Source: Candidatus Komeilibacteria bacterium (lineage in GTDB: Bacteria; Patescibacteriota; Patescibacteriia; UBA1558). From it: a stretch of DNA of 21,118 nucleotides. Below the pieces are notes generated by a model. That model saw only the letters and a program-made list of their open reading frames with translations. It was not told the origin of the DNA and did not search any database. How positions within the stretch are numbered: position 1 is the stretch's first letter; the number at the start of each line of letters is the position of its first letter. Position numbers and translations under genes: made by a program. Location: assembly GCA_024654345.1 (NCBI GenBank), contig JANLIN010000056.1, forward strand, positions 1-21,118. Reading direction: 5' to 3'. Below are positions 1 to 21,118 of this stretch, one piece after another.

Positions 1-241
1 CTATTATCAAAGGGATGTCGCCGATGCTGTCCATCACTGTCTGCAGTTGCGCTTCTTCCGCTTCCAGAAAAGACTCTCTTTCCAATTGGTCGCGGGGCGG
101 ATAACCGCTGATAGCCAACTCCGATGTCACCACCAATTCCGCCCCTTGCTGACAAGCTTGTCGATAGCCGTTAAGTATCTTCTGCGCGTTGTTGTCCCAG
201 TCGCCGATGACTAAATTGAGCTGCAAAATACCTATTTTCAT
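1..241 (-). CDS. Partial CDS (N-terminal ~80 aa; rest lies beyond the window edge) of a carbon-nitrogen hydrolase domain protein, probably glutamine-dependent NAD+ synthetase NadE
   Basis: Minus-strand translation from the ATG at 239-241 reads MKIGILQLNLVIGDWDNNAQKILNGYRQACQQGAELVVTSELAISGYPP..., matching the nitrilase/CN-hydrolase N-terminal signature of NadE-type enzymes. A GGAGTG SD-like sequence lies upstream. The frame stays open to position 1. The ORF track did not list it because it runs off the window. Confidence 0.5.
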   Translation of the reverse strand, partial: MKIGILQLNLVIGDWDNNAQKILNGYRQACQQGAELVVTSELAISGYPPRDQLERESFLEAEEAQLQTVMDSIGDIPLII

Positions 242-250
242 GATCACTCC

Positions 251-1075
251 TTATGATATTCCGTTTTCGCCGCGTTCTTCCTTTTGCACCAGACTGGTGC
301 GCAAAGCGGCAAAATCGATGGTTTTTAAAAATCCTAGAGTCACTGTTTTATCAGTTGGCTCGACTTTAACTCGTCTGACGTTCGCAACAGTCTGCAGACG
401 ACCGTCAGCGTAGCCGTTGACCGCCGTCCGTGAATCAATATCAATCACTATTGTCTGGGGTGAAACAATATCACAGGGATAGGCTCCAGTGGCGACGCCA
501 GCCACCGCCCAGCTATTGGAATCAAGAGGCAAAACTATGGCACTACCCTTAGACTTAAGCGCGTACGCAGTAGTGCCTTGCGCCGTGGCGATGATAATTC
601 CATTACCGTTAACGCGGCGATTGGGAAAGTGGCTTAGAGACCCGCGGATCGTGAATGTATTGTAGTCAGCTATATCACTGCCACAGAAAATATCATTGAA
701 GGCAAGGTGCTCGATCTCTCTACCTTGTTGATCAGTAAAAGTGACCTTGATAAGATTGACGGCTATCTGATTTAGCTCCGACAAATGTGTCGGGATTTGA
801 CTGATATCACTGATCGGGTTCAGCAGGAAGCCGAGGCGACCCCGGTTTATCCCGAAGAAAACTTTTTTCGACTGGTAGTATTGCCGACAAGCGTGCATAA
901 ACCCACCATCTCCCGTTGCTACTAGAAAGGCATTGGCCTTGTCCGGATTTTCAGTCACCACGCCGCTGGGAAGAAGGTAATCACGGACCCAGGCTCTGAC
1001 GTCCGCGCTTCGCTCGGCACCGGTGTCTTCTTCCGGCGGTAGAATGGGGTAATAAATTAATCTGTCATCGTTCAT
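251..1075 (-). CDS. nadK: NAD+ kinase (NadK/PpnK)
   Basis: 274 aa with a GDGG motif (LVATGDGGFMHA) and a TAQGTTAYALKSKGS segment resembling the NAD kinase GGDG / TPTGSTAYS motifs. An AGGAA RBS lies upstream. The gene sits within the NAD cluster. Confidence 0.75.
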   Translation of the reverse strand: MNDDRLIYYPILPPEEDTGAERSADVRAWVRDYLLPSGVVTENPDKANAFLVATGDGGFMHACRQYYQSKKVFFGINRGRLGFLLNPISDISQIPTHLSELNQIAVNLIKVTFTDQQGREIEHLAFNDIFCGSDIADYNTFTIRGSLSHFPNRRVNGNGIIIATAQGTTAYALKSKGSAIVLPLDSNSWAVAGVATGAYPCDIVSPQTIVIDIDSRTAVNGYADGRLQTVANVRRVKVEPTDKTVTLGFLKTIDFAALRTSLVQKEERGENGIS

Positions 1076-1135
1076 GGTATTTCCTATTTATTTAGTTTTT
1101 AAATTACTCATCACAAAGATGTAAGTTTACATCTC

Positions 1136-1170
1136 TCTGATAAGCGGGAAAAGAGATTTTCTCTTTTCCC
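1136..1170. promoter_or_regulatory. Intergenic element TCTGATAAGC + perfect 11-bp-arm palindrome GGGAAAAGAGA-TTT-TCTCTTTTCCC between Nudix and nadK
   Basis: Perfect inverted repeat at 1146-1170. It shares a 10-mer prefix and arm consensus with the element at 1948-1980. Confidence 0.5.
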
Positions 1171-1176
1171 AAACTT

Positions 1177-1875
1177 TTAGGAATTACGCTCTTTTTGCAG
1201 CGTTTTCCAGAATGTCTTCGCCGCCGTGACAAAAGAGCTAAACTCTTTTTTCAGTTGCGCCAATTCAGGACGCTTCTCTAATATCTCGCCCACCTCGGCT
1301 AAAGTCTCCCGAACTTTGGCTTCGGTGCCGGTAGTCAACAGCAAGGATAATCGTTTACGACTCAAGAACCAGCTCACCAAAGCCATTGTTTTGGCATCGT
1401 TGAACGTCATATTCACCACCTCACGGCAGGAGATTACGTGTCGCCGAATATCTTCACCGCCTTCTGTCTGATAATGGTCGCGAGCGGACAATCGACGACT
1501 ATCTACTTCCACATAGGCCAGATAAGCGGCTCCTGAAACTATCCCTGGCGATAGAGATATCGGAGAACCATCATTAACGATCACAACTTCAGCTTCGGAT
1601 AGTTTGAGACCAATTTCTTCCTCAACCTCCTTAACCGCCAGCTGCTGAATAGTATAGTTGCCGTCAAAGCGGCCGGCGACTATTTCCATTGAATCTGGAT
1701 CGTGCTGGTGCTGTCCGTATTTCTTGGCCGGCCTTTTCTGCTCTATAAAGACAAGGCAATCCAAGTCTTTCAGATATACCAACACCGCCACGGCGTCTGT
1801 ATCGCAAACCACGGTATCGCCGCTTTTTTCATCACGGACGACTTTTATAAAATCGTTTTTGAATAAATGTTCCAT
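1177..1875 (-). CDS. Nudix hydrolase (ADP-ribose pyrophosphatase-like)
   Basis: Nudix box AGRFDGNYTIQQLAVKEVEEEIGL (G-x5-E-x7-REV-x-EE-x-G). The ORF track starts at 1884 (MRIMEHL), but the second ATG at 1875 (MEHLFK) has a better-spaced AAAGGA SD, so the true start may be 1875 or 1884. Confidence 0.7.
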   Translation of the reverse strand: MEHLFKNDFIKVVRDEKSGDTVVCDTDAVAVLVYLKDLDCLVFIEQKRPAKKYGQHQHDPDSMEIVAGRFDGNYTIQQLAVKEVEEEIGLKLSEAEVVIVNDGSPISLSPGIVSGAAYLAYVEVDSRRLSARDHYQTEGGEDIRRHVISCREVVNMTFNDAKTMALVSWFLSRKRLSLLLTTGTEAKVRETLAEVGEILEKRPELAQLKKEFSSFVTAAKTFWKTLQKERNS

Positions 1876-1947
1876 AATTCTCATCCTTTCTTTTTTTGTG
1901 AAATGAACGTGCTTTTGCTTATGACAATCATCTATAATATAAATGAC

Positions 1948-1980
1948 TCTGATAAGCAGGGAAAGGAGTTCCTTTCCCTG
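1948..1980. promoter_or_regulatory. Intergenic element TCTGATAAGC + 11-bp-arm palindrome CAGGGAAAGGA-GT-TCCTTTCCCTG between pncB and Nudix
   Basis: Inverted repeat at 1957-1980. Sister copy of the 1136-1170 element. Confidence 0.5.
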
Positions 1981-1985
1981 GAGAA

Positions 1986-3284
1986 TTAATAAACACAGGC
2001 CTCTTCAAACTTGTTCTCATAATGCACAAGTTTTTTATACCTGGCTATTTCGTCGGGATCGCCGGTGGCCTTGGCAATATTATCACTCAGCTTGACCAGC
2101 TTGCAACCATTCGCCTCTGTCGGCTTGATTACGATCGAGAGCGGATTTAGCCCCAGAAAATCGAAAGTAAGATTGGTACCCCAGCCATTACCAATATTTA
2201 TTAGTCGGGCGTACTTCTTATACAAACTGATCATGAGGGGAAGTTTTAGACCGTCGCTATAGAAAAGCGTCTTACGATTGCTATCAATCTTCCGTCGCTT
2301 GTAGTGAGCGATCACTTTTTCACTATATTGCGCCGGGTCACCCGAATCCTGTCGAAATCCCAGCCATTGCTGGAAATCATTGTCTTTCATATTATGAAAA
2401 AAATAATCACTTCCGTATGTGTCTGTCGGTGGCACCATGCGATCAAATCCGTACATCGCCAGCCAACGATCCATAAATTCACGCTGGGCTTGAGACAGAT
2501 CTCCACCCGCCGCCAATTTCAAACCGGCAATAACCATCTGCGGCTCATGTGCCGACGTACCGCGCGGTATCAGGGAATCTTCTTTGGCAATAAAGACATT
2601 GGACGTACCCTGGAAGTTTTCCGGTAGCGCTCTGGCCACAGTATTGGTAACATATCTCTGCCACTCGGGATGAAAAGCACGGCGCGTGCCAAAATCCACA
2701 AACGGCAATAAGTATGGATAATTCTGCTCTTCGGACCACTGATTTAGACTACGAAGATCGCTTATTTTTGCTTTCAGCCGCGCTATACCGTTCTTGATTA
2801 GAGATTCTTTTTGGGAAATCGTCATCTCCTTCAGCCACGCCTGGCAAGCCAACGCGTTCACTATCTGCAAGGCCGGTATTTCCCAGTACGTTGATTGCTT
2901 CCAAGCCTGTGAGAATTCCAGCTCTAGCTGTCCGTCCGGCGATATCTCCAAATTATAATCTGACCACTGGAAATTTTTCAGAAATTCCAGGTATCCCGTG
3001 GTATCTGACAGATTCTCACCCCTTACTATGTTACCGATATATGCCACCTCGGCCGCTGTCGGCAGTACTGTTTTGACGTGGTCGAGCTCTTCTTTCAATC
3101 GGCCAATATCTATCAAGCGCCCCAGCTTCACCGCCGTCGTCCGGTTGATAAAGCTGGAATTTGTCTCGACATCTCTGTACCATTTATGGATGAACTGCCC
3201 CATTGTAAATTTGTACATATCAGTCTGTAGAAAAGACTTAATTATCGGCTCGTCCACCGTTTTTAGGATTTTATCTACTATCAT
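1986..3284 (-). CDS. pncB: Nicotinate phosphoribosyltransferase
   Basis: 432 aa; the N-terminal FLQTDMYKFTMGQ matches the NAPRTase hallmark (TDxYKxTM). Length is typical. The start overlaps the upstream gene's stop (ATGA), indicating translational coupling. Confidence 0.8.
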   Translation of the reverse strand: MIVDKILKTVDEPIIKSFLQTDMYKFTMGQFIHKWYRDVETNSSFINRTTAVKLGRLIDIGRLKEELDHVKTVLPTAAEVAYIGNIVRGENLSDTTGYLEFLKNFQWSDYNLEISPDGQLELEFSQAWKQSTYWEIPALQIVNALACQAWLKEMTISQKESLIKNGIARLKAKISDLRSLNQWSEEQNYPYLLPFVDFGTRRAFHPEWQRYVTNTVARALPENFQGTSNVFIAKEDSLIPRGTSAHEPQMVIAGLKLAAGGDLSQAQREFMDRWLAMYGFDRMVPPTDTYGSDYFFHNMKDNDFQQWLGFRQDSGDPAQYSEKVIAHYKRRKIDSNRKTLFYSDGLKLPLMISLYKKYARLINIGNGWGTNLTFDFLGLNPLSIVIKPTEANGCKLVKLSDNIAKATGDPDEIARYKKLVHYENKFEEACVY

Positions 3285-4138
3285 TTTGCCACTCCTGTCT
3301 TGTCATGAATTTCTGTATAGAGAGAGGTGGAGAAGGCACAGTGTGGAGAAAGAATTTGTCGCGCAATGCTGGTAATTGTACCTGTCAAATAACTTGACAG
3401 AACTTTCCACTGATCAGCGCCGTCAATCATCCCTAGACGCGTCGCCACCAAATGTACTCTTTGTTCAAAAACAGCCACGGCATCTTCTATTTCACCTTTC
3501 GCGCCTAGTGCGGGCGGTCCCCCATTGGTTGATATAGTTCTTAACACGTTAACCGGCACGAAATGCTTCAATTTCTTAAAAACAGCGTCTATATCATGCA
3601 TGAAAGAATGCAAACGACCATTAGCGCCAATGAGAATATCCAAAGAGTCCATAAAACTATCGGCATAGCCAACCATACTGGCGGCCACATATACCGGGAC
3701 ATCATCGTCTTCGACGTACATCATAAAATGAGGGCAGCTGTGTCCTAAGTGAGGAATGTTCAGACGACGAGCCACTTCTATTGCAACCGCGTCCACACCC
3801 ATATTCGAAGCGCCATGCGCTATCCGTACGTCTATTCCGGGGAATTCGGTCTGAAGTACCCTGATGCAGTTCGCCAACAGCGATTTACAAGCTTCTTCGT
3901 AAGCTCCAACTTTTACACCCCAGACAGCGCACTGATCAGCCGATAGATGGCTATACCCATTCATTCCTAAGACTATCGTATCCTTGCCCTCCAGATGTTG
4001 CCTAGTGGCTTTTTCGTATTCTTCCGGAAAGAAGATCGGCTTGCGCGTAAAAATTCTTTTCCGCCCATTATATTCTACAACCACGCCTCCTTTGACTTTT
4101 TTAATGGATCCCAGTTTATCGGCCTTATTCTTTGCCAT
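3281..4138 (-). CDS. Conserved hypothetical Rossmann-fold protein, possibly SLOG-superfamily (DprA/LOG-like) nucleotide-processing enzyme, co-translated with pncB
   Basis: 285 aa starting at MAKNK, with a GTGAGG RBS 9 nt upstream; I prefer this start to the track's 4189 start. The segment RIAHGASNMGVDAVAIEVARRL resembles the DprA/SLOG glycine-rich Rossmann motif (SGxAxGxDxxAHxxAL). It overlaps the pncB start by 4 nt. Confidence 0.45.
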   Translation of the reverse strand: MAKNKADKLGSIKKVKGGVVVEYNGRKRIFTRKPIFFPEEYEKATRQHLEGKDTIVLGMNGYSHLSADQCAVWGVKVGAYEEACKSLLANCIRVLQTEFPGIDVRIAHGASNMGVDAVAIEVARRLNIPHLGHSCPHFMMYVEDDDVPVYVAASMVGYADSFMDSLDILIGANGRLHSFMHDIDAVFKKLKHFVPVNVLRTISTNGGPPALGAKGEIEDAVAVFEQRVHLVATRLGMIDGADQWKVLSSYLTGTITSIARQILSPHCAFSTSLYTEIHDKTGVAK

Positions 4139-4237
4139 AGTAAAAACCTCACTTCCTAAATTGTGTTTATTAATAATATTAATGTACATACTTCTTAAGA
4201 AGCTTGGTCCGAAATAGTTCAGACAAAACTTTTTAAG

Positions 4238-4271
4238 CGGGATAAGTGATGTTTAACATCGCCTTATCCCG
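4238..4271. promoter_or_regulatory. Nested hairpin CGGGATAAG-[TGATGTTTAACATCGC]-CTTATCCCG downstream of pncA
   Basis: 9-bp outer stem and an inner GATGTT/AACATC stem. It may be the pncA terminator or an attenuator; only a weak T-run follows. Confidence 0.4.
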
Positions 4272-4276
4272 AAATA

Positions 4277-4984
4277 CTAACCGATCAGTTCTCGGGTAGT
4301 CGTGAGTCTCACGCCAGCCGTTTTGAAAAACATATTCATTTCCTCATGACCCGCCTCGTCTCCCAAATCCTGCGTGGCATCTTTTACCACAGTCACCTGA
4401 TAGCCAAGGTCTGCTAAATCCAAAGCCGTCCAACCAACACAATAGCGATATACCAGCCCACAGACAAATATTTTTTTCGGGCGCATCTGCTTAATAATAG
4501 GTAAGAGGACTAGCTCACGTCCGGCATTGTCTCTCACGGCGCTATAAGAATCACGCGTCGGCTCCAATCCTTTCCTTACTACAACGCCATCGTATTCAGC
4601 AAAGGCCTGATGTTTTCCGGCTTCTTTACCTAGGCCATGATCCGGCCATAAGGTTTGATGATGAATTCTACGTAAGTAAAGTTTGAGATCATCGACGGTA
4701 AATTTAGCCTTTGGTCCTATTTTGCTATCTTCTTTCGTCCACTGCGCCACTTCCTCGTAGGTAAGCACGTAAAAATTCGGTAAGTCGACGTATGAACTGG
4801 CAAAAGATATATGACCAACCTCATGTACATCTAGCGTGAATACTCTCTTATCCTCCGGGAAAAGCGGTAGGATTCTCTTGATAGGTGCAATCACTTTGTC
4901 GCCACCTTGTACAGCTAATCCGCCACCCGGCATGAAAGTGAGAGTAGCATCTATCACCACCAGTGCGTCCTGTCTTCCTATCAT
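4277..4984 (-). CDS. pncA: Nicotinamidase (isochorismatase family, PncA)
   Basis: 235 aa. It has ALVVIDATLTF (catalytic Asp region), a metal-binding DVHEVGH (D-x-H-x3-H) and the catalytic Cys context FVCGLVYRYCVGWT. An AAGGAG RBS lies upstream. Confidence 0.75.
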   Translation of the reverse strand: MIGRQDALVVIDATLTFMPGGGLAVQGGDKVIAPIKRILPLFPEDKRVFTLDVHEVGHISFASSYVDLPNFYVLTYEEVAQWTKEDSKIGPKAKFTVDDLKLYLRRIHHQTLWPDHGLGKEAGKHQAFAEYDGVVVRKGLEPTRDSYSAVRDNAGRELVLLPIIKQMRPKKIFVCGLVYRYCVGWTALDLADLGYQVTVVKDATQDLGDEAGHEEMNMFFKTAGVRLTTTRELIG

Positions 4985-5059
4985 TGGCTTTCAGCTCCTT
5001 TCTGTTTAATCAATGAACTACACTCTTTAGCAATTAGAAACTCTGCTCCTGAAAAGCAG

Positions 5060-5088
5060 TGCTTATAGCTGTTAAAAAGCCTTGTCAA
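5060..5088 (-). promoter_or_regulatory. Putative sigma70 promoter for pncA (-35 TTGACA, -10 TATAAG or TAAGCA)
   Basis: On the minus strand, TTGACA (complement of 5083-5088) is followed 15-17 nt later by TATAAG/TAAGCA, about 80 bp upstream of the pncA start. Confidence 0.4.
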
Positions 5089-5120
5089 ATTCCGTAAAAA
5101 TTAACATTAAATAGAATTTA

Positions 5121-5157
5121 TGTCAACCCCAGTCATGTTTAACACGACCGGGGTTAA
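5121..5157 (-). terminator. Stem-loop downstream of the vWA gene (AACCCCAGTC...GACCGGGGTT, loop ATGTTTAACAC); possible terminator or regulatory hairpin
   Basis: A 10-bp stem with one G-U pair lies about 20 nt after the vWA stop. The T-run is imperfect. The loop shares the ATGTTTAACA core with the hairpin at 4238-4271. Confidence 0.35.
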
Positions 5158-5177
5158 CTTGAATGAAAAAAGTGCGT

Positions 5178-5966
5178 TTAGTTGCCGAAACCACCCATGG
5201 CGGCCTGGCTGAAATTGGCGGCTGATTGACTGGCGCGAACTGCCGATTGAGAGAAAAGCAGGAAGGCCTGGCGAATCTCTTTCTCTGTATTCTTCGGTGT
5301 CAGGATCCATTCATCAGGTATGCCCATGTCCGAGAATACCCGTTGGAAATCCGTACTACCATCATCAATGCCCATCGCTGCCACGATATGCATCTCTGTT
5401 TTTAACATGTCCTTCACCACCACCGCCACATCCTTGGCGCTGTACTTACGCGAGTGCTGATCACTGCCGTCGCTGATGATAAGCGTGATGGTGCGGGCCG
5501 GGACGCCATTGTCGGAGAATTCCTGCGCCTTGGCCAGAACAGTACCCAGTAGTACTATCGTCTGGTCATAGAGTGGGGTGCCCTGGTCAGGATTGTAGTT
5601 CTGAGTATCCATTATTTCCGCTTGTTCCACCATCGTGTACGGGTAAAGGATCTTCCCGTTTAGATAGCGATTATGCGCTAGTATATTGTCTTTCTGTTTA
5701 GAGGCGCGCAGGGAATTGAGTACCAGATTGTGACCGTTCCTGACCGCGGCGGCATTGCCGGCGAAACGGATAGACCCGGAATCATCCGGCATCATGCTTA
5801 CCAGTATTACCTCGCTGGCTTCAACATCGTCGACGGCCACGCCCAGCGCCGCCTGTATTTCGGCGCCGATATCCAGGACATTTAGTATCTGCTCAGATTG
5901 GGCGGACAGATTACCGTCTGCTTTGGCGTTGTTCACCAACTGACTTACTTTGCTTTGCTTGTTCAT
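5178..5966 (-). CDS. von Willebrand factor A (vWA) domain protein, TerY-like
   Basis: 262 aa from MNKQSK, with a strong AGGAGG RBS; I prefer this start to the track's upstream-extended 6128 start, which overlaps the previous gene. The MIDAS motif DDSGSI (DxSxS) and a second ISDGSD are present. The C-terminus has a Q/S-rich tail. Confidence 0.75.
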   Translation of the reverse strand: MNKQSKVSQLVNNAKADGNLSAQSEQILNVLDIGAEIQAALGVAVDDVEASEVILVSMMPDDSGSIRFAGNAAAVRNGHNLVLNSLRASKQKDNILAHNRYLNGKILYPYTMVEQAEIMDTQNYNPDQGTPLYDQTIVLLGTVLAKAQEFSDNGVPARTITLIISDGSDQHSRKYSAKDVAVVVKDMLKTEMHIVAAMGIDDGSTDFQRVFSDMGIPDEWILTPKNTEKEIRQAFLLFSQSAVRASQSAANFSQAAMGGFGN

Positions 5967-6042
5967 TTTGTGACCTCCTGGCTCCGACGATAGTGTCGAA
6001 GCCGTTTTTTGTGATTGAAAAATATTTTTCCGTGCTAGTGTC

Positions 6043-7086
6043 TTATAGATTGAGATCGGGCCAATCTTCCAAAGGTTGAGTCGTCTTGACGACATGCATG
6101 CCCGCCGCCGCAAAACGACGAAACGCATCGTCGGCTTGGTCGGTGAAATCTATAATACCCGGCACGACCACGGCGGAAGTACAATCTTCCAACAAGTAAA
6201 CCTTTTTGGCCAGTTCCGGATCGTGAGCTTGTATTTCATTGAGTAAGTCATCAATCGTCCAAGCCACGCAATGACTTTTGGCTTGGCCGGCAATGATAAC
6301 AGCGTCATATTTCATCAGCTTCTCAATAAAACGAGAATTACTCTGTGCGATCGGACGTCCGGTATGATCTTCCGTTATTTCCGGCTTCAAGACAGAATAA
6401 TTTTCTGTCAGTGGATTACCGCCTTTGATTTCGAAACCGGTTTGGCTGGTGCGTGCTAAATTGTGAAAGAAAACAGCTTCTTCGATAACCGCCGTCAGAG
6501 CGTGACCAATACCACCCAGCATGGCGTGGTAGGTCCAGATCATCAACGGATATTTTCCGTCTGCCGTCAGCTTGGCCACGTAGTGGCGCGCATATTTCTG
6601 CAGAAAGCTGTAACTACCGGTAATACTGTTGGCGATGGCGGGGTTTACTTTCCATATGCCCTTCTCAACATCCGTCAGCGTAATGATGGTTTGATTCCCG
6701 ATCGGATGTTCGCCCTGATCATTGATCCAAAACACCGGATGAAAGATTTGCATGGCGGTATGAGTGTCCATTGTCGGATCTATCTCTGTAATAACGCCTA
6801 GATAGCGATAGATGAATTCCGCCAATCGGACATTATCTTCGATGGCGCCCTTGCCACTGCGCCCCCCTACAAAAAGTTCAAAATCCGGGAGGCAGAAAGT
6901 ATTCTGCGCGTCTATTACCATCAAGCAGAGACGCGTCTTATCAACGGCGGCTTTCTTGATCTTGTGTTTGTCGGCCCATTCTCTGGCATCACGCGCCCGC
7001 TGTTCGTACGGAACTCTCCAGACACTATCGGCTTTGGACGCATCAAAGTGCTGAGGAATGGGTAATTCGTGGACTGATCTTTTCAT
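6043..7086 (-). CDS. Large nicotinamidase/isochorismatase-family amidase paralog
   Basis: 347 aa. Motifs are CLMVIDAQNTFC (catalytic Asp), DTHTAMQIFH (D-x-H-x6-H metal site as in nicotinamidases) and AGQAKSHCVAWTIDDL (catalytic Cys). About 150 extra residues lie between the metal site and the Cys relative to canonical ~190-aa enzymes. An AAAGGAG RBS lies upstream. Confidence 0.7.
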   Translation of the reverse strand: MKRSVHELPIPQHFDASKADSVWRVPYEQRARDAREWADKHKIKKAAVDKTRLCLMVIDAQNTFCLPDFELFVGGRSGKGAIEDNVRLAEFIYRYLGVITEIDPTMDTHTAMQIFHPVFWINDQGEHPIGNQTIITLTDVEKGIWKVNPAIANSITGSYSFLQKYARHYVAKLTADGKYPLMIWTYHAMLGGIGHALTAVIEEAVFFHNLARTSQTGFEIKGGNPLTENYSVLKPEITEDHTGRPIAQSNSRFIEKLMKYDAVIIAGQAKSHCVAWTIDDLLNEIQAHDPELAKKVYLLEDCTSAVVVPGIIDFTDQADDAFRRFAAAGMHVVKTTQPLEDWPDLNL

Positions 7087-7137
7087 GACTAATACTCCTT
7101 TCTAAGAGTTTTTTGTGAAGTTCGAAACTGTGTTTTT

Positions 7138-9003
7138 CTATGTTAAACGTAACAGATTTATTTCTCGACGCGATACCACGTAGAGCCCCTCTCGACCAGG
7201 ATGTAGATAAGACTGAGAGCTGACAAAGGGCTCGGTGTCAGGATACTCCTGCACGATCGCCAGGTTGTGGCCGCTTATACCAATCTTGAATATTCCTTCA
7301 TCGCTAGTCGAAAGTATTTTATCGCCGACCGGACATTTGCCGCGAATAGTACCAAGCCAACTACCATCGTCGGCTTCGGCGCTACCGATAGCGATAACGC
7401 TTCCGGCCGGCCCTATTACTTCGCACCGGTTAACGGTTTTGCCTTGAACGCGGCTACTGGTAAAAAACCAGGCGTTGTCAGCGACAAAAACAGTGGTGGC
7501 GTCGAGTAACTGACCCGTTATAGCGACCATATTTTTTACATCCTTCAATCCTTTCCGCTGATAATCAAACAAAAAGGTACGTCGGATTTCACCGGCCTGA
7601 TAAAATCCCAATCCCTGGTGTGCCCCGCTCCAAAGCAGAGTCTGATTGGATAAGGCCTGTCCCATGAATTCTTGGCCAAATTTTCCCCGGCGTAACAATT
7701 GTCCATTGTTGAGCCAAAACAGCCGGCCTGCACTGCTGTCAAACATCGGGATGTGGCGATAGTGATCCACGGCGTACTTGTTTTCTAGACGTTCCCGGTG
7801 GTATTCATGGATAACTCCGTTTAGACCCACCCAGGTAGTCTCGCCCCAGATCCGAAATCTGGCATTGGCGAAAGTTTCCGGAAAAGGTATTTTCCAACCC
7901 TCTTCTCTAACCAGTTGACCGTTTTCTCGGACCAGCCAGATTAGTCGCTCATTGTCAGTAGTAGCCTGGACAATCTGTCCTTTCGTCTGATAAAGACGAG
8001 TTGCCTTCACGGTACCGCGAATTACCGTTACCTCCCGGATAGCCGCCGGCGCCGCCGTACTACAAGTCGGACAGATGGATCGTGCGTGTTCCTGACCACA
8101 CTGCTGACAGGTAGTAAAACGGGTTAATTGCAGTAGTTTTTCCGGAAAGGGGTTTCTTTTGTCCTGGACAAATGTCTGATAAAAATAATCCAGCAAATCA
8201 TCAGAGAGAACACTGTAGTGAACCGCCGGCTTAGGATACTTTACTTCCGGATGAAAGACGGTAATCCGCTTGAGCGGACGTAGCTGATGGATTATTCGCT
8301 GTTTCTTGTCAGCCGGTCGGTAGATACCCCCATAAGGATCTACATACAGCAGACTATTCATCAGCATGACTGTAAAGGCATACCAATCCGAGGAGCTTGT
8401 AAACGGTTTGTATAGCTCGAGCGATTGGCGACGCGCGTCGGTCAGCAAAGGGTCAAGGAATTTGACAGTAAACATCCGACAAAGATAGCGTCCAAACTGA
8501 TAGCTGTCGGTATCTATCAGATAGGCTTGCTCATCTTTCACCAGAACATTCAAATCGTTAAAATCACCAACCACTACTTTCCTATCGTGCAAAGCCGAAA
8601 CAGCTTGGAGAAGCGAGCTGAATATTGTCAGTAGCGCGTTATTGTCCACTCTCCCCGGCCGGAACTTCTTGTCGCTGAAGCGCAACATTACTTCCGAGTC
8701 GGCAATGAGTGGCATACTGTAACCAACTATAAATCCCTTGCTATCTGACGCCAGTGCCACCGGTGCCACTATATTGGCCGGCAATCCAGCAGGAAAATCT
8801 GACAGTTTTGTTTGATGTTCCTCTAGCCTGTGCCGGGCCCCTTGTTGCTCCAGCGGCAGTCCGCGCAAATCGGGATGATGGGGAGACTTAAAAATTTTAA
8901 GTGCCAGTTTATCGTTTAGTCGATAAATATCGGCTTCTCCGCCCTTGCCAATGGCTTGCGCGGGAGTGATATTTATCGGATTGCCGGCTAAATAGATTTT
9001 CAT
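7138..9003 (-). CDS. Ser/Thr protein kinase-like protein with central zinc ribbon and C-terminal beta-propeller-like repeats
   Basis: 621 aa. It has a glycine-rich loop IGKGGEADIY, a Lys in ALKIFK, a catalytic loop HDRKVVVGDFNDLNVLV and LIDTDS (DFG-like). CQQCGQEHARSICPTC forms a CxxC...CxxC ribbon. Repeated W/G-rich blades follow. A GGAGG RBS lies upstream. The start overlaps the PP2C stop (ATGA). Confidence 0.7.
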   Translation of the reverse strand: MKIYLAGNPINITPAQAIGKGGEADIYRLNDKLALKIFKSPHHPDLRGLPLEQQGARHRLEEHQTKLSDFPAGLPANIVAPVALASDSKGFIVGYSMPLIADSEVMLRFSDKKFRPGRVDNNALLTIFSSLLQAVSALHDRKVVVGDFNDLNVLVKDEQAYLIDTDSYQFGRYLCRMFTVKFLDPLLTDARRQSLELYKPFTSSSDWYAFTVMLMNSLLYVDPYGGIYRPADKKQRIIHQLRPLKRITVFHPEVKYPKPAVHYSVLSDDLLDYFYQTFVQDKRNPFPEKLLQLTRFTTCQQCGQEHARSICPTCSTAAPAAIREVTVIRGTVKATRLYQTKGQIVQATTDNERLIWLVRENGQLVREEGWKIPFPETFANARFRIWGETTWVGLNGVIHEYHRERLENKYAVDHYRHIPMFDSSAGRLFWLNNGQLLRRGKFGQEFMGQALSNQTLLWSGAHQGLGFYQAGEIRRTFLFDYQRKGLKDVKNMVAITGQLLDATTVFVADNAWFFTSSRVQGKTVNRCEVIGPAGSVIAIGSAEADDGSWLGTIRGKCPVGDKILSTSDEGIFKIGISGHNLAIVQEYPDTEPFVSSQSYLHPGREGLYVVSRREINLLRLT

Positions 9004-9824
9004 GTTATTCCCCTCCTTTCCGGACCGACCTTTCGTATGACAACCAGGGTGGTGTCATCAGTTAGGTGGCCATTTTGCACTTCCATCCGGCTCTCCTGCC
9101 AGAGTGGCCGACTAACGTCGCGGTTAACCAACGTAAGCTGACGACGAACACTGTCCGGATTCTTGAAATACCGATCTTCCGTCCAGAAATTCAGCAACGG
9201 ACCGACTTCTCTGTCCTGACCGGGCACGATTTTATTGGCCGCCGCTACATAATCACCAATACCGTCAGTGGCTATCAACAGATGAGAAATGGCCGCCGTT
9301 TTTTCCTGCACCTTCATCTGCCACATAAACCGCTGATCCATGGGTTGAAATAGACCATAAGCGATGTAGGGTGGCTGATTGTCAGAAAATGGTCCGAGGG
9401 CGATATAATTGTCATTGCAGACAATTAAACCGTCACCGATTGCCGCTATGACCAGTCTATCTTCGTGGATTACCGCCGCGATAGCGGTGAATAGACCGTA
9501 GTCCTCGATGAATCTATTGGCGCCGCTAGGGTTGGGTCGTGTCAGCCAATACAACTCACGTAAAACATCCAAGCGCACGGTATCCCAGTACCGCGTGGAG
9601 CTGATATTCAGAGACAAATTTCTTTTCAGGCTGTTGGCTATCAGCTGAGCACCCAACTTGGCGCCAACTTCACTGCCGGGACTACTGCCACAACCGTCTG
9701 TCACAACGGCGATGATACTGTCATTGCCAGGCAAGATGCAGAAGGCGTCTTGATTGTTACGACCAGATTGCCGATGGTGACGTCCGATGACACTACCGCC
9801 GGCTATTTCAAACAAATCTTTCAT
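9000..9824 (-). CDS. PP2C-family Ser/Thr protein phosphatase
   Basis: 274 aa. Motifs are GRHHRQSGRNNQDAF (R-x-x-NQD), VVTDGCGSSPGSEVGAKLG (DGxGG...G) and LIATDGIGD (second metal-binding Asp). An AAGGAG RBS lies upstream. Confidence 0.75.
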   Translation of the reverse strand: MKDLFEIAGGSVIGRHHRQSGRNNQDAFCILPGNDSIIAVVTDGCGSSPGSEVGAKLGAQLIANSLKRNLSLNISSTRYWDTVRLDVLRELYWLTRPNPSGANRFIEDYGLFTAIAAVIHEDRLVIAAIGDGLIVCNDNYIALGPFSDNQPPYIAYGLFQPMDQRFMWQMKVQEKTAAISHLLIATDGIGDYVAAANKIVPGQDREVGPLLNFWTEDRYFKNPDSVRRQLTLVNRDVSRPLWQESRMEVQNGHLTDDTTLVVIRKVGPERRGIT

Positions 9825-9932
9825 GTTTATCTCCTTTTATGTATGTAGTTTTCAAAGATCTGGAACGCCTATCTCTTAGAGAAAGGATTCTACGTCAACC
9901 CGGAGTCTGGCCGAGCTGACGTTGAACTCTTT

Positions 9933-9961
9933 CTTAGTGTTAAATATACACTTACTAATAT
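9933..9961. repeat. Copy A of a ~27-bp direct repeat CTTAGTGTwAAwATATACAC..TA.TA flanking nrtR (palindromic core GTGTTAAATATACAC)
   Basis: It matches 10661-10689 in the same orientation at about 24 of 27 positions. It lies between the nrtR stop and the PP2C-kinase operon start. Confidence 0.5.
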
Positions 9962-9981
9962 GTAAAAAATTTTCTGTTTTT

Positions 9982-10659
9982 TTACAAAATATTAACCACT
10001 GCCAGAGATCGACTGGTAAATTCAAATAATGCCGCCGGCCGATTGGCCTCACCCCTTCTCTTCTTGCCGGTGGTCTTCACCAATCCTAACGACCCGACTT
10101 TTTTGCGAAAATTTCGCTTGTCGATCTCCTGATCCAAAATTATCTCGTATACTTTCTGTAATTCCGACAAAGTAAACTGCCGGGGTAACAAACTGTAAAC
10201 TATGTTGGTATAGCCGAGCTTGGAGCGCAGTCTCTTTACACCCGTCTTTAATATTTCCGCATGATCGTAAGCCAGCGCAGGTAGCTTGGCCACCGGCCAC
10301 CAACGCACGTCCGCGTATTCGGCGGTAGTCTTTAACATCAAACTTTTATCATACGGTAATAATGCGTAGTAGGCGACGGACAATACTCGACCGTAGGGAT
10401 CTCTTTTTTCCCCGCCAAAAGCATATAGCTGTTCCAAGAAAATATCAGACACGCCGGTCTTGGCCTGAAGGTGGCGACGCGCGGCTTTCTCGACTGATTC
10501 GCTGATTTTAACCATGCCGCCCGGCAAAGCCCATTTTCCTTGATAAGGCTTCTTTTTCATCTTTATCAACAGAACGTTGAGCGCCTCGCCTCGCAGGCTG
10601 AAAATAACCACATCCGTGGCGGCGGCGACAAATTTGAATTTTTGATAAGGTTTACTCAT
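9982..10659 (-). CDS. nrtR: NrtR-family Nudix-related transcriptional regulator of NAD metabolism
   Basis: 225 aa. The N-terminal Nudix fold has GKWALPGGMVKISESVEKAARRHLQAKTG. The C-terminal winged-helix region has FTLSELQKVYEIILDQEIDKRNFRKKV, typical of NrtR. It is located inside an NAD salvage cluster. Confidence 0.65.
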   Translation of the reverse strand: MSKPYQKFKFVAAATDVVIFSLRGEALNVLLIKMKKKPYQGKWALPGGMVKISESVEKAARRHLQAKTGVSDIFLEQLYAFGGEKRDPYGRVLSVAYYALLPYDKSLMLKTTAEYADVRWWPVAKLPALAYDHAEILKTGVKRLRSKLGYTNIVYSLLPRQFTLSELQKVYEIILDQEIDKRNFRKKVGSLGLVKTTGKKRRGEANRPAALFEFTSRSLAVVNIL

Positions 10660-10660
10660 A

Positions 10661-10689
10661 CTTAGTGTAATATATACACATAGTATTTC
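10661..10689. repeat. Copy B of the nrtR-flanking direct repeat (palindromic core GTGTAATATATACAC), 6 nt upstream of the nrtR start codon
   Basis: Same motif as 9933-9961. The 15-bp core is palindromic (GTGTA-ATATA-TACAC). It sits where the nrtR SD would be; nrtR has no obvious SD. Confidence 0.5.
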
Positions 10690-10769
10690 AAGTAGCGACT
10701 TTAGTCAATAGTCTCCTGTGGATAAGTAGACTACCCGTACTACCTAACCAGCATCCAACCCCAGCCCAG

Positions 10770-11285
10770 GTGACCATCGATAAACAGTTCGATCCATATG
10801 AGGGTTATGTTTCTTACTATTCCTATAAAAGACGTCACCTAATTAATTGCGACGGAAAATTATATTTCATTGCTCTCGGTCGCCCAAAGGTATCAAGTCA
10901 GAAAAATAAAAACGAAGTCGCTGATAAGCTTCACCACATTCTGGCTATACAAATTTCCCTCACCCCGGAGCAGTGGACAGGGAAGAATATAAGAGAAAAA
11001 TTAAGTGAAATTCGTCTCACCACAGCACAGAGCTATTTGACAAACATCAGCCAGCGACTAGAAAAGATGTTTGTGTTTGCCATGCGAGACGAAATTGACA
11101 GTTTTGAATCACTGGTCCAGCTGATGGGCGAAAGAGGGTATGTCATGCAACGCGGTGACTCAACAGACCTCTTGATTATTCTACTAAAAAATGAGGTGGC
11201 TTATGAGCTACGTACAAAGTCGGATAATTATTCTCCCGAAAAATTAAAACAACTTGCCATATCTCGGACTCTTGACGCTTTTTAA
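10770..11285 (+). CDS. Hypothetical protein (171 aa), divergent from nrtR; start uncertain (GTG)
   Basis: Long ORF ending directly at a strong rho-independent terminator. No recognisable motifs. No ATG near the 5' end, so the start codon is uncertain. Confidence 0.4.
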   Translation: MTIDKQFDPYEGYVSYYSYKRRHLINCDGKLYFIALGRPKVSSQKNKNEVADKLHHILAIQISLTPEQWTGKNIREKLSEIRLTTAQSYLTNISQRLEKMFVFAMRDEIDSFESLVQLMGERGYVMQRGDSTDLLIILLKNEVAYELRTKSDNYSPEKLKQLAISRTLDAF

Positions 11286-11309
11286 AGCCTCCAAAAAACG
11301 TCTACTCAG

Positions 11310-11339
11310 CCCCGTTCACAATGGACGGGGTTTTATTTT
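11310..11339 (+). terminator. Rho-independent terminator (CCCCGT-loop-ACGGGG followed by TTTTATTTT)
   Basis: GC stem plus T-run immediately after the 10770..11285 ORF. Confidence 0.7.
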
Positions 11340-11343
11340 GCCA

Positions 11344-11372
11344 TTGACATTTTTCCCGAGATATGATAATTT
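11344..11372 (+). promoter_or_regulatory. Sigma70-like promoter TTGACA-17-TAATTT for the secreted-protein gene
   Basis: Perfect -35 and 17-nt spacer, about 45 bp upstream of the AGGAGG RBS and TTG start. Confidence 0.55.
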
Positions 11373-11416
11373 GATTCATCAAGTAAAATGCTTGAATTAA
11401 AAAATCAGGAGGTTCT

Positions 11417-11995
11417 TTGAAAAAACTATTATTTACTCTCGCACTAGCTCTTGCTCTGGCTGTATCTGCTCCTCTTTTCGGACAGATGCAGAATACACCA
11501 GCACAGCTATTAACCTCATTTGGAGGTGAAAAATCCAATATGATTGGCAATCTGGGGCTAAGAGGATCGGTGACTATATTTGCCGTCCCAAACGACAATT
11601 TATCTCAGTATTTCGCCTACACCGGCCCCGTTTTCACCACAGAAGATGGTTGGTGGGTTTCACCACAGATCGGCTTGGTAACCAATTGGTTCGCCAAAGA
11701 CGGTTTCATCCTTGCTTTGTGGGCGGAAAAATCCATGGGTGAGTGGAAAGTTTTCACTGAGTCTGAATTGTACAAATTCGGCAACGAACACGATTTCTAT
11801 GGATATTATTACGTCGATTATGCTCCTAATGGCAGTCTCATCGGCGCACAAATTGAGTTCGTCAATTCAGACTTCGTAGTCGGTCCGCACTACGGCTTCA
11901 CCACCGGCGTCTGGACAGGCAAATTGGAACTATACTTTGGCTTCCAGCAGGAAAGTTGGAATGTCAGAGTTGTGAACTCATTTAATTTTCAATAA
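11417..11995 (+). CDS. Secreted beta-rich protein with N-terminal signal peptide (possible small outer-membrane beta-barrel/lipocalin-like protein)
   Basis: TTG start with AGGAGG RBS. MKKLLFTLALALALAVSAPLFGQ is a signal peptide. Alternating aromatic/hydrophilic strands end ...VVNSFNFQ. A terminator hairpin follows at 11998-12027. Confidence 0.65.
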   Translation: MKKLLFTLALALALAVSAPLFGQMQNTPAQLLTSFGGEKSNMIGNLGLRGSVTIFAVPNDNLSQYFAYTGPVFTTEDGWWVSPQIGLVTNWFAKDGFILALWAEKSMGEWKVFTESELYKFGNEHDFYGYYYVDYAPNGSLIGAQIEFVNSDFVVGPHYGFTTGVWTGKLELYFGFQQESWNVRVVNSFNFQ

Positions 11996-11997
11996 AT

Positions 11998-12027
11998 AAA
12001 GAGCTGTTTTTAAAAAACAGCTCTTCT
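11998..12027. terminator. Bidirectional rho-independent terminator (AAAGAGCTGTTTT/AAAACAGCTCTTT palindrome flanked by A- and T-runs)
   Basis: Perfect 13-bp inverted repeat with T-runs on both sides. It sits between the convergent genes 11417..11995 (+) and 12031..12861 (-). Confidence 0.7.
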
Positions 12028-12030
12028 TTT

Positions 12031-12861
12031 TTATTTATTATAACTTCCTCCTACGCTCATCACAGGTGAGGTATAAGAGATTTCTCCATATCTGGTGGAA
12101 AATAGTTTTTTTACTTTAAGCAAATGAAACAAATTGCCAATGACATTGCCCCGAAGCATACAACGCCGTTCACGACCTATCCCTCTTTCTTCTATCGCTA
12201 AGTCTTTAACACTTGCGTAACTGATGTGATAAAAAATTGTTTCTAAATTTACTTTTTCATTCTGTGCATCCTCTTCTGACTTACATTGAATTTCAAAAGT
12301 AAACAGTCCTTTTTTATTGGCAATCCGAGACTCAGCATTGATTGGCAATTCTTTTTTCTTAGCAAATACCGCCCCCAATCCATAGGCACCCAAAGTAAGC
12401 AAGGAGTATGGTATAAACTCCGATAGTGATGAAGCTTGATCAAATTGAGGGGAAAGAGAGATAGCTAAGACAAGAAAACTCACCAAAAGTGTGACACCAT
12501 TATTCAATTTAGTTGCCATTCTCCCAGCCGCAAACGCCAGTATCAAGTAGGGCCAATCAATTGCCACAACAAGAGGCGTCTGCGCAAATAATTGCTGATA
12601 GATCGGCGAGGATGAAACTACTAATGAATCACTCACTGCGGTTGAATCAACTGCGCTAACAGCCTCCGTCGTTCCGGCAACCAATCTTTCGCCATTTTCA
12701 TAAACATACACAATAATATCTGCCGCTACATCTAATATAATCCCCAAAAATACACTCTTTAACAAAACCCAAACGCTAACCAAGATCACTGAAAAAGAGG
12801 TATATCTTAAGCTGTAAACAGTTGCCAAACACCAGAGCCAGAAAATTTTTAGTCTATCCAT
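12031..12861 (-). CDS. Integral membrane protein (N-terminal multi-TM region plus C-terminal soluble domain), partner of the poly-zinc-ribbon protein
   Basis: 277 aa from MDRLKIF, with an AGGAGG RBS; the upstream gene's TAA lies between the RBS and ATG. I prefer this start to the track's 12975 start. Several hydrophobic helices are present. Confidence 0.6.
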   Translation of the reverse strand: MDRLKIFWLWCLATVYSLRYTSFSVILVSVWVLLKSVFLGIILDVAADIIVYVYENGERLVAGTTEAVSAVDSTAVSDSLVVSSSPIYQQLFAQTPLVVAIDWPYLILAFAAGRMATKLNNGVTLLVSFLVLAISLSPQFDQASSLSEFIPYSLLTLGAYGLGAVFAKKKELPINAESRIANKKGLFTFEIQCKSEEDAQNEKVNLETIFYHISYASVKDLAIEERGIGRERRCMLRGNVIGNLFHLLKVKKLFSTRYGEISYTSPVMSVGGSYNK

Positions 12862-12862
12862 T

Positions 12863-14200
12863 TTAATCCTCCTTATAATGTCCCACCTTACAGTGCGGGC
12901 ACAGTGTATATTCGATATCGCTCTCACACCAAGGACAGCTGTTTGTATCCTTATCAATAATAATAAGCTTGCCACAATCTTCGTTTGGACAAGGAGCTTT
13001 TAGCAACCCCGCTTCACAATGAGGACAGTCAGTCGCATCTGCCCAAATTAAACCGTCACAAACCGGACAACTTACTTCAACTAATGCTTTAGAACAAGTT
13101 GGACATTTTGTCTCATATGTCAAGTCTTCCTCCAAATAATGGTCGCTCCGCTTGCACAGATACAGATCTGCATTACATTCCGGACATTCCTTGTCACCAT
13201 CTATAATGACCGAATCACCACAAGAAGGGCATGGTGTTCTCTTCACCTCCGTGCCGCACTTGGAACATTTTTCCTCATCCTCATACATATCCTCGTCACA
13301 CTTTGGACAACTGTCTGGGTTGAGACTCTTAAGACAATTGGGACACGTTCCGCCATCTTCAGGATCTTGAGTTATATATTTTTTACATCGAGGACATACG
13401 TACAACGCAGAACCACACGCCGGACAGTCCTTATCTCCGTTAATAAATATATTACTAGTGCATTCCGGACATTTAGTTAGCTCCAGTTTTGTGTTGCAAT
13501 GACCACATTGACTCGAATCGGCATAAATACTAGTGCAGCAATTTGGACAAGAATCATATCTATATGTTCTTTGACAAGAAACGCACTCATCCAGTATATC
13601 CGGATTAACCGCGATAAATTCGTGACATCGCGGACAATTATACACGTCGCTGAGACAACTACCACACCGCATTTCGTTTATATCTTCTGGCGATAACATC
13701 TTTTCACAAGCAGGACATTCTTTTCTCCTATTCTCTGGCACAAAAACATCTCCTGGAATTACAGGTTCAGAATCATCATCGTAAACCCCATGGTTTCCTT
13801 GTAACTCATATTCATGCTCTTTCGATTCTCCGACATCTGGCGCAGCCCAAGGCATCTTCCACACTTCATCACTACCACTGACATATATCACGCTGTCAAA
13901 TCTTATATCCGGAAATTGCGTCGCCAGGCTATATAGCATCTGCTTTTTTTGATCATAGCCCCAGTGCTTTTCAAATTTGAAATCCGCACGTAGTTTTCCT
14001 AGCTGTTTCGAGAAAACAAAGAGTGACTTGTCCGGAAGCTCTATCACTACCTTAGAAACACCACCCAGAACCACTTTCTCCAAACGGCCTTCCATATCTT
14101 CCAATGGGTCTGACTGTGCCACTTCAGGCAAAGCGCCCTTAATAAAGTAACTTAGGATAGAGGTCACTAATCCAGGTATTGATGCTAGTACTTCTTTCAT
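12863..14200 (-). CDS. Poly-zinc-ribbon protein: ~140-aa Cys-free N-terminal domain followed by ~10 tandem CxxC-x(7-14)-CxxC zinc-ribbon modules
   Basis: 445 aa with repeated CPxC...CxxC units (CPACEK..CGSC, CPRC..CVSC, CPNC..CGHC, CPEC..CPAC, CPRC..CPNC, CPKC..CSKC, CPSC..CPEC, CPTC..CPVC, CPHC..CPNEDC, CPWC..CPHC). A GAGGT RBS lies upstream. A TTGACA-17-TAGATT promoter lies on the minus strand at about 14248-14276. Confidence 0.7.
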   Translation of the reverse strand: MKEVLASIPGLVTSILSYFIKGALPEVAQSDPLEDMEGRLEKVVLGGVSKVVIELPDKSLFVFSKQLGKLRADFKFEKHWGYDQKKQMLYSLATQFPDIRFDSVIYVSGSDEVWKMPWAAPDVGESKEHEYELQGNHGVYDDDSEPVIPGDVFVPENRRKECPACEKMLSPEDINEMRCGSCLSDVYNCPRCHEFIAVNPDILDECVSCQRTYRYDSCPNCCTSIYADSSQCGHCNTKLELTKCPECTSNIFINGDKDCPACGSALYVCPRCKKYITQDPEDGGTCPNCLKSLNPDSCPKCDEDMYEDEEKCSKCGTEVKRTPCPSCGDSVIIDGDKECPECNADLYLCKRSDHYLEEDLTYETKCPTCSKALVEVSCPVCDGLIWADATDCPHCEAGLLKAPCPNEDCGKLIIIDKDTNSCPWCESDIEYTLCPHCKVGHYKED

Positions 14201-14247
14201 TTTTACCTCATTTCTATATTGTTTTTAAATAGCCGTATTAATAGCCA

Positions 14248-14333
14248 AATCTATCCTAAAATTCTCCGCGTGTCAATAGAGAGTGAAAGTTATCCCCAGC
14301 AAACCATTGACAAAACTCAATTTATGTTATAGA
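14248..14333. promoter_or_regulatory. Divergent promoter region: minus-strand TTGACA-17-TAGATT (for the ZnR operon) and plus-strand TTGACA-15-TGtTATAGA extended -10 (for 14375..)
   Basis: The minus-strand -35 is the complement of 14271-14276 and the -10 the complement of 14248-14253. The plus-strand -35 is at 14307-14312, with TG at 14325-14326 and TATAGA at 14328-14333. Confidence 0.5.
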
Positions 14334-14374
14334 ATTCAGAATTGAATATTTATACATTAAAAAAGGAATAAAAA

Positions 14375-14875
14375 ATGGATTTTTCATTAGTCCCACTCTA
14401 TTTCATCCTCTTTGCAGTAATTGCTTTACCAATATTTATCCAAGTTAAAAAGCGCTTACTCATGGGTGACAGCTCGAACCATCAAAAAAAAGGTCTAGAG
14501 CACTCTGAATCCACTACTGGTGAGTCCAGAGCTCTATTACTCAATAAAAGGTTCAGCGAATTACTAAATGCGAAAGCTGACCCCATAGCAACGAAAGGCT
14601 TTAGGGATAGTACGATCAATTTGATAGATGGTAAGATTGTCAAGTGGAGTGATCTTGATTTCTCTGAGGAAATTTTAAATGACTTAGTAAGATTATCGCA
14701 AGTTCAGTGGTGCAAAGATATAATAAAAAAGATCCAATGCGATGAGGATTATTCTTCCGCTGATTACCCCAATTTCATTGAGTTAATTGATCTTCATGTT
14801 AGTAACGGAACTACCACCTGGCAAGAGCTTGGTATAAGCAAAGAGGAATTGAACCGGGTGTTGAATGAAAATTAA
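14375..14875 (+). CDS. Hypothetical protein with N-terminal transmembrane helix (166 aa)
   Basis: AAGGAA RBS; hydrophobic N-terminus LVPLYFILFAVIALPIFI. AT-rich. First gene of a two-gene unit upstream of pspA. Confidence 0.5.
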   Translation: MDFSLVPLYFILFAVIALPIFIQVKKRLLMGDSSNHQKKGLEHSESTTGESRALLLNKRFSELLNAKADPIATKGFRDSTINLIDGKIVKWSDLDFSEEILNDLVRLSQVQWCKDIIKKIQCDEDYSSADYPNFIELIDLHVSNGTTTWQELGISKEELNRVLNEN

Positions 14876-15200
14876 AGTAAATCACAATTCCGCACCGGAG
14901 AAGATCGCTGAAAAAATTCCGAGCGGAATCATGAAAATCATAGATAATGTGGGCAATACAGAAGTCACAGTTAGTGACATTCTATACGATTTAAAAGGCA
15001 CTCGCCTCAATTTTTCCTTCAAAGCTAGCTATGATGAACACTGTGTGTCAGTCAAAGGTAAGATGGATATTCTAAGAAATTGCGTTATCATGAATATAAA
15101 CTTACCAATGGTAGCACTTTTGTTCGTTAAAAGTGATGAAATCAAAAAAGTCATCACGAAAAAGCTAATTGAATTCATTCAAAACGAAGAAGCGGTTTAA
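14865..15200 (+). CDS. Hypothetical small protein (111 aa), start overlaps the previous stop
   Basis: The ATG overlaps the stop of 14375..14875, indicating translational coupling. A terminator follows. Confidence 0.45.
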   Translation: MKIKVNHNSAPEKIAEKIPSGIMKIIDNVGNTEVTVSDILYDLKGTRLNFSFKASYDEHCVSVKGKMDILRNCVIMNINLPMVALLFVKSDEIKKVITKKLIEFIQNEEAV

Positions 15201-15218
15201 AAATCGCTTCTTTTTTTC
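15189..15218 (+). terminator. Rho-independent terminator GAAGCG-loop-CGCTTC followed by TTTTTTT
   Basis: The stem overlaps the stop codon region of 14865..15200. A 7-T run follows. Confidence 0.6.
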
Positions 15219-15227
15219 AAATCCTTA

Positions 15228-15256
15228 TTGACATTAGCCTATATGTGTGCTAAGAT
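15228..15256 (+). promoter_or_regulatory. Sigma70-like promoter TTGACA-17-TAAGAT upstream of pspA
   Basis: Perfect -35 with 17-nt spacer, about 80 bp upstream of the pspA ATG. The same TTGACA-17-TAAGAT architecture occurs at 20040-20068 on the minus strand. Confidence 0.55.
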
Positions 15257-15338
15257 TGCTTATTAAATTATGATCGGACTTTAAAAAAAATAAACACCTA
15301 ATATTAGGCAAATTCATCAACAGTAACAGGAGGTTACA

Positions 15339-16166
15339 ATGGCTCTTCGAAAGAGAAGATGGTACCAAATTTTCGGCTTAATCGCGGATATGTTCAGAAA
15401 TGCAATATCTGATAATATCTCCGACGATATTAAGCTGGAATCAGATGCTCGTCAAATGATGGCCGGATTAGAACAAATGTCCAATCTGGTCTCCTACAGC
15501 ATGACCATGGCTGATAATAAATACAAGGAACTTGCACTGAAGGTGCAAAATTATCAGAGCCTTCAAGCTCAAGCTCAGAAGTTCTTAGAGCAGGGCAAAG
15601 AAGAAATGGCGCGTCGCTGCGTTGCCTTAAAACAGCAAGCGGCTACAGATATTGAAACGCTGAAAAGCGACTATGTTACTCTTCAGCAAGACGCCGAAGA
15701 CAAAGTGGCTCGTTTCAAATCGGAAAAGAGAAAAGTGGATACAAGACTTAGGGAATTACCGCGTTTGAAACAGGATGTCAAGCTGATCCAGCAGCAGAAG
15801 GAAATTGATAAAACTTTTTCCACTCTTAGCCTCGAGAGCCCGAGTTCATCTTTTGATGAGATAGCGGGCGAAATAGGCATGAAAAAGGGTCAGCTTCAAA
15901 ACAAGCGACTCTTAGAGGGGGATCCGACTGCTGCTATTGACAATGCCATAGTCAATCAATTACAGGAAGATAATATTAACCAGGAGATGGCTCGGCTACG
16001 TCAGAAAATTAATGCTCCCACTATTGAAGATGCAGAATATACGGAAGTAAATGATCCCAACCTTGGTGAAGCGTTAAATTTGCTGGAAAAGCCACGCTTT
16101 GGAAATATTCCCGATACAAATATTCGCGGCGCCAACGTCCACAATGAACAGAAAAAGGAGGAATAG
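15339..16166 (+). CDS. pspA: PspA/IM30/Vipp1-family (ESCRT-III-like) membrane-stress protein
   Basis: 275 aa coiled-coil protein. The N-terminus RRWYQIFGLIADMFRNAISDNISD parallels the PspA [23 protein letters not shown]. A central LESPSSSFDEIAGE parallels the PspA ALSGISSSSAMSAFERMEEKI. The RBS is AGGAGGT. Confidence 0.7.
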   Translation: MALRKRRWYQIFGLIADMFRNAISDNISDDIKLESDARQMMAGLEQMSNLVSYSMTMADNKYKELALKVQNYQSLQAQAQKFLEQGKEEMARRCVALKQQAATDIETLKSDYVTLQQDAEDKVARFKSEKRKVDTRLRELPRLKQDVKLIQQQKEIDKTFSTLSLESPSSSFDEIAGEIGMKKGQLQNKRLLEGDPTAAIDNAIVNQLQEDNINQEMARLRQKINAPTIEDAEYTEVNDPNLGEALNLLEKPRFGNIPDTNIRGANVHNEQKKEE

Positions 16167-16168
16167 AC

Positions 16169-16870
16169 ATGAACTGGCAGGATCTATTAGAATGGCAAAA
16201 TCTTATTTTTGCCCTTCCTTTTGTCGGAGCTTTGTTTTATTTAGTATTATTGGCTACTGGTACCTTCTCGGCCGATCATGACATAGACCATGACATAGAC
16301 CATGACATAGACCATGACATAGACCATGACATAGACCATGATCATGGCATAGAACACACTCATGATGTCAGCGGCTTTATGAAGGCTCTAACTCTACTAG
16401 GTCTCGGCAAGGTACCACTCTCGATCTTATTGACCACCTTTTTCATCACATTTGGCTTCTTTGGACTTGTAGCAAATGGAGTTCTTCAAAAAATCCTAGT
16501 CTTTCCGATAGTGTATCTGTGGGTATCACTTGCTACCACTCTATTCCTATCAATCATCTTCACTCGCTCAATAGCGATCGGGTTGGCCAAAATTCTACCG
16601 ACGACTGAAACTTATGCTTCAAAGCCGGGAGATTTGATCGGCCTAGGCGGAGAAATAATCTACACCGCCACCGAGTTCAGCGGAACATGTGATGTTTACG
16701 ATAAGTATAACACTCTGTTACGCAAGCAGTGCCGCATAAAAAAGGGAAATGAGCCCATTCCTCCAGGGAAGAAAGTAGTCCTTCTGGAATACGATGAGGC
16801 TAATGGCGAATACATTGTATCTGAAAATAACTTAATGGAATCTATCACATCACAATCACAGGAGGTATAG
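16169..16870 (+). CDS. NfeD/YqiJ/YuaF-like membrane protein (flotillin-associated) with N-terminal (DHDI)n His/Asp-rich repeat and C-terminal OB-fold-like domain
   Basis: 233 aa with AGGAGG RBS. TM helices flank a DHDIDHDIDHDIDHDIDHDIDHDHGIEHTHD tract. The C-terminal beta-rich domain follows. It sits immediately upstream of flotillin, with a 2-nt gap. Confidence 0.6.
   Translation: MNWQDLLEWQNLIFALPFVGALFYLVLLATGTFSADHDIDHDIDHDIDHDIDHDIDHDHGIEHTHDVSGFMKALTLLGLGKVPLSILLTTFFITFGFFGLVANGVLQKILVFPIVYLWVSLATTLFLSIIFTRSIAIGLAKILPTTETYASKPGDLIGLGGEIIYTATEFSGTCDVYDKYNTLLRKQCRIKKGNEPIPPGKKVVLLEYDEANGEYIVSENNLMESITSQSQEV
16274..16348 (+). repeat. In-frame 12-bp tandem repeat (CATGACATAGAC) x5 perfect plus degenerate flanking copies, encoding (HDID)n
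   Basis: Five identical contiguous 12-mers at about 16277-16336, with diverged copies on each side. Confidence 0.85.
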
Positions 16871-16872
16871 TA

Positions 16873-18735
16873 ATGGAACATCATACAAAAAAGAATTCCG
16901 GCGGTCTTATGGGGGTCGTCGCAGTACTATTCGGTCTCGCCTTCATAATCCTGCCCCTGATGTTCAGTGAGGCAGTCACAGGCACAGCGCAAGTTATTTT
17001 AACATCGTTCGGCGTTCTCCTGCTACTCACGGGCGGCATAGTGGTAACTATCACCAAGCTCTACGTCAAAACGTCGGCTAATGAGGCCTTCGTTCGAACA
17101 GGTATGGGGGGTGAAAAGACTATAATTTCCGGCGGTGCCCTTGTTCTTCCGGTCGTTCACAACATTATCTGGGTTTCGTTGGAAACAATGAAACTAGTAG
17201 TGAAAAGAACTGGTGCAACAGCTTTGATTTGCGGCGATAAATTGAGAGCTGATGTTGTCTCAGAATTCTACATAAAGATAGAAAGAGATGCTCAATCAGT
17301 GCAGTCGGCAGCTACCTCCCTTGGCGGCAGATCAGTTAACGGGGATAGCATTAAGGAGCTGGTGGAAGAAAAATTCGTCTCAGCTCTGCGTACTGTATCT
17401 TCAACAATGGAATTGATGGACTTACATCAAAACCGCGCCAAATTCGCTGGCGATGTCCAAGCAATAGTTAGTAAGGATCTCGCGCCAAACGGATTGACCT
17501 TGGAAACAGTGACAATATCTACCTTGGATCAAACACCGGTCAATTCTATGCAATCCGGCGAGAACATATTCGATGCTCAGGGAGCAAGAAAAGTTGCAGA
17601 AATCGTTGAAAGCCAACGCGTTGCTACAACTAAAATCAAAACCAAAGCTGATCAGGACGTTAAATCCGAAGAGGTTACTCGCGATAAATTCATCTTTGCC
17701 CAGGAATATGAAGCAGCTAAAGCTGAAGCTGAGCGCGATGCCTTAATAAAGAAGGTACAGGCAGAGCAAGAGCAAGAAGCTGCTACCGTTACCGCACAGC
17801 AGGAAGAGAAGACTGGAATTGCACAGGTGAAGAAAGAGGAAAACATTGCTCTAGCCGGTGTTACAAAAGAAAAGAACCTTGAAGTAGCTAACAAACAACG
17901 CGAGCAGGCTGCTGAAACCGCGGACATCGAAAAGCAGAAAGCAGTTGAATTGGCAGCGCAGGATAAAGAAATCGCTGTTGCCGGTAAAGAAAAGGAAAAA
18001 GCAGAGGCTCAAAAGTTGAAATTTGATGCTGAAGCCCTCGAAGAAGAATCAAGACAGTCGGTCAGGACAGTAACCGAAGTTGAAACTGCTGACCGTGCCA
18101 AGAAGACAGCTATCATAGCAGAGGAAGCGGAAGCCGCCAAATCCAAGGTAAAAGAAAATACAAAGGCGGATGTAGACGCATATACAGTAACAAAAAAAGC
18201 CTCTGCCGATATGGAAGCGGCCGAAAACAAGGCGCAGGCTATTAGAACTCAGGCACAGGCTGATAGAGACGCCAAAGTTGCCGAAGCTGAAGGTAAAAAA
18301 GCTCTGGAAATGATTCCGGTTGAAGTTGAAGGCGCCCGCGTAGAAGTTCGTCAAAAGGACGTCGAAGTAACAGGCACTGAACTGAAATACAAGGCTGAGC
18401 ACCAGGAAATTTCCAAGGAATTGGAAATAGCGTTAGCCAATATTGCGAAGGATAAAGAAATAGGAGTTGCCAAAGCTCAGGCTCTGGGTCAGGCACTTAG
18501 CTCAGCTAACATGCAAATCTGGGGAGATAGCAATATGATGAGCACTATTACCAAATTGTTTACAAATGGTCAGGCAGGAGCCGCCGCTGTTAACGGTTTT
18601 ATGAGCCAACTTGACGAAGAAGGTGAAAATGTCCTCGTGATATTAAAGACCTTAGTTGAAAAGTTTGGCCATAAACTTGGCGACAAAGCCAAAGCCAAAA
18701 TAACTGACGTTATCAGTGAAACAGTAAAAAAGTAA
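16873..18735 (+). CDS. Flotillin-like SPFH/band-7 protein with N-terminal membrane anchor and long E/A/K-rich coiled coil
   Basis: 620 aa with AGGAGG RBS. N-terminal TM helices are followed by an SPFH-like region (VRTGMGGEKTIISGGALVLPVVHN...). A flotillin-type EA-repeat coiled coil spans about 300 aa. A C-terminal globular tail follows. Confidence 0.75.
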   Translation: MEHHTKKNSGGLMGVVAVLFGLAFIILPLMFSEAVTGTAQVILTSFGVLLLLTGGIVVTITKLYVKTSANEAFVRTGMGGEKTIISGGALVLPVVHNIIWVSLETMKLVVKRTGATALICGDKLRADVVSEFYIKIERDAQSVQSAATSLGGRSVNGDSIKELVEEKFVSALRTVSSTMELMDLHQNRAKFAGDVQAIVSKDLAPNGLTLETVTISTLDQTPVNSMQSGENIFDAQGARKVAEIVESQRVATTKIKTKADQDVKSEEVTRDKFIFAQEYEAAKAEAERDALIKKVQAEQEQEAATVTAQQEEKTGIAQVKKEENIALAGVTKEKNLEVANKQREQAAETADIEKQKAVELAAQDKEIAVAGKEKEKAEAQKLKFDAEALEEESRQSVRTVTEVETADRAKKTAIIAEEAEAAKSKVKENTKADVDAYTVTKKASADMEAAENKAQAIRTQAQADRDAKVAEAEGKKALEMIPVEVEGARVEVRQKDVEVTGTELKYKAEHQEISKELEIALANIAKDKEIGVAKAQALGQALSSANMQIWGDSNMMSTITKLFTNGQAGAAAVNGFMSQLDEEGENVLVILKTLVEKFGHKLGDKAKAKITDVISETVKK

Positions 18736-18757
18736 TACTAAAAAAATAAGTATTAAC

Positions 18758-18790
18758 AACCGGATGATCTATATCATCCGGTTTTTTTAT
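18758..18790. terminator. Bidirectional rho-independent terminator (AACCGGATGAT-CTAT-ATCATCCGGTT with flanking A-run and T-run)
   Basis: Perfect 11-bp stem between convergent flotillin (+) and the small membrane protein gene (-). Confidence 0.75.
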
Positions 18791-18793
18791 ACC

Positions 18794-19114
18794 CTACAAC
18801 GCCCAAAACAGGACAACCACCAACCCCGCCGCTAACATCAGCACGAAGATATAGCCGAGGGTATAGCCGATAATTTTCAACCCCTCGCTGATATGACCTT
18901 TGAACATAATATAGGCCGGATAACCGAAGACTGTCAGAGCCATCAAGCCGGCGGAAAAGACGAATAGCAGGAGAAACAAGGCCCCGCCGGTCCAGCCGAT
19001 ATTACCCACTTGTTCCAGGGAATTCATCAGCCACGCCACCAGCAAACAGTAAATAATGACACCCAAAGCCTGCAAAAGGGCAATATTGGCCGGTTTAAAA
19101 TATTCTTGGCGCAT
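18794..19114 (-). CDS. Small integral membrane protein (106 aa, about 3 TM helices)
   Basis: Highly hydrophobic sequence. No clear SD. It ends at the bidirectional terminator. Confidence 0.45.
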   Translation of the reverse strand: MRQEYFKPANIALLQALGVIIYCLLVAWLMNSLEQVGNIGWTGGALFLLLFVFSAGLMALTVFGYPAYIMFKGHISEGLKIIGYTLGYIFVLMLAAGLVVVLFWAL

Positions 19115-19170
19115 ACAATTAATAGTTGAATGATTATACGTACATTATATAACCGAACGTTGTTTGCGCC

Positions 19171-19200
19171 AATAAAAAACCAGCCTCTTATGAAGGCTGG
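19171..19200 (-). terminator. Rho-independent terminator for the histidine phosphatase gene (CCAGCCT-loop-AGGCTGG then TTTTTTATT on minus strand)
   Basis: 7-bp GC-rich stem directly after the stop at 19207, followed by a T-run. Confidence 0.65.
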
Positions 19201-19206
19201 GATATT

Positions 19207-20001
19207 TTAGCTGAATTTTTCTTTGAGTATCCGAAGCTCATGTTCCGTCTCAAGAGCATAGGTTCGTTCTGTTTTCCAGAGAACATAAGGAGGCTGAACC
19301 AATTCAATCCTGAACTTACCCCGACTCCAACCCCACAGTCTCTCTGGTGGACGGTAGTGAAGGATCGCGCAATTTACCAGATCCTGCTTTTTCCCGATGA
19401 CGAATAATTGTTCAGGGTCATGATGTTCCAATAGCTGACGTATCGCCAACATGACTGCGCTGTGGCAAAATACCGCCACCTTCTTGCCGGCCCAGTCGCG
19501 ACGAATGGTGTCCAAAAGACTGTGTAGCCGTAAGAAAAGATGAATATAATTCTCACCGCCCGGCGCTTTGGCGCTGAAGTACTTCCCATCACGTCTGTAC
19601 CGGCCGATATGATCGGGGTAATACTGTTCCAGGTATTCCGTCCCCATCATGTGTCCAACGCCGAAATCTTTTTCGTTCAACCTCGGATCTTGCCTCACCG
19701 TGAACAGCGGGAAAACCAACTCTGCTGTTTCGATAGCTCGTCTCATCTGAGAGGCGTACACAATGTCGGGTCTGAAATTAAGCCTGCCTCCGGTCTGACT
19801 GGATTGATCTCTCCCCATCGGACTCAGGGGCACCAAATGATTGGAGATATCAAAACCTAGGGCTTCCAATGGACTCTTTGCCAAACCTTCATCAACCCTT
19901 TCATAGCCAACCTGATGAAATCCATGCCCGTGACGAATAAATAGCATTTCCGGCCACGGTCCACGCAGCCATTCAAAAATATAGTTACCTAACCATCTCA
20001 T
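19207..20001 (-). CDS. Histidine phosphatase superfamily protein (phosphoglycerate-mutase-like)
   Basis: 264 aa with the RHG motif LFIRHGHG near the N-terminus and a second His context VFCHSAVM. The RBS is AGGAG. Confidence 0.65.
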   Translation of the reverse strand: MRWLGNYIFEWLRGPWPEMLFIRHGHGFHQVGYERVDEGLAKSPLEALGFDISNHLVPLSPMGRDQSSQTGGRLNFRPDIVYASQMRRAIETAELVFPLFTVRQDPRLNEKDFGVGHMMGTEYLEQYYPDHIGRYRRDGKYFSAKAPGGENYIHLFLRLHSLLDTIRRDWAGKKVAVFCHSAVMLAIRQLLEHHDPEQLFVIGKKQDLVNCAILHYRPPERLWGWSRGKFRIELVQPPYVLWKTERTYALETEHELRILKEKFS

Positions 20002-20036
20002 GGTCTACTCCTTTTTTTATTAAATAACGAATTTAA

Positions 20037-20068
20037 GTCATCTTACTCAAGATGACCGACCGTGTCAA
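20037..20068 (-). promoter_or_regulatory. Promoter TTGACA-17-TAAGAT (minus strand) with a 20-bp palindrome GTCATCTTactcAAGATGAC overlapping the -10; putative operator
   Basis: The -35 is the complement of 20063-20068 and the -10 the complement of 20040-20045. The perfect 8-bp-arm palindrome is at 20037-20056. A TGTCAagcTGACA palindrome and TGACATA direct repeats lie just upstream (20062-20090). Confidence 0.5.
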
Positions 20069-20094
20069 GCTGACATAGTTGACATATATTTTTT

Positions 20095-20235
20095 GAGTTC
20101 GACAATACAGTCCCTATAGTCGGTCCACACTATGAGTTCACCACTGGAATCCGGACAGGTAAACTGGTATTATACTTTGGCTTCGAACAGGAAAGATGGA
20201 ATATCAGAATTATAAATTCGTTCAGTTTTCAATAA
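20095..20235 (+). pseudogene. 3'-terminal gene fragment (about 47 in-frame codons plus stop) paralogous to the end of the secreted-protein gene 11417..11995
   Basis: About 80% nucleotide identity to 11855-11995. The frame is conserved and translates EFDNTVPIVGPHYEFTTGIRTGKLVLYFGFEQERWNIRIINSFSFQ* versus EFVNSDFVVGPHYGFTTGVWTGKLELYFGFQQESWNVRVVNSFNFQ* in the intact gene. An in-frame TGA lies just upstream, and there is no start or signal peptide. Confidence 0.7.
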
Positions 20236-20240
20236 TAAAT

Positions 20241-20268
20241 AAAGAGCCGTTATTTAAAACAGCTCTTC
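20241..20268. terminator. Diverged copy of the 11998-12027 terminator palindrome (AAAGAGCCGTTATTTAAAACAGCTCTT)
   Basis: Hairpin with one mismatch, homologous in position and sequence to the terminator after the intact gene. Confidence 0.55.
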
Positions 20269-20301
20269 TATATTAATTCTGCCATAACTATGCCTATGAT
20301 A

Positions 20302-21093
20302 TTACCAATAGGGCTTAAAGTCATGATTGCCCAGTAAAGAACAGTGTCTGGCTAAATAGTCAGACGAACTAACTAGCTGATAGCGCTTTTTAAATTCATA
20401 TTTATCTATCGTCGGTATTTGGTCCAAAACTACTTGAAAATCATCAAAATCCCACGACGACTTTTTATTTAAAATAACCCGCGCTACCAGTAACAACTCT
20501 TCATTTGGCTCAAAGTTATTCCACAATTCTTTAGGAATAAACCTTTTAAAGTGATAATTACCCATAGTAGGATAAAGCTTTATCATCACTCTCTTACTAC
20601 GGCAGAGCTTAATCTTGCTATCAAAACAAGAGATATCGGGCAGACTCACCTTCAGCCGACACTTTAAATACTCGGCCGTATGAGCACAATAATTTTTTAT
20701 TTCTTCTTCCACCACATTGTGATCCCGCTCCGTTTTACTTAAAGTGCTGAACATTTTGGATAAATACGGTAAAGGATGATGAACAACCGTTGTCCTGGCT
20801 TTATTGATATCAAGACGATGGAGCTCAGAGAACACTCCCGACCCTAGACCGAACTCATGAATCATACCGGGAATTACCGCCAGGGGCGTTAAGTCTAACT
20901 TTTCGAACCTTTCAATAATTTCCGCTCGACCCTTTTTATATCGAGTCTTGCTGTTAACTACCATGCTGTTATACCGCTTTAAATCATCCAGCGGAATTCC
21001 CTGTTTCAAAGAAACAGGGATTTCTCTCAAAACAGAGTCAAAATAATTCTTGATGAAGCGATCCACCTCTAAAATCCATTTCTCCTTTTTCAT
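20302..21093 (-). CDS. Hypothetical protein (263 aa), AT-rich; weak polymerase-beta-like nucleotidyltransferase hint (GLGSG-x9-DIN), not asserted
   Basis: Long ORF with GAAGGA RBS. Lower GC than the NAD cluster. No confident motif recognised. Confidence 0.4.
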   Translation of the reverse strand: MKKEKWILEVDRFIKNYFDSVLREIPVSLKQGIPLDDLKRYNSMVVNSKTRYKKGRAEIIERFEKLDLTPLAVIPGMIHEFGLGSGVFSELHRLDINKARTTVVHHPLPYLSKMFSTLSKTERDHNVVEEEIKNYCAHTAEYLKCRLKVSLPDISCFDSKIKLCRSKRVMIKLYPTMGNYHFKRFIPKELWNNFEPNEELLLVARVILNKKSSWDFDDFQVVLDQIPTIDKYEFKKRYQLVSSSDYLARHCSLLGNHDFKPYW

Positions 21094-21118
21094 TACTAAG
21101 TCCTTCTAATTATTGAAT

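What the first reader, a model, noticed from the sequence alone, without database searches (positions are those of the whole stretch)
1136..1980. Paired intergenic elements: shared 10-mer TCTGATAAGC followed by near-perfect 24-25-bp palindromes (GGGAAArGAG arms)
Two sister elements (1136-1170 and 1948-1980) each sit in a gene-gene gap of the nadK-Nudix-pncB run. Their 11-bp perfect arms are too long and too GC-defined to be chance. They could be protein-binding operators with dyad symmetry, intrinsic terminator/attenuator hairpins that set the stoichiometry of Nudix versus PncB versus NadK, or a miniature REP-like repeat family.
Basis: seen in the sequence. Interest (0 to 1): 0.5.

Follow-up and report, generated by a model that had tools for sequence, protein, structure and literature searches.

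The report
Double RNA hairpins between NAD-salvage genes
The two look-alike palindromes are real, but each is half of a two-hairpin RNA structure that sits just behind a stop codon inside a long NAD-salvage operon of an uncultured (CPR) bacterium, so they most likely act as ordinary between-gene mRNA punctuation and not as a protein-binding operator or a standard terminator.

Summary
TCTGATAAGC occurs exactly twice (1136, 1948), each time beside a perfect 11-bp-arm palindrome (1146-1170, 1957-1980). The window holds 4 such stems; shuffles give 0.02.

All genes here lie on the minus strand. On that sense RNA the "10-mer" is the 5' arm of a second, longer hairpin (H2) that abuts the palindrome (H1) with no spacer. 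H1 starts 5-6 nt after the upstream stop codon.

A third copy lies at 4194-4271, behind pncA. The junction TCCC(N0-1)GCTTA occurs only at these three sites.

H2 folds far better on the sense strand (-20.7 vs -9.6 and -13.6 vs -6.3 kcal/mol) because of G·U pairs. H1 length varies from 20 to 35 bp with compensating changes. No U-tail follows, although six canonical U-tailed terminators exist elsewhere in the contig. The elements do not match the NrtR boxes I found at 9934 and 10662, nor any Rfam family.

Syntenic operons in other CPR genomes carry their own versions with different sequences.

Best reading: a lineage-specific, REP/BIME-like intercistronic stem-loop module. Its function is inferred and was not tested. 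Genome-wide copy number could not be measured. Interest is modest.

The parts
1146..1170 (-). Element A, hairpin H1: GGGAAAAGAGA-AAA-UCUCUUUUCCC. Perfect 11-bp stem that begins 6 nt after the Nudix stop codon (1177-1179).
   Evidence: -14.8 kcal/mol
1106..1145 (-). Element A, hairpin H2: GCUUAUCAGAGAGAUGUAA..UUACAUCUUUGUGAUGAGU. It has 17 pairs including 3 G·U and abuts H1 with no spacer.
   Evidence: I2; sense -20.7 vs antisense -9.6 kcal/mol
1957..1980 (-). Element B, hairpin H1: CAGGGAAAGGA-AC-UCCUUUCCCUG. It begins 5 nt after the pncB stop codon (1986-1988).
   Evidence: -16.3 kcal/mol
1917..1957 (-). Element B, hairpin H2: GCUUAUCAGAGUCAUUUAUA..UAUAGAUGAUUGUCAUAAGC. It has 17 pairs including 2 G·U and is directly adjacent to H1.
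   Evidence: sense -13.6 vs antisense -6.3 kcal/mol
4238..4271 (-). It begins 5 nt after the pncA stop codon (4277-4279) and shares TAAGCGGGAWAAG with element A.
4194..4237 (-). Element C, hairpin H2: CUUAA.AAGUUU.GUCUGAA..UUCGGAC.AAGCUU.UUAAG. It is directly adjacent to H1 and has 2 G·U pairs.
   Evidence: sense -16.4 vs antisense -11.2 kcal/mol
5120..5160 (-). Related hairpin in the next gap upstream, behind the 262-aa gene. It has the same 10-nt tip (ATGTTTAACA) as element C's H1, 2 G·U pairs and no U-tail.
251..1075 (-). Gene downstream of element A: a divergent NAD kinase. It is followed 10 nt later by the N-terminus of NAD synthase (2-241).
1177..1884 (-). Gene between elements B and A: an ADP-ribose-pyrophosphatase-like Nudix hydrolase. 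The likely start is 1875, which gives 232 aa.
1986..3284 (-). Gene upstream of element B: nicotinate phosphoribosyltransferase (PncB). It overlaps the preceding ORF 3281-4138/4189.
4277..4984 (-). Gene upstream of element C: a nicotinamidase (PncA)-like isochorismatase-family protein.

Best explanation
Elements A and B, together with a third copy C, are copies of a lineage-specific intergenic module. The module is transcribed as part of a long minus-strand NAD-salvage operon in a Candidatus Komeilibacteria (CPR) genome. The gene order is PP2C, kinase-like, two unknown genes, pncA, unknown gene plus pncB, Nudix, nadK, nadE. The operon lies downstream of an NrtR box.

On the mRNA each module folds into two directly abutting hairpins. 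H1 is G-rich and purine-first (GGGA...UCCC) and starts 5-6 nt after the upstream stop codon. H2 is longer and AU-rich (GCUUA...UAAG).

The module most likely works like REP/BIME elements and other intercistronic stem-loops. It does not end transcription. It would act as a barrier to 3'-to-5' decay or as a processing point, so that segments of the polycistronic mRNA differ in stability. Because it sits within 6 nt of the stop codon, it may also slow termination of the upstream cistron. Together these effects would set the relative output of PncB, Nudix and NadK.

What is shown: the structure, the strand bias, the position, the paralogy, and the absence of terminator, operator and riboswitch signatures. 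What is inferred: co-transcription of the genes and the effect on stability or translation.
For: The two-hairpin fold appears in all three gaps, and each gap folds far better than shuffled sequence (z -8.5, -5.9, -3.6).

In a plain MAFFT alignment the RNAalifold consensus of A, B and C is two adjacent helices with 25 pairs, 11 of them with compensatory changes. In that alignment 92% of cells are paired, against 46-52% when partners are slid, and 11 pairs are compensatory against 1-4 when slid.

The sense strand is favoured. Whole gaps give -42.2 vs -30.2 and -38.3 vs -30.8 kcal/mol. H2 gives -20.7/-9.6, -13.6/-6.3 and -16.4/-11.2. In the single-hairpin folds there are 9 G·U pairs on the sense strand and 2 on the antisense strand.

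The junction TCCC(N0-1)GCTTA occurs 3 times in the window, only at these junctions and only on the minus strand.

In this contig all 6 U-tailed terminator hairpins lie outside the NAD cluster, and all 9 strong U-less intergenic hairpins lie inside it. No sigma-70-like promoter was found in gaps A or C. The only hit in gap B overlaps the start codon.

Other genomes show the same architecture with unrelated sequences in syntenic operons: L019 9907-9995; L022 16359-16423 and 18250-18314 (sister copies); L095 7242-7318. In L022 a canonical terminator sits at the operon end.

REP hairpins are reported to stabilise mRNA, and to affect translation when fewer than 16 nt from a stop codon (PMC12306157).
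Against: There are no expression data, so co-transcription, 3' ends and any effect on stability are all inferred.

H1 in A and B is perfectly Watson-Crick, so it folds equally on both strands. H1 of C folds slightly better on the antisense strand (-20.1 vs -18.1 kcal/mol). The strand argument therefore rests on H2 and on hairpin D.

Only three paralogous copies exist, and each is a hairpin on its own, so the covariation is weak evidence.

A wider survey of about 60 PncB loci found U-less hairpins about equally often at co-directional 3' ends (37 of 76 hairpins) and at convergent 3' ends (12 of 27). The split between operon-internal and operon-end hairpins holds within this contig but was not shown to be general.

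Genome-wide copy number is unknown, because the genome is absent from the collections that could be scanned.
Confidence: 0.5

Rival explanations
1. The elements are weak, non-canonical intrinsic terminators or attenuators. H1, a G-rich hairpin directly behind the stop codon, would cause partial termination without a U-tract. Transcript levels would then step down from pncB to Nudix to nadK.
For: The stem has a GC-rich base and a 3-4-nt loop, and it sits 5-6 nt after the stop codon, which is a typical terminator position. Three of the first 8 nt after H1 are U. U-less hairpins are also seen at convergent 3' ends in related loci.
Against: The terminator scan did not call them. The same contig uses six clear U-tailed terminators at the ends of transcription units. 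A second hairpin follows immediately instead of a U-run. The next gene starts 31-55 nt later with no detectable promoter.
Confidence: 0.17
2. The elements are a neutral or selfish miniature palindromic repeat (REP/MITE-like) that has spread by duplication, transposition or gene conversion among intergenic gaps. They would have no specific role in NAD-gene expression.
For: Sequence sharing between copies is mosaic: A and B share CTCTGATAAGC, A and C share TAAGCGGGAWAAG, and C and D share ATGTTTAACA. Another Komeilibacteria genome has its own pair of roughly 90%-identical sister modules. The junction motif is not conserved in 790 kb of related loci, where 9 hits is the chance level.
Against: All copies have one orientation and one position, 5-6 nt after a stop codon on the sense strand. 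G·U pairs favour the transcribed strand. All three copies lie in one operon, and none lies in the other 11 kb of the contig. No GTAG/CGTC tag is present, and no transposase is seen in the window.
Confidence: 0.15
3. The module is a translational-coupling clamp. The two hairpins would bring the end of the upstream ORF next to the ribosome-binding site of the downstream gene, and these two regions would pair. A terminating ribosome would melt that pairing and so control downstream initiation.
For: In the predicted folds UUCCUA at the Nudix stop pairs with the nadK Shine-Dalgarno sequence UAGGAA. AAUUCUC at the pncB stop pairs with GAGAAUU at the Nudix start. UUUCGGC pairs with GCUGAAA in gap D. 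Cognate duplexes beat shuffled or genomic nulls at P 0.01-0.08 for A, B and D.
Against: The pairing is not significant for C, E or F, and a non-cognate pair (A-5' with C-3') is stronger than the cognate A pair. When a ribosome is modelled at the stop codon, the Shine-Dalgarno sequence stays paired (P 0.6-0.9), so no clear switch appears. Pairing of the two ends is a common artefact of minimum-free-energy folding.
Confidence: 0.08
4. The elements are duplex-DNA operators with dyad symmetry, bound by NrtR or another regulator.
For: The palindromes are perfect, and an NrtR gene lies in the same cluster at 9982-10659.
Against: The elements lack the GT-N7-AC core and the 21-bp symmetry of NrtR sites (PMC2330246). 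The window has two good NrtR boxes of another sequence, and similar boxes occur in L019, L021, L022 and L023. Half-site spacing varies from 20 to 35 bp with compensating arm changes. The mismatches are G·U only on the sense RNA. No promoter was found nearby for such an operator to control.
Confidence: 0.04

Closest known systems
REP/BIME elements of enterobacteria (repetitive extragenic palindromes, often in pairs)
   Same: Both are short intergenic palindromes that are transcribed within operons and occur as adjacent pairs. They form RNA hairpins without acting as terminators. They lie close behind stop codons: REPs fewer than 16 nt from a stop affect translation, and REP hairpins block ribonucleolytic decay (PMC12306157). 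In both cases the sequence is lineage-specific and copies resemble one another within a genome.
   Different: Here the two hairpins of a module are unrelated to each other, whereas a BIME is two inverted copies of one REP. Copies share only 10-13-nt blocks and not a full consensus. No GTAG/CGTC tag is present. Copy number beyond three, and any RAYT transposase, could not be assessed.
Intercistronic stabiliser stem-loops of polycistronic mRNAs (for example malE-malF, or puf of Rhodobacter; cited from my own knowledge)
   Same: Both are hairpins without a U-tract, located between co-directional cistrons. Both are thought to set unequal expression of genes in one operon through segmental mRNA stability.
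   Different: Those cases were shown experimentally. Here function is only inferred. Also, the module here is a fixed two-hairpin unit anchored 5-6 nt from the stop codon.
Rho-independent (intrinsic) terminators
   Same: Both have a G-rich stem with a small loop just downstream of a stop codon.
   Different: These elements have no U-tract, a second hairpin follows directly, and they lie inside a gene run. The same contig has canonical terminators elsewhere.
NrtR operators (21-bp palindromes with a GT-N7-AC core)
   Same: Both are palindromic and lie in an NrtR-linked NAD gene cluster.
   Different: The sequences differ, the core is missing, and the arm spacing is variable. The real candidate NrtR boxes are at 9934-9951 and 10662-10679.

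Membership tests
REP/BIME | Located in extragenic (intergenic) DNA near gene ends | tested here: met
   All three modules lie in gene-gene gaps and start 5-6 nt after stop codons.
REP/BIME | Palindromic and able to form a stem-loop; short (14-40 nt in E. coli) | tested here: met
   H1 is 24-34 nt and H2 is 40-44 nt. Stabilities range from -13.6 to -20.7 kcal/mol.
REP/BIME | Copies are highly similar and share a consensus motif | tested here: inconclusive
   A and B share an 11-mer plus GGGAAA. A and C share a 13-mer. The junction TCCC(N)GCTTA is found in all three. The rest of each copy is divergent.
REP/BIME | Many copies per genome | not testable with these tools
   Only this 21-kb contig is available, and the genome is absent from the scanned genome collection. 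There are three copies in 21 kb, all in one operon.
REP/BIME | 5' GTAG/CGTC tag and an associated RAYT transposase | tested here: not met
   No GTAG or CGTC flanks either hairpin on either strand. No transposase domain was found among the window ORFs. The rest of the genome was not seen.
Intrinsic terminator | GC-rich stem with a loop of 3-8 nt | tested here: met
   H1 has an 11-bp stem with GGG/CCC at its base and a loop of 3-4 nt.
Intrinsic terminator | U-tract directly after the stem | tested here: not met
   The tails are GCUUAUCAGAG, CUUAUCAGAG and CUUAAAAAG. The terminator scan did not list these hairpins, but it listed 11308-11332 and 11999-12025.
Intrinsic terminator | Lies at the end of a transcription unit | tested here: inconclusive
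   The next co-directional gene starts 31-55 nt after H2 and no promoter-like site was found. There are no transcript data.
NrtR operator | 21-bp palindrome with a GT-N7-AC core | tested here: not met
   The definition comes from PMC2330246. H1 has no GT..AC core. The centre of A's H2 is GT-N6-AC. The pattern built from the window's own boxes hits only 9934 and 10662, even with 3 mismatches allowed.
NAD+ riboswitches and any other Rfam family | Match to a curated covariance model | tested here: not met
   cmscan of the whole window at E<=1 gave only two weak L20-leader hits, both at terminators elsewhere.
Integron attC site | R''/R' core sites (RYYYAAC...GTTRRRY) flanking one long imperfect palindrome, with an integrase nearby | tested here: not met
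   No AAC/GTT cores occur at the ends of A, B or C. Each module is two separate hairpins and not one long palindrome. No integrase domain was found among the window ORFs.
Intercistronic mRNA stem-loop (functional class) | Folds on the transcribed strand between co-transcribed cistrons | tested here: met
   The sense strand is favoured by 7-12 kcal/mol per gap, with 9 vs 2 G·U pairs. Co-transcription itself is inferred.
Intercistronic mRNA stem-loop (functional class) | Stabilises the upstream mRNA segment, or marks processed 3' ends | not testable with these tools
   This needs RNA-seq, 3'-end mapping or reporter assays.

The most novel reading that the evidence does not exclude
The double hairpin could be a specific cis-regulatory RNA of the NrtR-linked NAD operon of CPR bacteria and not generic punctuation. 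In this reading a trans-acting protein or RNase would recognise the conserved hairpin bases and junction (GGGA...UCCC|GCUUA...UAAG). That factor would coordinate post-transcriptional expression of PncA, PncB, Nudix and NadK, adding a second layer of control to NrtR. The evidence consists of analogous purine-first, G-rich hairpins without U-tails in the same operon of several other CPR genomes: L019, L022, L021, L039, L066, L100, L101 and L032.
Probability: 0.1. Interest if true: 0.55.

Novelty: new member of a known kind. Interest (0 to 1): 0.3.

Why it matters
Candidate Phyla Radiation bacteria are uncultured, and almost nothing is known about how they tune gene expression within operons. If the inference holds, this would be an example of REP/BIME-like intercistronic RNA punctuation in that group, inside the pathway these reduced organisms depend on to salvage NAD. 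It would give concrete sequences for testing how operon stoichiometry is set without extra promoters. The work also corrects the annotation logic for this locus. As a biological finding it is useful but not surprising.

Tried and rejected
- **Genome-wide count.** I scanned the GTDB representative genomes with CTGATAAGCN{0,1}GGGAAAN{6,16}TTTCCC. This returned 13 single hits in unrelated taxa, about what chance predicts, and the window's own contig was not among them.
- **Close relatives for comparing the gaps.** The Nudix protein has only two homologues, at 41-42% identity. The best PncB homologues are 42-45% identical. Exact-protein look-ups of the Nudix protein found nothing.
- **Metagenome scan.** A scan with a PncB alignment gave 80 loci at 37-43% identity, from mixed taxa. 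The junction motif occurs there only at chance level.
- **Generic scans for tandem hairpins.** The first scan missed the window's own elements because of an over-extension artefact. The second was swamped by structures in GC-rich coding regions.
- **Survey of hairpins after stop codons.** U-less hairpins were about equally common at co-directional and convergent 3' ends. The idea that U-less hairpins are specific to operon-internal gaps was therefore not generalised.
- **Ribosome-dependent Shine-Dalgarno switch.** Modelling gave no clear switch.
- **Rejected classifications.** I rejected an NrtR, NadR or Fur-like operator, a riboswitch (Rfam), an integron attC site and a promoter. I also considered a DNA-uptake sequence, since only two copies of the 10-mer exist, but this could not be tested further.
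- **Nudix C-terminal tail.** I checked the roughly 60-aa C-terminal tail of the Nudix protein for a nucleic-acid-binding domain and found none.

Full report
**Source and layout.** The window is the whole 21,118-bp contig of a Candidatus Komeilibacteria (CPR/Patescibacteria) MAG. A 100%-identical Nudix protein in the database comes from a 21,118-bp contig under that name. From 9824 down to position 1 all genes lie on the minus strand. In transcription order they are:
- PP2C phosphatase (9000-9824)
- a kinase-like protein (7138-9003)
- a 347-aa isochorismatase-like protein (6043-7086)
- a 262-aa protein (5178-5966; start corrected)
- nicotinamidase-like PncA (4277-4984)
- an unknown ORF (3281-4138/4189) that overlaps PncB
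- PncB (1986-3284)
- an ADP-ribose-pyrophosphatase-like Nudix protein (1177-1884)
- a divergent NAD kinase (251-1075)
- the start of NAD synthase (2-241)

An NrtR regulator (Nudix domain plus NrtR winged helix) sits just upstream at 9982-10659.

**Checking the observation.** TCTGATAAGC occurs exactly twice, at 1136 and 1948. The shared word is actually the 11-mer CTCTGATAAGC. Perfect 11-bp arms lie at 1146-1156/1160-1170 and at 1957-1967/1970-1980. The window contains four perfect stems of at least 11 bp with a loop of at most 4 nt. Two hundred dinucleotide shuffles gave a mean of 0.02. The other two stems are canonical terminators.

Read on the transcribed (minus) strand, each gap has the order: stop codon, 5-6 nt, palindrome (H1), then immediately GCUUAUCAGAG. 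That word is the 5' arm of a second, longer, imperfect hairpin (H2: 1106-1145 and 1917-1957). The RNA of each gap folds into two hairpins that abut with no spacer. The fold z-scores against shuffles are -8.5 and -5.9.

A third copy with the same architecture lies behind pncA (H1 4238-4271, H2 4194-4237). It shares TAAGCGGGAWAAG with element A. The junction TCCC(N0-1)GCTTA occurs three times in the window, always on the minus strand and only at these junctions. The hairpin in the next gap upstream (5120-5160) has the same 10-nt tip, ATGTTTAACA, as element C. So sequence sharing among the gaps of this operon is mosaic.

**RNA or DNA.** H2 and hairpin D contain G·U pairs only when read on the sense strand.

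| Hairpin | Sense (kcal/mol) | Antisense (kcal/mol) |
|---|---|---|
| A H2 | -20.7 | -9.6 |
| B H2 | -13.6 | -6.3 |
| C H2 | -16.4 | -11.2 |
| D | -22.0 | -14.5 |

The single-hairpin folds contain 9 G·U pairs on the sense strand and 2 on the antisense strand. Whole gaps fold at -42.2 vs -30.2 and -38.3 vs -30.8 kcal/mol. H1 of A and B is perfectly Watson-Crick and so gives no strand information. H1 of C slightly favours the antisense strand.

A plain MAFFT alignment of A, B and C gives an RNAalifold consensus of two adjacent helices with 25 pairs, 11 of them with compensatory changes. In that alignment 92% of cells are paired, against 46-52% when partners are slid, and 11 pairs are compensatory against 1-4 when slid. 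With three paralogues that are each hairpins on their own, this mainly shows a shared architecture in register.

The distance between the conserved GGGA and UCCC ends of H1 is 25, 20 and 35 bp in the three copies. That fits selection for pairing and does not fit a dimeric protein site on duplex DNA.

**What it is not.**
- *Not a canonical terminator.* No U-tract follows H1 or H2, and the terminator scan did not call them. The same contig has six clear U-tailed terminators: 11308-11332, 11999-12025, 15182-15217, 18755-18786, one in the 19115-19206 gap and 20241-20268. All six lie outside the NAD cluster. All nine strong U-less intergenic hairpins lie inside it.
- *Not a promoter.* No sigma-70-like site was found in gaps A or C, and the only hit in B overlaps the start codon. 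The nrtR promoter, by contrast, was detected.
- *Not an NrtR operator.* NrtR sites are 21-bp palindromes with a GT-N7-AC core (PMC2330246). Two such boxes, TTAGTGTWAWWTATACAC, lie at 9934 and 10662, in front of the operon and of nrtR. Similar TAGTGTA-N5-TACACTA boxes occur upstream of the homologous operons in L019, L021, L022 and L023. H1 and H2 do not resemble them.
- *Not a known RNA family.* Rfam at E<=1 gave nothing there.
- *Not an attC site.* There are no R''/R' cores and no integrase.

**Comparison with other genomes.** The lineage is poorly sampled. The nearest Nudix and PncB homologues are 41-45% identical, and the genome is not in the GTDB representative set. Syntenic operons do exist:
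- *L019* (NrtR 60% identical) has, just before pncB, an H1 reading GGGAGUAGAGA...UCUCUACUCCC. It differs from A's H1 at two positions, with the matching changes in the 3' arm. A 19-bp H2 follows directly, and its 3' arm holds the pncB Shine-Dalgarno sequence.
- *L022*, a second Komeilibacteria genome, has two roughly 90%-identical sister modules (H1 GAGGGGGAGA-CCG-UCUCCCCCUC plus an adjacent H2). One lies right after pncB and one lies before nadE. The other internal gaps carry strong U-less hairpins, and a canonical terminator sits at the operon end.
- *L095* has an adjacent hairpin pair after pncB.
- Purine-first GGGAGA-type hairpins lie next to pncB or the 347/262-aa gene pair in L039, L066, L100, L101 and L032.

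The sequences are not conserved between genomes. The junction motif is at chance level in 790 kb of related loci. Lineage-specific sequence combined with a recurring architecture and copies that resemble one another within a genome is the REP-like pattern. It is not the pattern of a conserved orthologous regulatory motif.

A broader survey did not show that U-less hairpins are specific to co-directional gaps: 37 of 76 hairpins at co-directional 3' ends were U-less, against 12 of 27 at convergent 3' ends. I do not generalise beyond this contig and L022.

**Mechanism.** The best-supported reading is an intercistronic, non-terminating double stem-loop in a polycistronic mRNA, working as REP/BIME elements do. 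REP hairpins are reported to act as barriers to ribonucleolytic decay, and to reduce translation when they lie fewer than 16 nt from a stop codon (PMC12306157). Here H1 starts 5-6 nt from the stop codon. This would let the cell set different levels of PncA, PncB, Nudix and NadK from one NrtR-controlled transcript. The structure, the strand bias, the position and the paralogy are shown. Co-transcription and the effect on stability or translation are inferred. I put this at about 0.5.

**Rivals.**
- Weak, U-less partial terminators (0.17).
- Functionless selfish or gene-converted repeats (0.15).
- A translational-coupling clamp (0.08). In the predicted folds the end of the upstream ORF pairs with the downstream ribosome-binding region in A, B and D, with P between 0.01 and 0.08. 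The pairing is not significant in C, E or F, and one non-cognate pair is stronger than the cognate A pair. Modelling a ribosome at the stop codon gave no clear switch.
- A duplex-DNA operator (0.04).

**Verdict.** The finding is real and its anatomy is now clearer: three copies, two hairpins each, on the sense RNA and anchored to stop codons. It belongs to a known kind of element and counts as a new, lineage-specific member found in a CPR bacterium. Interest is modest at 0.3. It would rise if a whole-genome scan showed the element to be restricted to the NAD operon and recognised by a specific factor.

Noticed in passing
window 9934-9951 and 10662-10679: Two copies of TTAGTGTWAWWTATACAC with a GT-N7-AC core are candidate NrtR operators. 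One lies upstream of the PP2C-to-nadE operon. The other overlaps the nrtR promoter (TTGACT-17-TACTAT, 10708-10680). Similar TAGTGTA-N5-TACACTA boxes lie upstream of the homologous operons in L019, L021, L022 and L023.
   Followed up: partly
window 5178-9824; L019 5245-9894; L022 7169-11954; L023 7258-11876: A four-gene module is conserved next to NrtR and PncB in several CPR genomes: PP2C phosphatase, a roughly 620-aa kinase-like protein, a roughly 347-aa isochorismatase-like protein and a roughly 262-aa protein with no Pfam match. Its role in NAD metabolism is unknown.
   Followed up: partly
window 6043-7086: The 347-aa isochorismatase-like protein is 67-74% identical to each of the 120 best hits listed. 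These come from distant phyla, including many cyanobacteria, Aminicenantes and Parcubacteria. All 8000 scored candidates passed E<=1e-20. The neighbouring PncB and Nudix proteins have no relative above 45% identity. This suggests extreme conservation or horizontal transfer.
   Followed up: no
window 4249-4258 and 5135-5144: The tips of the hairpins behind pncA and behind the 262-aa gene share the exact 10-mer ATGTTTAACA, where 0.06 copies are expected by chance. This is a second pair of sister features in the same operon.
   Followed up: partly
L022 16359-16423 and 18250-18314: A different Komeilibacteria genome carries two roughly 90%-identical double-hairpin modules in its NAD operon, one after pncB and one before nadE. 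Their sequence is unrelated to the window's modules.
   Followed up: partly
window 1177-1185 with 1081-1086; 1981-1988 with 1875-1883; 5181-5190 with about 4990-4996: In the predicted folds the last codons and stop codon of the upstream gene pair with the Shine-Dalgarno or start region of the next gene, enclosing the hairpins. The pairing is modestly better than the nulls in three gaps and not in three others.
   Followed up: yes
window 1136-1176 and 1948-1985: In both gaps the shared word lies in the same reading frame relative to the upstream stop codon (xGC UUA UCA GAG). Read-through would add 21 and 17 codons. This is probably a one-in-three coincidence of the paralogy (sequences).
   Followed up: no
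window 1177-1350 (C-terminal part of the Nudix protein): The Nudix protein has a roughly 60-residue lysine/glutamate-rich C-terminal extension. Its only two homologues (187-188 aa) lack it, and no domain was detected in it.
   Followed up: partly
window 9887-9927 (minus strand): A strong hairpin without a U-tail (-21 kcal/mol) lies in the presumed 5' leader of the operon, between the NrtR box and the PP2C start codon.
   Followed up: no
window 20993-21025: A strong near-perfect palindrome, GGAATTCCCTGTTTC-AAA-GAAACAGGGATTTC, lies near the 5' end of ORF 20302-21093 at the contig edge. It was not examined.
   Followed up: no

What the first reader, a model, noticed from the sequence alone, without database searches (positions are those of the whole stretch)
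5178..9824. TerY-P-like triad (PP2C phosphatase, ZnR/beta-propeller Ser/Thr kinase, standalone vWA) with an embedded giant nicotinamidase-family amidase, inside an NrtR-associated NAD salvage cluster
Four co-directional, tightly spaced genes appear to form one operon. PP2C and kinase overlap by ATGA, and the whole run is bracketed by a hairpin at 5121-5157 and the repeat at 9933-9961. vWA + PP2C + STK triads (TerY-P triads) are described as mobile phospho-switch modules linked to Ter/metal stress. Here the triad carries a 347-aa nicotinamidase-like hydrolase with intact Asp, Cys and D-x-H-x6-H metal motifs, and it sits between pncA and the NrtR regulator. That placement suggests a phosphorylation-gated enzyme acting on nicotinamide or an NAD-derived nucleotide. 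Candidate roles are NAD-centred phage conflict (NAD depletion/reconstitution) or stress signalling. I am not aware of this association being described.
Basis: partly seen in the sequence, partly recalled or inferred. Interest (0 to 1): 0.85.

Follow-up and report, generated by a model that had tools for sequence, protein, structure and literature searches.

The report
Kinase-switched nicotinamidase module under NrtR
Four genes (a phosphatase, a protein kinase, an enlarged nicotinamidase-type enzyme and a vWA protein) form a deeply conserved unit that sits under the NAD-breakdown sensor NrtR in bacteria and also occurs in huge phages, which suggests an undescribed phosphorylation-controlled step in NAD recycling.

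Summary
On the minus strand, PP2C (9824-9000), a 621-aa kinase (9003-7138, ATGA overlap), a 347-aa amidase (7086-6043) and a vWA protein (true start 5966, not 6128; ends 5178) form one run. An NrtR operator (9933-9956) precedes it and a 17-bp hairpin (5122-5158) follows it.

The amidase model has the nicotinamidase fold, and all catalytic and metal residues are invariant. The kinase is YegI-like, with a zinc ribbon and a seven-repeat all-beta C-terminal domain. The 262-aa protein is a vWA domain with a full MIDAS motif.

The linkage is not chance. 34 of 51 well-flanked genome loci from cyanobacteria, CPR and other phyla carry all four genes. 42 of 50 PP2C-bearing loci have an NrtR box upstream. 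Distant versions in IMG/VR contigs and GenBank huge-phage genomes keep the four genes in a permuted order, often beside pncB, nadD-like or RNA-repair genes.

I read it as an ADP-ribose-induced, phospho-switched nicotinamide-salvage module. That mechanism is inferred, not shown. I found no description of it in the searchable literature. It is a new variant of known kinds: a TerY-P triad plus a nicotinamidase in the NrtR regulon.

The parts
9982..10659 (-). nrtR: Nudix-related transcriptional repressor. The Nudix box is degenerate (RHLQAK in place of REUxEE), so it is a sensor, not a hydrolase.
   Evidence: PF21906 NrtR_WHD 1.3e-24 and NUDIX 5.5e-17. NCBIfam NrtR 3.4e-46. Sequence read.
10661..10684 (.). 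NrtR operator box 2 (CTTAGTGTAATATATACACATAGT), overlapping the nrtR start and a promoter-like site
   Evidence: The core AGTGT-N7-ACAC fits the published GT-N7-AC NrtR palindrome (PMC2330246).
9933..9956 (.). NrtR operator box 1 (CTTAGTGTTAAATATACACTTACT), 109 nt upstream of the PP2C start codon
   Evidence: The same box lies upstream of PP2C in 42 of 50 PP2C-bearing loci.
9000..9824 (-). PP2C-type Ser/Thr phosphatase (274 aa)
   Evidence: PF13672 PP2C_2 5e-22. Invariant D26, D43-G44, D131-G132, D187-G188 and D256-D257.
8119..9003 (-). Kinase domain (aa 1-295) of the 621-aa protein; YegI-like Hanks-type fold
   Evidence: AF2 pLDDT 90.3. Foldseek matches to protein kinases at E about 1e-7. BLASTP against E. 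coli YegI 1e-10. Invariant G19-x-G21, K36, D147, N152 and D164.
8056..8115 (-). Zinc ribbon (aa 297-316; C299-x2-C302 ... C311-P-x-C314)
   Evidence: The four Cys are invariant in 44 and 50 sequences.
7141..8031 (-). All-beta C-terminal domain (aa 325-621): seven repeats of about four strands, propeller-like; presumed input or docking domain
   Evidence: DSSP of the AF2 model. No fold match was examined for this part, so 'propeller' is inferred.
6043..7086 (-). 347-aa nicotinamidase-family amidase, with a roughly 50-aa N-terminal extension and an internal insertion
   Evidence: AF2 pLDDT 84.6. Foldseek top hits are nicotinamidases: 2wta 2e-9, 3v8e, 3pl1, 9u8m. Invariant D59, D107-x-H109, H116, W184-x-x-H187, K221 and C273, which align to the window's own PncA motifs.
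5178..5966 (-). 262-aa stand-alone vWA protein with a complete MIDAS motif (D61-x-S63-x-S65, T130, D166) and a conserved S/Q-rich tail ending in GGFG
   Evidence: Start and RBS. Invariant residues. Distant homologues recognised by the family HMM (1e-7 to 1e-26) hit PF00092 above its cut-off. UniRef names some homologues 'VWFA domain-containing protein'.
5122..5158 (-). 17-bp stem-loop just after the vWA stop codon; a likely operon-end terminator or RNA stabiliser. It has no U-tract, so it is not a canonical intrinsic terminator.
   Evidence: -28.3 kcal/mol, z -6.1. Sequence.
251..4984 (-). Co-directional NAD-salvage context: pncA (4984-4277), unknown 302-aa ORF (4189-3281), pncB (3284-1986), ADP-ribose Nudix hydrolase (1884-1177), NAD kinase (1075-251)

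Best explanation
This is a self-contained four-protein module made of two parts. The first is a TerY-P-type phospho-switch: a PP2C phosphatase, a YegI-like Ser/Thr kinase with a zinc ribbon and a beta-rich C-terminal domain, and a MIDAS-bearing vWA protein. The second is an enlarged nicotinamidase. In bacteria the module is an operon of the NrtR regulon.

Proposed working:
(1) NAD+ is split into ADP-ribose and nicotinamide by NAD-consuming or NAD-degrading enzymes.
(2) ADP-ribose releases NrtR from the operator upstream of PP2C, and the operon is transcribed.
(3) The amidase deamidates free nicotinamide to nicotinate. This feeds PncB and the Preiss-Handler route, and it removes a product inhibitor of NAD-consuming enzymes.
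(4) The kinase and PP2C set the phosphorylation state of the vWA protein and/or the amidase. The vWA protein binds the amidase through its metal site and switches it on or off. The kinase's C-terminal domain is the signal input.

Huge phages carry the same four genes without NrtR, next to pncB, nadD-like and NAD-ligase genes. There the module presumably boosts NAD+ resynthesis during infection.

What is shown: gene order, domain identities, intact catalytic residues, conserved operators and conserved linkage. Steps 1-3 follow from published knowledge of NrtR and nicotinamidases. Step 4 is inference from gene linkage and conservation only. The confidence given is for the mechanism as a whole; that the four genes form a real, conserved functional unit I hold at about 0.95.
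For: Linkage:
- 34 of 51 genome loci with enough flank carry PP2C-STK-AMID-vWA, 29 of them with NrtR.
- Hosts include many cyanobacterial genera, four CPR lineages, and Actinomycetota, Entotheonellaceae and Gammaproteobacteria MAGs.
- 15 of 27 amidase-seeded IMG/VR loci carry all four genes, as do more from the vWA-seeded scan. Branches with only 30-38% amidase identity have the order AMID-vWA-PP2C-STK.
- Of three GenBank huge-phage genomes, two (LR756500, LR745208) carry all four genes. The 16.7-kb stretch read from LR756511 holds the amidase, vWA and PP2C genes, with no kinase detected.

NrtR control:
- 85 of 88 strict [AT]GTGT-N7-ACAC[AT] boxes in 1.33 Mb lie upstream of PP2C (69), upstream of the amidase (9) or beside nrtR (7).
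- The core matches the published GT-N7-AC motif, and ADP-ribose releases NrtR in vitro (PMC2330246).

Enzyme:
- Nicotinamidase fold.
- Every nicotinamidase catalytic and metal residue is invariant.
- From established nicotinamidase structures (my knowledge), the metal binds the free pyridine nitrogen. This favours free nicotinamide over NMN or NAD.

Switch:
- Kinase and PP2C catalytic residues are invariant, and the vWA MIDAS motif is complete.

Amidase-vWA coupling:
- The two genes stay adjacent in nearly all arrangements seen. The exceptions are L098, L121 and L090.
- They are far more conserved than their partners. Median identity to the window is 68.5% (amidase) and 64.6% (vWA), against 40-42% for PP2C, kinase and NrtR.

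NAD context:
- pncA, pncB, ADPR hydrolase and NAD kinase in the window.
- pncB, NADK, Nudix or CinA/PncC in L009, L010, L066, L075 and L082.
- ADP-ribosylglycohydrolase genes are inserted inside the operon in Pseudanabaena-type loci (the gene family occurs in 26 loci).
- pncB, a nadD-like gene and an NAD-dependent ligase lie next to the viral versions.
Against: - No experiment or interaction prediction links the kinase, PP2C or vWA protein to the amidase. Substrates of the related E. coli kinase YegI are unknown (10.1101/819920).
- The amidase also occurs without the triad (15 of 51 well-flanked loci), so it can work alone.
- The window also encodes a canonical PncA 1 kb downstream. A second nicotinamidase therefore looks redundant, which hints at a different substrate or role.
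- The sequence link between the amidase and PncA is weak (hhalign E 2.5e-4, probability 43%). The assignment rests on a predicted structure.
- The 80 genome loci are dominated by cyanobacteria, many of them Pseudanabaena, so the counts are not phylogenetically independent.
- The viral status of most IMG/VR contigs was not checked independently. Phage hallmark genes were seen only in L091.
Confidence: 0.5

Rival explanations
1. The amidase is not a nicotinamidase in vivo. It deamidates or hydrolyses another NAD-derived or signalling molecule (for example NMN, nicotinamide riboside, NAD+ to deamido-NAD, or an unknown amide), and the triad controls that reaction.
For: - A canonical PncA sits in the same cluster in the window, and a PncA-like ORF follows the module in L009.
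- CinA/PncC (NMN deamidase) follows the module in L082.
- The enzyme carries large family-specific additions and is unusually constrained, with 172 of 347 positions at least 95% conserved.
- Some members carry a 240-aa N-terminal domain of unknown function.
Against: - The metal ligands D-x-H and W-x-x-H are invariant. Within this fold they are specific to nicotinamidases, where they bind an unsubstituted ring nitrogen (established knowledge of PncA structures). NMN, NR and NAD have a quaternised ring nitrogen.
- The top structural matches are all true nicotinamidases.
- pncB, which consumes nicotinate, is the most frequent metabolic neighbour.
Confidence: 0.15
2. It is an anti-phage defence system of the TerY-P type. 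The triad senses infection, and the amidase is the effector that perturbs NAD or nicotinamide pools.
For: - TerY-P-like modules act as stand-alone defence systems, and TerY-P triads ride with CoCoNuT restriction systems (PMC11090510).
- Induction by ADP-ribose through NrtR would fit sensing of NAD cleavage.
- Published ARG-centred systems with a Nudix-HTH regulator and vWA chaperones are predicted to counter viral ADP-ribosylation (PMC9503650).
Against: - The amidase and vWA protein are very slowly evolving (65-70% identity between CPR and cyanobacteria), unlike arms-race proteins.
- The module sits in NAD-salvage clusters.
- It is itself carried by huge phages next to NAD-synthesis genes.
- Nicotinamide deamidation replenishes NAD rather than depleting it.
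- No PADLOC model matches. That test is uninformative, because E. coli's own YegL/PphC/YegI triad also gives no TerY hit.
Confidence: 0.1
3. The triad and the amidase are functionally independent. The amidase is an ordinary NrtR-regulated salvage enzyme, and the triad is a mobile signalling cassette that happens to have been fixed next to it.
For: - The amidase occurs alone or with NrtR only in 15 of 51 loci. In 8 loci without PP2C an NrtR box lies directly in front of the amidase.
- TerY-P triads are described as mobile units that combine with many partners (PMC11090510).
Against: - The four genes stay together across phyla and in phages, at 30-70% amidase identity, through a change of gene order, and both with and without NrtR.
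- This vWA clade was always found with the amidase in the loci seeded with vWA, apart from one truncated locus (L093).
- In the window the genes overlap or are closely spaced within one operon.
Confidence: 0.08
4. The vWA protein is a metal-insertion or assembly chaperone for the metallo-amidase, by analogy with CoxE, NorD and CbbO. The kinase and phosphatase only tune that maturation step rather than switching a mature enzyme.
For: - The MIDAS motif is complete.
- Some members give weak VWA_CoxE matches.
- An AAA ATPase gene follows the module in two viral loci.
- The amidase depends on a bound metal, as inferred from its ligands.
Against: - No MoxR-type ATPase is present in the window or in most loci.
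- The CoxE matches are below threshold.
- The amidase exists without vWA in many genomes.
Confidence: 0.12

Closest known systems
TerY-P triad (Anantharaman, Iyer & Aravind 2012, as summarised in PMC11090510); E. coli YegL-PphC-YegI is an example
   Same: - It has three genes: a stand-alone vWA protein, a PP2C_2 phosphatase, and a Ser/Thr kinase followed by a zinc ribbon.
- The kinase domain is detectably similar to YegI (1e-10).
- It behaves as a mobile cassette found with varied partners.
   Different: - A nicotinamidase-family enzyme is inserted between the kinase and vWA genes and travels with them.
- The kinase carries an extra domain of about 300 aa, all-beta and propeller-like. It has no membrane segments (YegI) and no OB fold (the defence version).
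- The operon is under NrtR.
- There is no link to ter genes or restriction systems.
- The vWA protein and the PP2C are not detectably close to YegL and PphC in pairwise tests.
Nicotinamidase PncA/Pnc1 (isochorismatase-like hydrolase fold)
   Same: - Same fold.
- Same Asp-Lys-Cys triad, cis-peptide Cys motif, D-x-H and W-x-x-H metal ligands, and K-G...Y-S motif.
- It neighbours pncB.
   Different: - It is 347 aa against about 180-235 aa. It has an N-terminal extension of about 50 aa and an insertion of about 65 aa between the metal motifs.
- It falls below the detection limit of PF00857, the NCBIfam models and PDB sequence searches.
- It is far more conserved across phyla than is usual.
- It is genetically tied to a kinase, a phosphatase and a vWA protein.
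NrtR regulon (Rodionov et al. 2008, PMC2330246)
   Same: - A Nudix-wHTH repressor lies adjacent.
- The operators are 21-bp palindromes with a GT-N7-AC core in front of NAD-salvage genes.
- ADP-ribose is the published effector.
   Different: - The published regulons list nadA/B/C/D/E, pncA/B, nadV/M, prs, niaP and pnuC, plus the unexplained nrtX-nrtY pair. No kinase, PP2C or vWA member is listed.
- I could not determine whether nrtX-nrtY relates to this module, because the supplement is not held.
ARG-centred, Nudix- or WYL-regulated systems predicted to counter viral ADP-ribosylation (Iyer et al. 2022, PMC9503650 section 3.8)
   Same: - An NrtR-like Nudix-HTH regulator senses ADP-ribose.
- A vWA protein is an accessory component.
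- A phosphatase is present.
- In Pseudanabaena-type loci, ADP-ribosylglycohydrolase genes sit inside the operon.
   Different: - Those systems are built around the glycohydrolase, with rhodanese, calcineurin, HD or HAD phosphatases. They have no kinase, no PP2C and no nicotinamidase.
- Their proteins are described as fast-evolving.
Phage NAD+ reconstitution and synthesis pathways (NARP1, NARP2, NARP3; Preiss-Handler gene clusters in jumbo phages)
   Same: Phage-borne copies lie beside pncB, a nadD-like gene and an NAD-dependent ligase. Jumbo phages with pncB-nadD-nadE clusters are published (PMC11662467).
   Different: None of the described pathways includes a nicotinamidase tied to a kinase, PP2C and vWA protein. 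NARP1 is Adps plus Namat, NARP2 is Nampt plus Nmnat, and NARP3 is PnuC plus NadR.

Membership tests
TerY-P triad | A stand-alone TerY-like vWA protein with a MIDAS motif | tested here: met
   D61-x-S63-x-S65, T130 and D166 are invariant. Family members in viral loci hit PF00092 above its cut-off. UniRef uses the name VWFA. Specific closeness to TerY/YegL is not shown: hhalign probability 21%, E 1e-3.
TerY-P triad | PP2C-like phosphatase encoded alongside | tested here: met
   PF13672 5e-22. The metal-binding Asp residues are invariant.
TerY-P triad | Ser/Thr kinase fused at its C-terminus to a zinc ribbon | tested here: met
   Kinase fold. YegI similarity 1e-10. Invariant CxxC...CPxC at 299-314. 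An extra all-beta domain follows the ribbon.
TerY-P triad | The three genes recur together as a conserved neighbourhood | tested here: met
TerY-P defence system (Gao et al. 2020 type) | Kinase fused to an OB fold; protects against phage; matches defence-system HMMs | tested here: not met
   The C-terminal domain is all-beta with seven repeats, not an OB fold. There is no PADLOC TerY hit, but the E. coli control triad also gives none, so the HMM test is uninformative. Protection cannot be tested here.
Nicotinamidase (PncA/Pnc1) | Isochorismatase-like fold | tested here: met
   Foldseek E 2e-9 to 1e-4 against solved nicotinamidases, TM (target-normalised) 0.73-0.77. The model has pLDDT 84.6.
Nicotinamidase (PncA/Pnc1) | Catalytic Asp-Lys-Cys triad | tested here: met
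   D59, K221 and C273 are invariant in 42 and 81 sequences and align to the PncA triad.
Nicotinamidase (PncA/Pnc1) | Metal site D-x-H plus the His of the W-P-x-H motif | tested here: met
   D107, H109 and W184-x-x-H187 (plus H116) are invariant and align to LDVH and WPDH of the window's PncA.
Nicotinamidase (PncA/Pnc1) | Hydrolyses nicotinamide to nicotinate | not testable with these tools
   Needs an enzyme assay.
Nicotinamidase (PncA/Pnc1) | Recognised by the curated family models (PF00857, NF008623) | tested here: not met
   No hit for the window protein. Only distant family representatives reach or approach PF00857: P0240 8.7e-11, above the cut-off; P0127 9.5e-6, 26.2 bits, just under the 27-bit cut-off.
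NrtR regulon | Adjacent NrtR (Nudix plus winged-helix) regulator | tested here: met
   NrtR is present in 46 of 80 loci.
NrtR regulon | Palindromic operator with a GT-N7-AC core upstream of the target operon, conserved across species | tested here: met
   Motif definition from PMC2330246.
NrtR regulon | De-repression by ADP-ribose | not testable with these tools
   Needs EMSA or reporter assays.
PrkC/PrpC housekeeping pair | Membrane kinase with extracellular PASTA repeats | tested here: not met
   No PASTA hit. The model shows a soluble kinase, zinc ribbon and beta domain.

The most novel reading that the evidence does not exclude
The four proteins form a physical complex in which a signal-sensing kinase and its phosphatase toggle a vWA clamp on a dedicated nicotinamidase. 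Bacteria switch the complex on when ADP-ribose reports NAD+ destruction. Huge phages carry the same device, together with pncB and nadD, as a fourth, Preiss-Handler-based way to rebuild NAD+ against NAD-depleting immunity. If so, it would be the first Ser/Thr-phosphorylation control of NAD salvage in prokaryotes and their viruses.
Probability: 0.3. Interest if true: 0.85.

Novelty: new variant of a known kind. Interest (0 to 1): 0.7.

Why it matters
NAD+ depletion and resynthesis is now a central front between bacteria and phages. The known resynthesis routes (NARP1-3, and jumbo-phage salvage clusters) are plain enzyme sets.

This module ties a nicotinamide-processing enzyme to a kinase/phosphatase/vWA switch. 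It is kept together from CPR bacteria and cyanobacteria to 400-600 kb phages.

If the switch controls the enzyme, three things follow:
- It gives a concrete client and a concrete output for a TerY-P triad. The substrates of these triads are unknown, including those of E. coli YegI.
- It adds a post-translational layer to the NrtR regulon.
- It offers a directly testable candidate for a new phage counter-defence route.

The amidase family is large (2,252 clusters at 50% identity) and is invisible to the standard Pfam and NCBIfam models. NAD-salvage reconstructions in cyanobacteria and CPR are therefore likely to miss it.

Tried and rejected
- Direct Pfam, NCBIfam and PDB-sequence searches found nothing for the amidase or the vWA protein, as single sequences or as profiles. 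Both were resolved through structure prediction and distant homologues.
- PADLOC gave no TerY hit. I rejected this as evidence because E. coli YegL/PphC/YegI also score nothing.
- The PP2C against E. coli PphC by BLASTP was not significant.
- The vWA profile against YegL was weak.
A large vWA-centred census could therefore not be done.
- The 240-aa N-terminal domain fused to some amidases has no Pfam or PDB match and no free-standing copy in any fetched locus.
- The 200-aa ORF between the kinase and amidase genes in Pseudanabaena is unrelated to that domain.
- The 302-aa ORF between pncA and pncB has no match anywhere.
- The original TerY-P paper (PMC4104200) is not held.
- The identity of nrtX and nrtY could not be checked.
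- I considered and rejected chance adjacency, a PrkC/PrpC pair, and a P-loop reading of the FVGGRSGKGA segment. That segment corresponds to the conserved PncA 'GG' motif.

Full report
**Source and layout.** The window is the whole 21,118-nt contig of a Candidatus Komeilibacteria (CPR) metagenome-assembled genome. Positions 10659 to 251 hold one co-directional minus-strand run:
- nrtR (10659-9982)
- PP2C (9824-9000)
- a 621-aa kinase (9003-7138)
- a 347-aa amidase (7086-6043)
- a vWA protein
- pncA (4984-4277)
- an unknown 302-aa ORF (4189-3281)
- pncB (3284-1986)
- an ADP-ribose-type Nudix hydrolase (1884-1177)
- NAD kinase (1075-251)

**The observation.**
- The PP2C stop and kinase start overlap as ATGA.
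- The amidase follows the kinase after 51 nt and has its own ribosome-binding site.
- The last gene starts at ATG 5966, behind AGGAGG, where all homologues start. It does not start at 6128. It encodes 262 aa and does not overlap the amidase.
- The 'repeat' at 9933-9961 has a second copy at 10661-10684. None is expected by chance.
- The hairpin after the vWA stop has a 17-bp stem, -28.3 kcal/mol, z = -6.1.
- Plus-strand ORFs inside the span are shadows of the coding strand. They look 'conserved' in other loci only because they overlap very conserved genes.
- The four-gene stretch is slightly richer in G+C (0.48-0.49) than its flanks (0.37-0.47).

**PP2C.** It matches PF13672 at 5e-22, and its metal-binding aspartates are invariant.

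**Kinase.**
- It only grazes Pkinase (1e-4).
- An AlphaFold2 model built on 44 homologues is confident (pLDDT 90.3), and residues 1-295 match protein kinases.
- The domain resembles E. coli YegI (BLASTP 1e-10 over 290 residues).
- G19-x-G21, K36, D147, N152 and D164 are invariant, so it should be active.
- An invariant CxxC...CPxC ribbon follows (299-314). After that comes an all-beta region of seven repeats of about four strands (325-621). 'Propeller' rests on this strand pattern alone.

**Amidase.**
- It hits no Pfam, NCBIfam or PDB sequence model, alone or as a profile.
- Its model (pLDDT 84.6) matches solved nicotinamidases first: A. baumannii PncA at 2e-9, then yeast Pnc1, M. tuberculosis PncA and Drosophila Naam.
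- D59, D107-x-H109, H116, W184-x-x-H187, K221 and C273 are invariant.
- These residues align to the VID, LDVH, WPDH, RKG...YS and YCV motifs of the window's own canonical PncA.

**vWA protein.**
- It has an invariant D-x-S-x-S, T, D MIDAS set.
- Distant family members found by the family HMM hit PF00092 above its cut-off.

**Is the linkage real?** I fetched 80 genome loci that encode close amidase relatives and searched their six-frame ORFs with the window proteins.
- Of 51 loci with enough flank, 34 carry PP2C-kinase-amidase-vWA in that order, 29 of them with NrtR.
- 15 loci have the amidase without the triad.
- Hosts span many cyanobacterial genera, four CPR lineages, and Actinomycetota, Entotheonellaceae and Gammaproteobacteria MAGs.
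- The sample is cyanobacteria-heavy, so these counts are not independent.

Independent support comes from viral collections.
- 15 of 27 IMG/VR loci seeded with the amidase carry all four genes, as do further loci seeded with vWA.
- Two GenBank 'uncultured phage' genomes of 462-485 kb (LR756500, LR745208) carry all four. The stretch read from the 595-kb LR756511 holds the amidase, vWA and PP2C genes.
- In the distant viral branch (amidase 30-38% identical) the order is amidase-vWA-PP2C-kinase.
- Linkage that survives this much divergence and a rearrangement is strong evidence of joint function.
- The amidase and vWA genes stay adjacent in almost every arrangement (exceptions: L098, L121, L090). 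They are also much more conserved than the rest: median identity to the window is 68.5% and 64.6%, against 40-42% for PP2C, kinase and NrtR.

**Regulation.**
- The box is AGTGT-N7-ACAC[T/A], the GT-N7-AC palindrome published for NrtR. ADP-ribose releases NrtR from such sites in vitro (PMC2330246).
- Across the 80 loci, 85 of 88 strict matches lie upstream of PP2C (69), upstream of the amidase (9) or beside nrtR (7). 42 of 50 PP2C-bearing loci have one.
- Cyanobacteria carry two tandem boxes just after a TTGACA in the nrtR-PP2C divergon.
- The window's NrtR has lost the Nudix catalytic glutamates (RHLQAK in place of REUxEE, read), as expected for a sensor.
- Most viral copies lack NrtR and the box.

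**Context.** NAD genes recur around the module:
- pncB, NAD kinase, Nudix or pncA in L009, L010, L066, L074 and L075.
- CinA/PncC, NAD kinase and a NAPRTase-like gene in L082.
- pncB, a nadD-like nucleotidyltransferase and an NAD-dependent ligase next to viral copies, together with Hen1-Pnkp and RlaP RNA-repair genes.
- In Pseudanabaena-type loci, one or two ADP-ribosylglycohydrolase genes sit between the PP2C and kinase genes (the family occurs in 26 loci).

**Interpretation.** I read the module as an ADP-ribose-induced, phospho-switched nicotinamide-salvage unit.
- That NrtR represses it and ADP-ribose induces it follows from the conserved operators and the NrtR literature.
- That the enzyme acts on free nicotinamide follows from the intact metal site. 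In solved nicotinamidases this site binds the unsubstituted ring nitrogen (my knowledge of those structures).
- That the kinase and PP2C act on the vWA protein or the amidase, and that vWA binds the amidase, is inferred only from linkage and the conservation pattern.
- Main doubts: the amidase can occur alone, the window also has a canonical PncA, and no interaction or phosphotransfer has been tested.
- The rivals are a different substrate, a defence system, independent neighbours, and a vWA metallochaperone. They are scored in their own sections.

**Comparison with what is known.**
- The triad meets the stated definition of TerY-P: vWA, PP2C, and a kinase with a C-terminal zinc ribbon (PMC11090510). 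It adds a beta-rich domain and an embedded enzyme.
- It is not the OB-fold defence version. PADLOC is silent, but it is also silent for E. coli's own triad, so that test says nothing.
- Published NrtR regulons list no such genes.
- The nearest published idea is the set of ARG-centred, Nudix-regulated systems with vWA chaperones (PMC9503650). Those lack a kinase, a PP2C and an amidase.
- Phage NAD+ pathways NARP1-3 and jumbo-phage Preiss-Handler clusters are described without this module.
- No held paper contains both 'vWA' and 'nicotinamidase'. Other term combinations also found nothing relevant.
- The original TerY-P paper could not be read, so an earlier mention there cannot be excluded.

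**Verdict.** It is a new variant of known kinds. The biology is plausible and testable, but the mechanism is unproven.

Noticed in passing
window 3281-4189 (-): A 302-aa ORF between pncA and pncB, overlapping the pncB start by 4 nt. It has no Pfam, NCBIfam, PADLOC or PDB match and no homologue in any of the fetched loci. Its position suggests an unrecognised NAD-salvage component. By eye the motif 'HGASNMGVDAVAIEVA' recalls SLOG/DprA-like Rossmann proteins; this was not tested.
   Followed up: partly
L016 4718-5536 and equivalent positions in 26 mostly Pseudanabaena-type loci (e.g. L023, L027, L031): One or two ADP-ribosylglycohydrolase genes (PF03747, 3e-38) are inserted between the PP2C and kinase genes of the operon. 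This ties the module to ADP-ribose release from modified targets.
   Followed up: partly
P0004, P0016 (582-585 aa); L082 10001-11749: Some amidases carry a conserved N-terminal domain of about 240 aa with no Pfam or PDB match. It was never seen as a free-standing gene in the fetched loci. These fused versions still sit in NrtR-PP2C-kinase-amidase-vWA operons, followed by CinA/PncC.
   Followed up: partly
L101 1396-6868 and 14724-16004; L103 5142-6725: In huge-phage contigs the module lies among RNA-repair genes (Hen1, Pnkp-type ligase/phosphatase, RlaP), a DnaJ gene and AAA ATPase genes. An AAA gene follows the kinase gene in two loci.
   Followed up: no
L084 2573 and L085 6288: Two IMG/VR 'viral' contigs have an NrtR-type box directly in front of the amidase gene, although no nrtR gene was found in the stretch. 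Either these are host fragments, or a phage uses the host's NrtR.
   Followed up: no
window 1137-1153 and 1949-1965: A shared motif, CTGATAAGC(G/A)GG(A/G)AAAG, sits about 60-80 nt upstream of the NAD kinase and Nudix hydrolase genes, with a weaker third copy near 4234-4253 upstream of the 302-aa ORF. The significance is marginal (2 of 100 shuffles reach two matches). It may be a promoter or a second operator in the NAD cluster.
   Followed up: partly
window 12863-14200 (-): A 445-aa protein made largely of repeated double zinc ribbons (PF12773, three stretches, 5e-20), followed by a hydrophobic 314-aa ORF with no family match.
   Followed up: no
window 15339-18735 (+): A three-gene run: a weak PspA/IM30-like gene (1.6e-4), a YqiJ/NfeD-like gene and an SPFH/Band 7 gene. 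This is a membrane-stress or flotillin-type cluster unrelated to the finding.
   Followed up: no
nrtR-PP2C intergenic regions of L023, L031, L033, L038, L052, L059, L072: Tandem heptamer repeats (AATTACG/AATTCGT arrays arranged as inverted blocks) lie just upstream of the NrtR boxes in several Pseudanabaena loci.
   Followed up: no
window 5000-9500 against the flanks: The four-gene stretch has G+C of 0.48-0.49, against 0.44-0.47 downstream and 0.36-0.45 upstream. This is compatible with horizontal acquisition or with its unusually constrained protein sequences.
   Followed up: no
PMC2330246, Table 1: Rodionov et al. list unexplained NrtR targets 'nrtX-nrtY' in Streptomyces, Frankia, Proteus and Hahella. 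I could not check whether they correspond to any gene of this module.
   Followed up: partly

Follow-up and report, generated by a model that had tools for sequence, protein, structure and literature searches.

The nicotinamidase fingerprint has been described as DxH...PxH...CV, and the substrate of the solved enzymes is bound in a metal-containing cavity (PMC3581539). Structures are available for minimal enzymes, represented here by Mtb PncA (3PL1) and P. horikoshii PncA (1ILW), and for long-form enzymes, represented by yeast Pnc1 (2H0R), A. baumannii PncA (2WT9/2WTA) and Drosophila Naam (9U8M).

The TerY-P triad was reportedly defined by Anantharaman et al. in 2012, and TerY-P-like defence systems are said to have been described by Gao et al. 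in 2020; we know of no assigned signals or targets for TerY-P-type switches. TerY-P combines a TerY-like vWA protein with a PP2C phosphatase and with a Ser/Thr kinase to which a zinc ribbon is fused on the C-terminal side (PMC11090510). Conflict systems that involve ADP-ribose, contain vWA proteins and are regulated by NrtR/Nudix proteins have been proposed earlier (PMC9503650). The NrtR operator is defined by Rodionov et al. (2008, PMC2330246) as a 21-bp palindrome with a GT-N7-AC core.

The window considered here (the whole stretch of DNA that was analysed, 21,118 nucleotides) encodes a 347-aa protein that probably belongs to a distinct long-form subfamily of PncA and acts as a metal-dependent nicotinamidase; its gene lies in a PP2C-kinase-vWA operon preceded by an NrtR operator motif. 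No published description of an operon of this composition (NrtR box, PP2C, kinase, nicotinamidase, vWA) was found.

Results

A second nicotinamidase-type gene

The preliminary description of this DNA had proposed a second, oversized nicotinamidase gene in the window, and all of the PncA fingerprint residues are indeed present in its product (Table 1). The ATG is preceded by a good ribosome-binding site (AAAGGAG, 8 nt upstream) and the alignments of homologues begin at residue 1-7; a wrong-start artefact was rejected on these grounds. Direct sequence searches were unproductive: nothing significant came from Pfam, NCBIfam, PADLOC, PHROGs or the PDB (phmmer and a close-family profile), the PF00857 score of 14.9 bits lies below the cutoff of 27, and no NCBIfam model (PRK11609 included) was matched. 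The protein was placed instead by profile-profile and structural comparisons, which are unambiguous and assign it the isochorismatase-like (cysteine hydrolase) fold; the sub-threshold scores are a failure of model sensitivity.

The family has thousands of members, among which cyanobacterial sequences predominate. No PDB chain matching it by sequence was found, nor was a biochemically characterised member of the subfamily. Its typical length is ~340-380 aa (Drosophila nicotinamidase, for comparison, has 357 aa), and 347 aa is unexceptional within it. The term 'oversized' therefore holds only against minimal PncAs: the protein exceeds Mtb PncA by 161 aa, and the PncA of the window by 112 aa. It is thus recognisable as a nicotinamidase, though a divergent one, and the very large family to which it belongs is missed by current Pfam and NCBIfam models. 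Relatives of 582 aa carry the family domain fused to an N-terminal domain of ~237 aa, for which searches of Pfam, NCBIfam and, with a profile, the PDB gave spurious short matches only.

Table 1. Features of the window relevant to the 347-aa protein and its operon.
Feature	Position	Strand	Details
PncB nicotinate phosphoribosyltransferase	1986..3284	(-)	consumes nicotinamidase product; PF04095 150.6 bits; TIGR01514 273 bits, above cutoff
Shorter PncA-type nicotinamidase, 235 aa	4277..4984	(-)	PF00857 55 bits; PRK11609 80.6 bits
vWA/MIDAS-domain protein, 262 aa	5178..5966	(-)	true start is M55 of a 316-aa ORF
Long-form nicotinamidase-like gene (PncA-type cysteine hydrolase), 347 aa	6043..7086	(-)	
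Catalytic Cys273 codon (predicted)	6268..6270	(-)	within G267-Q-A269-K-S-H-C273-V; oxyanion Gly-x-Ala spacing as in Mtb G132-I-A134...C138
Main insertion, residues ~117-180	6547..6738	(-)	between DxH ligands and W-x-x-H ligand
N-terminal extension, residues 1-52	6931..7086	(-)	absent from canonical PncA; conserved in close family
Protein-kinase-like protein, 621 aa	7138..9003	(-)	kinase domain, CxxC...CPxC zinc ribbon, ~300-aa C-terminal region
PP2C-type phosphatase	9000..9824	(-)	PF13672 78.9 bits; found in 16-18 related loci
Candidate NrtR operator	9935..9953	(-)	AAGTGTATATTTAACACTA; GT-N7-AC core; ~110 nt 5' of PP2C start
NrtR-family regulator (Nudix + winged helix)	9982..10659	(-)	ADP-ribose-responsive repressor family; PF21906 86.6 bits; PF00293 62.5 bits
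Second candidate NrtR operator	10663..10681	(-)	ATGTGTATATATTACACTA; immediately 5' of nrtR; overlaps promoter-like hexamers

Catalytic and metal-site residues

An hhalign comparison of 54 diverse family members with Mtb PncA, yeast Pnc1, P. horikoshii PncA and the window PncA (PDB sequences verified) placed the catalytic triad, three metal ligands, Tyr-Ser and Gly-x-Ala in register (Prob 99.5%, E 1.6e-22). Between the 347-aa protein and the window PncA the alignment extended over 221 columns (Prob 96.7%) and covered part of the insert; in a MAFFT alignment the window PncA had its WPDH motif out of place, and hhalign was relied on instead. The triad equivalents are D59, K221 and C273, corresponding to D8, K96 and C138 of Mtb PncA and to D8, K122 and C167 of Pnc1. 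The predicted metal ligands are D107 and H109 (D107-T-H109, against D49-F-H51 in Mtb PncA) and H187 (Mtb H71); the fourth Mtb ligand, H57, aligns with Q113. The motifs originally matched by eye (Asp, D-x-H...H and Cys) are thus positionally equivalent to the catalytic and metal residues of PncA, and H116, which was probably taken for a ligand at that stage, is not conserved across the family.

All of the catalytic and metal residues are shared with the window PncA and the minimal PncAs, and the family carries the published fingerprint (PMC3581539). The third-histidine motif has the consensus IWPYH and reads WTYH in the window protein, with T185 in place of Pro. The segment G267-Q-A269-K-S-H-C273-V274, with a putative Gly-x-Ala cis-peptide/oxyanion element ending four residues ahead of the Cys and with the Cys-Val pair, matches Mtb G132-I-A134-T-D-H-C138-V at the sequence level in the hhalign alignment; in the family, conservation of G267 and of A269 is 90% or higher. 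Of 99 diverse relatives, some with as little as ~32% identity, ~95 keep the triad, the metal ligands, Tyr-Ser, Gly-x-Ala and the pocket residues F64, W184 and Y230, and at least one member (P0166) lacks the Asp, Lys and Cys of the triad. Several invariant residues are specific to the family and have no PncA counterpart (Y169, H195, H208, R212, S271-H272 and D301-C302). Confidence in the predicted structure is lowest in the active-site loops, with pLDDT 64-67 at residues 61-80 and 181-200 and below 50 at residues 190-193.

Location of the additional length

An insertion of ~150 residues had been proposed to separate the metal site from the catalytic cysteine; the largest insert is in fact ~58 aa relative to Mtb PncA, and it lies inside the metal site. 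The D107-C273 span of 166 residues compares with spans of 89 (Mtb PncA), 116 (yeast Pnc1) and 130 (window PncA), and the excess (77, 50 and 36 residues, respectively) is shared among several loops. In hhalign the main insertion is unaligned with Mtb PncA and partly aligned with a shorter, homologous insert in the window PncA, which it exceeds by only ~16 aa. It is predicted to form a short strand (E132-135) and three helices (H137-141, H149-155 and H159-175), with pLDDT 82-93.

The remaining length consists of the ~50-aa N-terminal extension and small loops. N- and C-terminal extensions had both been noted previously and both are real, the C-terminal one being small (~10 aa). The N-terminal extension, bounded by hhalign alignments that start at residue 52-54, contains predicted helices at 16-20 and 27-40 (pLDDT 79-98) and the invariant residues P11, F14, V25, Y27 and W37. 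Pnc1, A. baumannii PncA and Drosophila Naam are only 17-21% identical to the 347-aa protein, which differs from all three in this ~50-aa helical extension and from the solved long-form enzymes in its longer loops after H187, K221 and C273; its lid insert exceeds that of Pnc1 by ~37 aa.

Operon partners and comparison with TerY-P

Four nucleotides are shared by the PP2C and kinase genes, the stop of the former overlapping the start of the latter. The 621-aa kinase-like protein gave weak Pkinase and RIO matches in Pfam and LanL, Bud32 and Kdo-kinase matches in NCBIfam, and its G-loop, Lys, GDFNDLN, IDTDS and SDWYAF motifs and zinc ribbon are conserved in 19 homologues. The start of the vWA protein at M55 is indicated by homologues that begin at residue 55 and by an upstream ribosome-binding site (AGGAGG), and the gene therefore does not overlap that of the nicotinamidase. 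The AF2 model of the 262-aa protein (pLDDT 87.7) gave top 50 Foldseek PDB matches that were all vWA domains, and its MIDAS residues (D61, S63, S65, T130 and D166) are invariant.

The operon has the three components of TerY-P, namely a vWA protein with a MIDAS, a PP2C and a kinase with the same fusion to a zinc ribbon, although the vWA protein was matched as a vWA domain and not as TerY specifically. The PADLOC TerY-P models matched none of the three proteins, and only weak MkoA and PD-T4-6 kinase matches were obtained. Unlike TerY-P, the operon has a kinase with an additional C-terminal region of ~300 aa and a nicotinamidase gene between the kinase and vWA genes; it also lies under an NrtR box amid NAD-salvage genes, whereas TerY-P is found amid restriction and DNA-processing genes.

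The 235-aa PncA gene is outside the conserved module. A terminator-like hairpin (5043-5059) separates it from the vWA gene, and it probably constitutes a separate transcription unit; it adjoins pncB, unlike the 347-aa gene with its kinase, PP2C and vWA neighbours. In the loci fetched for close relatives, no PncA homologue other than the family member was found near the module. A 302-aa ORF at 3281-4189 had no match in any library searched.

NrtR regulation

The NrtR-family regulator scored 157.7 bits against NF050029, which is under the equivalog cutoff. Two candidate operators were located, where none would be expected by chance, and in 11-12 of 16 related loci the PP2C gene is preceded by a similar palindrome (TAGTGTA-N5-ACACTA). 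The adjacent regulator and candidate operators suggest that the operon belongs to an NrtR regulon. The arrangement resembles the nrtR<>pncA-pncB-nadE regulons set out in PMC2330246, in that nrtR and palindromes lie 5' of an operon containing a nicotinamidase gene, and distant family members occupy exactly the pncA slot of such regulons; the PP2C, kinase and vWA genes, of which the text of that paper makes no mention, distinguish it from those regulons. The paper also names an 'nrtX-nrtY' pair, left unidentified there, and a search aimed at this pair and seeded with a Variovorax homologue returned Burkholderiales proteins only.

Gene order in related loci

With an alignment of close relatives, 83 related loci were gathered. 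The order NrtR box, PP2C, kinase with zinc ribbon, nicotinamidase, vWA recurs across phyla; the kinase gene is immediately 5' of the enzyme gene in 21-22 of the 83 loci and the vWA gene immediately 3' in 28. In an Entotheonellaceae locus (L010) the order is nrtR, PP2C, kinase, enzyme, vWA, pncB, and in an Aminicenantes locus it is kinase, enzyme, vWA, NAD kinase, PRTase-like, Prs. Modules with ~70% identical proteins occur in cyanobacteria and CPR bacteria, in one MAG of Woesearchaeota and in MAGs of Actinomycetota, Entotheonella and Aminicenantes, a pattern that suggests horizontal spread. GC content is elevated across the module, and genes for ADP-ribosylglycohydrolase, macro and Nudix proteins accompany relatives. 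The enzyme-vWA pair is retained even among relatives of 27-35% identity, one of which is encoded by a 595-kb phage.

The enzyme gene stands alone in 42 of the 83 loci, with the PP2C-kinase-vWA triad not nearby. Kinase-linked and stand-alone copies are discriminated by one position only (M56/L56), and a comparison of their sequences for candidate phospho-sites yielded no Ser or Thr specific to the linked copies. The suggestion that the enzyme is a target of the adjacent kinase would thus be neither supported nor refuted by this comparison; the functional link is borne out as conserved gene order only.

Discussion

Free nicotinamide is the likeliest substrate of the long-form family because, in nrtR/pncB/nadE operons, the place of pncA is taken by distant members. 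One such locus is that of Paucimonas (NrtR<>family member-pncB-nadE-nadM/Nudix), and pncB adjoins the module itself both in locus L010 and in the window. Hydrolysis of nicotinamide by the enzyme would proceed via a thioester at Cys273 and yield nicotinate and ammonia; Asp59 and Lys221 would complete the triad, and Asp107, His109 and His187 would bind a divalent metal. Its additional length would comprise the N-terminal helical extension, several longer loops and an enlarged lid insert, the last presumably a larger version of the insert between strands 2 and 3 of other long nicotinamidases. The PP2C, kinase-zinc ribbon, nicotinamidase and vWA genes would be co-transcribed behind the NrtR operator, and the presence of this operator means that induction would be expected when ADP-ribose, the product of NAD+ cleavage other than nicotinamide, accumulates. 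The enzyme could then clear the nicotinamide released by the same cleavage, feeding PncB and NAD+ resynthesis. Several observations weigh against this reading: the window PncA next to pncB makes a plain nicotinamidase look redundant, the family-specific invariant residues could alter specificity, no characterised member of the subfamily was found, Pfam and NCBIfam recognition is absent, the active-site loops are the least confidently predicted region, and tight linkage to kinase, PP2C and vWA genes across phyla is not expected of a housekeeping salvage enzyme.

An altered substrate had been suggested in the preliminary description (NMN, nicotinamide riboside or an ADP-ribose derivative), and the enlarged lid and N-terminal extension would then form a new pocket. 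Candidates include N1-substituted nicotinamides (NMN, nicotinamide riboside), other pyridine or pyrazine carboxamides and the amides used by metal-free isochorismatase-family enzymes (carbamoylsarcosine, ureidoacrylate, biuret and maleamate). The divergence of the sequence to below the Pfam and NCBIfam thresholds, the location of the invariant R212, H208, H195 and Y169 in the enlarged regions, the PncA-type gene already in the window and the CinA/PncC-type NMN deamidase genes beside one relative, which place NMN metabolism nearby, are in keeping with such a change. However, the Asp-His-His metal site, which sets nicotinamidases apart from other isochorismatase-fold amidases, is conserved, and a metal-free subfamily was rejected on this basis. 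In the nicotinamidase complexes from A. baumannii and S. pneumoniae the unsubstituted ring nitrogen serves as a ligand of the metal. A quaternised N1 is unable to take this role, and N1-substituted substrates would be excluded. With the F64/W184/Y230 pocket also conserved and distant members in the pncA slot beside pncB, a different substrate is improbable. It is more improbable still that the protein is an inactive nicotinamide-binding sensor that reports the nicotinamide level to the kinase/vWA switch. Tight conservation of gene order with signalling proteins and the loss of triad residues in at least one member (P0166) would suit a pseudo-enzyme, but it was rejected, as the triad and metal ligands are intact in the window protein and in ~95 of 99 diverse relatives; conservation of this extent indicates selection for catalysis.

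A less remote alternative, although still rather unlikely, retains the PncA chemistry and assigns the enzyme to signalling or defence, in a module that resembles TerY-P and responds to stress or phage. Cleavage of NAD+, sensed as ADP-ribose through NrtR, would turn the module on and a phosphorylation switch would gate nicotinamide removal, relieving nicotinamide inhibition of NAD+-consuming enzymes or depriving phage NAD+ reconstitution of nicotinamide. The vWA, PP2C and kinase-zinc ribbon architecture fits the published TerY-P definition (PMC11090510), and there is a precedent in the proposed NrtR/Nudix-regulated vWA conflict systems (PMC9503650). The ~70% identical modules in distant phyla (which suggest horizontal spread), their raised GC content, the ADP-ribosylglycohydrolase, macro and Nudix genes beside relatives and the persistence of the enzyme-vWA pairing at low identity, phage included, point in the same direction. 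Against this, the PADLOC TerY-P models match none of the three proteins, the module has no nuclease or other effector, the stand-alone copies are no different in sequence from the linked ones, and the NAD biosynthesis neighbours (pncB, NAD kinase, prs and cinA) fit metabolism.

Current research on NAD+-depleting defence against phages, and on the counter-defence of phages, gives NAD+ cleavage products a central place, and to our knowledge post-translational control of NAD+ salvage is essentially unexplored in bacteria, CPR organisms included. The operon, which couples a repressor of an ADP-ribose-responsive family, a eukaryote-like kinase/phosphatase pair, a MIDAS protein and a putative nicotinamide-removing enzyme, offers a concrete and testable case of such control, and a possible link between TerY-P-type switches and NAD+ cleavage products. 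The enzyme alone adds little and its operon context is more informative; better family models would correct thousands of vague 'isochorismatase' annotations.

On a more far-reaching but rather unlikely reading, the PP2C, kinase-zinc ribbon, nicotinamidase and vWA proteins would together constitute an undescribed, horizontally mobile NAD+-damage response module, with NrtR-sensed ADP-ribose as its on-switch, TerY-P-like phosphorylation/MIDAS control of nicotinamide clearance and an ancient enzyme-vWA core. If so, clearance could speed NAD+ recovery, free NAD+-consuming enzymes from inhibition by nicotinamide or starve phage NAD+ reconstitution. The enzyme-vWA pair that would form this core is still found together at ~27-35% identity, and huge phages have it too.

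Identification of a nicotinamidase-type family

The 347-aa enzyme is encoded on the minus strand of the window, a 21,118-bp contig of a Candidatus Komeilibacteria MAG, and its deposited form (P0001, 100% identity) is annotated as an 'isochorismatase'. No Pfam model matched the protein at E<0.01 (PF00857 scored merely 14.9 bits, E=0.03), and no match was obtained in NCBIfam, PADLOC or PHROGs, or among PDB chains by phmmer or a close-family profile. An alignment of 54 diverse relatives (31-56% identity) was compared by hhalign with M. tuberculosis (Mtb) PncA, yeast Pnc1, P. horikoshii PncA and the shorter 235-aa PncA-type protein of the window (window PncA). The Mtb PncA and Pnc1 sequences were confirmed to be identical to 3PL1_A and 2H0R_A, and that of P. 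horikoshii PncA (1ILW residues 4-178) was taken from a printed alignment. The two alignments matched over 196 columns (Prob 99.5%, E 1.6e-22), and the registers were unchanged against Pnc1 alone (Prob 97.6%).

Residues D59, D107, H109, Q113, W184, H187, K221, Y230-S231, G267, A269, C273 and D301 of the enzyme are equivalent to D8, D49, H51, H57, W68, H71, K96, Y103-S104, G132, A134, C138 and D158 of Mtb PncA, respectively. These residues match the nicotinamidase fingerprint, which comprises the triad, a Gly-preceded cis-peptide with Ala second, a metal Asp with two His, and DxH...PxH...CV (PMC3581539). The catalytic and metal motifs picked out in the preliminary description are thus positionally equivalent to the PncA triad and metal site, and its proposal of a second nicotinamidase-type gene in the window is borne out. 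Across 99 representatives, extending to ~32% identity, conservation is 90% or higher at each of D59, F64, D107, H109, W184, H187, K221, G222, E228, G267, A269, S271, H272, C273 and D301; the triad is lost in one family member (P0166). H116 is variable among the same representatives and is therefore not a general ligand. The first Foldseek matches to an AlphaFold2 model of the enzyme (pLDDT 83.5, pTM 0.85) were nicotinamidases, from A. baumannii, yeast, Drosophila, yeast again and P. horikoshii.

A word-indexed search with the enzyme gave at least 8000 matches, the best 120 of which share 67-74% identity, are ~347 aa long except for fused forms, and are annotated as 'isochorismatase' or 'nicotinamidase-related amidase'; these 120 come mainly from cyanobacteria, plus CPR and Aminicenantes. 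An exhaustive search of 50%-identity representatives yielded 2252 clusters at E≤1e-3 and 321 at E≤1e-30, mainly of 320-390 aa. Members were found in at least 598 species in a species-level genome scan, including Andersenbacteria, Gracilibacteria, a Woesearchaeota MAG, Gemmatimonadota, Entotheonella, and Actinomycetota and Bacteroidota MAGs. The enzyme is a member of a large nicotinamidase-type family missed by curated models. Its description as an oversized paralog holds only against minimal PncAs, and the lengths and spread of its relatives indicate that ~347 aa is the family norm and not peculiar to this gene.

Some relatives of 582-585 aa (P0004, P0005, P0014, P0016, P0037, P0121 and others) carry a conserved ~237-aa N-terminal domain fused to the nicotinamidase, with the motif GLCGRIIRG...TWDNV...RAFLYFT.HLRELYSGDGYT. 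This domain is absent from the window and had no match in Pfam, NCBIfam or the PDB. Fused relatives occur within the same NrtR-PP2C-kinase-enzyme-vWA module (loci L085:10001-11749 and L087:8001-9752), with cinA, NAD-kinase-like and NAPRTase-like genes downstream.

Origin of the additional length

The preliminary description was partly right, but its headline feature, a ~150-residue insertion between the metal site and the catalytic cysteine, was overstated, as no single insert of that size is present. The span from the DxH His to the Trp of W-x-x-H is 74 residues in the enzyme, compared with 16 in Mtb PncA, 37 in Pnc1 and 58 in window PncA; the corresponding values are 166, 89, 116 and 130 from the metal Asp to the catalytic Cys, and 58, 7, 7 and 11 from the N-terminus to the catalytic Asp. 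The one large insert (residues ~117-180) lies inside the metal site, where long nicotinamidases have their lid, and measures ~58 aa against the minimal enzymes and only ~16 aa against window PncA, which is encoded ~1 kb away. It was partly aligned with the window PncA insert (TLTDVEKGIW/LTYEEVAQW, HYVAKL/LYLRRI and LMIWTYH/QTLWPDH) and is predicted to form a short strand and three helices (pLDDT 82-93). The terminal extensions were correctly noted: ~50 aa at the N-terminus, predicted as two helices (pLDDT 79-98), and ~10 residues at the C-terminus. Loops following H187, K221 and C273 account for further excess. The active-site loops (61-80 and 181-200) are the lowest-confidence parts of the model (pLDDT 64-67), which limits statements on pocket shape.

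Organization and predicted regulation of the operon

Features surrounding the enzyme gene, in minus-strand transcription order
Feature	Coordinates	Strand	Remarks
Candidate NrtR operator 2	10663-10681		19-bp palindrome ATGTGTATATATTACACTA; directly upstream of nrtR; overlaps promoter-like hexamers
nrtR	9982-10659	minus	Nudix and NrtR winged helix
Candidate NrtR operator 1	9935-9953		19-bp palindrome AAGTGTATATTTAACACTA; ~110 nt upstream of PP2C
PP2C	9000-9824	minus	
Kinase-like protein (621 aa)	7138-9003	minus	start overlaps PP2C stop
Enzyme (347 aa)	6043-7086	minus	Shine-Dalgarno AAAGGAG eight bases before ATG
vWA protein (262 aa)	5178-5966	minus	assigned from model and MIDAS residues
pncA-type gene (235 aa)	4277-4984	minus	
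302-aa ORF	3281-4189	minus	between pncA and pncB; stop overlaps pncB start
pncB	1986-3284	minus	
Nudix protein (235 aa)	1177-1884	minus	downstream of pncB; weak Nudix match, 23 bits
274-aa ORF	251-1075	minus	downstream of pncB; no Pfam match

The 262-aa protein had no sequence match in Pfam or the PDB. The top 50 PDB matches to its model (pLDDT 87.7) are all vWA/MIDAS domains, the MIDAS residues D61, S63, S65, T130 and D166 are invariant, and some relatives are labelled VWFA proteins in UniRef. Its start was placed at Met55 (5966), leaving a 76-nt gap to the enzyme gene; a 316-aa mechanical ORF (5178-6128, minus strand) with an 86-nt overlap was rejected, as homologues begin at Met55 and AGGAGG lies upstream. 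The G-loop, Lys, GDFNDLN, IDTDS and SDWYAF motifs of the kinase and its CxxC...CPxC zinc ribbon are kept in 19 homologues.

The 19-bp palindrome occurs twice in the window, where no match is expected by chance, and both copies contain GT-N7-AC, the defining core of NrtR operators (PMC2330246). Related loci from other phyla also have a TAGTGTA-N5-ACACTA palindrome upstream of PP2C (11-12 of 16). In the window, the 235-aa pncA lacks an upstream NrtR box and is set apart from the vWA gene by a terminator-like hairpin. These observations place the enzyme within a predicted NrtR-controlled PP2C-kinase-enzyme-vWA operon; pncA, the 302-aa ORF and pncB seem to form a unit of their own next to it.

Close relatives of the enzyme were compared at 83 loci, several of them on contigs too short to show the full neighbourhood. 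In 28 of these loci the vWA gene lies immediately downstream, and in 21-22 the kinase gene lies immediately upstream; PP2C occurs in 16-18 and NrtR in 10-12. The order is NrtR, PP2C, ADP-ribosylglycohydrolase, kinase, enzyme, vWA in Leptolyngbya; kinase, enzyme, vWA, NAD kinase, PRTase-like, Prs in Aminicenantes; and nrtR, PP2C, kinase, enzyme, vWA, pncB in Entotheonellaceae. The enzyme gene stands alone in 42 loci (Nostoc, Microcoleus, Calothrix and others) whose flanks extend for 3 kb or more on each side. Whether linked or stand-alone, copies resemble one another to the same degree, within groups and between them (75%, 71% and 70% mean identity), and the two groups differ consistently at one position only, so the enzyme does not need the PP2C-kinase-vWA triad in cis. 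The comparison revealed no candidate phospho-site signature.

NrtR-like genes adjoin more distant members (27-35% identity). In Paucimonas (L092), a 289-aa member is divergent from NrtR and followed by pncB, nadE, nadM/Nudix and ADP-ribosylglycohydrolase genes, occupying the exact position of pncA in the nrtR<>pncA-pncB-nadE operons of Pseudomonas (PMC2330246). On a Variovorax megaplasmid (L090, NZ_LR594667.1), a 290-aa member and an NrtR-like gene are divergently oriented, and the member is followed by a 241-aa vWA-protein homologue (hhalign E 1.6e-4), with genes for macro, Nudix, deoxyribosyltransferase-like and NAD-kinase proteins nearby. Members also occur in three uncultured phages of 460-595 kb (the distant member L091 is from uncultured phage LR756511.1) and in one 6.5-kb phage record; the 595-kb phage encodes a 266-aa copy with a vWA homologue 2.5 kb downstream (E 2.6e-6). 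The vWA homologues near distant members imply that the enzyme-vWA pairing is older than the kinase/PP2C association. The NrtR<>enzyme-vWA arrangement may correspond to the 'nrtX-nrtY' pair of Rodionov et al. 2008.

Proposed function

The best-supported reading is that the enzyme is a true nicotinamidase with free nicotinamide as its substrate. ADP-ribose would signal NAD+ cleavage, the enzyme would then be produced, and the nicotinate it makes would pass to PncB. An altered, N1-substituted nicotinamide substrate, as suggested in the preliminary description, is improbable given the intact metal site and aromatic cage. Other isochorismatase-family activities, which lack that metal site, rank lower structurally.

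The module might instead serve in signalling or defence, though we consider this improbable. It has all the defining components of the TerY-P triad (PMC11090510), namely a PP2C phosphatase, a vWA protein and a kinase with a fused Zn ribbon; however, the PADLOC TerY-P profiles do not match its proteins. In the literature searched, nothing relevant paired a nicotinamidase or isochorismatase with vWA, PP2C, NrtR or anti-phage systems; the closest match there was a proposal of NrtR/WYL-regulated, ARG-centred systems with vWA chaperones (PMC9503650). As predicted from its genes and operators, the nicotinamidase module is a new variant arrangement, in which a TerY-P-like triad encloses a nicotinamidase gene under putative NrtR control, and merits experimental work.

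Other features of the window

The 302-aa ORF had no match in Pfam, NCBIfam, PADLOC, PHROGs or the PDB and is not beside the module in the other 83 loci; its stretch GASNMGVDAVAIEVARRL gives the impression of a Rossmann/SLOG-like sequence. The 235-aa Nudix protein and 274-aa ORF may extend the NAD/ADP-ribose gene cluster. A short hairpin-like element (CTCTGATAAGCRGG; 1131-1161, 1943-1973 and 4234-4253) is repeated after the 235-aa Nudix gene, pncB and pncA, and may represent terminators or a small repeat family.

Across the NAD module (4500-10000) the GC content is 0.47-0.49, compared with 0.36-0.43 in the adjacent region (10500-16000). The proteins of the module share ~70% identity with cyanobacterial counterparts, yet the contig has been assigned to a CPR bacterium. 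Taken jointly, the two observations point to horizontal acquisition, with a binning problem as a possible alternative. In its right half, the window carries genes for a double zinc-ribbon protein (12863-14200, minus), a PspA/IM30-like, YqiJ-like and SPFH/Band-7 trio of membrane-stress type (15339-18735, plus) and a histidine phosphatase (19207-20001, minus), all unrelated to the nicotinamidase finding.

Follow-up and report, generated by a model that had tools for sequence, protein, structure and literature searches.

Predicted NrtR operators at a bracketed nrtR gene and a PP2C, kinase, amidase and vWA cassette beside NAD genes in a Candidatus Komeilibacteria contig

Organization of the nrtR locus

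The window analyzed here is a 21,118-nt stretch of Candidatus Komeilibacteria DNA (contig JANLIN010000056.1), and all of the genes described below are encoded on its minus strand. The nrtR gene (9982-10659) specifies a 225-aa protein in which an N-terminal Nudix domain with a degenerate Nudix box (Pfam NUDIX, 5.5e-17) is followed by a C-terminal NrtR winged-helix domain (NrtR_WHD, 1.3e-24). The start codon is consistent with 28 homologues, and relatives of the protein in the PDB include BtAraR (5bs6; 2.5e-41) and Shewanella NrtR (3gz5; 5e-34). A strong sigma-70-type promoter can be predicted upstream of the gene on the minus strand (10680-10708), with a -35 sequence TTGACT (10708-10703), a 17-nt spacer and a -10 sequence TACTAT (10685-10680); the leader is short and devoid of a Shine-Dalgarno (SD) sequence. 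The gene is bracketed by two related sequences, TTAGTGTTAAATATACAC at 9934-9951 (copy A) and TTAGTGTAATATATACAC at 10662-10679 (copy B), which a check of the sequence located where the initial annotation had put them. Copy A lies 27 nt past the nrtR stop codon and 109 nt ahead of the ATG of the next gene.

That gene, the first past copy A, encodes a PP2C-type phosphatase (9000-9824; Pfam PP2C_2, 5e-22). It is followed by a gene for a 621-aa protein-kinase-like protein (7138-9003), which matches a LanL-type kinase domain (3.4e-8) and, below the Pfam cut-off, Pkinase (1e-4); a CxxC...CxxC zinc ribbon can be read in the translation after the kinase domain, and the C-terminal ∼300 aa have no recognised fold. 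The remaining members of the cassette are a 347-aa candidate nicotinamidase-like cysteine hydrolase (6043-7086; referred to here as the amidase) and a 262-aa vWA-domain protein (5178-5966), neither of which gave a significant match in Pfam, NCBIfam, PADLOC or PDB sequence searches. The vWA gene starts at 5966 rather than at the longest-ORF start (6128), and an identical 262-aa protein is on record. The best fold matches of its AlphaFold model (pLDDT 86) are integrin I and vWA domains, and the MIDAS-type residues D61, D62, S63, S65, T130 and D166 are invariant. The earlier calls of kinase, vWA and amidase domains appear to hold, by fold rather than by Pfam.

Nicotinamidases of the PncA type are recognized by an isochorismatase-like fold, an Asp-Lys-Cys catalytic triad and an Asp/His metal site. 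In the amidase, D59, D107, H109, H116, K221 and C273 are invariant among 25 homologues, and the top PDB fold match of the moderate-confidence model (pLDDT 79.6) is the A. baumannii nicotinamidase 2wta (E 2e-6, TM 0.65 on target). BLASTP aligns the amidase with the PncA of the window at 5e-05. The family is ∼70% identical across phyla, and homologues are recorded under names such as 'isochorismatase' and 'nicotinamidase-related amidase'.

Downstream of the cassette, and on the same strand, is a block of NAD genes (251-4984) consisting of pncA (4277-4984), a gene for a 302-aa protein with no assigned function (3281-4189), pncB (1986-3284), a gene for an ADP-ribose-pyrophosphatase-like Nudix protein (1177-1884) and one for an NAD-kinase-like protein (251-1075). 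This NAD gene order is shared with the related locus L161, and pnuC, nadR-like, nadE, NADAR and ADP-ribosylglycohydrolase genes are found among the neighbors of other NrtR relatives.

The repeat pair and the NrtR operator family

Without gaps, the direct repeat can be aligned over 32 nt at 81% identity (9926-9957 and 10654-10685). The ungapped consensus is GTGTWAWATATACAC, the form first proposed (GTGTwAAwATATACAC) being one letter too long, and the symmetric unit is not a 15-bp palindromic core, as had been stated, but a 21-bp palindrome built as 7+7+7. In copy A (9934-9954) this predicted NrtR operator reads TTAGTGT-TAAATAT-ACACTTA on the top strand and TAAGTGT-ATATTTA-ACACTAA on the minus strand, and in copy B (10662-10682) the corresponding sequences are TTAGTGT-AATATAT-ACACATA and, on the coding (minus) strand, TATGTGT-ATATATT-ACACTAA. 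Copy B had been described as lying 6 nt upstream of the nrtR ATG; its 21-bp palindrome ends 2 nt from the ATG (10659) and its GTGT...ACAC core 5 nt from it. The two copies would look like a direct repeat simply because they precede units transcribed in the same direction.

The motif represented by the two copies has 2 matches in total in the 21-kb window, even with 3 mismatches (0.06 expected), and 2 or more matches were found in 0 of 100 shuffled windows; GTGT-N7-ACAC likewise occurs twice, at copies A and B. When the window was scored with a position weight matrix (PWM) derived from 86 sites at related loci, copy A reached 24.8 bits and copy B 22.8 bits, whereas the runner-up position in the whole window reached just 2.4 bits. 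Given this gap, the motif is not a common AT-rich sequence in the window, which the initial annotation had raised as the outcome that would count against it.

Published NrtR operators conform to a 21-bp palindromic consensus built around GT-N7-AC (Rodionov et al., 2008, NAR 36:2047; PMC2330246), and copies A and B fit it with an exact core. Known NrtR sites overlap promoters or fall between promoter and start codon (PMC2330246); copy B overlaps the predicted nrtR promoter, and copy A, which precedes the PP2C start codon by 109 nt, is placed in keeping with this pattern. Across 80 loci picked solely by NrtR similarity, 109 motif matches were detected compared with ∼39 in shuffles, a count that is partly circular at the 14 specified positions, since the consensus of the window itself served as the seed for the PWM and mismatch scans; independent of this seeding are the AT preference in the N7 spacer and the positional clustering at nrtR, 40 of the 109 matches lying no more than 100 nt upstream of the nrtR start. 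The motif is found beside nrtR in dozens of related loci from many phyla. The site-nrtR-site bracket can be detected in 11 non-redundant loci whose downstream genes differ, and is kept across NrtR proteins that are just 47-64% identical and have different neighbors. Sites equivalent to copy A, immediately after nrtR, are present in L001, L002, L008, L022, L078, L146, L161 and L165-L167, and the motif precedes pncA or pncB in L030, L033 and L058; in other arrangements it is single, in tandem, before a divergent nrtR, or kilobases from nrtR.

The first three bases of operator copy B are also the last three of the -10 sequence TACTAT, so that transcription is predicted to start, and the short leader to lie, inside the bound region. 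The overlapping -10 hexamer would also explain why the outer half-site of copy B has changed from TTA to TAT. Fusions of this kind, counted as TTGACA, a spacing of 16-18 nt and TAnTAT or TAnAAT ending at operator position 3, are found at 24 of 58 non-redundant nrtR-proximal sites, all close relatives included, and both the position of copy B and its TAT-GTGT half-site recur in L001, L146, L161, L165-L167, L089 and others. The fusion of copy B to a conserved promoter points to autorepression of nrtR, as judged from sequence.

Copy A and transcription of the cassette

Upstream of copy A on the minus strand, a T-tract followed by TTTACA (9961-9971) ends 6 nt before the operator, and in 10 loci a T6-8 tract ends 6-9 nt before the equivalent site. 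If copy A overlaps a promoter, these sequences may possibly constitute its -35 or an UP-like element. Another role for the T-tract, as the U-tail of a terminator for nrtR, was rejected, there being no G+C-rich stem before it. A terminator scan revealed no convincing terminator between nrtR and the PP2C gene, and a promoter scan no consensus match for a PP2C operon promoter, the counts of such sites equalling the shuffle expectation in both cases. Between copy A and the PP2C start is a strongly folding 55-nt hairpin, and this interval also contains an element, CTTTGAAAAC, conserved between the window and L161 or L146, which was rejected as a -35 because it is too near the PP2C SD and ATG. An Rfam scan of the whole window, made with a riboswitch in the 109-nt leader in mind, gave no match at all. 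The hairpin and the absence of a consensus PP2C promoter make the mode of copy A action uncertain.

The four-gene cassette occurs in Patescibacteria, Saccharibacteria, Actinomycetota and cyanobacteria, consistently behind NrtR-type sites and beside pncB. In 14 of 17 non-redundant loci with PP2C and kinase genes nrtR is adjacent, with NrtR-type sites between them in 13, and the layouts with intervening sites are either same-strand or divergent. NrtR thereby appears, from this genomic pattern, to control a triad resembling TerY-P (see below) together with the amidase. The suggestion in the initial annotation that the repeats are operators for both NrtR autoregulation and control of the triad operon is supported by the consensus match, the presence of a bona fide NrtR, the promoter overlap and recurrence in unrelated genomes. 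It is highly probable that the two repeats represent NrtR operators, of which copy B would autorepress nrtR and copy A would head the next operon.

A version of this in which copy A is also an NrtR operator but plays no role in PP2C expression is improbable, and is the best placed of the alternatives. Copy A would in that case assist autoregulation, for instance through a DNA loop to copy B that spans the 728 bp of nrtR, or act as a roadblock at the end of nrtR transcription, and the PP2C operon would be served by an unregulated promoter of its own nearer its start. No promoter can be assigned at copy A, the long hairpin and the conserved CTTTGAAAAC separate the site from the PP2C start codon in the window as well as in L161 or L146, and the L146 site is ∼555 nt from PP2C, all of which would suit such an arrangement. 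However, the equivalent site in L089 and L094 ends 11-12 nt before the PP2C ATG, and in divergent layouts the sites are positioned between the PP2C start and its abutting TTGAC -35. Furthermore, L163 has a second pair of sites ahead of the kinase gene, and in L098, L108 and L109 a site precedes the amidase gene although nrtR is not adjacent. The SD-containing region before PP2C is too tight for a -35/-10 pair at CTTTGAAAAC, and NrtR has been described as dimers with no known tetramerization (PMC2330246).

It is considerably less likely that the palindromes are bound by another regulator, or represent a chance AT-rich likeness, with NrtR a bystander. The center of the motif is indeed AT-rich and the best solved relative of the protein is sugar-responsive, but a chance origin can be excluded for the window, both copies match the published NrtR core exactly, the motif co-occurs with nrtR across many phyla in loci chosen solely by NrtR similarity, and no other DNA-binding protein is consistently encoded nearby. 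Least credible of all, and rejected here, is the proposal that nrtR arrived as a mobile cassette whose insertion left the repeats behind as target-site-like duplications or terminal repeats, since, although one gene is flanked by two similar, co-oriented sequences whose likeness extends a few bases past the palindrome, each copy is itself an inverted repeat that fits the family-wide operator consensus, the extra flank of copy B is explained by the -10 hexamer and start codon, the bracket persists among divergent NrtR proteins with other downstream genes, the motif also occurs singly, in tandem, before a divergent nrtR, or before pncA, pncB or the amidase gene far from nrtR, and no transposase or integrase adjoins nrtR in the window.

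Proposed regulation and comparison with known systems

With both repeats acting as NrtR operators, an NrtR dimer bound at copy B would block RNA polymerase, such that nrtR would repress itself. Copy A would head the next unit, comprising the genes for PP2C, the kinase with its zinc ribbon, the nicotinamidase-like amidase and the vWA protein, where bound NrtR may occlude a weak promoter with its -10 in the AT-rich center of the operator, or may block read-through from the nrtR promoter. ADP-ribose is the anti-repressor of NrtR (PMC2330246), and by analogy this compound, formed when NAD is cleaved, would here occupy the catalytically inactive Nudix domain and cause the repressor to leave the DNA. 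Both units would in this way be turned on as NAD is consumed, after which repression would be re-established through the autoregulatory site. BtAraR of Bacteroides (PDB 5bs6; PMC4666351), the closest solved structure by sequence, shares the Nudix and winged-helix architecture but is sugar-responsive and controls arabinose genes, whereas NrtR of the window sits in an NAD island; with an arabinose-responsive protein as its best solved relative, the assignment of ADP-ribose as effector rests on genomic context.

The locus has in common with the NrtR regulons of Rodionov et al. (PMC2330246) a Nudix and winged-helix regulator with a degenerate Nudix box and nearby pncA and pncB genes, and the layouts reported there (nrtR-#pncA-pncB, nrtR-#prs-nadV and #nrtR-pncA-#pncB-nadD-nadE) match the '#nrtR-#operon' arrangement of the window. 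It differs in its host, a member of the Patescibacteria (CPR), a group outside that study, and in that the first genes behind its second operator encode PP2C, the kinase-zinc ribbon protein, the amidase and the vWA protein rather than enzymes with an established role in NAD metabolism. Nor do the canonical pncA and pncB genes of the window have sites of their own, the PWM scan of the 21-kb contig having given no position above 2.4 bits before pncA, pncB, the Nudix gene or the NAD-kinase-like gene. The PP2C unit may possibly continue into these genes. NrtR of Mycobacterium smegmatis represses its own gene and NAD genes (Gao et al., 2019, eLife 8:e51603; PMC6800001); the targets there are the nadA-nadB-nadC genes of de novo synthesis, arranged as a divergon, whereas the window has a same-strand, two-site bracket with salvage genes and a signaling cassette. 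In the literature library searched, no relevant paper was found on NrtR with PP2C, vWA, TerY, isochorismatase or CPR, and none that links NrtR with the cassette; the NrtR targets listed by Rodionov et al. (2008) include a pair given only as 'nrtX-nrtY'. Taken alone, the predicted operators are routine, adding one case from a CPR genome to the known family of NrtR operators and displaying a neat promoter-operator fusion.

The TerY-P triad (Anantharaman, Iyer and Aravind, 2012; Gao et al., 2020; summarized in PMC11090510) combines a PP2C phosphatase, a vWA protein bearing a MIDAS-type motif and a kinase-like protein of the Ser/Thr type, the kinase being fused at its C-terminus to a zinc ribbon or to an OB fold. 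The cassette appears to have the same three-component make-up, but the vWA protein of the window has no Pfam VWA match, its likeness to vWA proteins of this kind lying in the predicted fold and the MIDAS-type residues. The cassette also differs in carrying the nicotinamidase-like amidase gene between those for the kinase and vWA proteins, and is found by NAD salvage genes and an NAD/ADP-ribose-type regulator rather than beside tellurite-resistance, restriction or CoCoNuT genes. In a PADLOC scan of the three triad proteins, with a release that may lack TerY-P models, there was no match named TerY-P, the only ones being weak (E 5.6e-05 or weaker; MkoA, PD-T4-6, PDC-M21C and mad6), and the vWA protein had no match whatever.

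A tentative reading, offered as one possibility, is that the PP2C/kinase-zinc-ribbon/vWA triad and the ∼350-aa amidase constitute a previously undescribed member of the NrtR regulon, which may operate as an ADP-ribose-induced phospho-switch gating nicotinamide recycling or, more speculatively, sense or counter an NAD-depleting attack. If so, TerY-P-type triads would gain a concrete metabolic input and output. The locus also suggests two layers of control over NAD salvage in reduced CPR genomes, one transcriptional, by ADP-ribose via NrtR, and one by phosphorylation. As a widespread and highly conserved four-gene unit in which two proteins have no Pfam assignment, the cassette offers a way to test what TerY-P-like triads do, and likewise an entry point to a large, unannotated nicotinamidase-like family. 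The nrtR-linked cassette can be detected in the cultured cyanobacteria Prochlorothrix hollandica PCC 9006 (KB235942.1; nrtR<##>PP2C-kinase-amidase-vWA) and Leptolyngbya sp. 'hensonii', in which the presence of the same divergon makes experiments feasible.

Operator-type repeats at nrtR

The nrtR gene (9982–10659, minus strand) encodes a 225-aa protein with NUDIX (5.5e-17) and NrtR winged-helix (1.3e-24) domains, and the ATG at 10659 is taken as its true start because the N-terminus lines up with those of 28 homologues. In the homologue alignment the catalytic REUXEE stretch of the Nudix box reads RHLQAK, resembling non-catalytic NrtR sensors (Rodionov et al., 2008, PMC2330246); among solved structures its nearest relatives are BtAraR (5bs6, 2.5e-41) and Shewanella NrtR (3gz5, 5e-34). 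On either side of the gene lie TTAGTGTTAAATATACAC (9934–9951; copy A, between the nrtR stop and the PP2C gene) and TTAGTGTAATATATACAC (10662–10679; copy B, on the promoter side), the sole matches to the repeat in the 21,118-bp window at up to three mismatches, where 0.06 matches are expected by chance and none of 100 shuffles yielded two. The initial annotation was thus correct that the copies are real, and they are unique in the window. Its 15-bp palindromic core, however, makes up only the centre of a 21-bp site built as a 7+7+7 unit, TTAGTGT-TAAATAT-ACACTTA in copy A (9934–9954) and TTAGTGT-AATATAT-ACACATA in copy B (10662–10682), and its written consensus has one letter too many. GTGT-N7-ACAC occurs twice in the window, at these copies.

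Known NrtR sites are palindromes of 21 bp in which a GT-N7-AC core is conserved; they overlap promoters or sit between promoter and start codon, and ADP-ribose suppresses binding to them in vitro (Rodionov et al., 2008). Both window sites share this exact geometry and, since Table 1 of that paper includes nrtR-#pncA-pncB, nrtR-#prs-nadV and #nrtR-pncA-#pncB-nadD-nadE (# denoting an NrtR-type site), the '#nrtR-#operon' layout also has published precedent. The match to the published geometry, together with clustering of the motif beside nrtR in related loci, supports the initially preferred reading of the repeats as putative NrtR operators of a well-described kind.

The clustering was detected in 80 loci from GTDB species genomes (L-numbered here), selected solely because they encode a relative of the window NrtR. 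Scanning with TTAGTGT-N7-ACACTAA, a pattern seeded from the window consensus and hence partly circular at its fourteen specified positions, gave 109 matches at up to three mismatches over 846 kb of sequence, where shuffled loci averaged 39; 40 were within 100 nt upstream of an nrtR start (32 within 50 nt) and 12 within 200 nt downstream of its stop. Neither the clustering beside nrtR nor an A/T preference of the spacer depends on this seeding. The motif is also found upstream of pncA or pncB in L030, L033 and L058. A weight matrix of 86 distinct sites scored the window sites at 24.8 and 22.8 bits (training median 22.2) and detected no third site in the window, where the next best position reached 2.4 bits, and none ahead of the window pncA, pncB, Nudix and NAD-kinase-like genes.

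Ahead of nrtR, its coding strand has TTGACT, 17 nt and TACTAT, followed directly by GTGTATATATTACACTAA, GT and the ATG. The predicted −10 hexamer TACTAT shares three bases with copy B (the last of the hexamer being the first of the operator), an overlap that explains the outer half-site TAT in place of TTA and places the predicted start of transcription within the operator. Such a promoter-operator fusion (TTGACA and, after 16–18 nt, a TAnTAT or TAnAAT hexamer whose last base is operator position 3) is seen at 24 of 58 non-redundant nrtR-proximal sites, among them those of all close relatives. The predicted nrtR leader of ∼14 nt, which has no Shine-Dalgarno sequence, accounts for the earlier remark that copy B replaces that element. 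It follows straightforwardly from this arrangement that NrtR would repress its own gene by occluding the −10/+1 region; nrtR autorepression has experimental precedent in M. smegmatis (PMC6800001). In the window 2 nt separate the operator from the nrtR start (10660–10682); many related loci have 0–13 nt between operator and estimated nrtR start, likewise without a Shine-Dalgarno sequence, and nrtR mRNAs of this NrtR subfamily probably have very short leaders or none.

The nrtR bracket and the region ahead of PP2C

Copy A begins 27 nt past the nrtR stop and ends 109 nt short of the PP2C ATG. Equivalent sites occur in L001, L002, L008, L022, L078, L146/L147, L161/L162, L165, L166 and L167, and a 'site-nrtR-site' bracket is found in 11 non-redundant loci, including the window. 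The two copies have an ungapped direct-repeat similarity of 32 nt (81%), and it had been proposed as an alternative that they are direct repeats left by insertion of nrtR. This is ruled out because the bracket recurs with different genes behind the second site, namely the PP2C operon (window, L001, L146 and L161), pnuC and a nadR-like gene (L165), a ribosylnicotinamide-kinase-like gene followed by nadE, pncA and pncB (L167), or a Band_7 gene (L166). Judged by this conservation, the bracket is a regulatory layout and no footprint of mobility.

How copy A would act on the PP2C operon allows two readings. In ten loci a T6–8 tract, often followed by AC, stops 6–9 nt short of the operator behind nrtR (9961–9971, minus strand, in the window; equivalents in L161, L001, L146, L165, L166, L167, L002, L089 and L094), and may represent a −35 or UP-like element with the −10 within the operator's AT-rich centre, which is often −10-like (TATATT in the window). 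Because of this tract and centre, copy A is suspected of overlapping a weak promoter; a consensus scan found no promoter for the PP2C operon at copy A. Equally possible is that copy A serves as a roadblock to read-through from the nrtR promoter.

The nrtR-PP2C intergenic RNA (9825–9981) has a folding energy of −42.9 kcal/mol (z = −4.9), matched by none of 200 shuffles. Its main element is a long imperfect hairpin (9880–9934, minus strand), which starts at the final base of copy A and has no U-run 3′ of it; the leader from copy A to PP2C gave no Rfam match. The same region of L161 contains an analogous long hairpin and a terminator-like hairpin. A CTTTGAAAA(C) element is kept 25–80 nt ahead of the PP2C start in three Patescibacteria loci, the window (CTTTGAAAAC, 9848–9857, minus strand), L161 (about 10845–10860) and L146 (upstream of PP2C), and was rejected as a −35 as it lies too near the PP2C Shine-Dalgarno sequence and ATG.

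Association of NrtR with the PP2C cassette

The cassette consists of genes for PP2C (9000–9824), a 621-aa kinase-like protein (7138–9003) with a CxxC...CxxC zinc ribbon past the kinase region, a 347-aa nicotinamidase-like amidase (6043–7086) and a 262-aa vWA protein (5178–5966), all on the minus strand. Such a combination of vWA, PP2C and zinc-ribbon kinase is the arrangement that PMC11090510 describes as the TerY-P triad. Since the vWA protein has no Pfam match, the VWA model included, and the cassette matched no TerY-P-named PADLOC model (the few weak matches being MkoA, PD-T4-6, PDC-M21C and mad6), it is called TerY-P-like and is not assigned to that family. The structural model of the vWA protein (pLDDT 86) has a vWA/integrin I-domain fold, and MIDAS-type residues are invariant. 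Its true start is at 5966, 76 nt from the amidase stop, as in an identical 262-aa protein on record and in homologues; the longest ORF (5178–6128) is 54 codons too long and reaches into the amidase gene.

The amidase family, matched by no Pfam or NCBIfam model, numbers at least 8,000 database proteins at E ≤ 1e-5, named 'isochorismatase' or 'nicotinamidase-related amidase' in their sources, and is ∼70% identical between Patescibacteria, cyanobacteria and Actinomycetota. D59, D107, H109, H116, K221 and C273 are invariant, alignment with the window PncA is weak (KG...YS and the catalytic-Cys region), and the best match of the AlphaFold model (pLDDT 79.6) is the A. baumannii nicotinamidase 2wta (E 2e-6). 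As a canonical pncA is also present, the window encodes two such hydrolases. Forms of 580–585 aa also belong to the family.

A second sample, 80 metagenomic loci encoding relatives of the 347-aa protein, was pooled with the first, giving 17 non-redundant loci that contain PP2C and kinase genes and at least 900 nt of upstream sequence. nrtR directly adjoins the cassette in 14 of the 17, on the same strand or divergently, and 13 of these loci (17 examined) have one or two NrtR-type sites between nrtR and PP2C. The site ends 11–12 nt ahead of the PP2C ATG in L089 and L094, and where the genes diverge, the sites adjoin a −35 (TTGAC) pointing toward PP2C. Simpler layouts are #nrtR-amidase-pncB, nrtR<##>amidase (two sites between divergent genes) and #amidase-vWA. 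Among cultured cyanobacteria, Prochlorothrix hollandica (L164, KB235942.1, 2918–8786) has nrtR<##>PP2C-kinase-amidase-vWA, and Leptolyngbya sp. 'hensonii' (L163, MQTZ01000003.1, 2517–10559) has the same layout with an added ADP-ribosylglycohydrolase gene behind PP2C, two further NrtR sites in tandem ahead of the kinase gene and an interruption by two Uma2-family genes. Loci with an organism name belong to Patescibacteria, Saccharibacteria, Actinomycetota and cyanobacteria. On these adjacency and site counts and this spread, the NrtR-cassette association is a conserved feature, not one peculiar to the window. Setting aside nrtX-nrtY, NrtR targets left unnamed by Rodionov et al. (2008), the searchable literature yielded no published link between NrtR and such a cassette, and it is this link, more than the repeat itself, that deserves follow-up.

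ADP-ribose-processing genes were also observed around nrtR in Patescibacteria: NADAR directly upstream in L161 (9464–9913), ADP-ribosylglycohydrolase in L165 (11346–12446) and a Macro-domain gene in L166 (1380–1913). This clustering is consistent with ADP-ribose as the relevant metabolite.

Neighbouring NAD genes and other features

All genes from PP2C to the NAD-kinase-like gene are on the nrtR strand (minus), the cassette being followed by pncA (4277–4984), a 302-aa protein without a family match (3281–4189), pncB (1986–3284), an ADP-ribose-pyrophosphatase-like Nudix gene (1177–1884) and the NAD-kinase-like gene (251–1075). Intergenic gaps are 51–193 nt and the single terminator-like match, at 5059–5043, is weak; pncA, pncB and the Nudix and NAD-kinase-like genes may belong to the PP2C transcript. 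As in the window, a ∼300-aa counterpart of the 302-aa protein lies between pncA and the following NAD gene in L161 (17324–18217), making it a conserved member of the NAD island in these two loci.

Divergent from nrtR is an ORF without a family match (10770–11285, plus strand), with a questionable listed start (GTG at 10770), given that GAGGG closely precedes an ATG near 10806. Copy B, about 90–125 nt upstream of the ORF, is an unlikely control site for it. The ORF is followed by a hairpin with an 11-bp stem (11308–11332, plus strand), the strongest terminator-like structure in the scanned half of the window. Far from nrtR, a string of PspA-like, YqiJ-like and Band_7 (SPFH) genes occupies 15339–18735 (plus strand); Band_7 is also the first gene behind the operator following nrtR in L166 (8130–9950), and its occurrence in both places may be coincidence.

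Follow-up and report, generated by a model that had tools for sequence, protein, structure and literature searches.

Why do the 3' end and terminator of one gene recur on the same strand 8.2 kb downstream of the intact copy, with a set of envelope-stress genes lying between them? The sequence examined here (the window) is an entire contig of 21,118 bp from a Candidatus Komeilibacteria genome, and the view ends with the contig, which stops 25 nt past a convergent 263-aa gene (Table 1). The earlier note on this DNA had read the arrangement either as the trace of an element that integrated into the 3' end of a gene while carrying a replacement end, which it preferred, or as the relic of a duplicated paralog. 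The repeat itself, the intact gene and its family, and the bracketed genes each bear on the choice.

Table 1. Coordinates of the features discussed, in contig order.
Feature	Position	Strand	Description
Intact 192-aa barrel-type gene	11417..11995	+	Signal peptide and predicted 12-stranded KdgM/NanC-like beta-barrel
Repeat copy A	11853..11995	+	3'-terminal 47 codons of the 192-aa gene, with its stop
Terminator A	11998..12027		Bidirectional hairpin common to the 192-aa gene and the convergent 12031-12861 gene
276-aa membrane protein	12031..12861	-	Partner of the zinc-ribbon protein
445-aa zinc-ribbon protein	12863..14200	-	Multiple double zinc ribbons; Pfam DZR, 5e-20
Two small genes (166 aa and 111 aa)	14375..15200	+	No assigned function; upstream of the PspA-like gene
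PspA/Vipp1-like protein	15339..16166	+	Coiled coil; weak match
YqiJ-like membrane protein	16169..16870	+	(DHDI)n repeat loop; Pfam YqiJ_N, 1.5e-11
620-aa SPFH/flotillin (YqiK-like)	16873..18735	+	Pfam Band_7, 6e-15
Terminator after the flotillin gene	18758-18783		
106-aa membrane protein and 264-aa histidine phosphatase	18794..20001	-	Pfam His_Phos_1, 3.9e-22
Promoter-like site for the phosphatase gene	20040..20068	-	TTGACA, 17-nt spacer, TAAGAT; consensus match only
Repeat copy B	20093..20238	+	Counterpart of copy A (47 codons and stop); a relic that cannot be translated
Terminator B	20241..20268	-	Hairpin kept in the orientation ending the 263-aa gene
263-aa gene	20302..21093	-	No assigned function; convergent with the copy B relic

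Extent of the repeat and its two hairpins

The direct repeat is sharply bounded. The gapless match between 11853-11995 and 20093-20235 covers 143 nt at 79% identity, and with the terminators included (11853-12033 vs. 20093-20275) the blastn alignment extends to 187 nt at 78.6% identity (E = 1.6e-41). The earlier note had placed the repeat at 11855-12027 and 20095-20268 with about 80% identity; this is confirmed, and the likeness did not vanish on proper alignment. Both edges are abrupt (left, 11853/20093; right, ~12033/20275), and a wider alignment of both copies revealed no similarity beyond them. A larger duplication taking in the downstream convergent genes is rejected because the protein encoded at 12031-12975 is unrelated to that encoded at 20302-21093 and the DNA similarity ends just past the terminator. 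An assembly artefact is ruled out by reasoning, since an assembler would neither collapse nor mis-join copies with no more than 79% identity.

The two hairpins differ in the strands on which they can act. Hairpin A scored as a terminator on both strands (-14.3 kcal/mol on the plus strand and -15.9 kcal/mol on the minus strand). Hairpin B scored on the minus strand only, with a folding energy of -14.8 kcal/mol vs. -8.8 kcal/mol on the plus strand, where the T-tract is degraded. Its survival can be explained by its present service, as predicted, as the terminator of the 263-aa gene. The protein of that gene has no Pfam or PHROGs match and does not resemble the product of the 12031 gene, and no relatives of the gene were found in genome contigs or metagenome contigs. 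Additionally, exact searches of contigs for the proteins of the window returned nothing, and peptide patterns shared by the two copies, run against genome contigs and metagenome contigs, gave no relatives.

The barrel family and the decay of copy B

Sequence comparison places the 192-aa protein in a small unnamed family of about 111 clusters, whose predicted fold is a KdgM/NanC-like 12-stranded barrel. A word-index homolog search with the protein returned only itself, and an exhaustive search was needed to expose the family; no close relatives of the gene were present in the protein database or metagenome contigs. The prediction gives the protein a signal peptide, 12 antiparallel strands, a closed barrel and a C-terminal aromatic residue. 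In contrast to this likeness in fold, the KdgM/NanC outer-membrane porins share only 9-12% sequence identity with the family, and the 192-aa protein has no Pfam match at E ≤ 0.01 and does not fall in the KdgM Pfam family. The family is found mainly in contigs labelled Patescibacteria. Patescibacteria are generally regarded as being without an outer membrane, and a literature search for porin-like barrels in this group gave nothing relevant. This unnamed family of predicted porin-like barrels merits more attention than the repeat itself.

A degenerate DNA pattern for EQVN-x4-[FY]GPH gave eight matches, three of which are true family loci. The six other family loci each carry one copy of the gene, with neither a 3' fragment nor flotillin genes nearby. 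The pair of full-length tandem paralogs in relatives, which the earlier note had named as the sign of simple duplication and decay, was thus not seen, and no intact second paralog was found in the databases searched, at these six loci or in this contig.

Copy B is, to judge from its residues, the non-functional and degenerating member of the pair. Its frame is intact for 47 codons and ends at a stop equivalent to that of copy A, and it has no in-frame ATG, GTG or TTG, in-frame stops lie just upstream and no open reading frame is listed there, so the statement that the second copy preserves the frame while missing its 5' part holds. Copy B as a small open reading frame is ruled out by the absence of a start codon in frame, and as a known RNA by the absence of an Rfam match. 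A six-frame scan of the window with the family HMM found, besides the intact gene, only the copy B fragment (profile positions 151-197); nowhere in the window did it match the 5' three quarters of a second barrel gene.

The residues of copy B differ from those of copy A at 16 of 47 positions. The family residues E147, G156, P157, H158 and R184 are retained, and radical changes have struck four family-consensus positions (V149D, F153P, G160E and W166R). A family HMM from which the window protein had been left out gave copy A 45.9 bits and copy B 22.9 bits. Copy A holds the family consensus at every informative site; all informative derived states fall in copy B, whose residues at these sites are found in few or no relatives while copy A has the consensus. 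The nucleotide differences lean toward AT in copy B, with G or C in copy A and A or T in copy B at 16 sites and the reverse at 7. The two copies also agree in several residues seldom seen in the family. F148, Y159, K169 and L172 are each found in 1 of 42 relatives and W181 in 2 of 41; the terminal Q is absent from every relative with a residue at that position. The copies are therefore each other's closest relatives.

Codon comparison over the 47 codons gave 13 synonymous and 18 non-synonymous differences (Sd and Nd) and a dN/dS of 0.27. We tested a neutral model in which copy B has evolved neutrally since the split, with 26 random substitutions in B. Under this model, the probability of acquiring no stop and retaining the five invariant residues is 0.033, the probability of a BLOSUM score at least as high as that observed is 0.034, and the joint probability is 0.005. 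With 47 codons, these values point to a borderline signal of selection in the A/B divergence.

The bracketed genes and the search for a mobile element

The core of the bracketed DNA appears to be a known kind of operon, comprising genes for a PspA-like protein, a YqiJ protein, a flotillin and a zinc-ribbon protein. PspA operons are known in which band-7/flotillin proteins and YqiJ/YuaF-type membrane proteins are neighbours of PspA (PMC11237479), and the pspA-ydjGHI operon of Bacillus subtilis has comparable PspA neighbours (PMC8581546). The bracketed core resembles these in its PspA-like coiled coil, YqiJ_N membrane protein, long SPFH/flotillin and zinc-ribbon protein. Both the YqiJ_N and the Band_7 match exceed their thresholds. 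Unlike the operons described, the core has a PspA-like protein that lies below the Pfam threshold (PspA_IM30, 21.8 bits vs. a 33.9-bit cutoff); a profile built from three PspA-like homologs found its best structure matches among Vipp1/PspA chains, and these are weak (E = 0.011-0.17).

The same core occurs elsewhere in different surroundings. The genes for the PspA-like protein, the YqiJ-like protein (with a 12-nt tandem repeat at 16274-16353) and the flotillin (whose best non-self relatives are only 49-51% identical) are adjacent and co-directional in the window, and the trio, with its PspA-like homolog, is also adjacent at L001, a locus of the sole related MAG found, another Komeilibacteria MAG, and at a further locus, L007. 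At L001, the core forms a chromosomal operon in a different neighbourhood, with no such repeats and no barrel-family gene nearby; at L007, the neighbourhood also differs from that in the window. The homolog of the 445-aa zinc-ribbon gene directly follows the flotillin gene at L001, and the adjoining L001 gene (6920-7654) encodes a protein 26% identical to the 276-aa protein of the window, whose listed open reading frame reaches 12975 and whose real start is the ATG at 12861 with an AAGGAGG ribosome-binding site. The zinc-ribbon and partner genes are divergent from the core trio in this contig, whereas they are collinear with it at L001.

The description of the bracketed DNA as a functionally coherent module stands for this conserved set (PspA-like, YqiJ, flotillin, zinc-ribbon and partner), and fails for four other bracketed genes that lie outside it. 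The 166-aa and 111-aa proteins have no Pfam or PHROGs match and no homolog at L001 or L007. For the phosphatase, L001 offers a weak His_Phos match only, to a domain within a tRNA-synthetase gene, and L007 offers none. The genes for the 106-aa and 264-aa proteins have higher GC3 (0.65 and 0.52), and the promoter-like site of the phosphatase lies just left of the breakpoint at 20092/20093.

Nothing shows that the bracketed membrane-stress genes arrived as a mobile element. The stated absence of an integrase was borne out, as no recombinase was found in the bracket by Pfam scans of all its genes and PHROGs scans of those without a clear Pfam family; likewise, there is no tRNA gene, no Rfam match and no terminal inverted repeat. 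The bracketed DNA had also been called AT-rich in places, and GC3 is indeed low at 12.0-18.7 kb (0.37-0.44 vs. 0.43-0.60 in the left 10 kb). However, the low-GC3 zone spans 10.8-18.7 kb and 20.3-21.1 kb and thus takes in both flanking genes while omitting the GC-richer 18.8-20.0 kb, and therefore it does not track the repeat boundaries. The tetranucleotide distance between bracket and flanks (21.8) is within the range of arbitrary 8-kb segments (15.5-23.8). Composition thus gives no support for a foreign origin.

Origin and meaning of the relic

The best explanation is that copy B is the pseudogene relic of a second version of the barrel gene, and that the bracket is an ordinary operon with unrelated neighbours; we give this a probability of roughly 0.55. 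Most likely, much of the divergence between the copies arose while both versions were coding, either as paralogs in the same lineage or as alleles from different genomes. An old rearrangement, whose breakpoint the relic would mark at 20092/20093, may then have cut the 3' end of copy B from any 5' part and brought the phosphatase promoter alongside. Having lost its 5' part, copy B would have drifted as an orphaned 3' end and terminator, decaying and no longer expressed as protein, with hairpin B probably retained as the terminator of the convergent 263-aa gene. The bracketed genes would be an ordinary chromosomal PspA-like/YqiJ/flotillin/zinc-ribbon envelope-stress operon and its unrelated neighbours. 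The sharp 5' breakpoint, missing start, asymmetric loss of consensus and AT drift of copy B are all features of truncated paralog pseudogenes. Unlike such pseudogenes, copy B has kept its frame and invariant residues better than random decay predicts, and no intact paralog accompanies it in the contig, the databases or the six other loci.

Insertion with a replacement 3' end is rather unlikely. By this account, the 8.2-kb segment 11853-20092, bringing a version of its own of the last 47 codons and terminator, entered at the 3' end of the barrel gene, either through a circular intermediate with the help of a recombinase that acted in trans or has since disappeared, or through a homologous single crossover; copy A would have come in with the segment, and copy B would be the native end that it displaced. 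The model is the icd/icdC pair of Escherichia coli K-12. There, the intact gene is followed by the inserted e14 and, beyond it, by a pseudogene fragment that repeats the C-terminal part of the gene in direct orientation, with conservative changes between the copies; e14 can be recognised as a prophage and, upon SOS induction, excises by site-specific recombination (PMC13626634). The contig likewise presents an intact gene, intervening DNA and a homologous 3'-end fragment in direct orientation, and a single event would yield this layout with its sharp boundary, leave the displaced copy to decay while the attached one is conserved, and accommodate both the mild sign of divergence under selection before copy B died and a GC3 at 12.0-18.7 kb below that of the left 10 kb. 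However, the contig copies are far more diverged than icd and icdC, and 79% identity is too low for a homologous crossover today. In contrast to e14, the bracket is without recombinase or phage gene, tRNA gene or terminal inverted repeats, and it holds a conserved operon of housekeeping-type envelope-stress genes mixed with unrelated ones. The low-GC3 zone is off the repeat boundaries and the tetranucleotide distance is unremarkable; the L001 operon stands elsewhere, lacking both repeats and a barrel-family neighbour, and the six other family loci show no 3'-end duplication. The full scenario, in which the 3' end of the barrel gene served as the attachment site of an integrase-less island, mobilised in trans or by homologous capture, that delivered the PspA/YqiJ/flotillin/zinc-ribbon operon and restored the gene with a diverged 3' end, is unlikely.

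A third account, duplication of the fragment alone followed by neutral decay, is improbable. Copy B would in that case never have been coding, having arisen by a tandem duplication from 11853 later trimmed by deletion or by a repair-type insertion duplicating a target of ~180 bp, and all differences would be synonymous changes in A and random drift in B. The estimate for such a history, ~11 synonymous and 20 non-synonymous differences, is near the observed 13 and 18. The AT drift (16 vs. 7) and the one-sided loss of consensus, with every informative derived state in copy B, also fit a copy that for most of its history, or all of it, did not code, and no intact paralog was found anywhere searched. 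Against this stand the neutral-model results for the open frame with five invariant residues (P = 0.033) and the BLOSUM score (P = 0.034; joint, 0.005), and the need for two or more events whose end points happen to suit.

The core of both earlier readings, integration and paralog relic, holds because copy B is a relic of the 3' end of the gene, without function and in decay. The mobile module has no positive support: recombinase, tRNA gene, inverted repeats and a composition break at the repeats are all missing, the related operon at L001 is free of repeats, and the bracketed genes are not demonstrable as a mobile element.

The feature is a genomic scar of an ordinary kind. Were the insertion reading proven, an envelope-stress operon would have been delivered horizontally into a reduced CPR genome via a protein-coding attachment site, a modest addition to what is known of CPR genome plasticity. 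On present evidence, it is a lone decaying gene fragment with no demonstrable function, whose value lies mainly in annotation: it accounts for the origin of the terminator of the 263-aa gene and flags a rearrangement breakpoint.

Decay of a duplicated gene end

The last 47 codons, stop codon and terminator hairpin of the intact 192-aa gene (copy A) recur about 8.2 kb downstream (copy B), confirming the direct repeat claimed in the earlier note. The two copies match without gaps over 143 nt at 79% identity (11853-11995 versus 20093-20235), and the alignment extends over 187 nt at 78.6% identity with the stop codon region and hairpin included (blastn, E 1.6e-41). In wider alignments, similarity begins abruptly at 11853/20093, with a sharp breakpoint at 20092/20093, and ends at about 12033/20275; the convergent minus-strand genes past the two hairpins (12031-12861 and 20302-21093) show no relationship to each other. 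Copy B is, as had been noted, in frame without a 5' part: its frame is open over 47 codons and closes at the homologous stop, and a six-frame scan of the window with an HMM of the family (homologs of the 192-aa protein) recovered profile positions 151-197 only and nothing from the upstream three quarters of the gene. Because in-frame stops lie immediately upstream and the copy contains no ATG, GTG or TTG, it is untranslatable, a decaying relic.

Copies A and B are mutual closest relatives, since both carry family-rare residues: F148, Y159, K169 and L172 (each in 1/42 relatives), W181 (2/41) and a terminal Q absent from every relative that extends to that position. These shared residues also rule out the import of either copy from a distant family member. 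Where the family consensus is clear, A has kept it and B has lost it, with V (29/42) replaced by D (0/42) at position 149, F (11/42) by P (1/42) at 153, G (35/42) by E (2/42) at 160 and W (20/42) by R (0/42) at 166. With the HMM built without the window protein, the A tail scored 45.9 bits versus 22.9 bits for B. G/C in A corresponds to A/T in B at 16 sites and the opposite holds at 7, with GC contents of 0.45 and 0.39, respectively; bacterial DNA free of constraint is expected to shift towards AT in this way. Together with the loss of consensus on the B side alone, this drift suggests that B was non-coding for a long time.

Nei-Gojobori comparison of A and B gave Sd 13, Nd 18, dS 0.68, dN 0.18 and dN/dS 0.27, and with substitutions placed wholly at random, 0.3% of trials scored as high by BLOSUM as the observed pair. 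Under a fairer null, in which the copies start identical, A accepts synonymous changes only and B drifts freely, we estimate about 11 synonymous and 20 non-synonymous changes, close to the observed 13/18. In simulations of this null, B retained an open frame together with the five invariant residues at P 0.033 and attained the BLOSUM score at P 0.034; the joint probability was 0.005. These values are mild evidence, not decisive over 47 codons, that B still belonged to a coding gene while some of the divergence built up.

Both strands of hairpin A give stable folds (-14.3 kcal/mol on plus, -15.9 kcal/mol on minus). Hairpin B reaches -14.8 kcal/mol on the minus strand, where its U-rich tail is retained, and only -8.8 kcal/mol on the plus strand, where the T-tract is degraded, so the preserved orientation is that of a terminator for the 263-aa gene rather than that of the relic. 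This neighbouring gene has thus co-opted or kept hairpin B as its terminator. The phosphatase gene has a promoter-like site just left of the breakpoint. Next to this site, TGACATAG followed by TGACATAT forms a short direct repeat that abuts the breakpoint and may be an operator.

Origin of the relic

We favour, at a probability of roughly 0.55, the reading that copy B is a once-coding second version of the gene end, now decaying, without a demonstrable mobile element. The relic of a 3' end proposed earlier stands, and the mobile module proposed beside it gains no support: Pfam and PHROGs scans found no recombinase family, in line with the reported absence of an integrase, and no tRNA or tmRNA gene, Rfam family or inverted repeat at the repeat boundaries was found. 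The bracket between the copies, described as AT-rich in places, has low GC3 from the zinc-ribbon gene through flotillin (0.37-0.44) but not in the 106-aa (0.65) and phosphatase (0.52) genes; values outside are 0.43-0.60 in ten left-flank genes, 0.41 in the 171-aa, 0.47 in the 192-aa and 0.43 in the 263-aa gene. The tetranucleotide distance of the bracket from its flanks, 21.8, falls within the 15.5-23.8 of arbitrary 8-kb segments. Therefore, the compositional breaks do not coincide with the repeats.

The family gene is single-copy at 6/6 other loci examined, labelled Patescibacteria (L002, L010, L014) or Gammaproteobacteria (L013) or Patescibacteria-like in their small-gene content (L003/L004, L005), and the sequence available there contains neither a fragment nor a flotillin operon near it. 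Thus the family shows neither the tandem full-length paralogs raised in the earlier note nor recurrent 3'-end duplication. Searches of genome and metagenome contigs returned no relatives of the 263-aa gene and no match to peptides common to A and B. On Logan contig L005, the family gene (5812-6539) is split between two reading frames in its match to the profile (positions 1-173, followed by 159-197), which suggests a frameshift or sequencing error close to its 3' end.

Three inferred histories of the relic fit the layout. Copy B as the 3' remnant of a second gene copy is in keeping with the partial selection signal and with the gene context at B, since family genes typically stand alone and convergent with the downstream neighbour, as at A and B, although no intact paralog was found anywhere. 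Arrival of an 8.2-kb segment bringing its own 3' end is doubtful: a single event would suffice, as in the insertion with a replacement 3' end described for icd and icdC at e14 (PMC13626634), but every other hallmark of an element is absent. Still less probable is a trimmed remnant of a tandem or long target duplication that never coded, which would account for the A/B asymmetry and AT drift but not readily for the preserved frame and invariant residues (about P 0.005-0.03).

Bracketed genes and their surroundings

Features of the contig
Feature	Position	Strand	Remarks
NAD salvage cluster	1177-4984, 9982-10659		NUDIX protein, nicotinate phosphoribosyltransferase, isochorismatase-type (nicotinamidase-like) protein, NrtR-type NUDIX/winged-helix regulator
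ORFs beside 621-aa gene	5178-7086		no family match
621-aa protein, PP2C phosphatase	7138-9824		translationally coupled; weak protein-kinase match of the former, under Pfam cutoff
171-aa gene	10770-11285		
192-aa gene	11417-11995	+	ends in copy A
Membrane protein, 276 aa	12031-12861	-	most likely start ATG at 12861, behind AAGGAGG ribosome-binding site
Multi double-zinc-ribbon protein	12863-14200	-	Pfam DZR 5e-20
Two small proteins	14375-14875, 14865-15200	+	no family assigned (Pfam, PHROGs)
PspA-like coiled-coil protein	15339-16166	+	Pfam 21.8 bits, under 33.9 cutoff
YqiJ-like protein	16169-16870	+	YqiJ_N 1.5e-11
Flotillin	16873-18735	+	Band_7 6e-15
106-aa membrane protein	18794-19114	-	
Histidine phosphatase	19207-20001	-	His_Phos_1 3.9e-22
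Promoter-like site	20068-20040	-	
Short direct repeat	20063-20090		
Copy B	20093-20238		
263-aa gene	20302-21093	-	

The best solved relatives of the PspA-like protein are Vipp1/PspA (E 0.011-0.17), and associations of PspA with band-7/flotillin and YqiJ/YuaF-type proteins and with zinc-ribbon membrane partners have been described (PMC11237479; PMC8581546). The closest flotillin relative (49% identical) lies in another Komeilibacteria MAG, on contig L001, where a 107-aa gene, PspA-like, YqiJ, flotillin, zinc-ribbon and a homolog of the 12031 gene are collinear among neighbours different from ours, with no family gene and no repeat. The mechanical ORF at 12031-12975 extends 113 nt into the zinc-ribbon gene, and alignment of its L001 homolog begins at residue 38. 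A PspA-like/YqiJ/flotillin triad recurs on a Logan contig (L007) and a YqiJ/flotillin pair on a Thermomicrobiales contig (L006); this recurrence indicates that the module core is a widespread chromosomal operon, rearranged among lineages. The coherence claimed for the module thus holds for the core set and not for the two small genes, the 106-aa gene and the phosphatase, which lie outside it.

The 111-aa gene (14865-15200) directly precedes the PspA-like gene, in the position of the L001 107-aa gene, to which no sequence similarity was detected. A CesT/Tir-like chaperone partner of PspA has been described in this place (PMC11237479), and position makes the 111-aa gene a candidate for such a partner. 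Within the YqiJ-like gene, five copies of a 12-nt tandem repeat (16274-16353) encode a His/Asp-rich (DHDI)n stretch behind the first membrane segment, possibly a loop that binds metal or varies in length. L001 also carries a 1066-aa class-I aminoacyl-tRNA synthetase gene (10778-13978), probably valyl-type judging from its Val_tRNA-synt_C match, with a His_Phos_1 match between its tRNA-synt_1 matches; the stand-alone phosphatase of the window matches this domain weakly (22% identity, E 4e-7).

The 192-aa protein and its family

The 192-aa product is identical to protein NUV82_01700, encoded on an NCBI MAG contig labelled Candidatus Komeilibacteria bacterium that the window covers in full (21,118 bp), and has no match in Pfam or PHROGs. 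A word-index search returned no relative, and an exhaustive HMMER search (E<=1e-3) returned 111 cluster representatives, 26-40% identical and each about 190-200 aa. The family alignment shows a signal peptide, invariant Y68, G70, G143 and G156, nearly invariant P58, P83, G86, E147, P157, H158 and R184, and a C-terminal Phe in 36/42 relatives. AlphaFold2 on this alignment modelled 11-12 antiparallel strands (pLDDT 95.3), from which a small porin-like barrel is predicted; about three and a half strands at its C-terminal end are represented in copy B. The relic is a scar of an ordinary kind, in the genome of an unusual organism. More intriguing than the repeat is the Patescibacteria-encoded family of predicted KdgM-like outer-membrane-type barrels.

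Follow-up and report, generated by a model that had tools for sequence, protein, structure and literature searches.

What does an unusual poly-zinc-ribbon (ZnR) protein do beside a PspA–NfeD–flotillin gene set, and does it belong to the same membrane system? The question is raised by a MAG of Candidatus Komeilibacteria, a CPR bacterium, of which we analysed a stretch of 21,118 nt (the window). An ORF check of the window recovered every ORF of a first-pass annotation in its place, confirming that the described cluster is real (Table 1). On the minus strand, the ZnR gene is followed by a membrane-protein gene; on the plus strand, two small ORFs and a terminator-like hairpin precede the genes for a PspA-like protein, a YqiJ/NfeD protein and a YqiK-type flotillin. 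The facing TTGACA promoters of the first-pass annotation were found again as promoter-like sites. However, the proposed divergence of the ZnR gene from pspA has to be revised: the plus-strand site at 14307 would serve the two small ORFs, and the PspA-like gene has its own promoter-like site behind the hairpin, so the ZnR operon is divergent from the small-ORF unit and not from pspA. Promoters shared by the ZnR and pspA units are thus not supported, and no operator-like repeat common to the three promoter regions was found.

Table 1. Features of the cluster in the window (strand "." for features assigned to both or neither strand).
Feature	Position	Strand	Remark
Bidirectional terminator-like hairpin	11998..12026	.	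closes ZnR–membrane operon
Membrane partner, 276 aa (mem276)	12031..12861	-	start ATG 12861
Poly-zinc-ribbon protein, 445 aa	12863..14200	-	NUV82_01710
Zinc-ribbon array of ZnR protein (aa 162-445)	12866..13717	-	
Cys-free N-domain of ZnR protein (aa 1 to ~120)	13841..14200	-	conserved alpha/beta module
Back-to-back sigma-70-like promoter sites	14248..14335	.	consensus matches only
Promoter-like site of ZnR operon	14276 to 14248	-	TTGACA-17-TAGATT; consensus match
Promoter-like site of small-ORF unit	14307-14335	+	TTGACA-17-TAGAAT; consensus match
Orphan protein, 166 aa	14375..14875	+	one N-terminal transmembrane helix
Small protein, 111 aa	14865..15200	+	
Terminator-like hairpin with U-run, between small-ORF unit and PspA-like gene	15186..15213	+	dG -14 kcal/mol, z -3.65
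Promoter-like site 5' of PspA-like gene	15228..15256	+	TTGACA-17-TAAGAT with extended TG; consensus match
Divergent PspA/IM30 (ESCRT-III-like) protein, 275 aa	15339..16166	+	NUV82_01725; profile matches
YqiJ-type (NfeD-like) membrane protein, 233 aa	16169..16870	+	YqiJ_N PF21001
Perfect 12-nt tandem repeat, 5.4 copies	16277..16341	+	codes for (DHDI)n in YqiJ loop
YqiK-type flotillin, 620 aa	16873..18735	+	PF01145
Intrinsic-terminator-like site	18758..18783	+	closes PspA–YqiJ–flotillin unit

Profile searches bore out the reading of the last three plus-strand genes as PspA, NfeD-like protein and flotillin, a neighbourhood that is already published (PMC11237479 section 19; PMC9239133). The flotillin, made up of an N-terminal hydrophobic hairpin, an SPFH domain and a long stretch rich in Ala, Glu and Lys, matches Band_7 with 56.2 bits (cut-off 23.6, E 6e-15) and E. 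coli YqiK with 34% identity over 457 aa (E 1e-64). Its upstream neighbour matches YqiJ_N with 44.9 bits (cut-off 23, E 1.5e-11) and E. coli YqiJ (E 1e-4), and carries after TM1 a His/Asp-rich loop that is kept in homologues. The PspA call is weak by single models: PF04012 gives 21.8 bits (E 1.6e-4), below the Pfam curated cut-off of 33.9, with a collinear match to TIGR02977 (E 3.5e-4), and BLASTP aligns residues 11-224 with 3-217 of E. coli PspA (E 0.004). However, it is backed by its orthologues, since profiles built from two and three sequences matched only Vipp1/PspA in the PDB (best E 3.3e-5); the orthologue from a second Komeilibacteria contig (L026) matches PF04012 with E 7.8e-5.

The ZnR protein had been described as about ten tandem zinc ribbons behind a Cys-free N-domain, and our motif count agrees. 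Its 42 Cys, the first not before residue 162, form 19 CxxC motifs and one CxxxxC, corresponding to 10 ribbons and one orphan C-terminal knuckle (~10.5 ribbons), which an acidic linker connects to the N-domain; in ribbon 8 the first knuckle is degenerate (C349-KRSDH). By profile the array is neither rubredoxin- nor ferredoxin-like, since zinc-ribbon models alone match. We infer that zinc, rather than another metal, occupies the Cys4 sites. Four stretches match Pfam DZR (PF12773) well over its cut-off (71.8 against 27.3 bits, E 5e-20). A DZR is typically a single double ribbon joined to other domains, whereas the ZnR family repeats a specific three-ribbon unit behind a family-specific N-domain. 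In the window protein, one leading ribbon is followed by three such units of 80 aa (189-268, 269-348 and 349-433; pairwise identity 31-39%) and the terminal knuckle. No DNA-level tandem repeat was found in the gene, and no known family or recognisable fold relative was found for the N-domain. The first-pass annotation proposed a multivalent sensor binding membranes or nucleic acids, a role that would be hypothetical. With pI 4.5 and 52 D+E versus 27 K+R over 284 aa, the array is so strongly acidic that the binding of nucleic acids or anionic membranes is disfavoured.

The membrane partner mem276 is hydrophobic in several N-terminal segments and soluble in a C-terminal domain of ~100 aa. Its conserved motifs are FLKS, AIDWPxxIxAFAAGR and ALSPE, and it has no family match in Pfam, NCBIfam, PADLOC or PHROGs. 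Its gene abuts the ZnR gene instead of overlapping it, as had been thought; an overlap requires an alternative upstream GTG start (12975, giving 314 aa), and the length obtained from the ATG fits that of orthologues (263-276 aa). A Shine-Dalgarno site of its own, AAGGAGG, lies within the last ZnR codons, with the mem276 ATG 7 nt after it, and the gene appears to be translationally coupled to the ZnR gene. Orthologues adjoin ZnR genes in L026 (E 6e-24), L024 and L019 and lie within the cluster in L027. Both small ORFs previously noted upstream of pspA are present. For the 166-aa protein, none of the related loci yielded a homologue, and the 111-aa protein has no significant family match. The latter does resemble, over its full length, a 107-aa ORF of L026 (phmmer E 3.5e-5, 26% identity), which is likewise located directly 5' of the PspA-like gene, so that by sequence and position the 111-aa protein and PspA-like genes look like a conserved dyad in Komeilibacteria.

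Such arrays are very rare, in agreement with the first impression of an atypical protein: among 1.84 billion cluster representatives, the ZnR family yielded 62 matches at E<=1e-3 and 11 at E<=1e-30, and in word-index searches the window ZnR and PspA-like proteins came out as orphans. Every member with a name belongs to the CPR (two Komeilibacteria, Falkowbacteria and Parcubacteria). They share the N-domain, the acidic linker and three-ribbon units in varying number, with lengths of 261 to 873 aa and 13 to 38 CxxC motifs (up to 38 in long paralogues), and ribbon number changes in steps of the 80-aa unit. Most relatives, like the window protein, are strongly acidic (pI 4.3-4.6), and basic paralogues (pI 8.6-8.8) occur in L001 and L027.

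Neighbourhoods were drawn from about a dozen family members, several on contigs too short to judge. In 7 of the 8 contexts with enough flank, an NfeD/YqiJ and Band_7/flotillin pair lies at most five genes from the ZnR gene, although the ZnR proteins are only ~30-40% identical there and the genes differ in order and orientation. In L026, the 107-aa ORF is followed by genes for PspA-like (37% identity), YqiJ (47%), flotillin (49%), ZnR and a 263-aa membrane protein; in L024, ZnR is followed by a 271-aa membrane protein, NfeD_TM and Band_7+Flot; in L021, by NfeD, Band_7+Flot, a carbonic-anhydrase (CA)-like protein and ClpB. L027 carries a Pro_CA-fused ZnR, a second ZnR, an N-domain-only protein, a TM protein, NfeD, Band_7 and a mem276 homologue. 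In L023, NfeD, Band_7 and Pro_CA_2 are followed, after further genes, by PspC, ZnR and an MVP-shoulder protein, and in L029, GroEL and a TM-anchored ZnR are likewise followed after further genes by YqiJ and Band_7. The order is GroEL, ZnR and PspA-like in L008, and ZnR, membrane partner and contig end in L019. PspA-like genes occur in three lineages only (window, L026 and L008), PspC in one (L023), and the mem276-type partner in five contexts only. L001, a 17-kb context of a more distant subfamily, has two ZnR paralogues, flanked by genes for an MscS channel and for a Na/H exchanger, and no SPFH or Psp gene. This co-occurrence in varied gene orders supports the proposal that the ZnR protein and its membrane partner are functionally tied to the PspA–NfeD–flotillin module.

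On balance, we slightly favour a joint explanation in which the three transcription units constitute one functionally linked membrane-maintenance cluster and the ZnR protein acts as a membrane-tethered multivalent adaptor of an SPFH/ESCRT-III scaffold. The PspA-like, YqiJ/NfeD-like and flotillin proteins are the known ESCRT-III-like and SPFH module that stabilises and organises the cytoplasmic membrane. The ZnR protein, a cytoplasmic and strongly acidic protein whose novel N-domain is followed by about ten metal-binding Cys4 mini-domains, would be an accessory adaptor of the NfeD–flotillin assembly, and of PspA where present. Its partner may tether it to the membrane, a task that in L029 would be taken over by the ZnR protein's own transmembrane helix. 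The three-ribbon repeats may offer many equivalent protein-binding sites, which would suit a flotillin ring or cage, or a PspA polymer, built from many copies of one subunit, and the ZnR protein would interact physically with the scaffold. Such a role would be similar to that of YdjG/SamG in B. subtilis, where recruitment of the SPFH protein YdjI and of PspA depends on this membrane protein with its two ribbons.

Hsp33 and the ZAS anti-sigma factors are models of stress-driven metal release. The ZnR protein, with 42 Cys in ~10 Cys4 sites, could likewise be a zinc- or redox-responsive switch that loses metal under oxidative, electrophile or metal-limitation stress and, by unfolding, triggers or releases the flotillin/PspA scaffold or becomes a stress-activated holdase. 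Proteostasis and stress genes are indeed frequent neighbours (GroEL in L008, L010 and L029; ClpB, HtrA-like and NifU/cysteine desulfurase in L021; FUR and EncFtn-like in L026), the conserved loop of the YqiJ/NfeD partners is potentially metal-binding, and beta-carbonic-anhydrase-like domains, which are zinc enzymes, are fused or adjacent at three loci. However, no part of the protein matches a redox-sensor family, chaperone genes may be incidental neighbours in small CPR genomes, and variation in three-ribbon steps better suits a scaffold than a switch, so that we consider this reading unlikely. Storage of zinc (or iron) in or under a flotillin or vault-like cage, together with the YqiJ His/Asp loop, is improbable: the number of sites per chain, the loops of the NfeD partners, the cage-forming SPFH proteins and the vault-like MVP-shoulder protein of L023 would fit a metal buffer or cargo, but Cys4 ribbons are structural sites that hold metal very tightly and exchange it slowly, unlike metallothionein clusters, the neighbourhood has no conserved metal transporter, and a conserved N-domain together with a membrane partner of its own points to specific contacts with other proteins. 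A regulator that controls the adjacent stress genes by binding DNA or RNA is highly improbable. Many factors of transcription and translation contain zinc ribbons, the PDB sequences matched, weakly, are ribbons of PolD, MAT1 and Nop10, the ZnR gene is divergent to neighbouring promoters and some paralogues are basic; against this stand the acidity of the window protein and most relatives, the lack of an HTH or other DNA-binding domain among the domains found, promoter regions without a common operator-like repeat, and the TM-anchored variant and coupled partner, which indicate the membrane. Finally, that the ZnR–membrane pair is a coincidental neighbour of the Psp/SPFH genes is disfavoured and very unlikely, since the separate transcription units, the orphan status of ZnR and PspA-like proteins and the SPFH- and Psp-free L001 are outweighed by a conserved neighbourhood for which we estimate a chance adjacency of ~2% per context (~1000-gene genome, 1-2 SPFH genes).

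The adaptor reading can be compared with known systems. Neighbourhoods of PspA with band-7/flotillin and YqiJ/YuaF, as well as ZnR proteins in pspA operons, have been described (Ravi et al. 2024, PMC11237479 section 19; Popp et al. 2022, PMC9239133). The window resembles these and E. coli yqiJK in its ESCRT-III-like PspA homologue, YqiJ-type protein and flotillin with TM, SPFH and coiled-coil regions; in contrast, its PspA-like protein is very divergent, and it lacks the AAA+ gene often found with the published CesT/Tir-PspA dyad (PMC11237479; PMC9239133), no CesT/Tir (YjfI) similarity being detectable in the 111-aa protein. In B. subtilis pspA-ydjGHI (samGHI), YdjG consists of two zinc ribbons, an NTF2-like domain and a TM segment, and the SPFH protein YdjI carries a C-terminal zinc finger (PMC8581546; PMC11237479; bioRxiv 10.64898/2026.02.06.704340); YdjG/YdjH recruit YdjI and PspA to the membrane (PMC8581546; bioRxiv 10.64898/2026.02.06.704340). 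Both loci encode a zinc-ribbon protein, probably at the membrane in the window too, together with PspA and an SPFH protein. However, compared by architecture, the window has a split form with a soluble ribbon protein and a separate membrane protein, ~ten ribbons instead of two, a novel N-domain instead of the NTF2-like domain and no TPM-domain YdjH, and since its flotillin has its own membrane hairpin, a recruiter is not obviously needed. Haloarchaeal CdpC, a zinc-ribbon protein that tethers the FtsZ1 polymer to the membrane and has multi-zinc-ribbon relatives in DPANN/Asgard archaea (bioRxiv 10.64898/2026.07.16.738847), differs in partner (FtsZ), architecture and domain of life but, by its description, provides a precedent for ribbons as polymer/membrane adaptors in small-genome lineages. 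The published neighbourhood includes neither the poly-ZnR protein nor its membrane partner. Since relatives of the poly-ZnR protein in other CPR bacteria are almost always located beside the same genes, this protein is probably an accessory component, not described before, of the flotillin/NfeD/PspA membrane-scaffold system.

The 445-aa Cys-rich protein of the module consists of a zinc-ribbon (ZnR) array of about ten ribbons behind a Cys-free N-terminal domain (N-domain), as the first-pass annotation had read it. It contains 42 cysteines, none of them before residue 162, and by motif count 19 CxxC motifs and one CxxxxC motif. Pairing of these knuckles in the register of the DZR model gives ten ribbons, the eighth with a degenerate first knuckle, plus one orphan C-terminal knuckle. 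The array starts with a leading ribbon and continues with three copies of an 80-aa unit composed of three distinct ribbon types; the copies share 31-39% mutual identity, and no tandem repeat was found in the array at the DNA level. Only zinc-ribbon models of Pfam matched the protein: DZR (PF12773; 71.8 bits, cut-off 27.3, four stretches), Zn_Ribbon_1, Zn_ribbon_3, Zn_ribbon_6 and DZR_2. A degenerate rubredoxin- or ferredoxin-like array had been named among the findings that would overturn the first-pass reading, and no rubredoxin or ferredoxin family in Pfam matched at E<=0.1. The array is strongly acidic, with 52 D+E versus 27 K+R across 284 aa.

Word-index searches returned essentially self matches only, whether the query was the ZnR protein, the module's PspA-like protein or the family alignment. 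Relatives of the ZnR protein emerged from an exhaustive HMMER scan covering 1.84 billion cluster representatives, 62 with E<=1e-3 and 11 of them with E<=1e-30. The best of these share the Cys-free N-domain of ~110 aa, an acidic linker and a varying number of the same three-ribbon units, and the family spans 261 to 873 aa and 13 to 38 CxxC motifs with strongly acidic arrays (pI 4.3-4.5). In one member (P0016) an N-terminal TM helix replaces the N-domain, and in another (P0019) a beta-carbonic anhydrase is placed between N-domain and ribbon array. Furthermore, contig L027 encodes a 293-aa paralogue (8283-9164) with N-domain, acidic linker and a helical C-terminal region but without ribbons, so the N-domain is separable as a module. 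Adjacent ZnR paralogue pairs were observed on L027 (5223-8213) and L001 (8287-13082), each with one acidic (pI 4.05 and 4.54, respectively) and one basic member (pI 8.6-8.8). All named members belong to CPR bacteria (Komeilibacteria twice, Falkowbacteria and Parcubacteria). A scan with a degenerate DNA motif for CPRCxxY[IL]xxDPx[DE] gave true loci in 1/4 cases in genomes, 3/8 in metagenomes and none in viral contigs. We found no description of this poly-ribbon family in the literature searched.

The genes surrounding the family members support a link to the flotillin system. The first contexts seen, namely L001 (MscS, two ZnR genes, Na/H exchanger), L006/L011 (ZnR gene at the contig start) and L008/L010 (GroEL, then ZnR), had suggested no Psp/SPFH linkage, a view that was overturned by further contigs. 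On L026, a second Komeilibacteria contig, a single strand carries genes for a 107-aa protein, PspA-like protein, YqiJ, flotillin, ZnR protein and membrane partner in this order; relative to the window proteins, its orthologues show 37%, 47%, 49% and 27% identity, the first three values referring to PspA-like protein, YqiJ and flotillin. L024 has the order ZnR, membrane partner, NfeD_TM and Band_7+Flot; L021 has ZnR, NfeD, Band_7+Flot, a carbonic anhydrase (CA)-like gene and ClpB; and L029 has GroEL, a TM-anchored ZnR, two small ORFs, YqiJ and Band_7. On L027, a ZnR-CA fusion is followed by ZnR, an N-domain protein, a TM protein, NfeD, Band_7 and the membrane partner, and on L023 NfeD, Band_7 and Pro_CA_2 precede three small ORFs (the last being PspC), ZnR and an SPFH-like MVP-shoulder gene. 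L019 ends after ZnR and membrane partner. A search with an HMM for the PspA-like protein identified a third member on L008 (E 3.7e-16), encoded by the ORF that directly follows ZnR and is cut off by the contig end. A 242-aa L027 gene considered as PspA-like was rejected as a multi-TM protein.

Overall, an NfeD/YqiJ and flotillin pair lies within five genes of the ZnR gene in 7/8 contexts with enough flank, the window included; the contexts were drawn from about a dozen family members, with several contigs too short to judge. A PspA-like gene is present in three lineages, PspC in one and the membrane partner in five. This is the outcome of the co-occurrence check with PspA and flotillin proposed in the first-pass annotation. 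ZnR proteins of linked loci are only ~30-40% identical and the order and orientation of the genes vary; a single inherited arrangement therefore cannot account for the linkage. By our own estimate, if one or two of the ~1000 genes of a CPR genome encode SPFH proteins, chance adjacency would amount to ~2% per context.

Further genes recur near the family. GroEL lies immediately upstream of ZnR on L029 (2-1261) and on the closely related L008 (2586-3764) and L010 (3468-5132, with GroES before GroEL). Beta-carbonic-anhydrase-like domains near ZnR and flotillin are separate genes on L021 (13400-14071) and L023 (3307-3813) and fused within ZnR on L027 (5223-6986); none is present in the window. The MVP gene of L023 (7305-9914), from an uncultured bacterium, lies directly downstream of the ZnR-family and PspC genes, and its 869-aa product has both the shoulder and the repeat domains of Major Vault Protein.

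The assignment of the 275-aa protein to PspA, made in the first-pass annotation, is supported by profiles that include its orthologues, while the scores against single models fall below threshold. Neither PF04012 PspA_IM30 (21.8 bits, cut-off 33.9, E 1.6e-4) nor TIGR02977 PspA of NCBIfam (20.3 bits, cut-off 242.95, E 3.5e-4) reached its curated threshold, and the single sequence retrieved nothing relevant from PDB sequences. However, E. coli PspA (from NC_000913) gave a single collinear BLASTP alignment (11-224 to 3-217, E 0.004), which spans the N-terminal amphipathic helix. PF04012 was also the top match of the L026 orthologue (22.8 bits, E 7.8e-5, 34-229 versus 26-213 of 220); the L008 relative had no Pfam match. 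A profile of two PspA-like sequences matched only Vipp1/IM30 among all PDB sequences (E 2.3e-4), and after addition of the L008 member all nine PDB matches below E 1 were Vipp1/PspA (best E 3.3e-5, 17-174 versus 14-171). Because the signal rises as orthologues join and no rival family appears, as is the pattern of true remote homology, we accept the protein as a putative divergent PspA/IM30 homologue. A single-sequence AF2 model was all-helical (H2-24, H30-163, ...) with one straight helix and no hairpin, at a pTM of only 0.32. The public record gives this protein as 258 aa; the MALRK N-terminus common to the 15339 start and the L026 orthologue suggests that the deposited start is too short.

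The two genes downstream fit the proposed PspA-NfeD-flotillin reading. The 233-aa protein shows likeness to E. coli YqiJ, matches PF21001 YqiJ_N (44.9 bits, cut-off 23) and is encoded directly upstream of an SPFH gene. The NfeD OB-fold (PF01957) has no Pfam match in this protein and is weakly matched in its L021 and L023 homologues (E 8.6e-5 and 6.9e-4), which align with its C-terminal part. At most related loci the NfeD/YqiJ partner has a conserved His/Asp-rich loop after TM1 (homologues on L026, L029, L027 and L023), which suggests metal binding; in the window a perfect 12-nt tandem repeat (5.4 copies) codes for this loop as (DHDI)n. The 620-aa protein combines the SPFH domain with an N-terminal membrane hairpin (hydrophobic segments at 12-60) and a long coiled-coil/flotillin region, as expected of a flotillin. 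E. coli YqiK is 34% identical over 457 aa (E 1e-64), the alignment extending through the Ala/Glu-rich region. The FloT equivalog of NCBIfam matched weakly and far under its cut-off, and the flotillin is therefore YqiK-like and not a FloT orthologue.

The window, 21,118 bp long, is a complete contig from a MAG of Candidatus Komeilibacteria (CPR/Patescibacteria). The seven ORFs of the module (12031-18735) appear to form three transcription units, each ending in a terminator-like site, as indicated by separate promoter-like sites and a terminator-like hairpin (Table). The first-pass annotation had divergent TTGACA promoters serve the ZnR gene and pspA. Both facing sites exist, but the plus-strand one precedes the two small ORFs, which were correctly noted upstream of pspA, whereas the PspA-like gene has its own promoter-like site behind the hairpin. 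Beyond the -35/-10 consensus, no shared operator was found in the three promoter regions. The membrane partner had been described as overlapping the ZnR gene, which holds only for an upstream GTG start (12975). The ATG at 12861 is most likely the true start: it follows by 7 nt an AAGGAGG that lies within the last ZnR codons, and gives a length of 276 aa (orthologues 263-276 aa). The two genes are therefore adjacent without overlap, and their translation is probably coupled.

Table. Positions of features in the module and elsewhere in the window
Feature	Position	Strand	Size (aa)	Remarks
NAD salvage/regulation cluster	1177-10659	-		also holds several ORFs without family
NUDIX gene	1177-1884	-		NAD cluster
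NAPRTase	1986-3284	-		NAD cluster
Isochorismatase/nicotinamidase-like gene	4277-4984	-		NAD cluster
Second, weak isochorismatase-like ORF	6043-7086	-		NAD cluster
Kinase-phosphatase pair	7138-9824	-		inside NAD cluster; 621-aa protein and PP2C phosphatase gene, 4-nt overlap
NrtR-type Nudix regulator	9982-10659	-		NAD cluster
Module flank	11417-11995		192	signal-peptide-like N-terminus, no family
Membrane partner	12031-12861	-	276	
Cys-rich ZnR protein	12863-14200	-	445	deposited as NUV82_01710
Promoter-like TTGACA site	14276	-		
Promoter-like TTGACA site	14307	+		
Small ORF		+	166	one N-terminal TM helix
Small ORF		+	111	conserved as 107-aa protein upstream of PspA-like gene in L026
Hairpin and U-run	15186-15213			after small ORFs; dG -14 kcal/mol, z -3.65
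Promoter-like TTGACA-17-TAAGAT	15228			
PspA-like coiled-coil protein	15339-16166	+	275	deposited as NUV82_01725
YqiJ/NfeD-like membrane protein	16169-16870	+	233	YqiJ_N; ends 2 nt before flotillin start
12-nt tandem repeat	16277-16341			
Flotillin	16873-18735	+	620	Band_7 PF01145, 56.2 bits, cut-off 23.6
Module flank	18794-19114		106	three or four hydrophobic segments
Module flank	19207-20001			histidine phosphatase; His_Phos_1, E 4e-22
Module flank	20302-21093		263	orphan

A neighbourhood of PspA, YqiJ/YuaF and flotillin has been published (PMC11237479 section 19; PMC9239133), and the PspA-YqiJ-flotillin unit of the window is a divergent member of this class. The published class has a CesT/Tir-PspA dyad (YjfI-YjfJ) and often an AAA+ ATPase, whereas the unit of the window lacks an ATPase gene. 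A conserved small protein is encoded upstream of PspA, but without CesT/Tir similarity detectable in its sequence: neither BLASTP nor hhalign revealed likeness of the 111-aa protein to E. coli YjfI. The poly-ribbon protein also differs from YdjG/SamG, a single chain of two ZnRs, an NTF2-like domain and a TM segment whose gene shares a pspA operon with that of the TPM-domain protein YdjH. Known zinc-ribbon partners of Psp/SPFH proteins have single or double ribbons (YdjG, YdjI/YdjL and ZnR-PspC fusions; PMC11237479). The poly-ribbon family is set apart from them by its own N-domain, its three-ribbon repeat unit, a dedicated membrane partner and an apparent restriction to CPR bacteria. A defence-system or phage origin of the module was rejected, as none of its seven proteins matched PADLOC or PHROGs.

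PspA and Vipp1 form ESCRT-III-like polymers that attach to membrane under stress and stabilise it. SPFH proteins, flotillins among them, build large membrane rings or cages and have NfeD-type proteins as dedicated partners. Membrane recruitment of PspA and of the SPFH protein YdjI in B. subtilis requires YdjH and YdjG, the latter a membrane protein with two ribbons (PMC8581546; bioRxiv 10.64898/2026.02.06.704340), and in CdpC zinc ribbons serve as polymer and membrane adaptors (bioRxiv 10.64898/2026.07.16.738847). We infer that the poly-ribbon protein probably acts close to the membrane as a multivalent adaptor for NfeD-flotillin (and PspA) assemblies, because of its conserved neighbourhood, coupled membrane partner, TM-anchored variant, acidity and modular ribbon number; repeated ribbon units would be suited to touching many identical subunits. 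Alternatively, the protein might be a zinc/redox switch or holdase, or might buffer metal or be carried as cargo in the cage. A link to metal or redox state is favoured by the His/Asp-rich loop, which is conserved among the NfeD partners and in the window stems from a perfect repeat, by the recurring beta-carbonic-anhydrase-like domains and by GroEL, ClpB and HtrA as frequent neighbours. The acidity of the array and the lack of a DNA-binding domain argue against a nucleic-acid-binding regulator, and the neighbourhood statistics against a coincidental neighbour.

A further and more novel reading, which we regard as improbable, would make the family a new class of SPFH/ESCRT-III co-factor confined, as sampled, to CPR bacteria. 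Such a metal-loaded bead chain would set or read how large flotillin, vault-like or PspA assemblies become through the number of its three-ribbon units. Through its Cys4 sites, together with the His/Asp loop of the NfeD partner and the recurrent beta-carbonic-anhydrase-like domains, scaffold assembly would come to depend on zinc, redox or pH state. If true, this would be a metal-gated membrane-stress switch without described counterpart.

Elsewhere in the window, the 621-aa protein encoded within the NAD cluster shows weak similarity to a protein-kinase/RIO-like core, faint PADLOC matches to MkoA and PD-T4-6 and a match to phrog_37888.

Few membrane-organising systems of bacteria are as widespread as flotillin/NfeD pairs and PspA, yet to our knowledge few contents or binding partners of flotillin cages have been described. 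The genomes of CPR bacteria are tiny and their envelopes unusual, and we know of no genetics for them. The finding overturns nothing. It corrects two gene starts in the public annotation and defines two new uncharacterised protein families, one built from the N-domain and three-ribbon units and the other being that of the membrane partner. The recurring, unexplained pairing of zinc ribbons with Psp/SPFH proteins, as in YdjG, YdjI/YdjL and the ZnR-PspC fusions, now reaches an extreme modular form, and the conserved, lineage-specific ZnR partner represents a concrete and testable candidate client or adaptor for the NfeD-flotillin scaffold.

Follow-up and report, generated by a model that had tools for sequence, protein, structure and literature searches.

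A recent in-frame 12-nt tandem array in the disordered TM1-TM2 loop of a flotillin-associated YqiJ-family protein, a proposed cation-binding element

The window, a stretch of 21,118 nucleotides from Candidatus Komeilibacteria bacterium (GCA_024654345.1, JANLIN010000056.1:1-21118), contains a perfect 12-nt tandem array inside a gene of the YqiJ family (233 aa; 16169..16870, plus strand). The array is best explained as a young VNTR, made by slippage, in a disordered loop between the first two transmembrane helices (TM1 and TM2) of the protein, where the encoded His/Asp tract would form a cytoplasmic cation-binding brush beside flotillin; the probability of this reading was put at approximately 0.6.

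The array was located by TRF at 16277..16341 (plus strand), and its 65 bp comprise 5.4 copies of CATGACATAGAC with a period of 12, no indels, 100% matches and a score of 130, compared to scores of about 30 for each of the remaining tandem repeats of the window. The run of matches at a lag of 12 was 53 in the array, as opposed to 12 elsewhere in the window and to a mean of 9.5 (maximum 14) in 500 first-order Markov simulations. The codons of the array in ORF 16169..16870 were GAT-CAT-GAC-ATA (D36-I39), GAC-CAT-GAC-ATA four times and GAC-CAT-GAT-CAT, giving ADHDIDHDIDHDIDHDIDHDIDHDHGIEHTHD, or (DHDI)5 followed by DHDH, in the fuller context A-(DHDI)5-DHDH-GIEHTHD. By translation with the codon table, the full His/Asp tract, (DHDI)5-DHDH-GIEHTHD, extends from D36 to D66 (16274..16366, plus strand); of its 31 residues, 9 are His and 14 are Asp/Glu. 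The initial annotation had described a perfect, in-frame 12-bp repeat in five copies, which both TRF and the reading of the codons bear out; the interval that it gave, 16274..16348, is slightly wider than the array, taking in a synonymous mismatch (GAT) on the 5' side and, on the 3' side, a few bases that do not belong to the repeat.

The DHDI units share the codons GAC-CAT-GAC-ATA, save for the GAT that opens unit 1. GAC is the minor Asp codon of the window (34%) and ATA accounts for 31% of its Ile codons, and with this codon usage the probability of identical codons across the five DHDI units, given the peptide, was approximately 1.4e-5. Codon identity at this level (P ~1e-5) argues for recent duplication and not for selection at the peptide level, and the array is a recent in-frame duplication. 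An earlier claim of recent expansion is thereby upheld for the duplication itself and not for a net expansion of the loop: the TM1-TM2 spacing of the window protein (W9-G78) is 69 residues, against a median of 73 (range 52-113) in its nearest relatives, which points to turnover or homogenisation of units without net lengthening. The array begins 108 nt 3' of the start codon, inside the ORF, and since its unit equals four codons the reading frame is kept at any copy number. The initial view that length would vary rather than an ON/OFF state agrees with this, and a phase-variable ON/OFF contingency locus was rejected, because an ORF-internal 12-nt unit shifts neither the frame nor the promoter spacing.

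Coding VNTRs are recognised by (near-)perfect head-to-tail in-frame units, and such units, in 5.4 copies of 100% identity, are what the window gene contains. The array resembles in this respect the bacterial coding VNTRs that arise by slipped-strand mispairing, and the YqiJ family as a whole resembles them in showing length differences at the same site between close relatives. In contrast to the coding VNTRs of surface antigens and adhesins, however, the array belongs to a scaffold partner in the inner membrane, in a loop that is probably cytoplasmic.

The host protein was matched by the Pfam family YqiJ_N (PF21001) with an E-value of 1.5e-11 and 44.9 bits against a cutoff of 23; the match of residues 16-133 to profile positions 2-116 of 116 places the loop within the model. 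An AF2 model of the host, built from 36 homologues, had a mean pLDDT of 84. It comprised, all on the plus strand, TM1 (residues 9-29; 16193..16255), a TM1-TM2 loop that holds the tract and is disordered by secondary structure and pLDDT (residues 30-68; 16256..16372), a TM2-TM3 hairpin (residues 84-142, with helices 84-109 and 113-142; 16418..16594) and an NfeD-like OB barrel (strands 160-219; 16646..16825) followed by a terminal helix. A short helix was predicted after the loop, at residues 69-76, and pLDDT fell below 50 within the tract over residues 37-45 and 51-66. The initial placement of the tract between TM helices is confirmed by the model, in which it lies between TM1 and TM2. The model also contains the 3-TM N-terminal region and the soluble C-terminal β-barrel that define the YqiJ family, and it fits the description '3TM YqiJ/YuaF' (PMC11237479).

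When the model was compared to the PDB with Foldseek, the only matches at E <=1e-3 were 3cp0 (an NfeD C-terminal domain; E 3e-4, TM 0.81, rmsd 2.5), 3wwv (the NfeD C-terminal domain PH1510-C; TM 0.81 on the target) and 8z5g_AA, which is YbbJ of the E. coli QmcA-YbbJ SPFH-NfeD complex. The Pfam scan of the host gave no match to the NfeD family at E <=0.01, and the relationship to NfeD, as judged from the predicted structure, is visible at the fold level only, in keeping with what has been described for YqiJ/YuaF (PMC2636767). Describing the host as NfeD-like, as had been done initially, is thus appropriate for the modelled fold (3cp0, 3wwv and YbbJ), while by sequence the protein belongs specifically to the YqiJ/YuaF branch (PF21001), the members of which Hinderhofer et al. 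regard as remote homologues of NfeD that pair with SPFH proteins of the flotillin type (PMC2636767).

Several features bear on the side of the membrane on which the tract lies. The TM2-TM3 hairpin puts the loop and the OB domain on the same side; OB domains of NfeD proteins bind SPFH domains; the cage formed by QmcA-YbbJ is on the cytoplasmic side (Tan 2024, as cited in PMC13086221); and the N-terminus of the window flotillin is basic and followed by two hydrophobic segments, which indicates a cytoplasmic SPFH domain. Taken together, the hairpin, the analogy to QmcA-YbbJ and the flotillin N-terminus make a cytoplasmic location of the tract most likely, and the few Lys/Arg residues that flank TM2 and follow TM3 agree with a cytoplasmic loop side.

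Translational coupling links the YqiJ gene to a PspA-like gene on its 5' side and to a flotillin gene on its 3' side. The upstream gene (15339..16166, plus strand) encodes a coiled-coil protein of 275 aa that is weakly PspA/IM30-like (PspA_IM30 E 1.6e-4 and 21.8 bits, below the cutoff of 33.9; TIGR02977 E 3.5e-4). Its stop codon (16164..16166) ends 2 nt before the YqiJ ATG, and a Shine-Dalgarno sequence GGAGG for YqiJ, read directly, is found 7 nt 5' of that ATG (16157..16161, plus strand). The downstream gene (16873..18735, plus strand) encodes a flotillin/SPFH protein of the YqiK/FloT type (620 aa; Band_7 E 6e-15, FloT model E 2.8e-12), starts 2 nt past the YqiJ stop codon and has its own Shine-Dalgarno sequence GGAGG (16861..16865), so that the partnership with flotillin presumed in the initial annotation is reflected in adjoining genes. 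Among 24 related genome loci searched by tblastn, the YqiJ-flotillin pair was kept in all that extend far enough downstream, and a PspA-like gene beside YqiJ was not detectably conserved in these 24 loci. Operons of PspA, flotillin and YqiJ-YuaF, often with polyamine-metabolism genes, have been reported by Ravi et al. (PMC11237479), who also describe CesT/Tir-like chaperones that accompany PspA in operons of this type. Directly 5' of the PspA-like gene, two small ORFs of 166 and 111 aa, overlapping by 11 nt (14375..15200, plus strand), had no Pfam or NCBIfam match and may be part of the operon.

The remainder of the window includes an NAD-salvage cluster on the minus strand (1177..10659), with a NUDIX gene (1177..1884), an NAPRTase gene (1986..3284), an isochorismatase/nicotinamidase-like gene (4277..4984), an NrtR regulator gene (NUDIX plus winged helix; 9982..10659) and several interspersed ORFs without a Pfam match. 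A gene for a PP2C phosphatase (9000..9824, minus strand) overlaps by 4 nt with that of a 621-aa protein that matches a protein kinase only weakly (E 1e-4, short of the Pfam cutoff), and the two, spanning 7138..9824, could form a divergent Ser/Thr kinase-phosphatase pair. Three double-zinc-ribbon stretches occur in a 445-aa protein encoded at 12863..14200 (minus strand); the gene of this protein is overlapped by 113 nt by an ORF at 12031..12975 (minus strand) that had no Pfam match and the start of which is probably mis-assigned. The G+C content drops from approximately 0.48 at 1-10 kb to 0.37-0.43 across 12000..17000, a region that covers the operon of PspA-like, YqiJ and flotillin genes and the genes upstream of it, and which may be an acquired island.

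Relatives of the window were distant in all collections searched. The best identity to the YqiJ protein was 45% among 5.8 billion proteins and 44% among GTDB representatives, and JGI metagenomes yielded one locus, at 28% identity. A scan of IMG/VR gave no match, nor did a phage and plasmid megablast with the window, and exact-sequence look-ups of the YqiJ and flotillin proteins gave no record. For the NAPRTase of the window, best identities were 42-45%, to scattered MAGs of CPR/Patescibacteria and Chloroflexi.

Homologs of the YqiJ protein were collected by two types of search. In a word-indexed protein search, which produced 219 matches (best identity 45%), nearly every protein listed carried (D-H-D-φ)n at the corresponding place; of 106 sequences that could be anchored (the window and 105 homologs), 87 had at least three DHD motifs, with a median His+Asp content of 51%, a median length of 60 and φ being V, I, L, A or M. 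A word-indexed search favours shared words such as DHDID and may therefore enrich for tract-bearers, and because of this bias the search was repeated, index-free and with the tract removed, using residues 66-233 against 1.84 billion representatives, which resulted in 899 matches at E <=1e-3. Out of 135 matches that were N-terminally complete, 74 and 43 contained at least one and at least two DHD motifs, respectively, and 79 contained an alternating-acidic run of at least four. The loops from the index-free search were 23-150 residues long, with medians of 12% His, 23% Asp+Glu and 4% Lys+Arg. Less than 3% His was found in approximately 11 of 101 family loops (about 1 in 10), which kept their acidic residues; these low-His loops are typified by (D-A/V)n, the acids often alternating with small or hydrophobic residues, and some loops of the family are Gly/His-rich with little Asp.

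That all homologs carry (DHDx)n was rejected, given the heterogeneous loops returned by the index-free, tract-free search. The hallmark of the family is instead a disordered, length-variable, acidic and/or His-rich, Lys/Arg-poor TM1-TM2 loop, of which (DHDφ)n is one common flavour, and the tract is an ancient hallmark of the family and not a novelty of the window gene. Acidic, His-rich, Lys/Arg-poor loops occurred in Desulfobacterota, Latescibacterota, Armatimonadota, Patescibacteria, Planctomycetota and Chloroflexota. When 44 unique sequences of one clade were aligned from the right flank of the tract, the D columns were ~85-100% Asp and the H columns ~80-93% His, while the φ columns contained a mixture of I, L, V, M, A and F. 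The conservation of D and H columns next to drifting φ columns indicates purifying selection on specific positions.

Loop length was found to turn over quickly in the family, through indels in multiples of 6 nt. Among 1005 close pairs (>=70% identical outside the loop), loop length differed in 881, and the differences were even numbers of residues in 1003; most of these pairs belong to a single clade and so do not count as independent, although at least eight distinct lengths share the parity. The even-length rule could result from a mutational bias, through the 6-nt sub-periodicity of GAY-NNN, and not from selection. The homologs P0062 and P0103, for example, are 99% identical outside the loop and differ by 10 residues in loop length, and their DNA, ~90% identical over this stretch, is set apart by an indel of 6 nt and another of 24 nt within the tract. 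Orthologs thus carry the tract at varying length, so that it is neither invariant in copy number nor absent from them, the two outcomes that had been named beforehand as arguing against the initial interpretation.

Long exact peptide arrays were present in the TM1-TM2 loop of only two others among 263 family members, P0211 (VDHDLDHD x4.4) and P0177 (VEAHGEAD x6.9). Both are tandem arrays at the DNA level as well: locus L029 has a 24-nt array of 9.0 copies (96%; 2630..2846) encoding DLDHDVDH, followed by a Band_7 gene, and locus L030 has a 24-nt array of 6.9 copies (96%; 15..180) encoding VEAHGEAD. These two arrays arose independently, in the same loop of distant YqiJ homologues. In 25 other fetched loci, TRF detected imperfect repeats of 18-33 nt or none in the tract. 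The array in the window is a recurrent process of the family, caught at an unusually fresh stage.

Directly after the array comes a non-repetitive element, HGIEH (H59-H63; 16343..16357, plus strand), which is common to the closest subfamily only. The form HG[IVL]E[HQ] was present in P0001, P0003, P0005, P0007, P0008, P0009 and P0124, and its frequency in the wider family was 7 of 120 and 9 of 143 members; HG[IV]EH as a general motif of the family was consequently rejected, being confined to a small subfamily. Read as H-x-x-E-H, HGIEH matches the spacing of the inverted zinc-binding motif.

The proposed sequence of events is that slippage duplicated in-frame 12-nt units within the intrinsically disordered TM1-TM2 loop, and that the units would have been homogenised or duplicated in one recent round of turnover, the length of the loop remaining ordinary. 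The copy number of the array is predicted to be polymorphic in the population, with changes in length only and the gene never switched off. The host would act as a 3-TM partner of the YqiK/FloT-type flotillin, with an NfeD-like OB fold, and its loop would be a flexible brush, polyanionic and studded with His, at the cytoplasmic surface of the membrane, beside or under the flotillin assembly. Such a putative brush could bind cations, either divalent metals via His/Asp or protons via His, or both, and the number of units would tune its cation capacity and its reach.

Metal binding by the tract is plausible, by analogy with His-rich loops of known metal transporters. The sole PDB sequence match of the tract was the His-rich loop of the CDF protein ZnT7 (8j7t; E 0.007, weak and compositional), and its sole NCBIfam match was the His-rich loop of the Ni/Co exporter RcnA (over residues 37-65 of the host; E 0.003), at 16.8 bits against a model cutoff of 195. 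Neither match was accepted as homology, both being weak, compositional and far below curated cutoffs, and the Pfam scan of the host gave no match to a transporter core (Cation_efflux, NicO/RcnA or Zip). The loops of ZnT7, RcnA and ZIP-family proteins are similar to that of the host in being disordered His/Asp loops of variable length between TM helices, but the host has neither the transporter core of those proteins nor homology to them, and in their (HX)n loops His recurs every two residues, compared to every four in D-H-D-φ. His at positions i and i+4 fits the classical His-X3-His geometry of helical chelation. The low-His loops of about one in ten family members imply that metal chelation by His is not the common denominator of the family, and with both low-His loops and Gly/His-rich, Asp-poor loops in the family, one ligand chemistry does not suit all of its members. 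When the flotillin that partners a DUF1449 protein was deleted in Shewanella, free iron fell and sensitivity to H2O2 rose, and the authors of that study offered the speculation that the YqiJ-like protein acts as a metallochaperone (PMC1468410). Flotillin oligomers are stabilised by NfeD proteins (PMC11222466). It is conceivable, as a tentative extension drawn from these analogies and one that we consider rather doubtful, that the loop is a conserved, length-tunable cation-binding module, many copies of which would make a high-capacity surface for metals or protons under the membrane enclosed by flotillin.

The host resembles YqiJ of E. coli and YuaF of B. subtilis (NfeD2-type, ex-DUF1449) in its match to PF21001, its three TM helices and its C-terminal OB barrel. 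To our knowledge, the His/Asp loop is vestigial or missing in these two characterised proteins; with little or no tract there, the tract is apparently not essential for the core NfeD-flotillin interaction. The position of the host gene directly 5' of flotillin is likewise that seen in yqiJK and yuaFG (PMC2636767, PMC11237479). What sets the host apart from known members of the family is an identity of at most 45% and a 31-residue tract with an array that is perfect at the nucleotide level. Short NfeD proteins, such as YbbJ in QmcA-YbbJ (8z5g) and the S. aureus NfeD that accompanies FloA, are similar in having an OB C-domain, a membrane anchor and an SPFH operon partner, and in being expected to stabilise SPFH oligomers (PMC11222466; Tan 2024, as cited in PMC13086221). 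Their SPFH partner is however stomatin-like, whereas that of the host is a flotillin, and no acidic/His loop has been described in them. For the TM1-TM2 loop of YqiJ itself, no published description was found in the literature.

The disorder predicted by AF2 would suit a neutral low-complexity spacer, in which the loop has only to be flexible, hydrophilic and non-basic, slippage of GAY-rich DNA perpetuates the His/Asp composition and periodicity, and neither the array nor its variation in length matters for function. A spacer of this kind could accommodate the span of loop lengths (23-150 residues), the different compositions ((DHDφ)n, (DADV)n and Gly/His-rich) and the fresh arrays built from different units in different lineages. 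The acidic, His-rich, Lys/Arg-poor composition is nevertheless kept across very distant phyla, and the conserved D and H columns of the 44-sequence clade, set against drifting φ columns, are unlike a decaying microsatellite. We regard a neutral spacer as possible, with a minor share of the probability. Unlikelier is a role at the level of charge or pH in place of a transition-metal site, in which the alternating-Asp brush with its titratable His senses acidification of the cytoplasm or loss of PMF, or has as its ligands Mg2+, polyamines or basic patches on flotillin or the PspA-like protein, and so would couple assembly of the complex to envelope stress. The cytoplasm holds little free transition metal, and a cytoplasmic site, as argued for above, favours H+, Mg2+ or polyamines as ligands; the near-His-free loops stay Asp-rich, which makes polyanionic charge the more general property. 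The translational coupling to the PspA-like gene and the polyamine-metabolism genes found with PspA/flotillin/YqiJ-YuaF operons (PMC11237479) point in the same direction, but the failure to detect conservation of the PspA-like gene in the 24 related loci does not, and the His content (20% here, against the family median of 12%) exceeds what a purely polyanionic role would need.

Explanations at the level of nucleic acid (iterons, mRNA structure or a phase switch) and an assembly artefact are very improbable. Five perfect 12-mers do look like iteron arrays, and CATG palindromes would permit some RNA pairing, but the peptide pattern is kept throughout the family with different codons and different units. 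The fold z-score of the RNA was -1.8, with 7 of 200 shuffles folding equally well, and a 12-nt unit without frame shift is at odds with a phase switch. As for an artefact, the 65 bp of the array are shorter than a typical read of 100-150 bp, and unambiguous assembly would be expected if the source was short-read sequencing.

Under the preferred reading, a young VNTR in a putative cation-binding loop of YqiJ, the locus taken alone is an ordinary in-frame length variant and at most a strain-typing marker for an unrepresented lineage. The regularities of the family, namely a conserved D/H framework, indels that keep to a two-residue register and fresh arrays that recur, are a lead for work on flotillin and NfeD. 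The function of the bacterial flotillin-NfeD pair is still debated, and a cation-binding loop would make the link to free iron and oxidative stress testable. If the loop is indeed a length-tunable cation-binding module, it would be a direct link between flotillin microdomains and metal (for example, iron) homeostasis or PMF sensing, and slippage in a strict two-residue register would be an evolutionary tuning knob.
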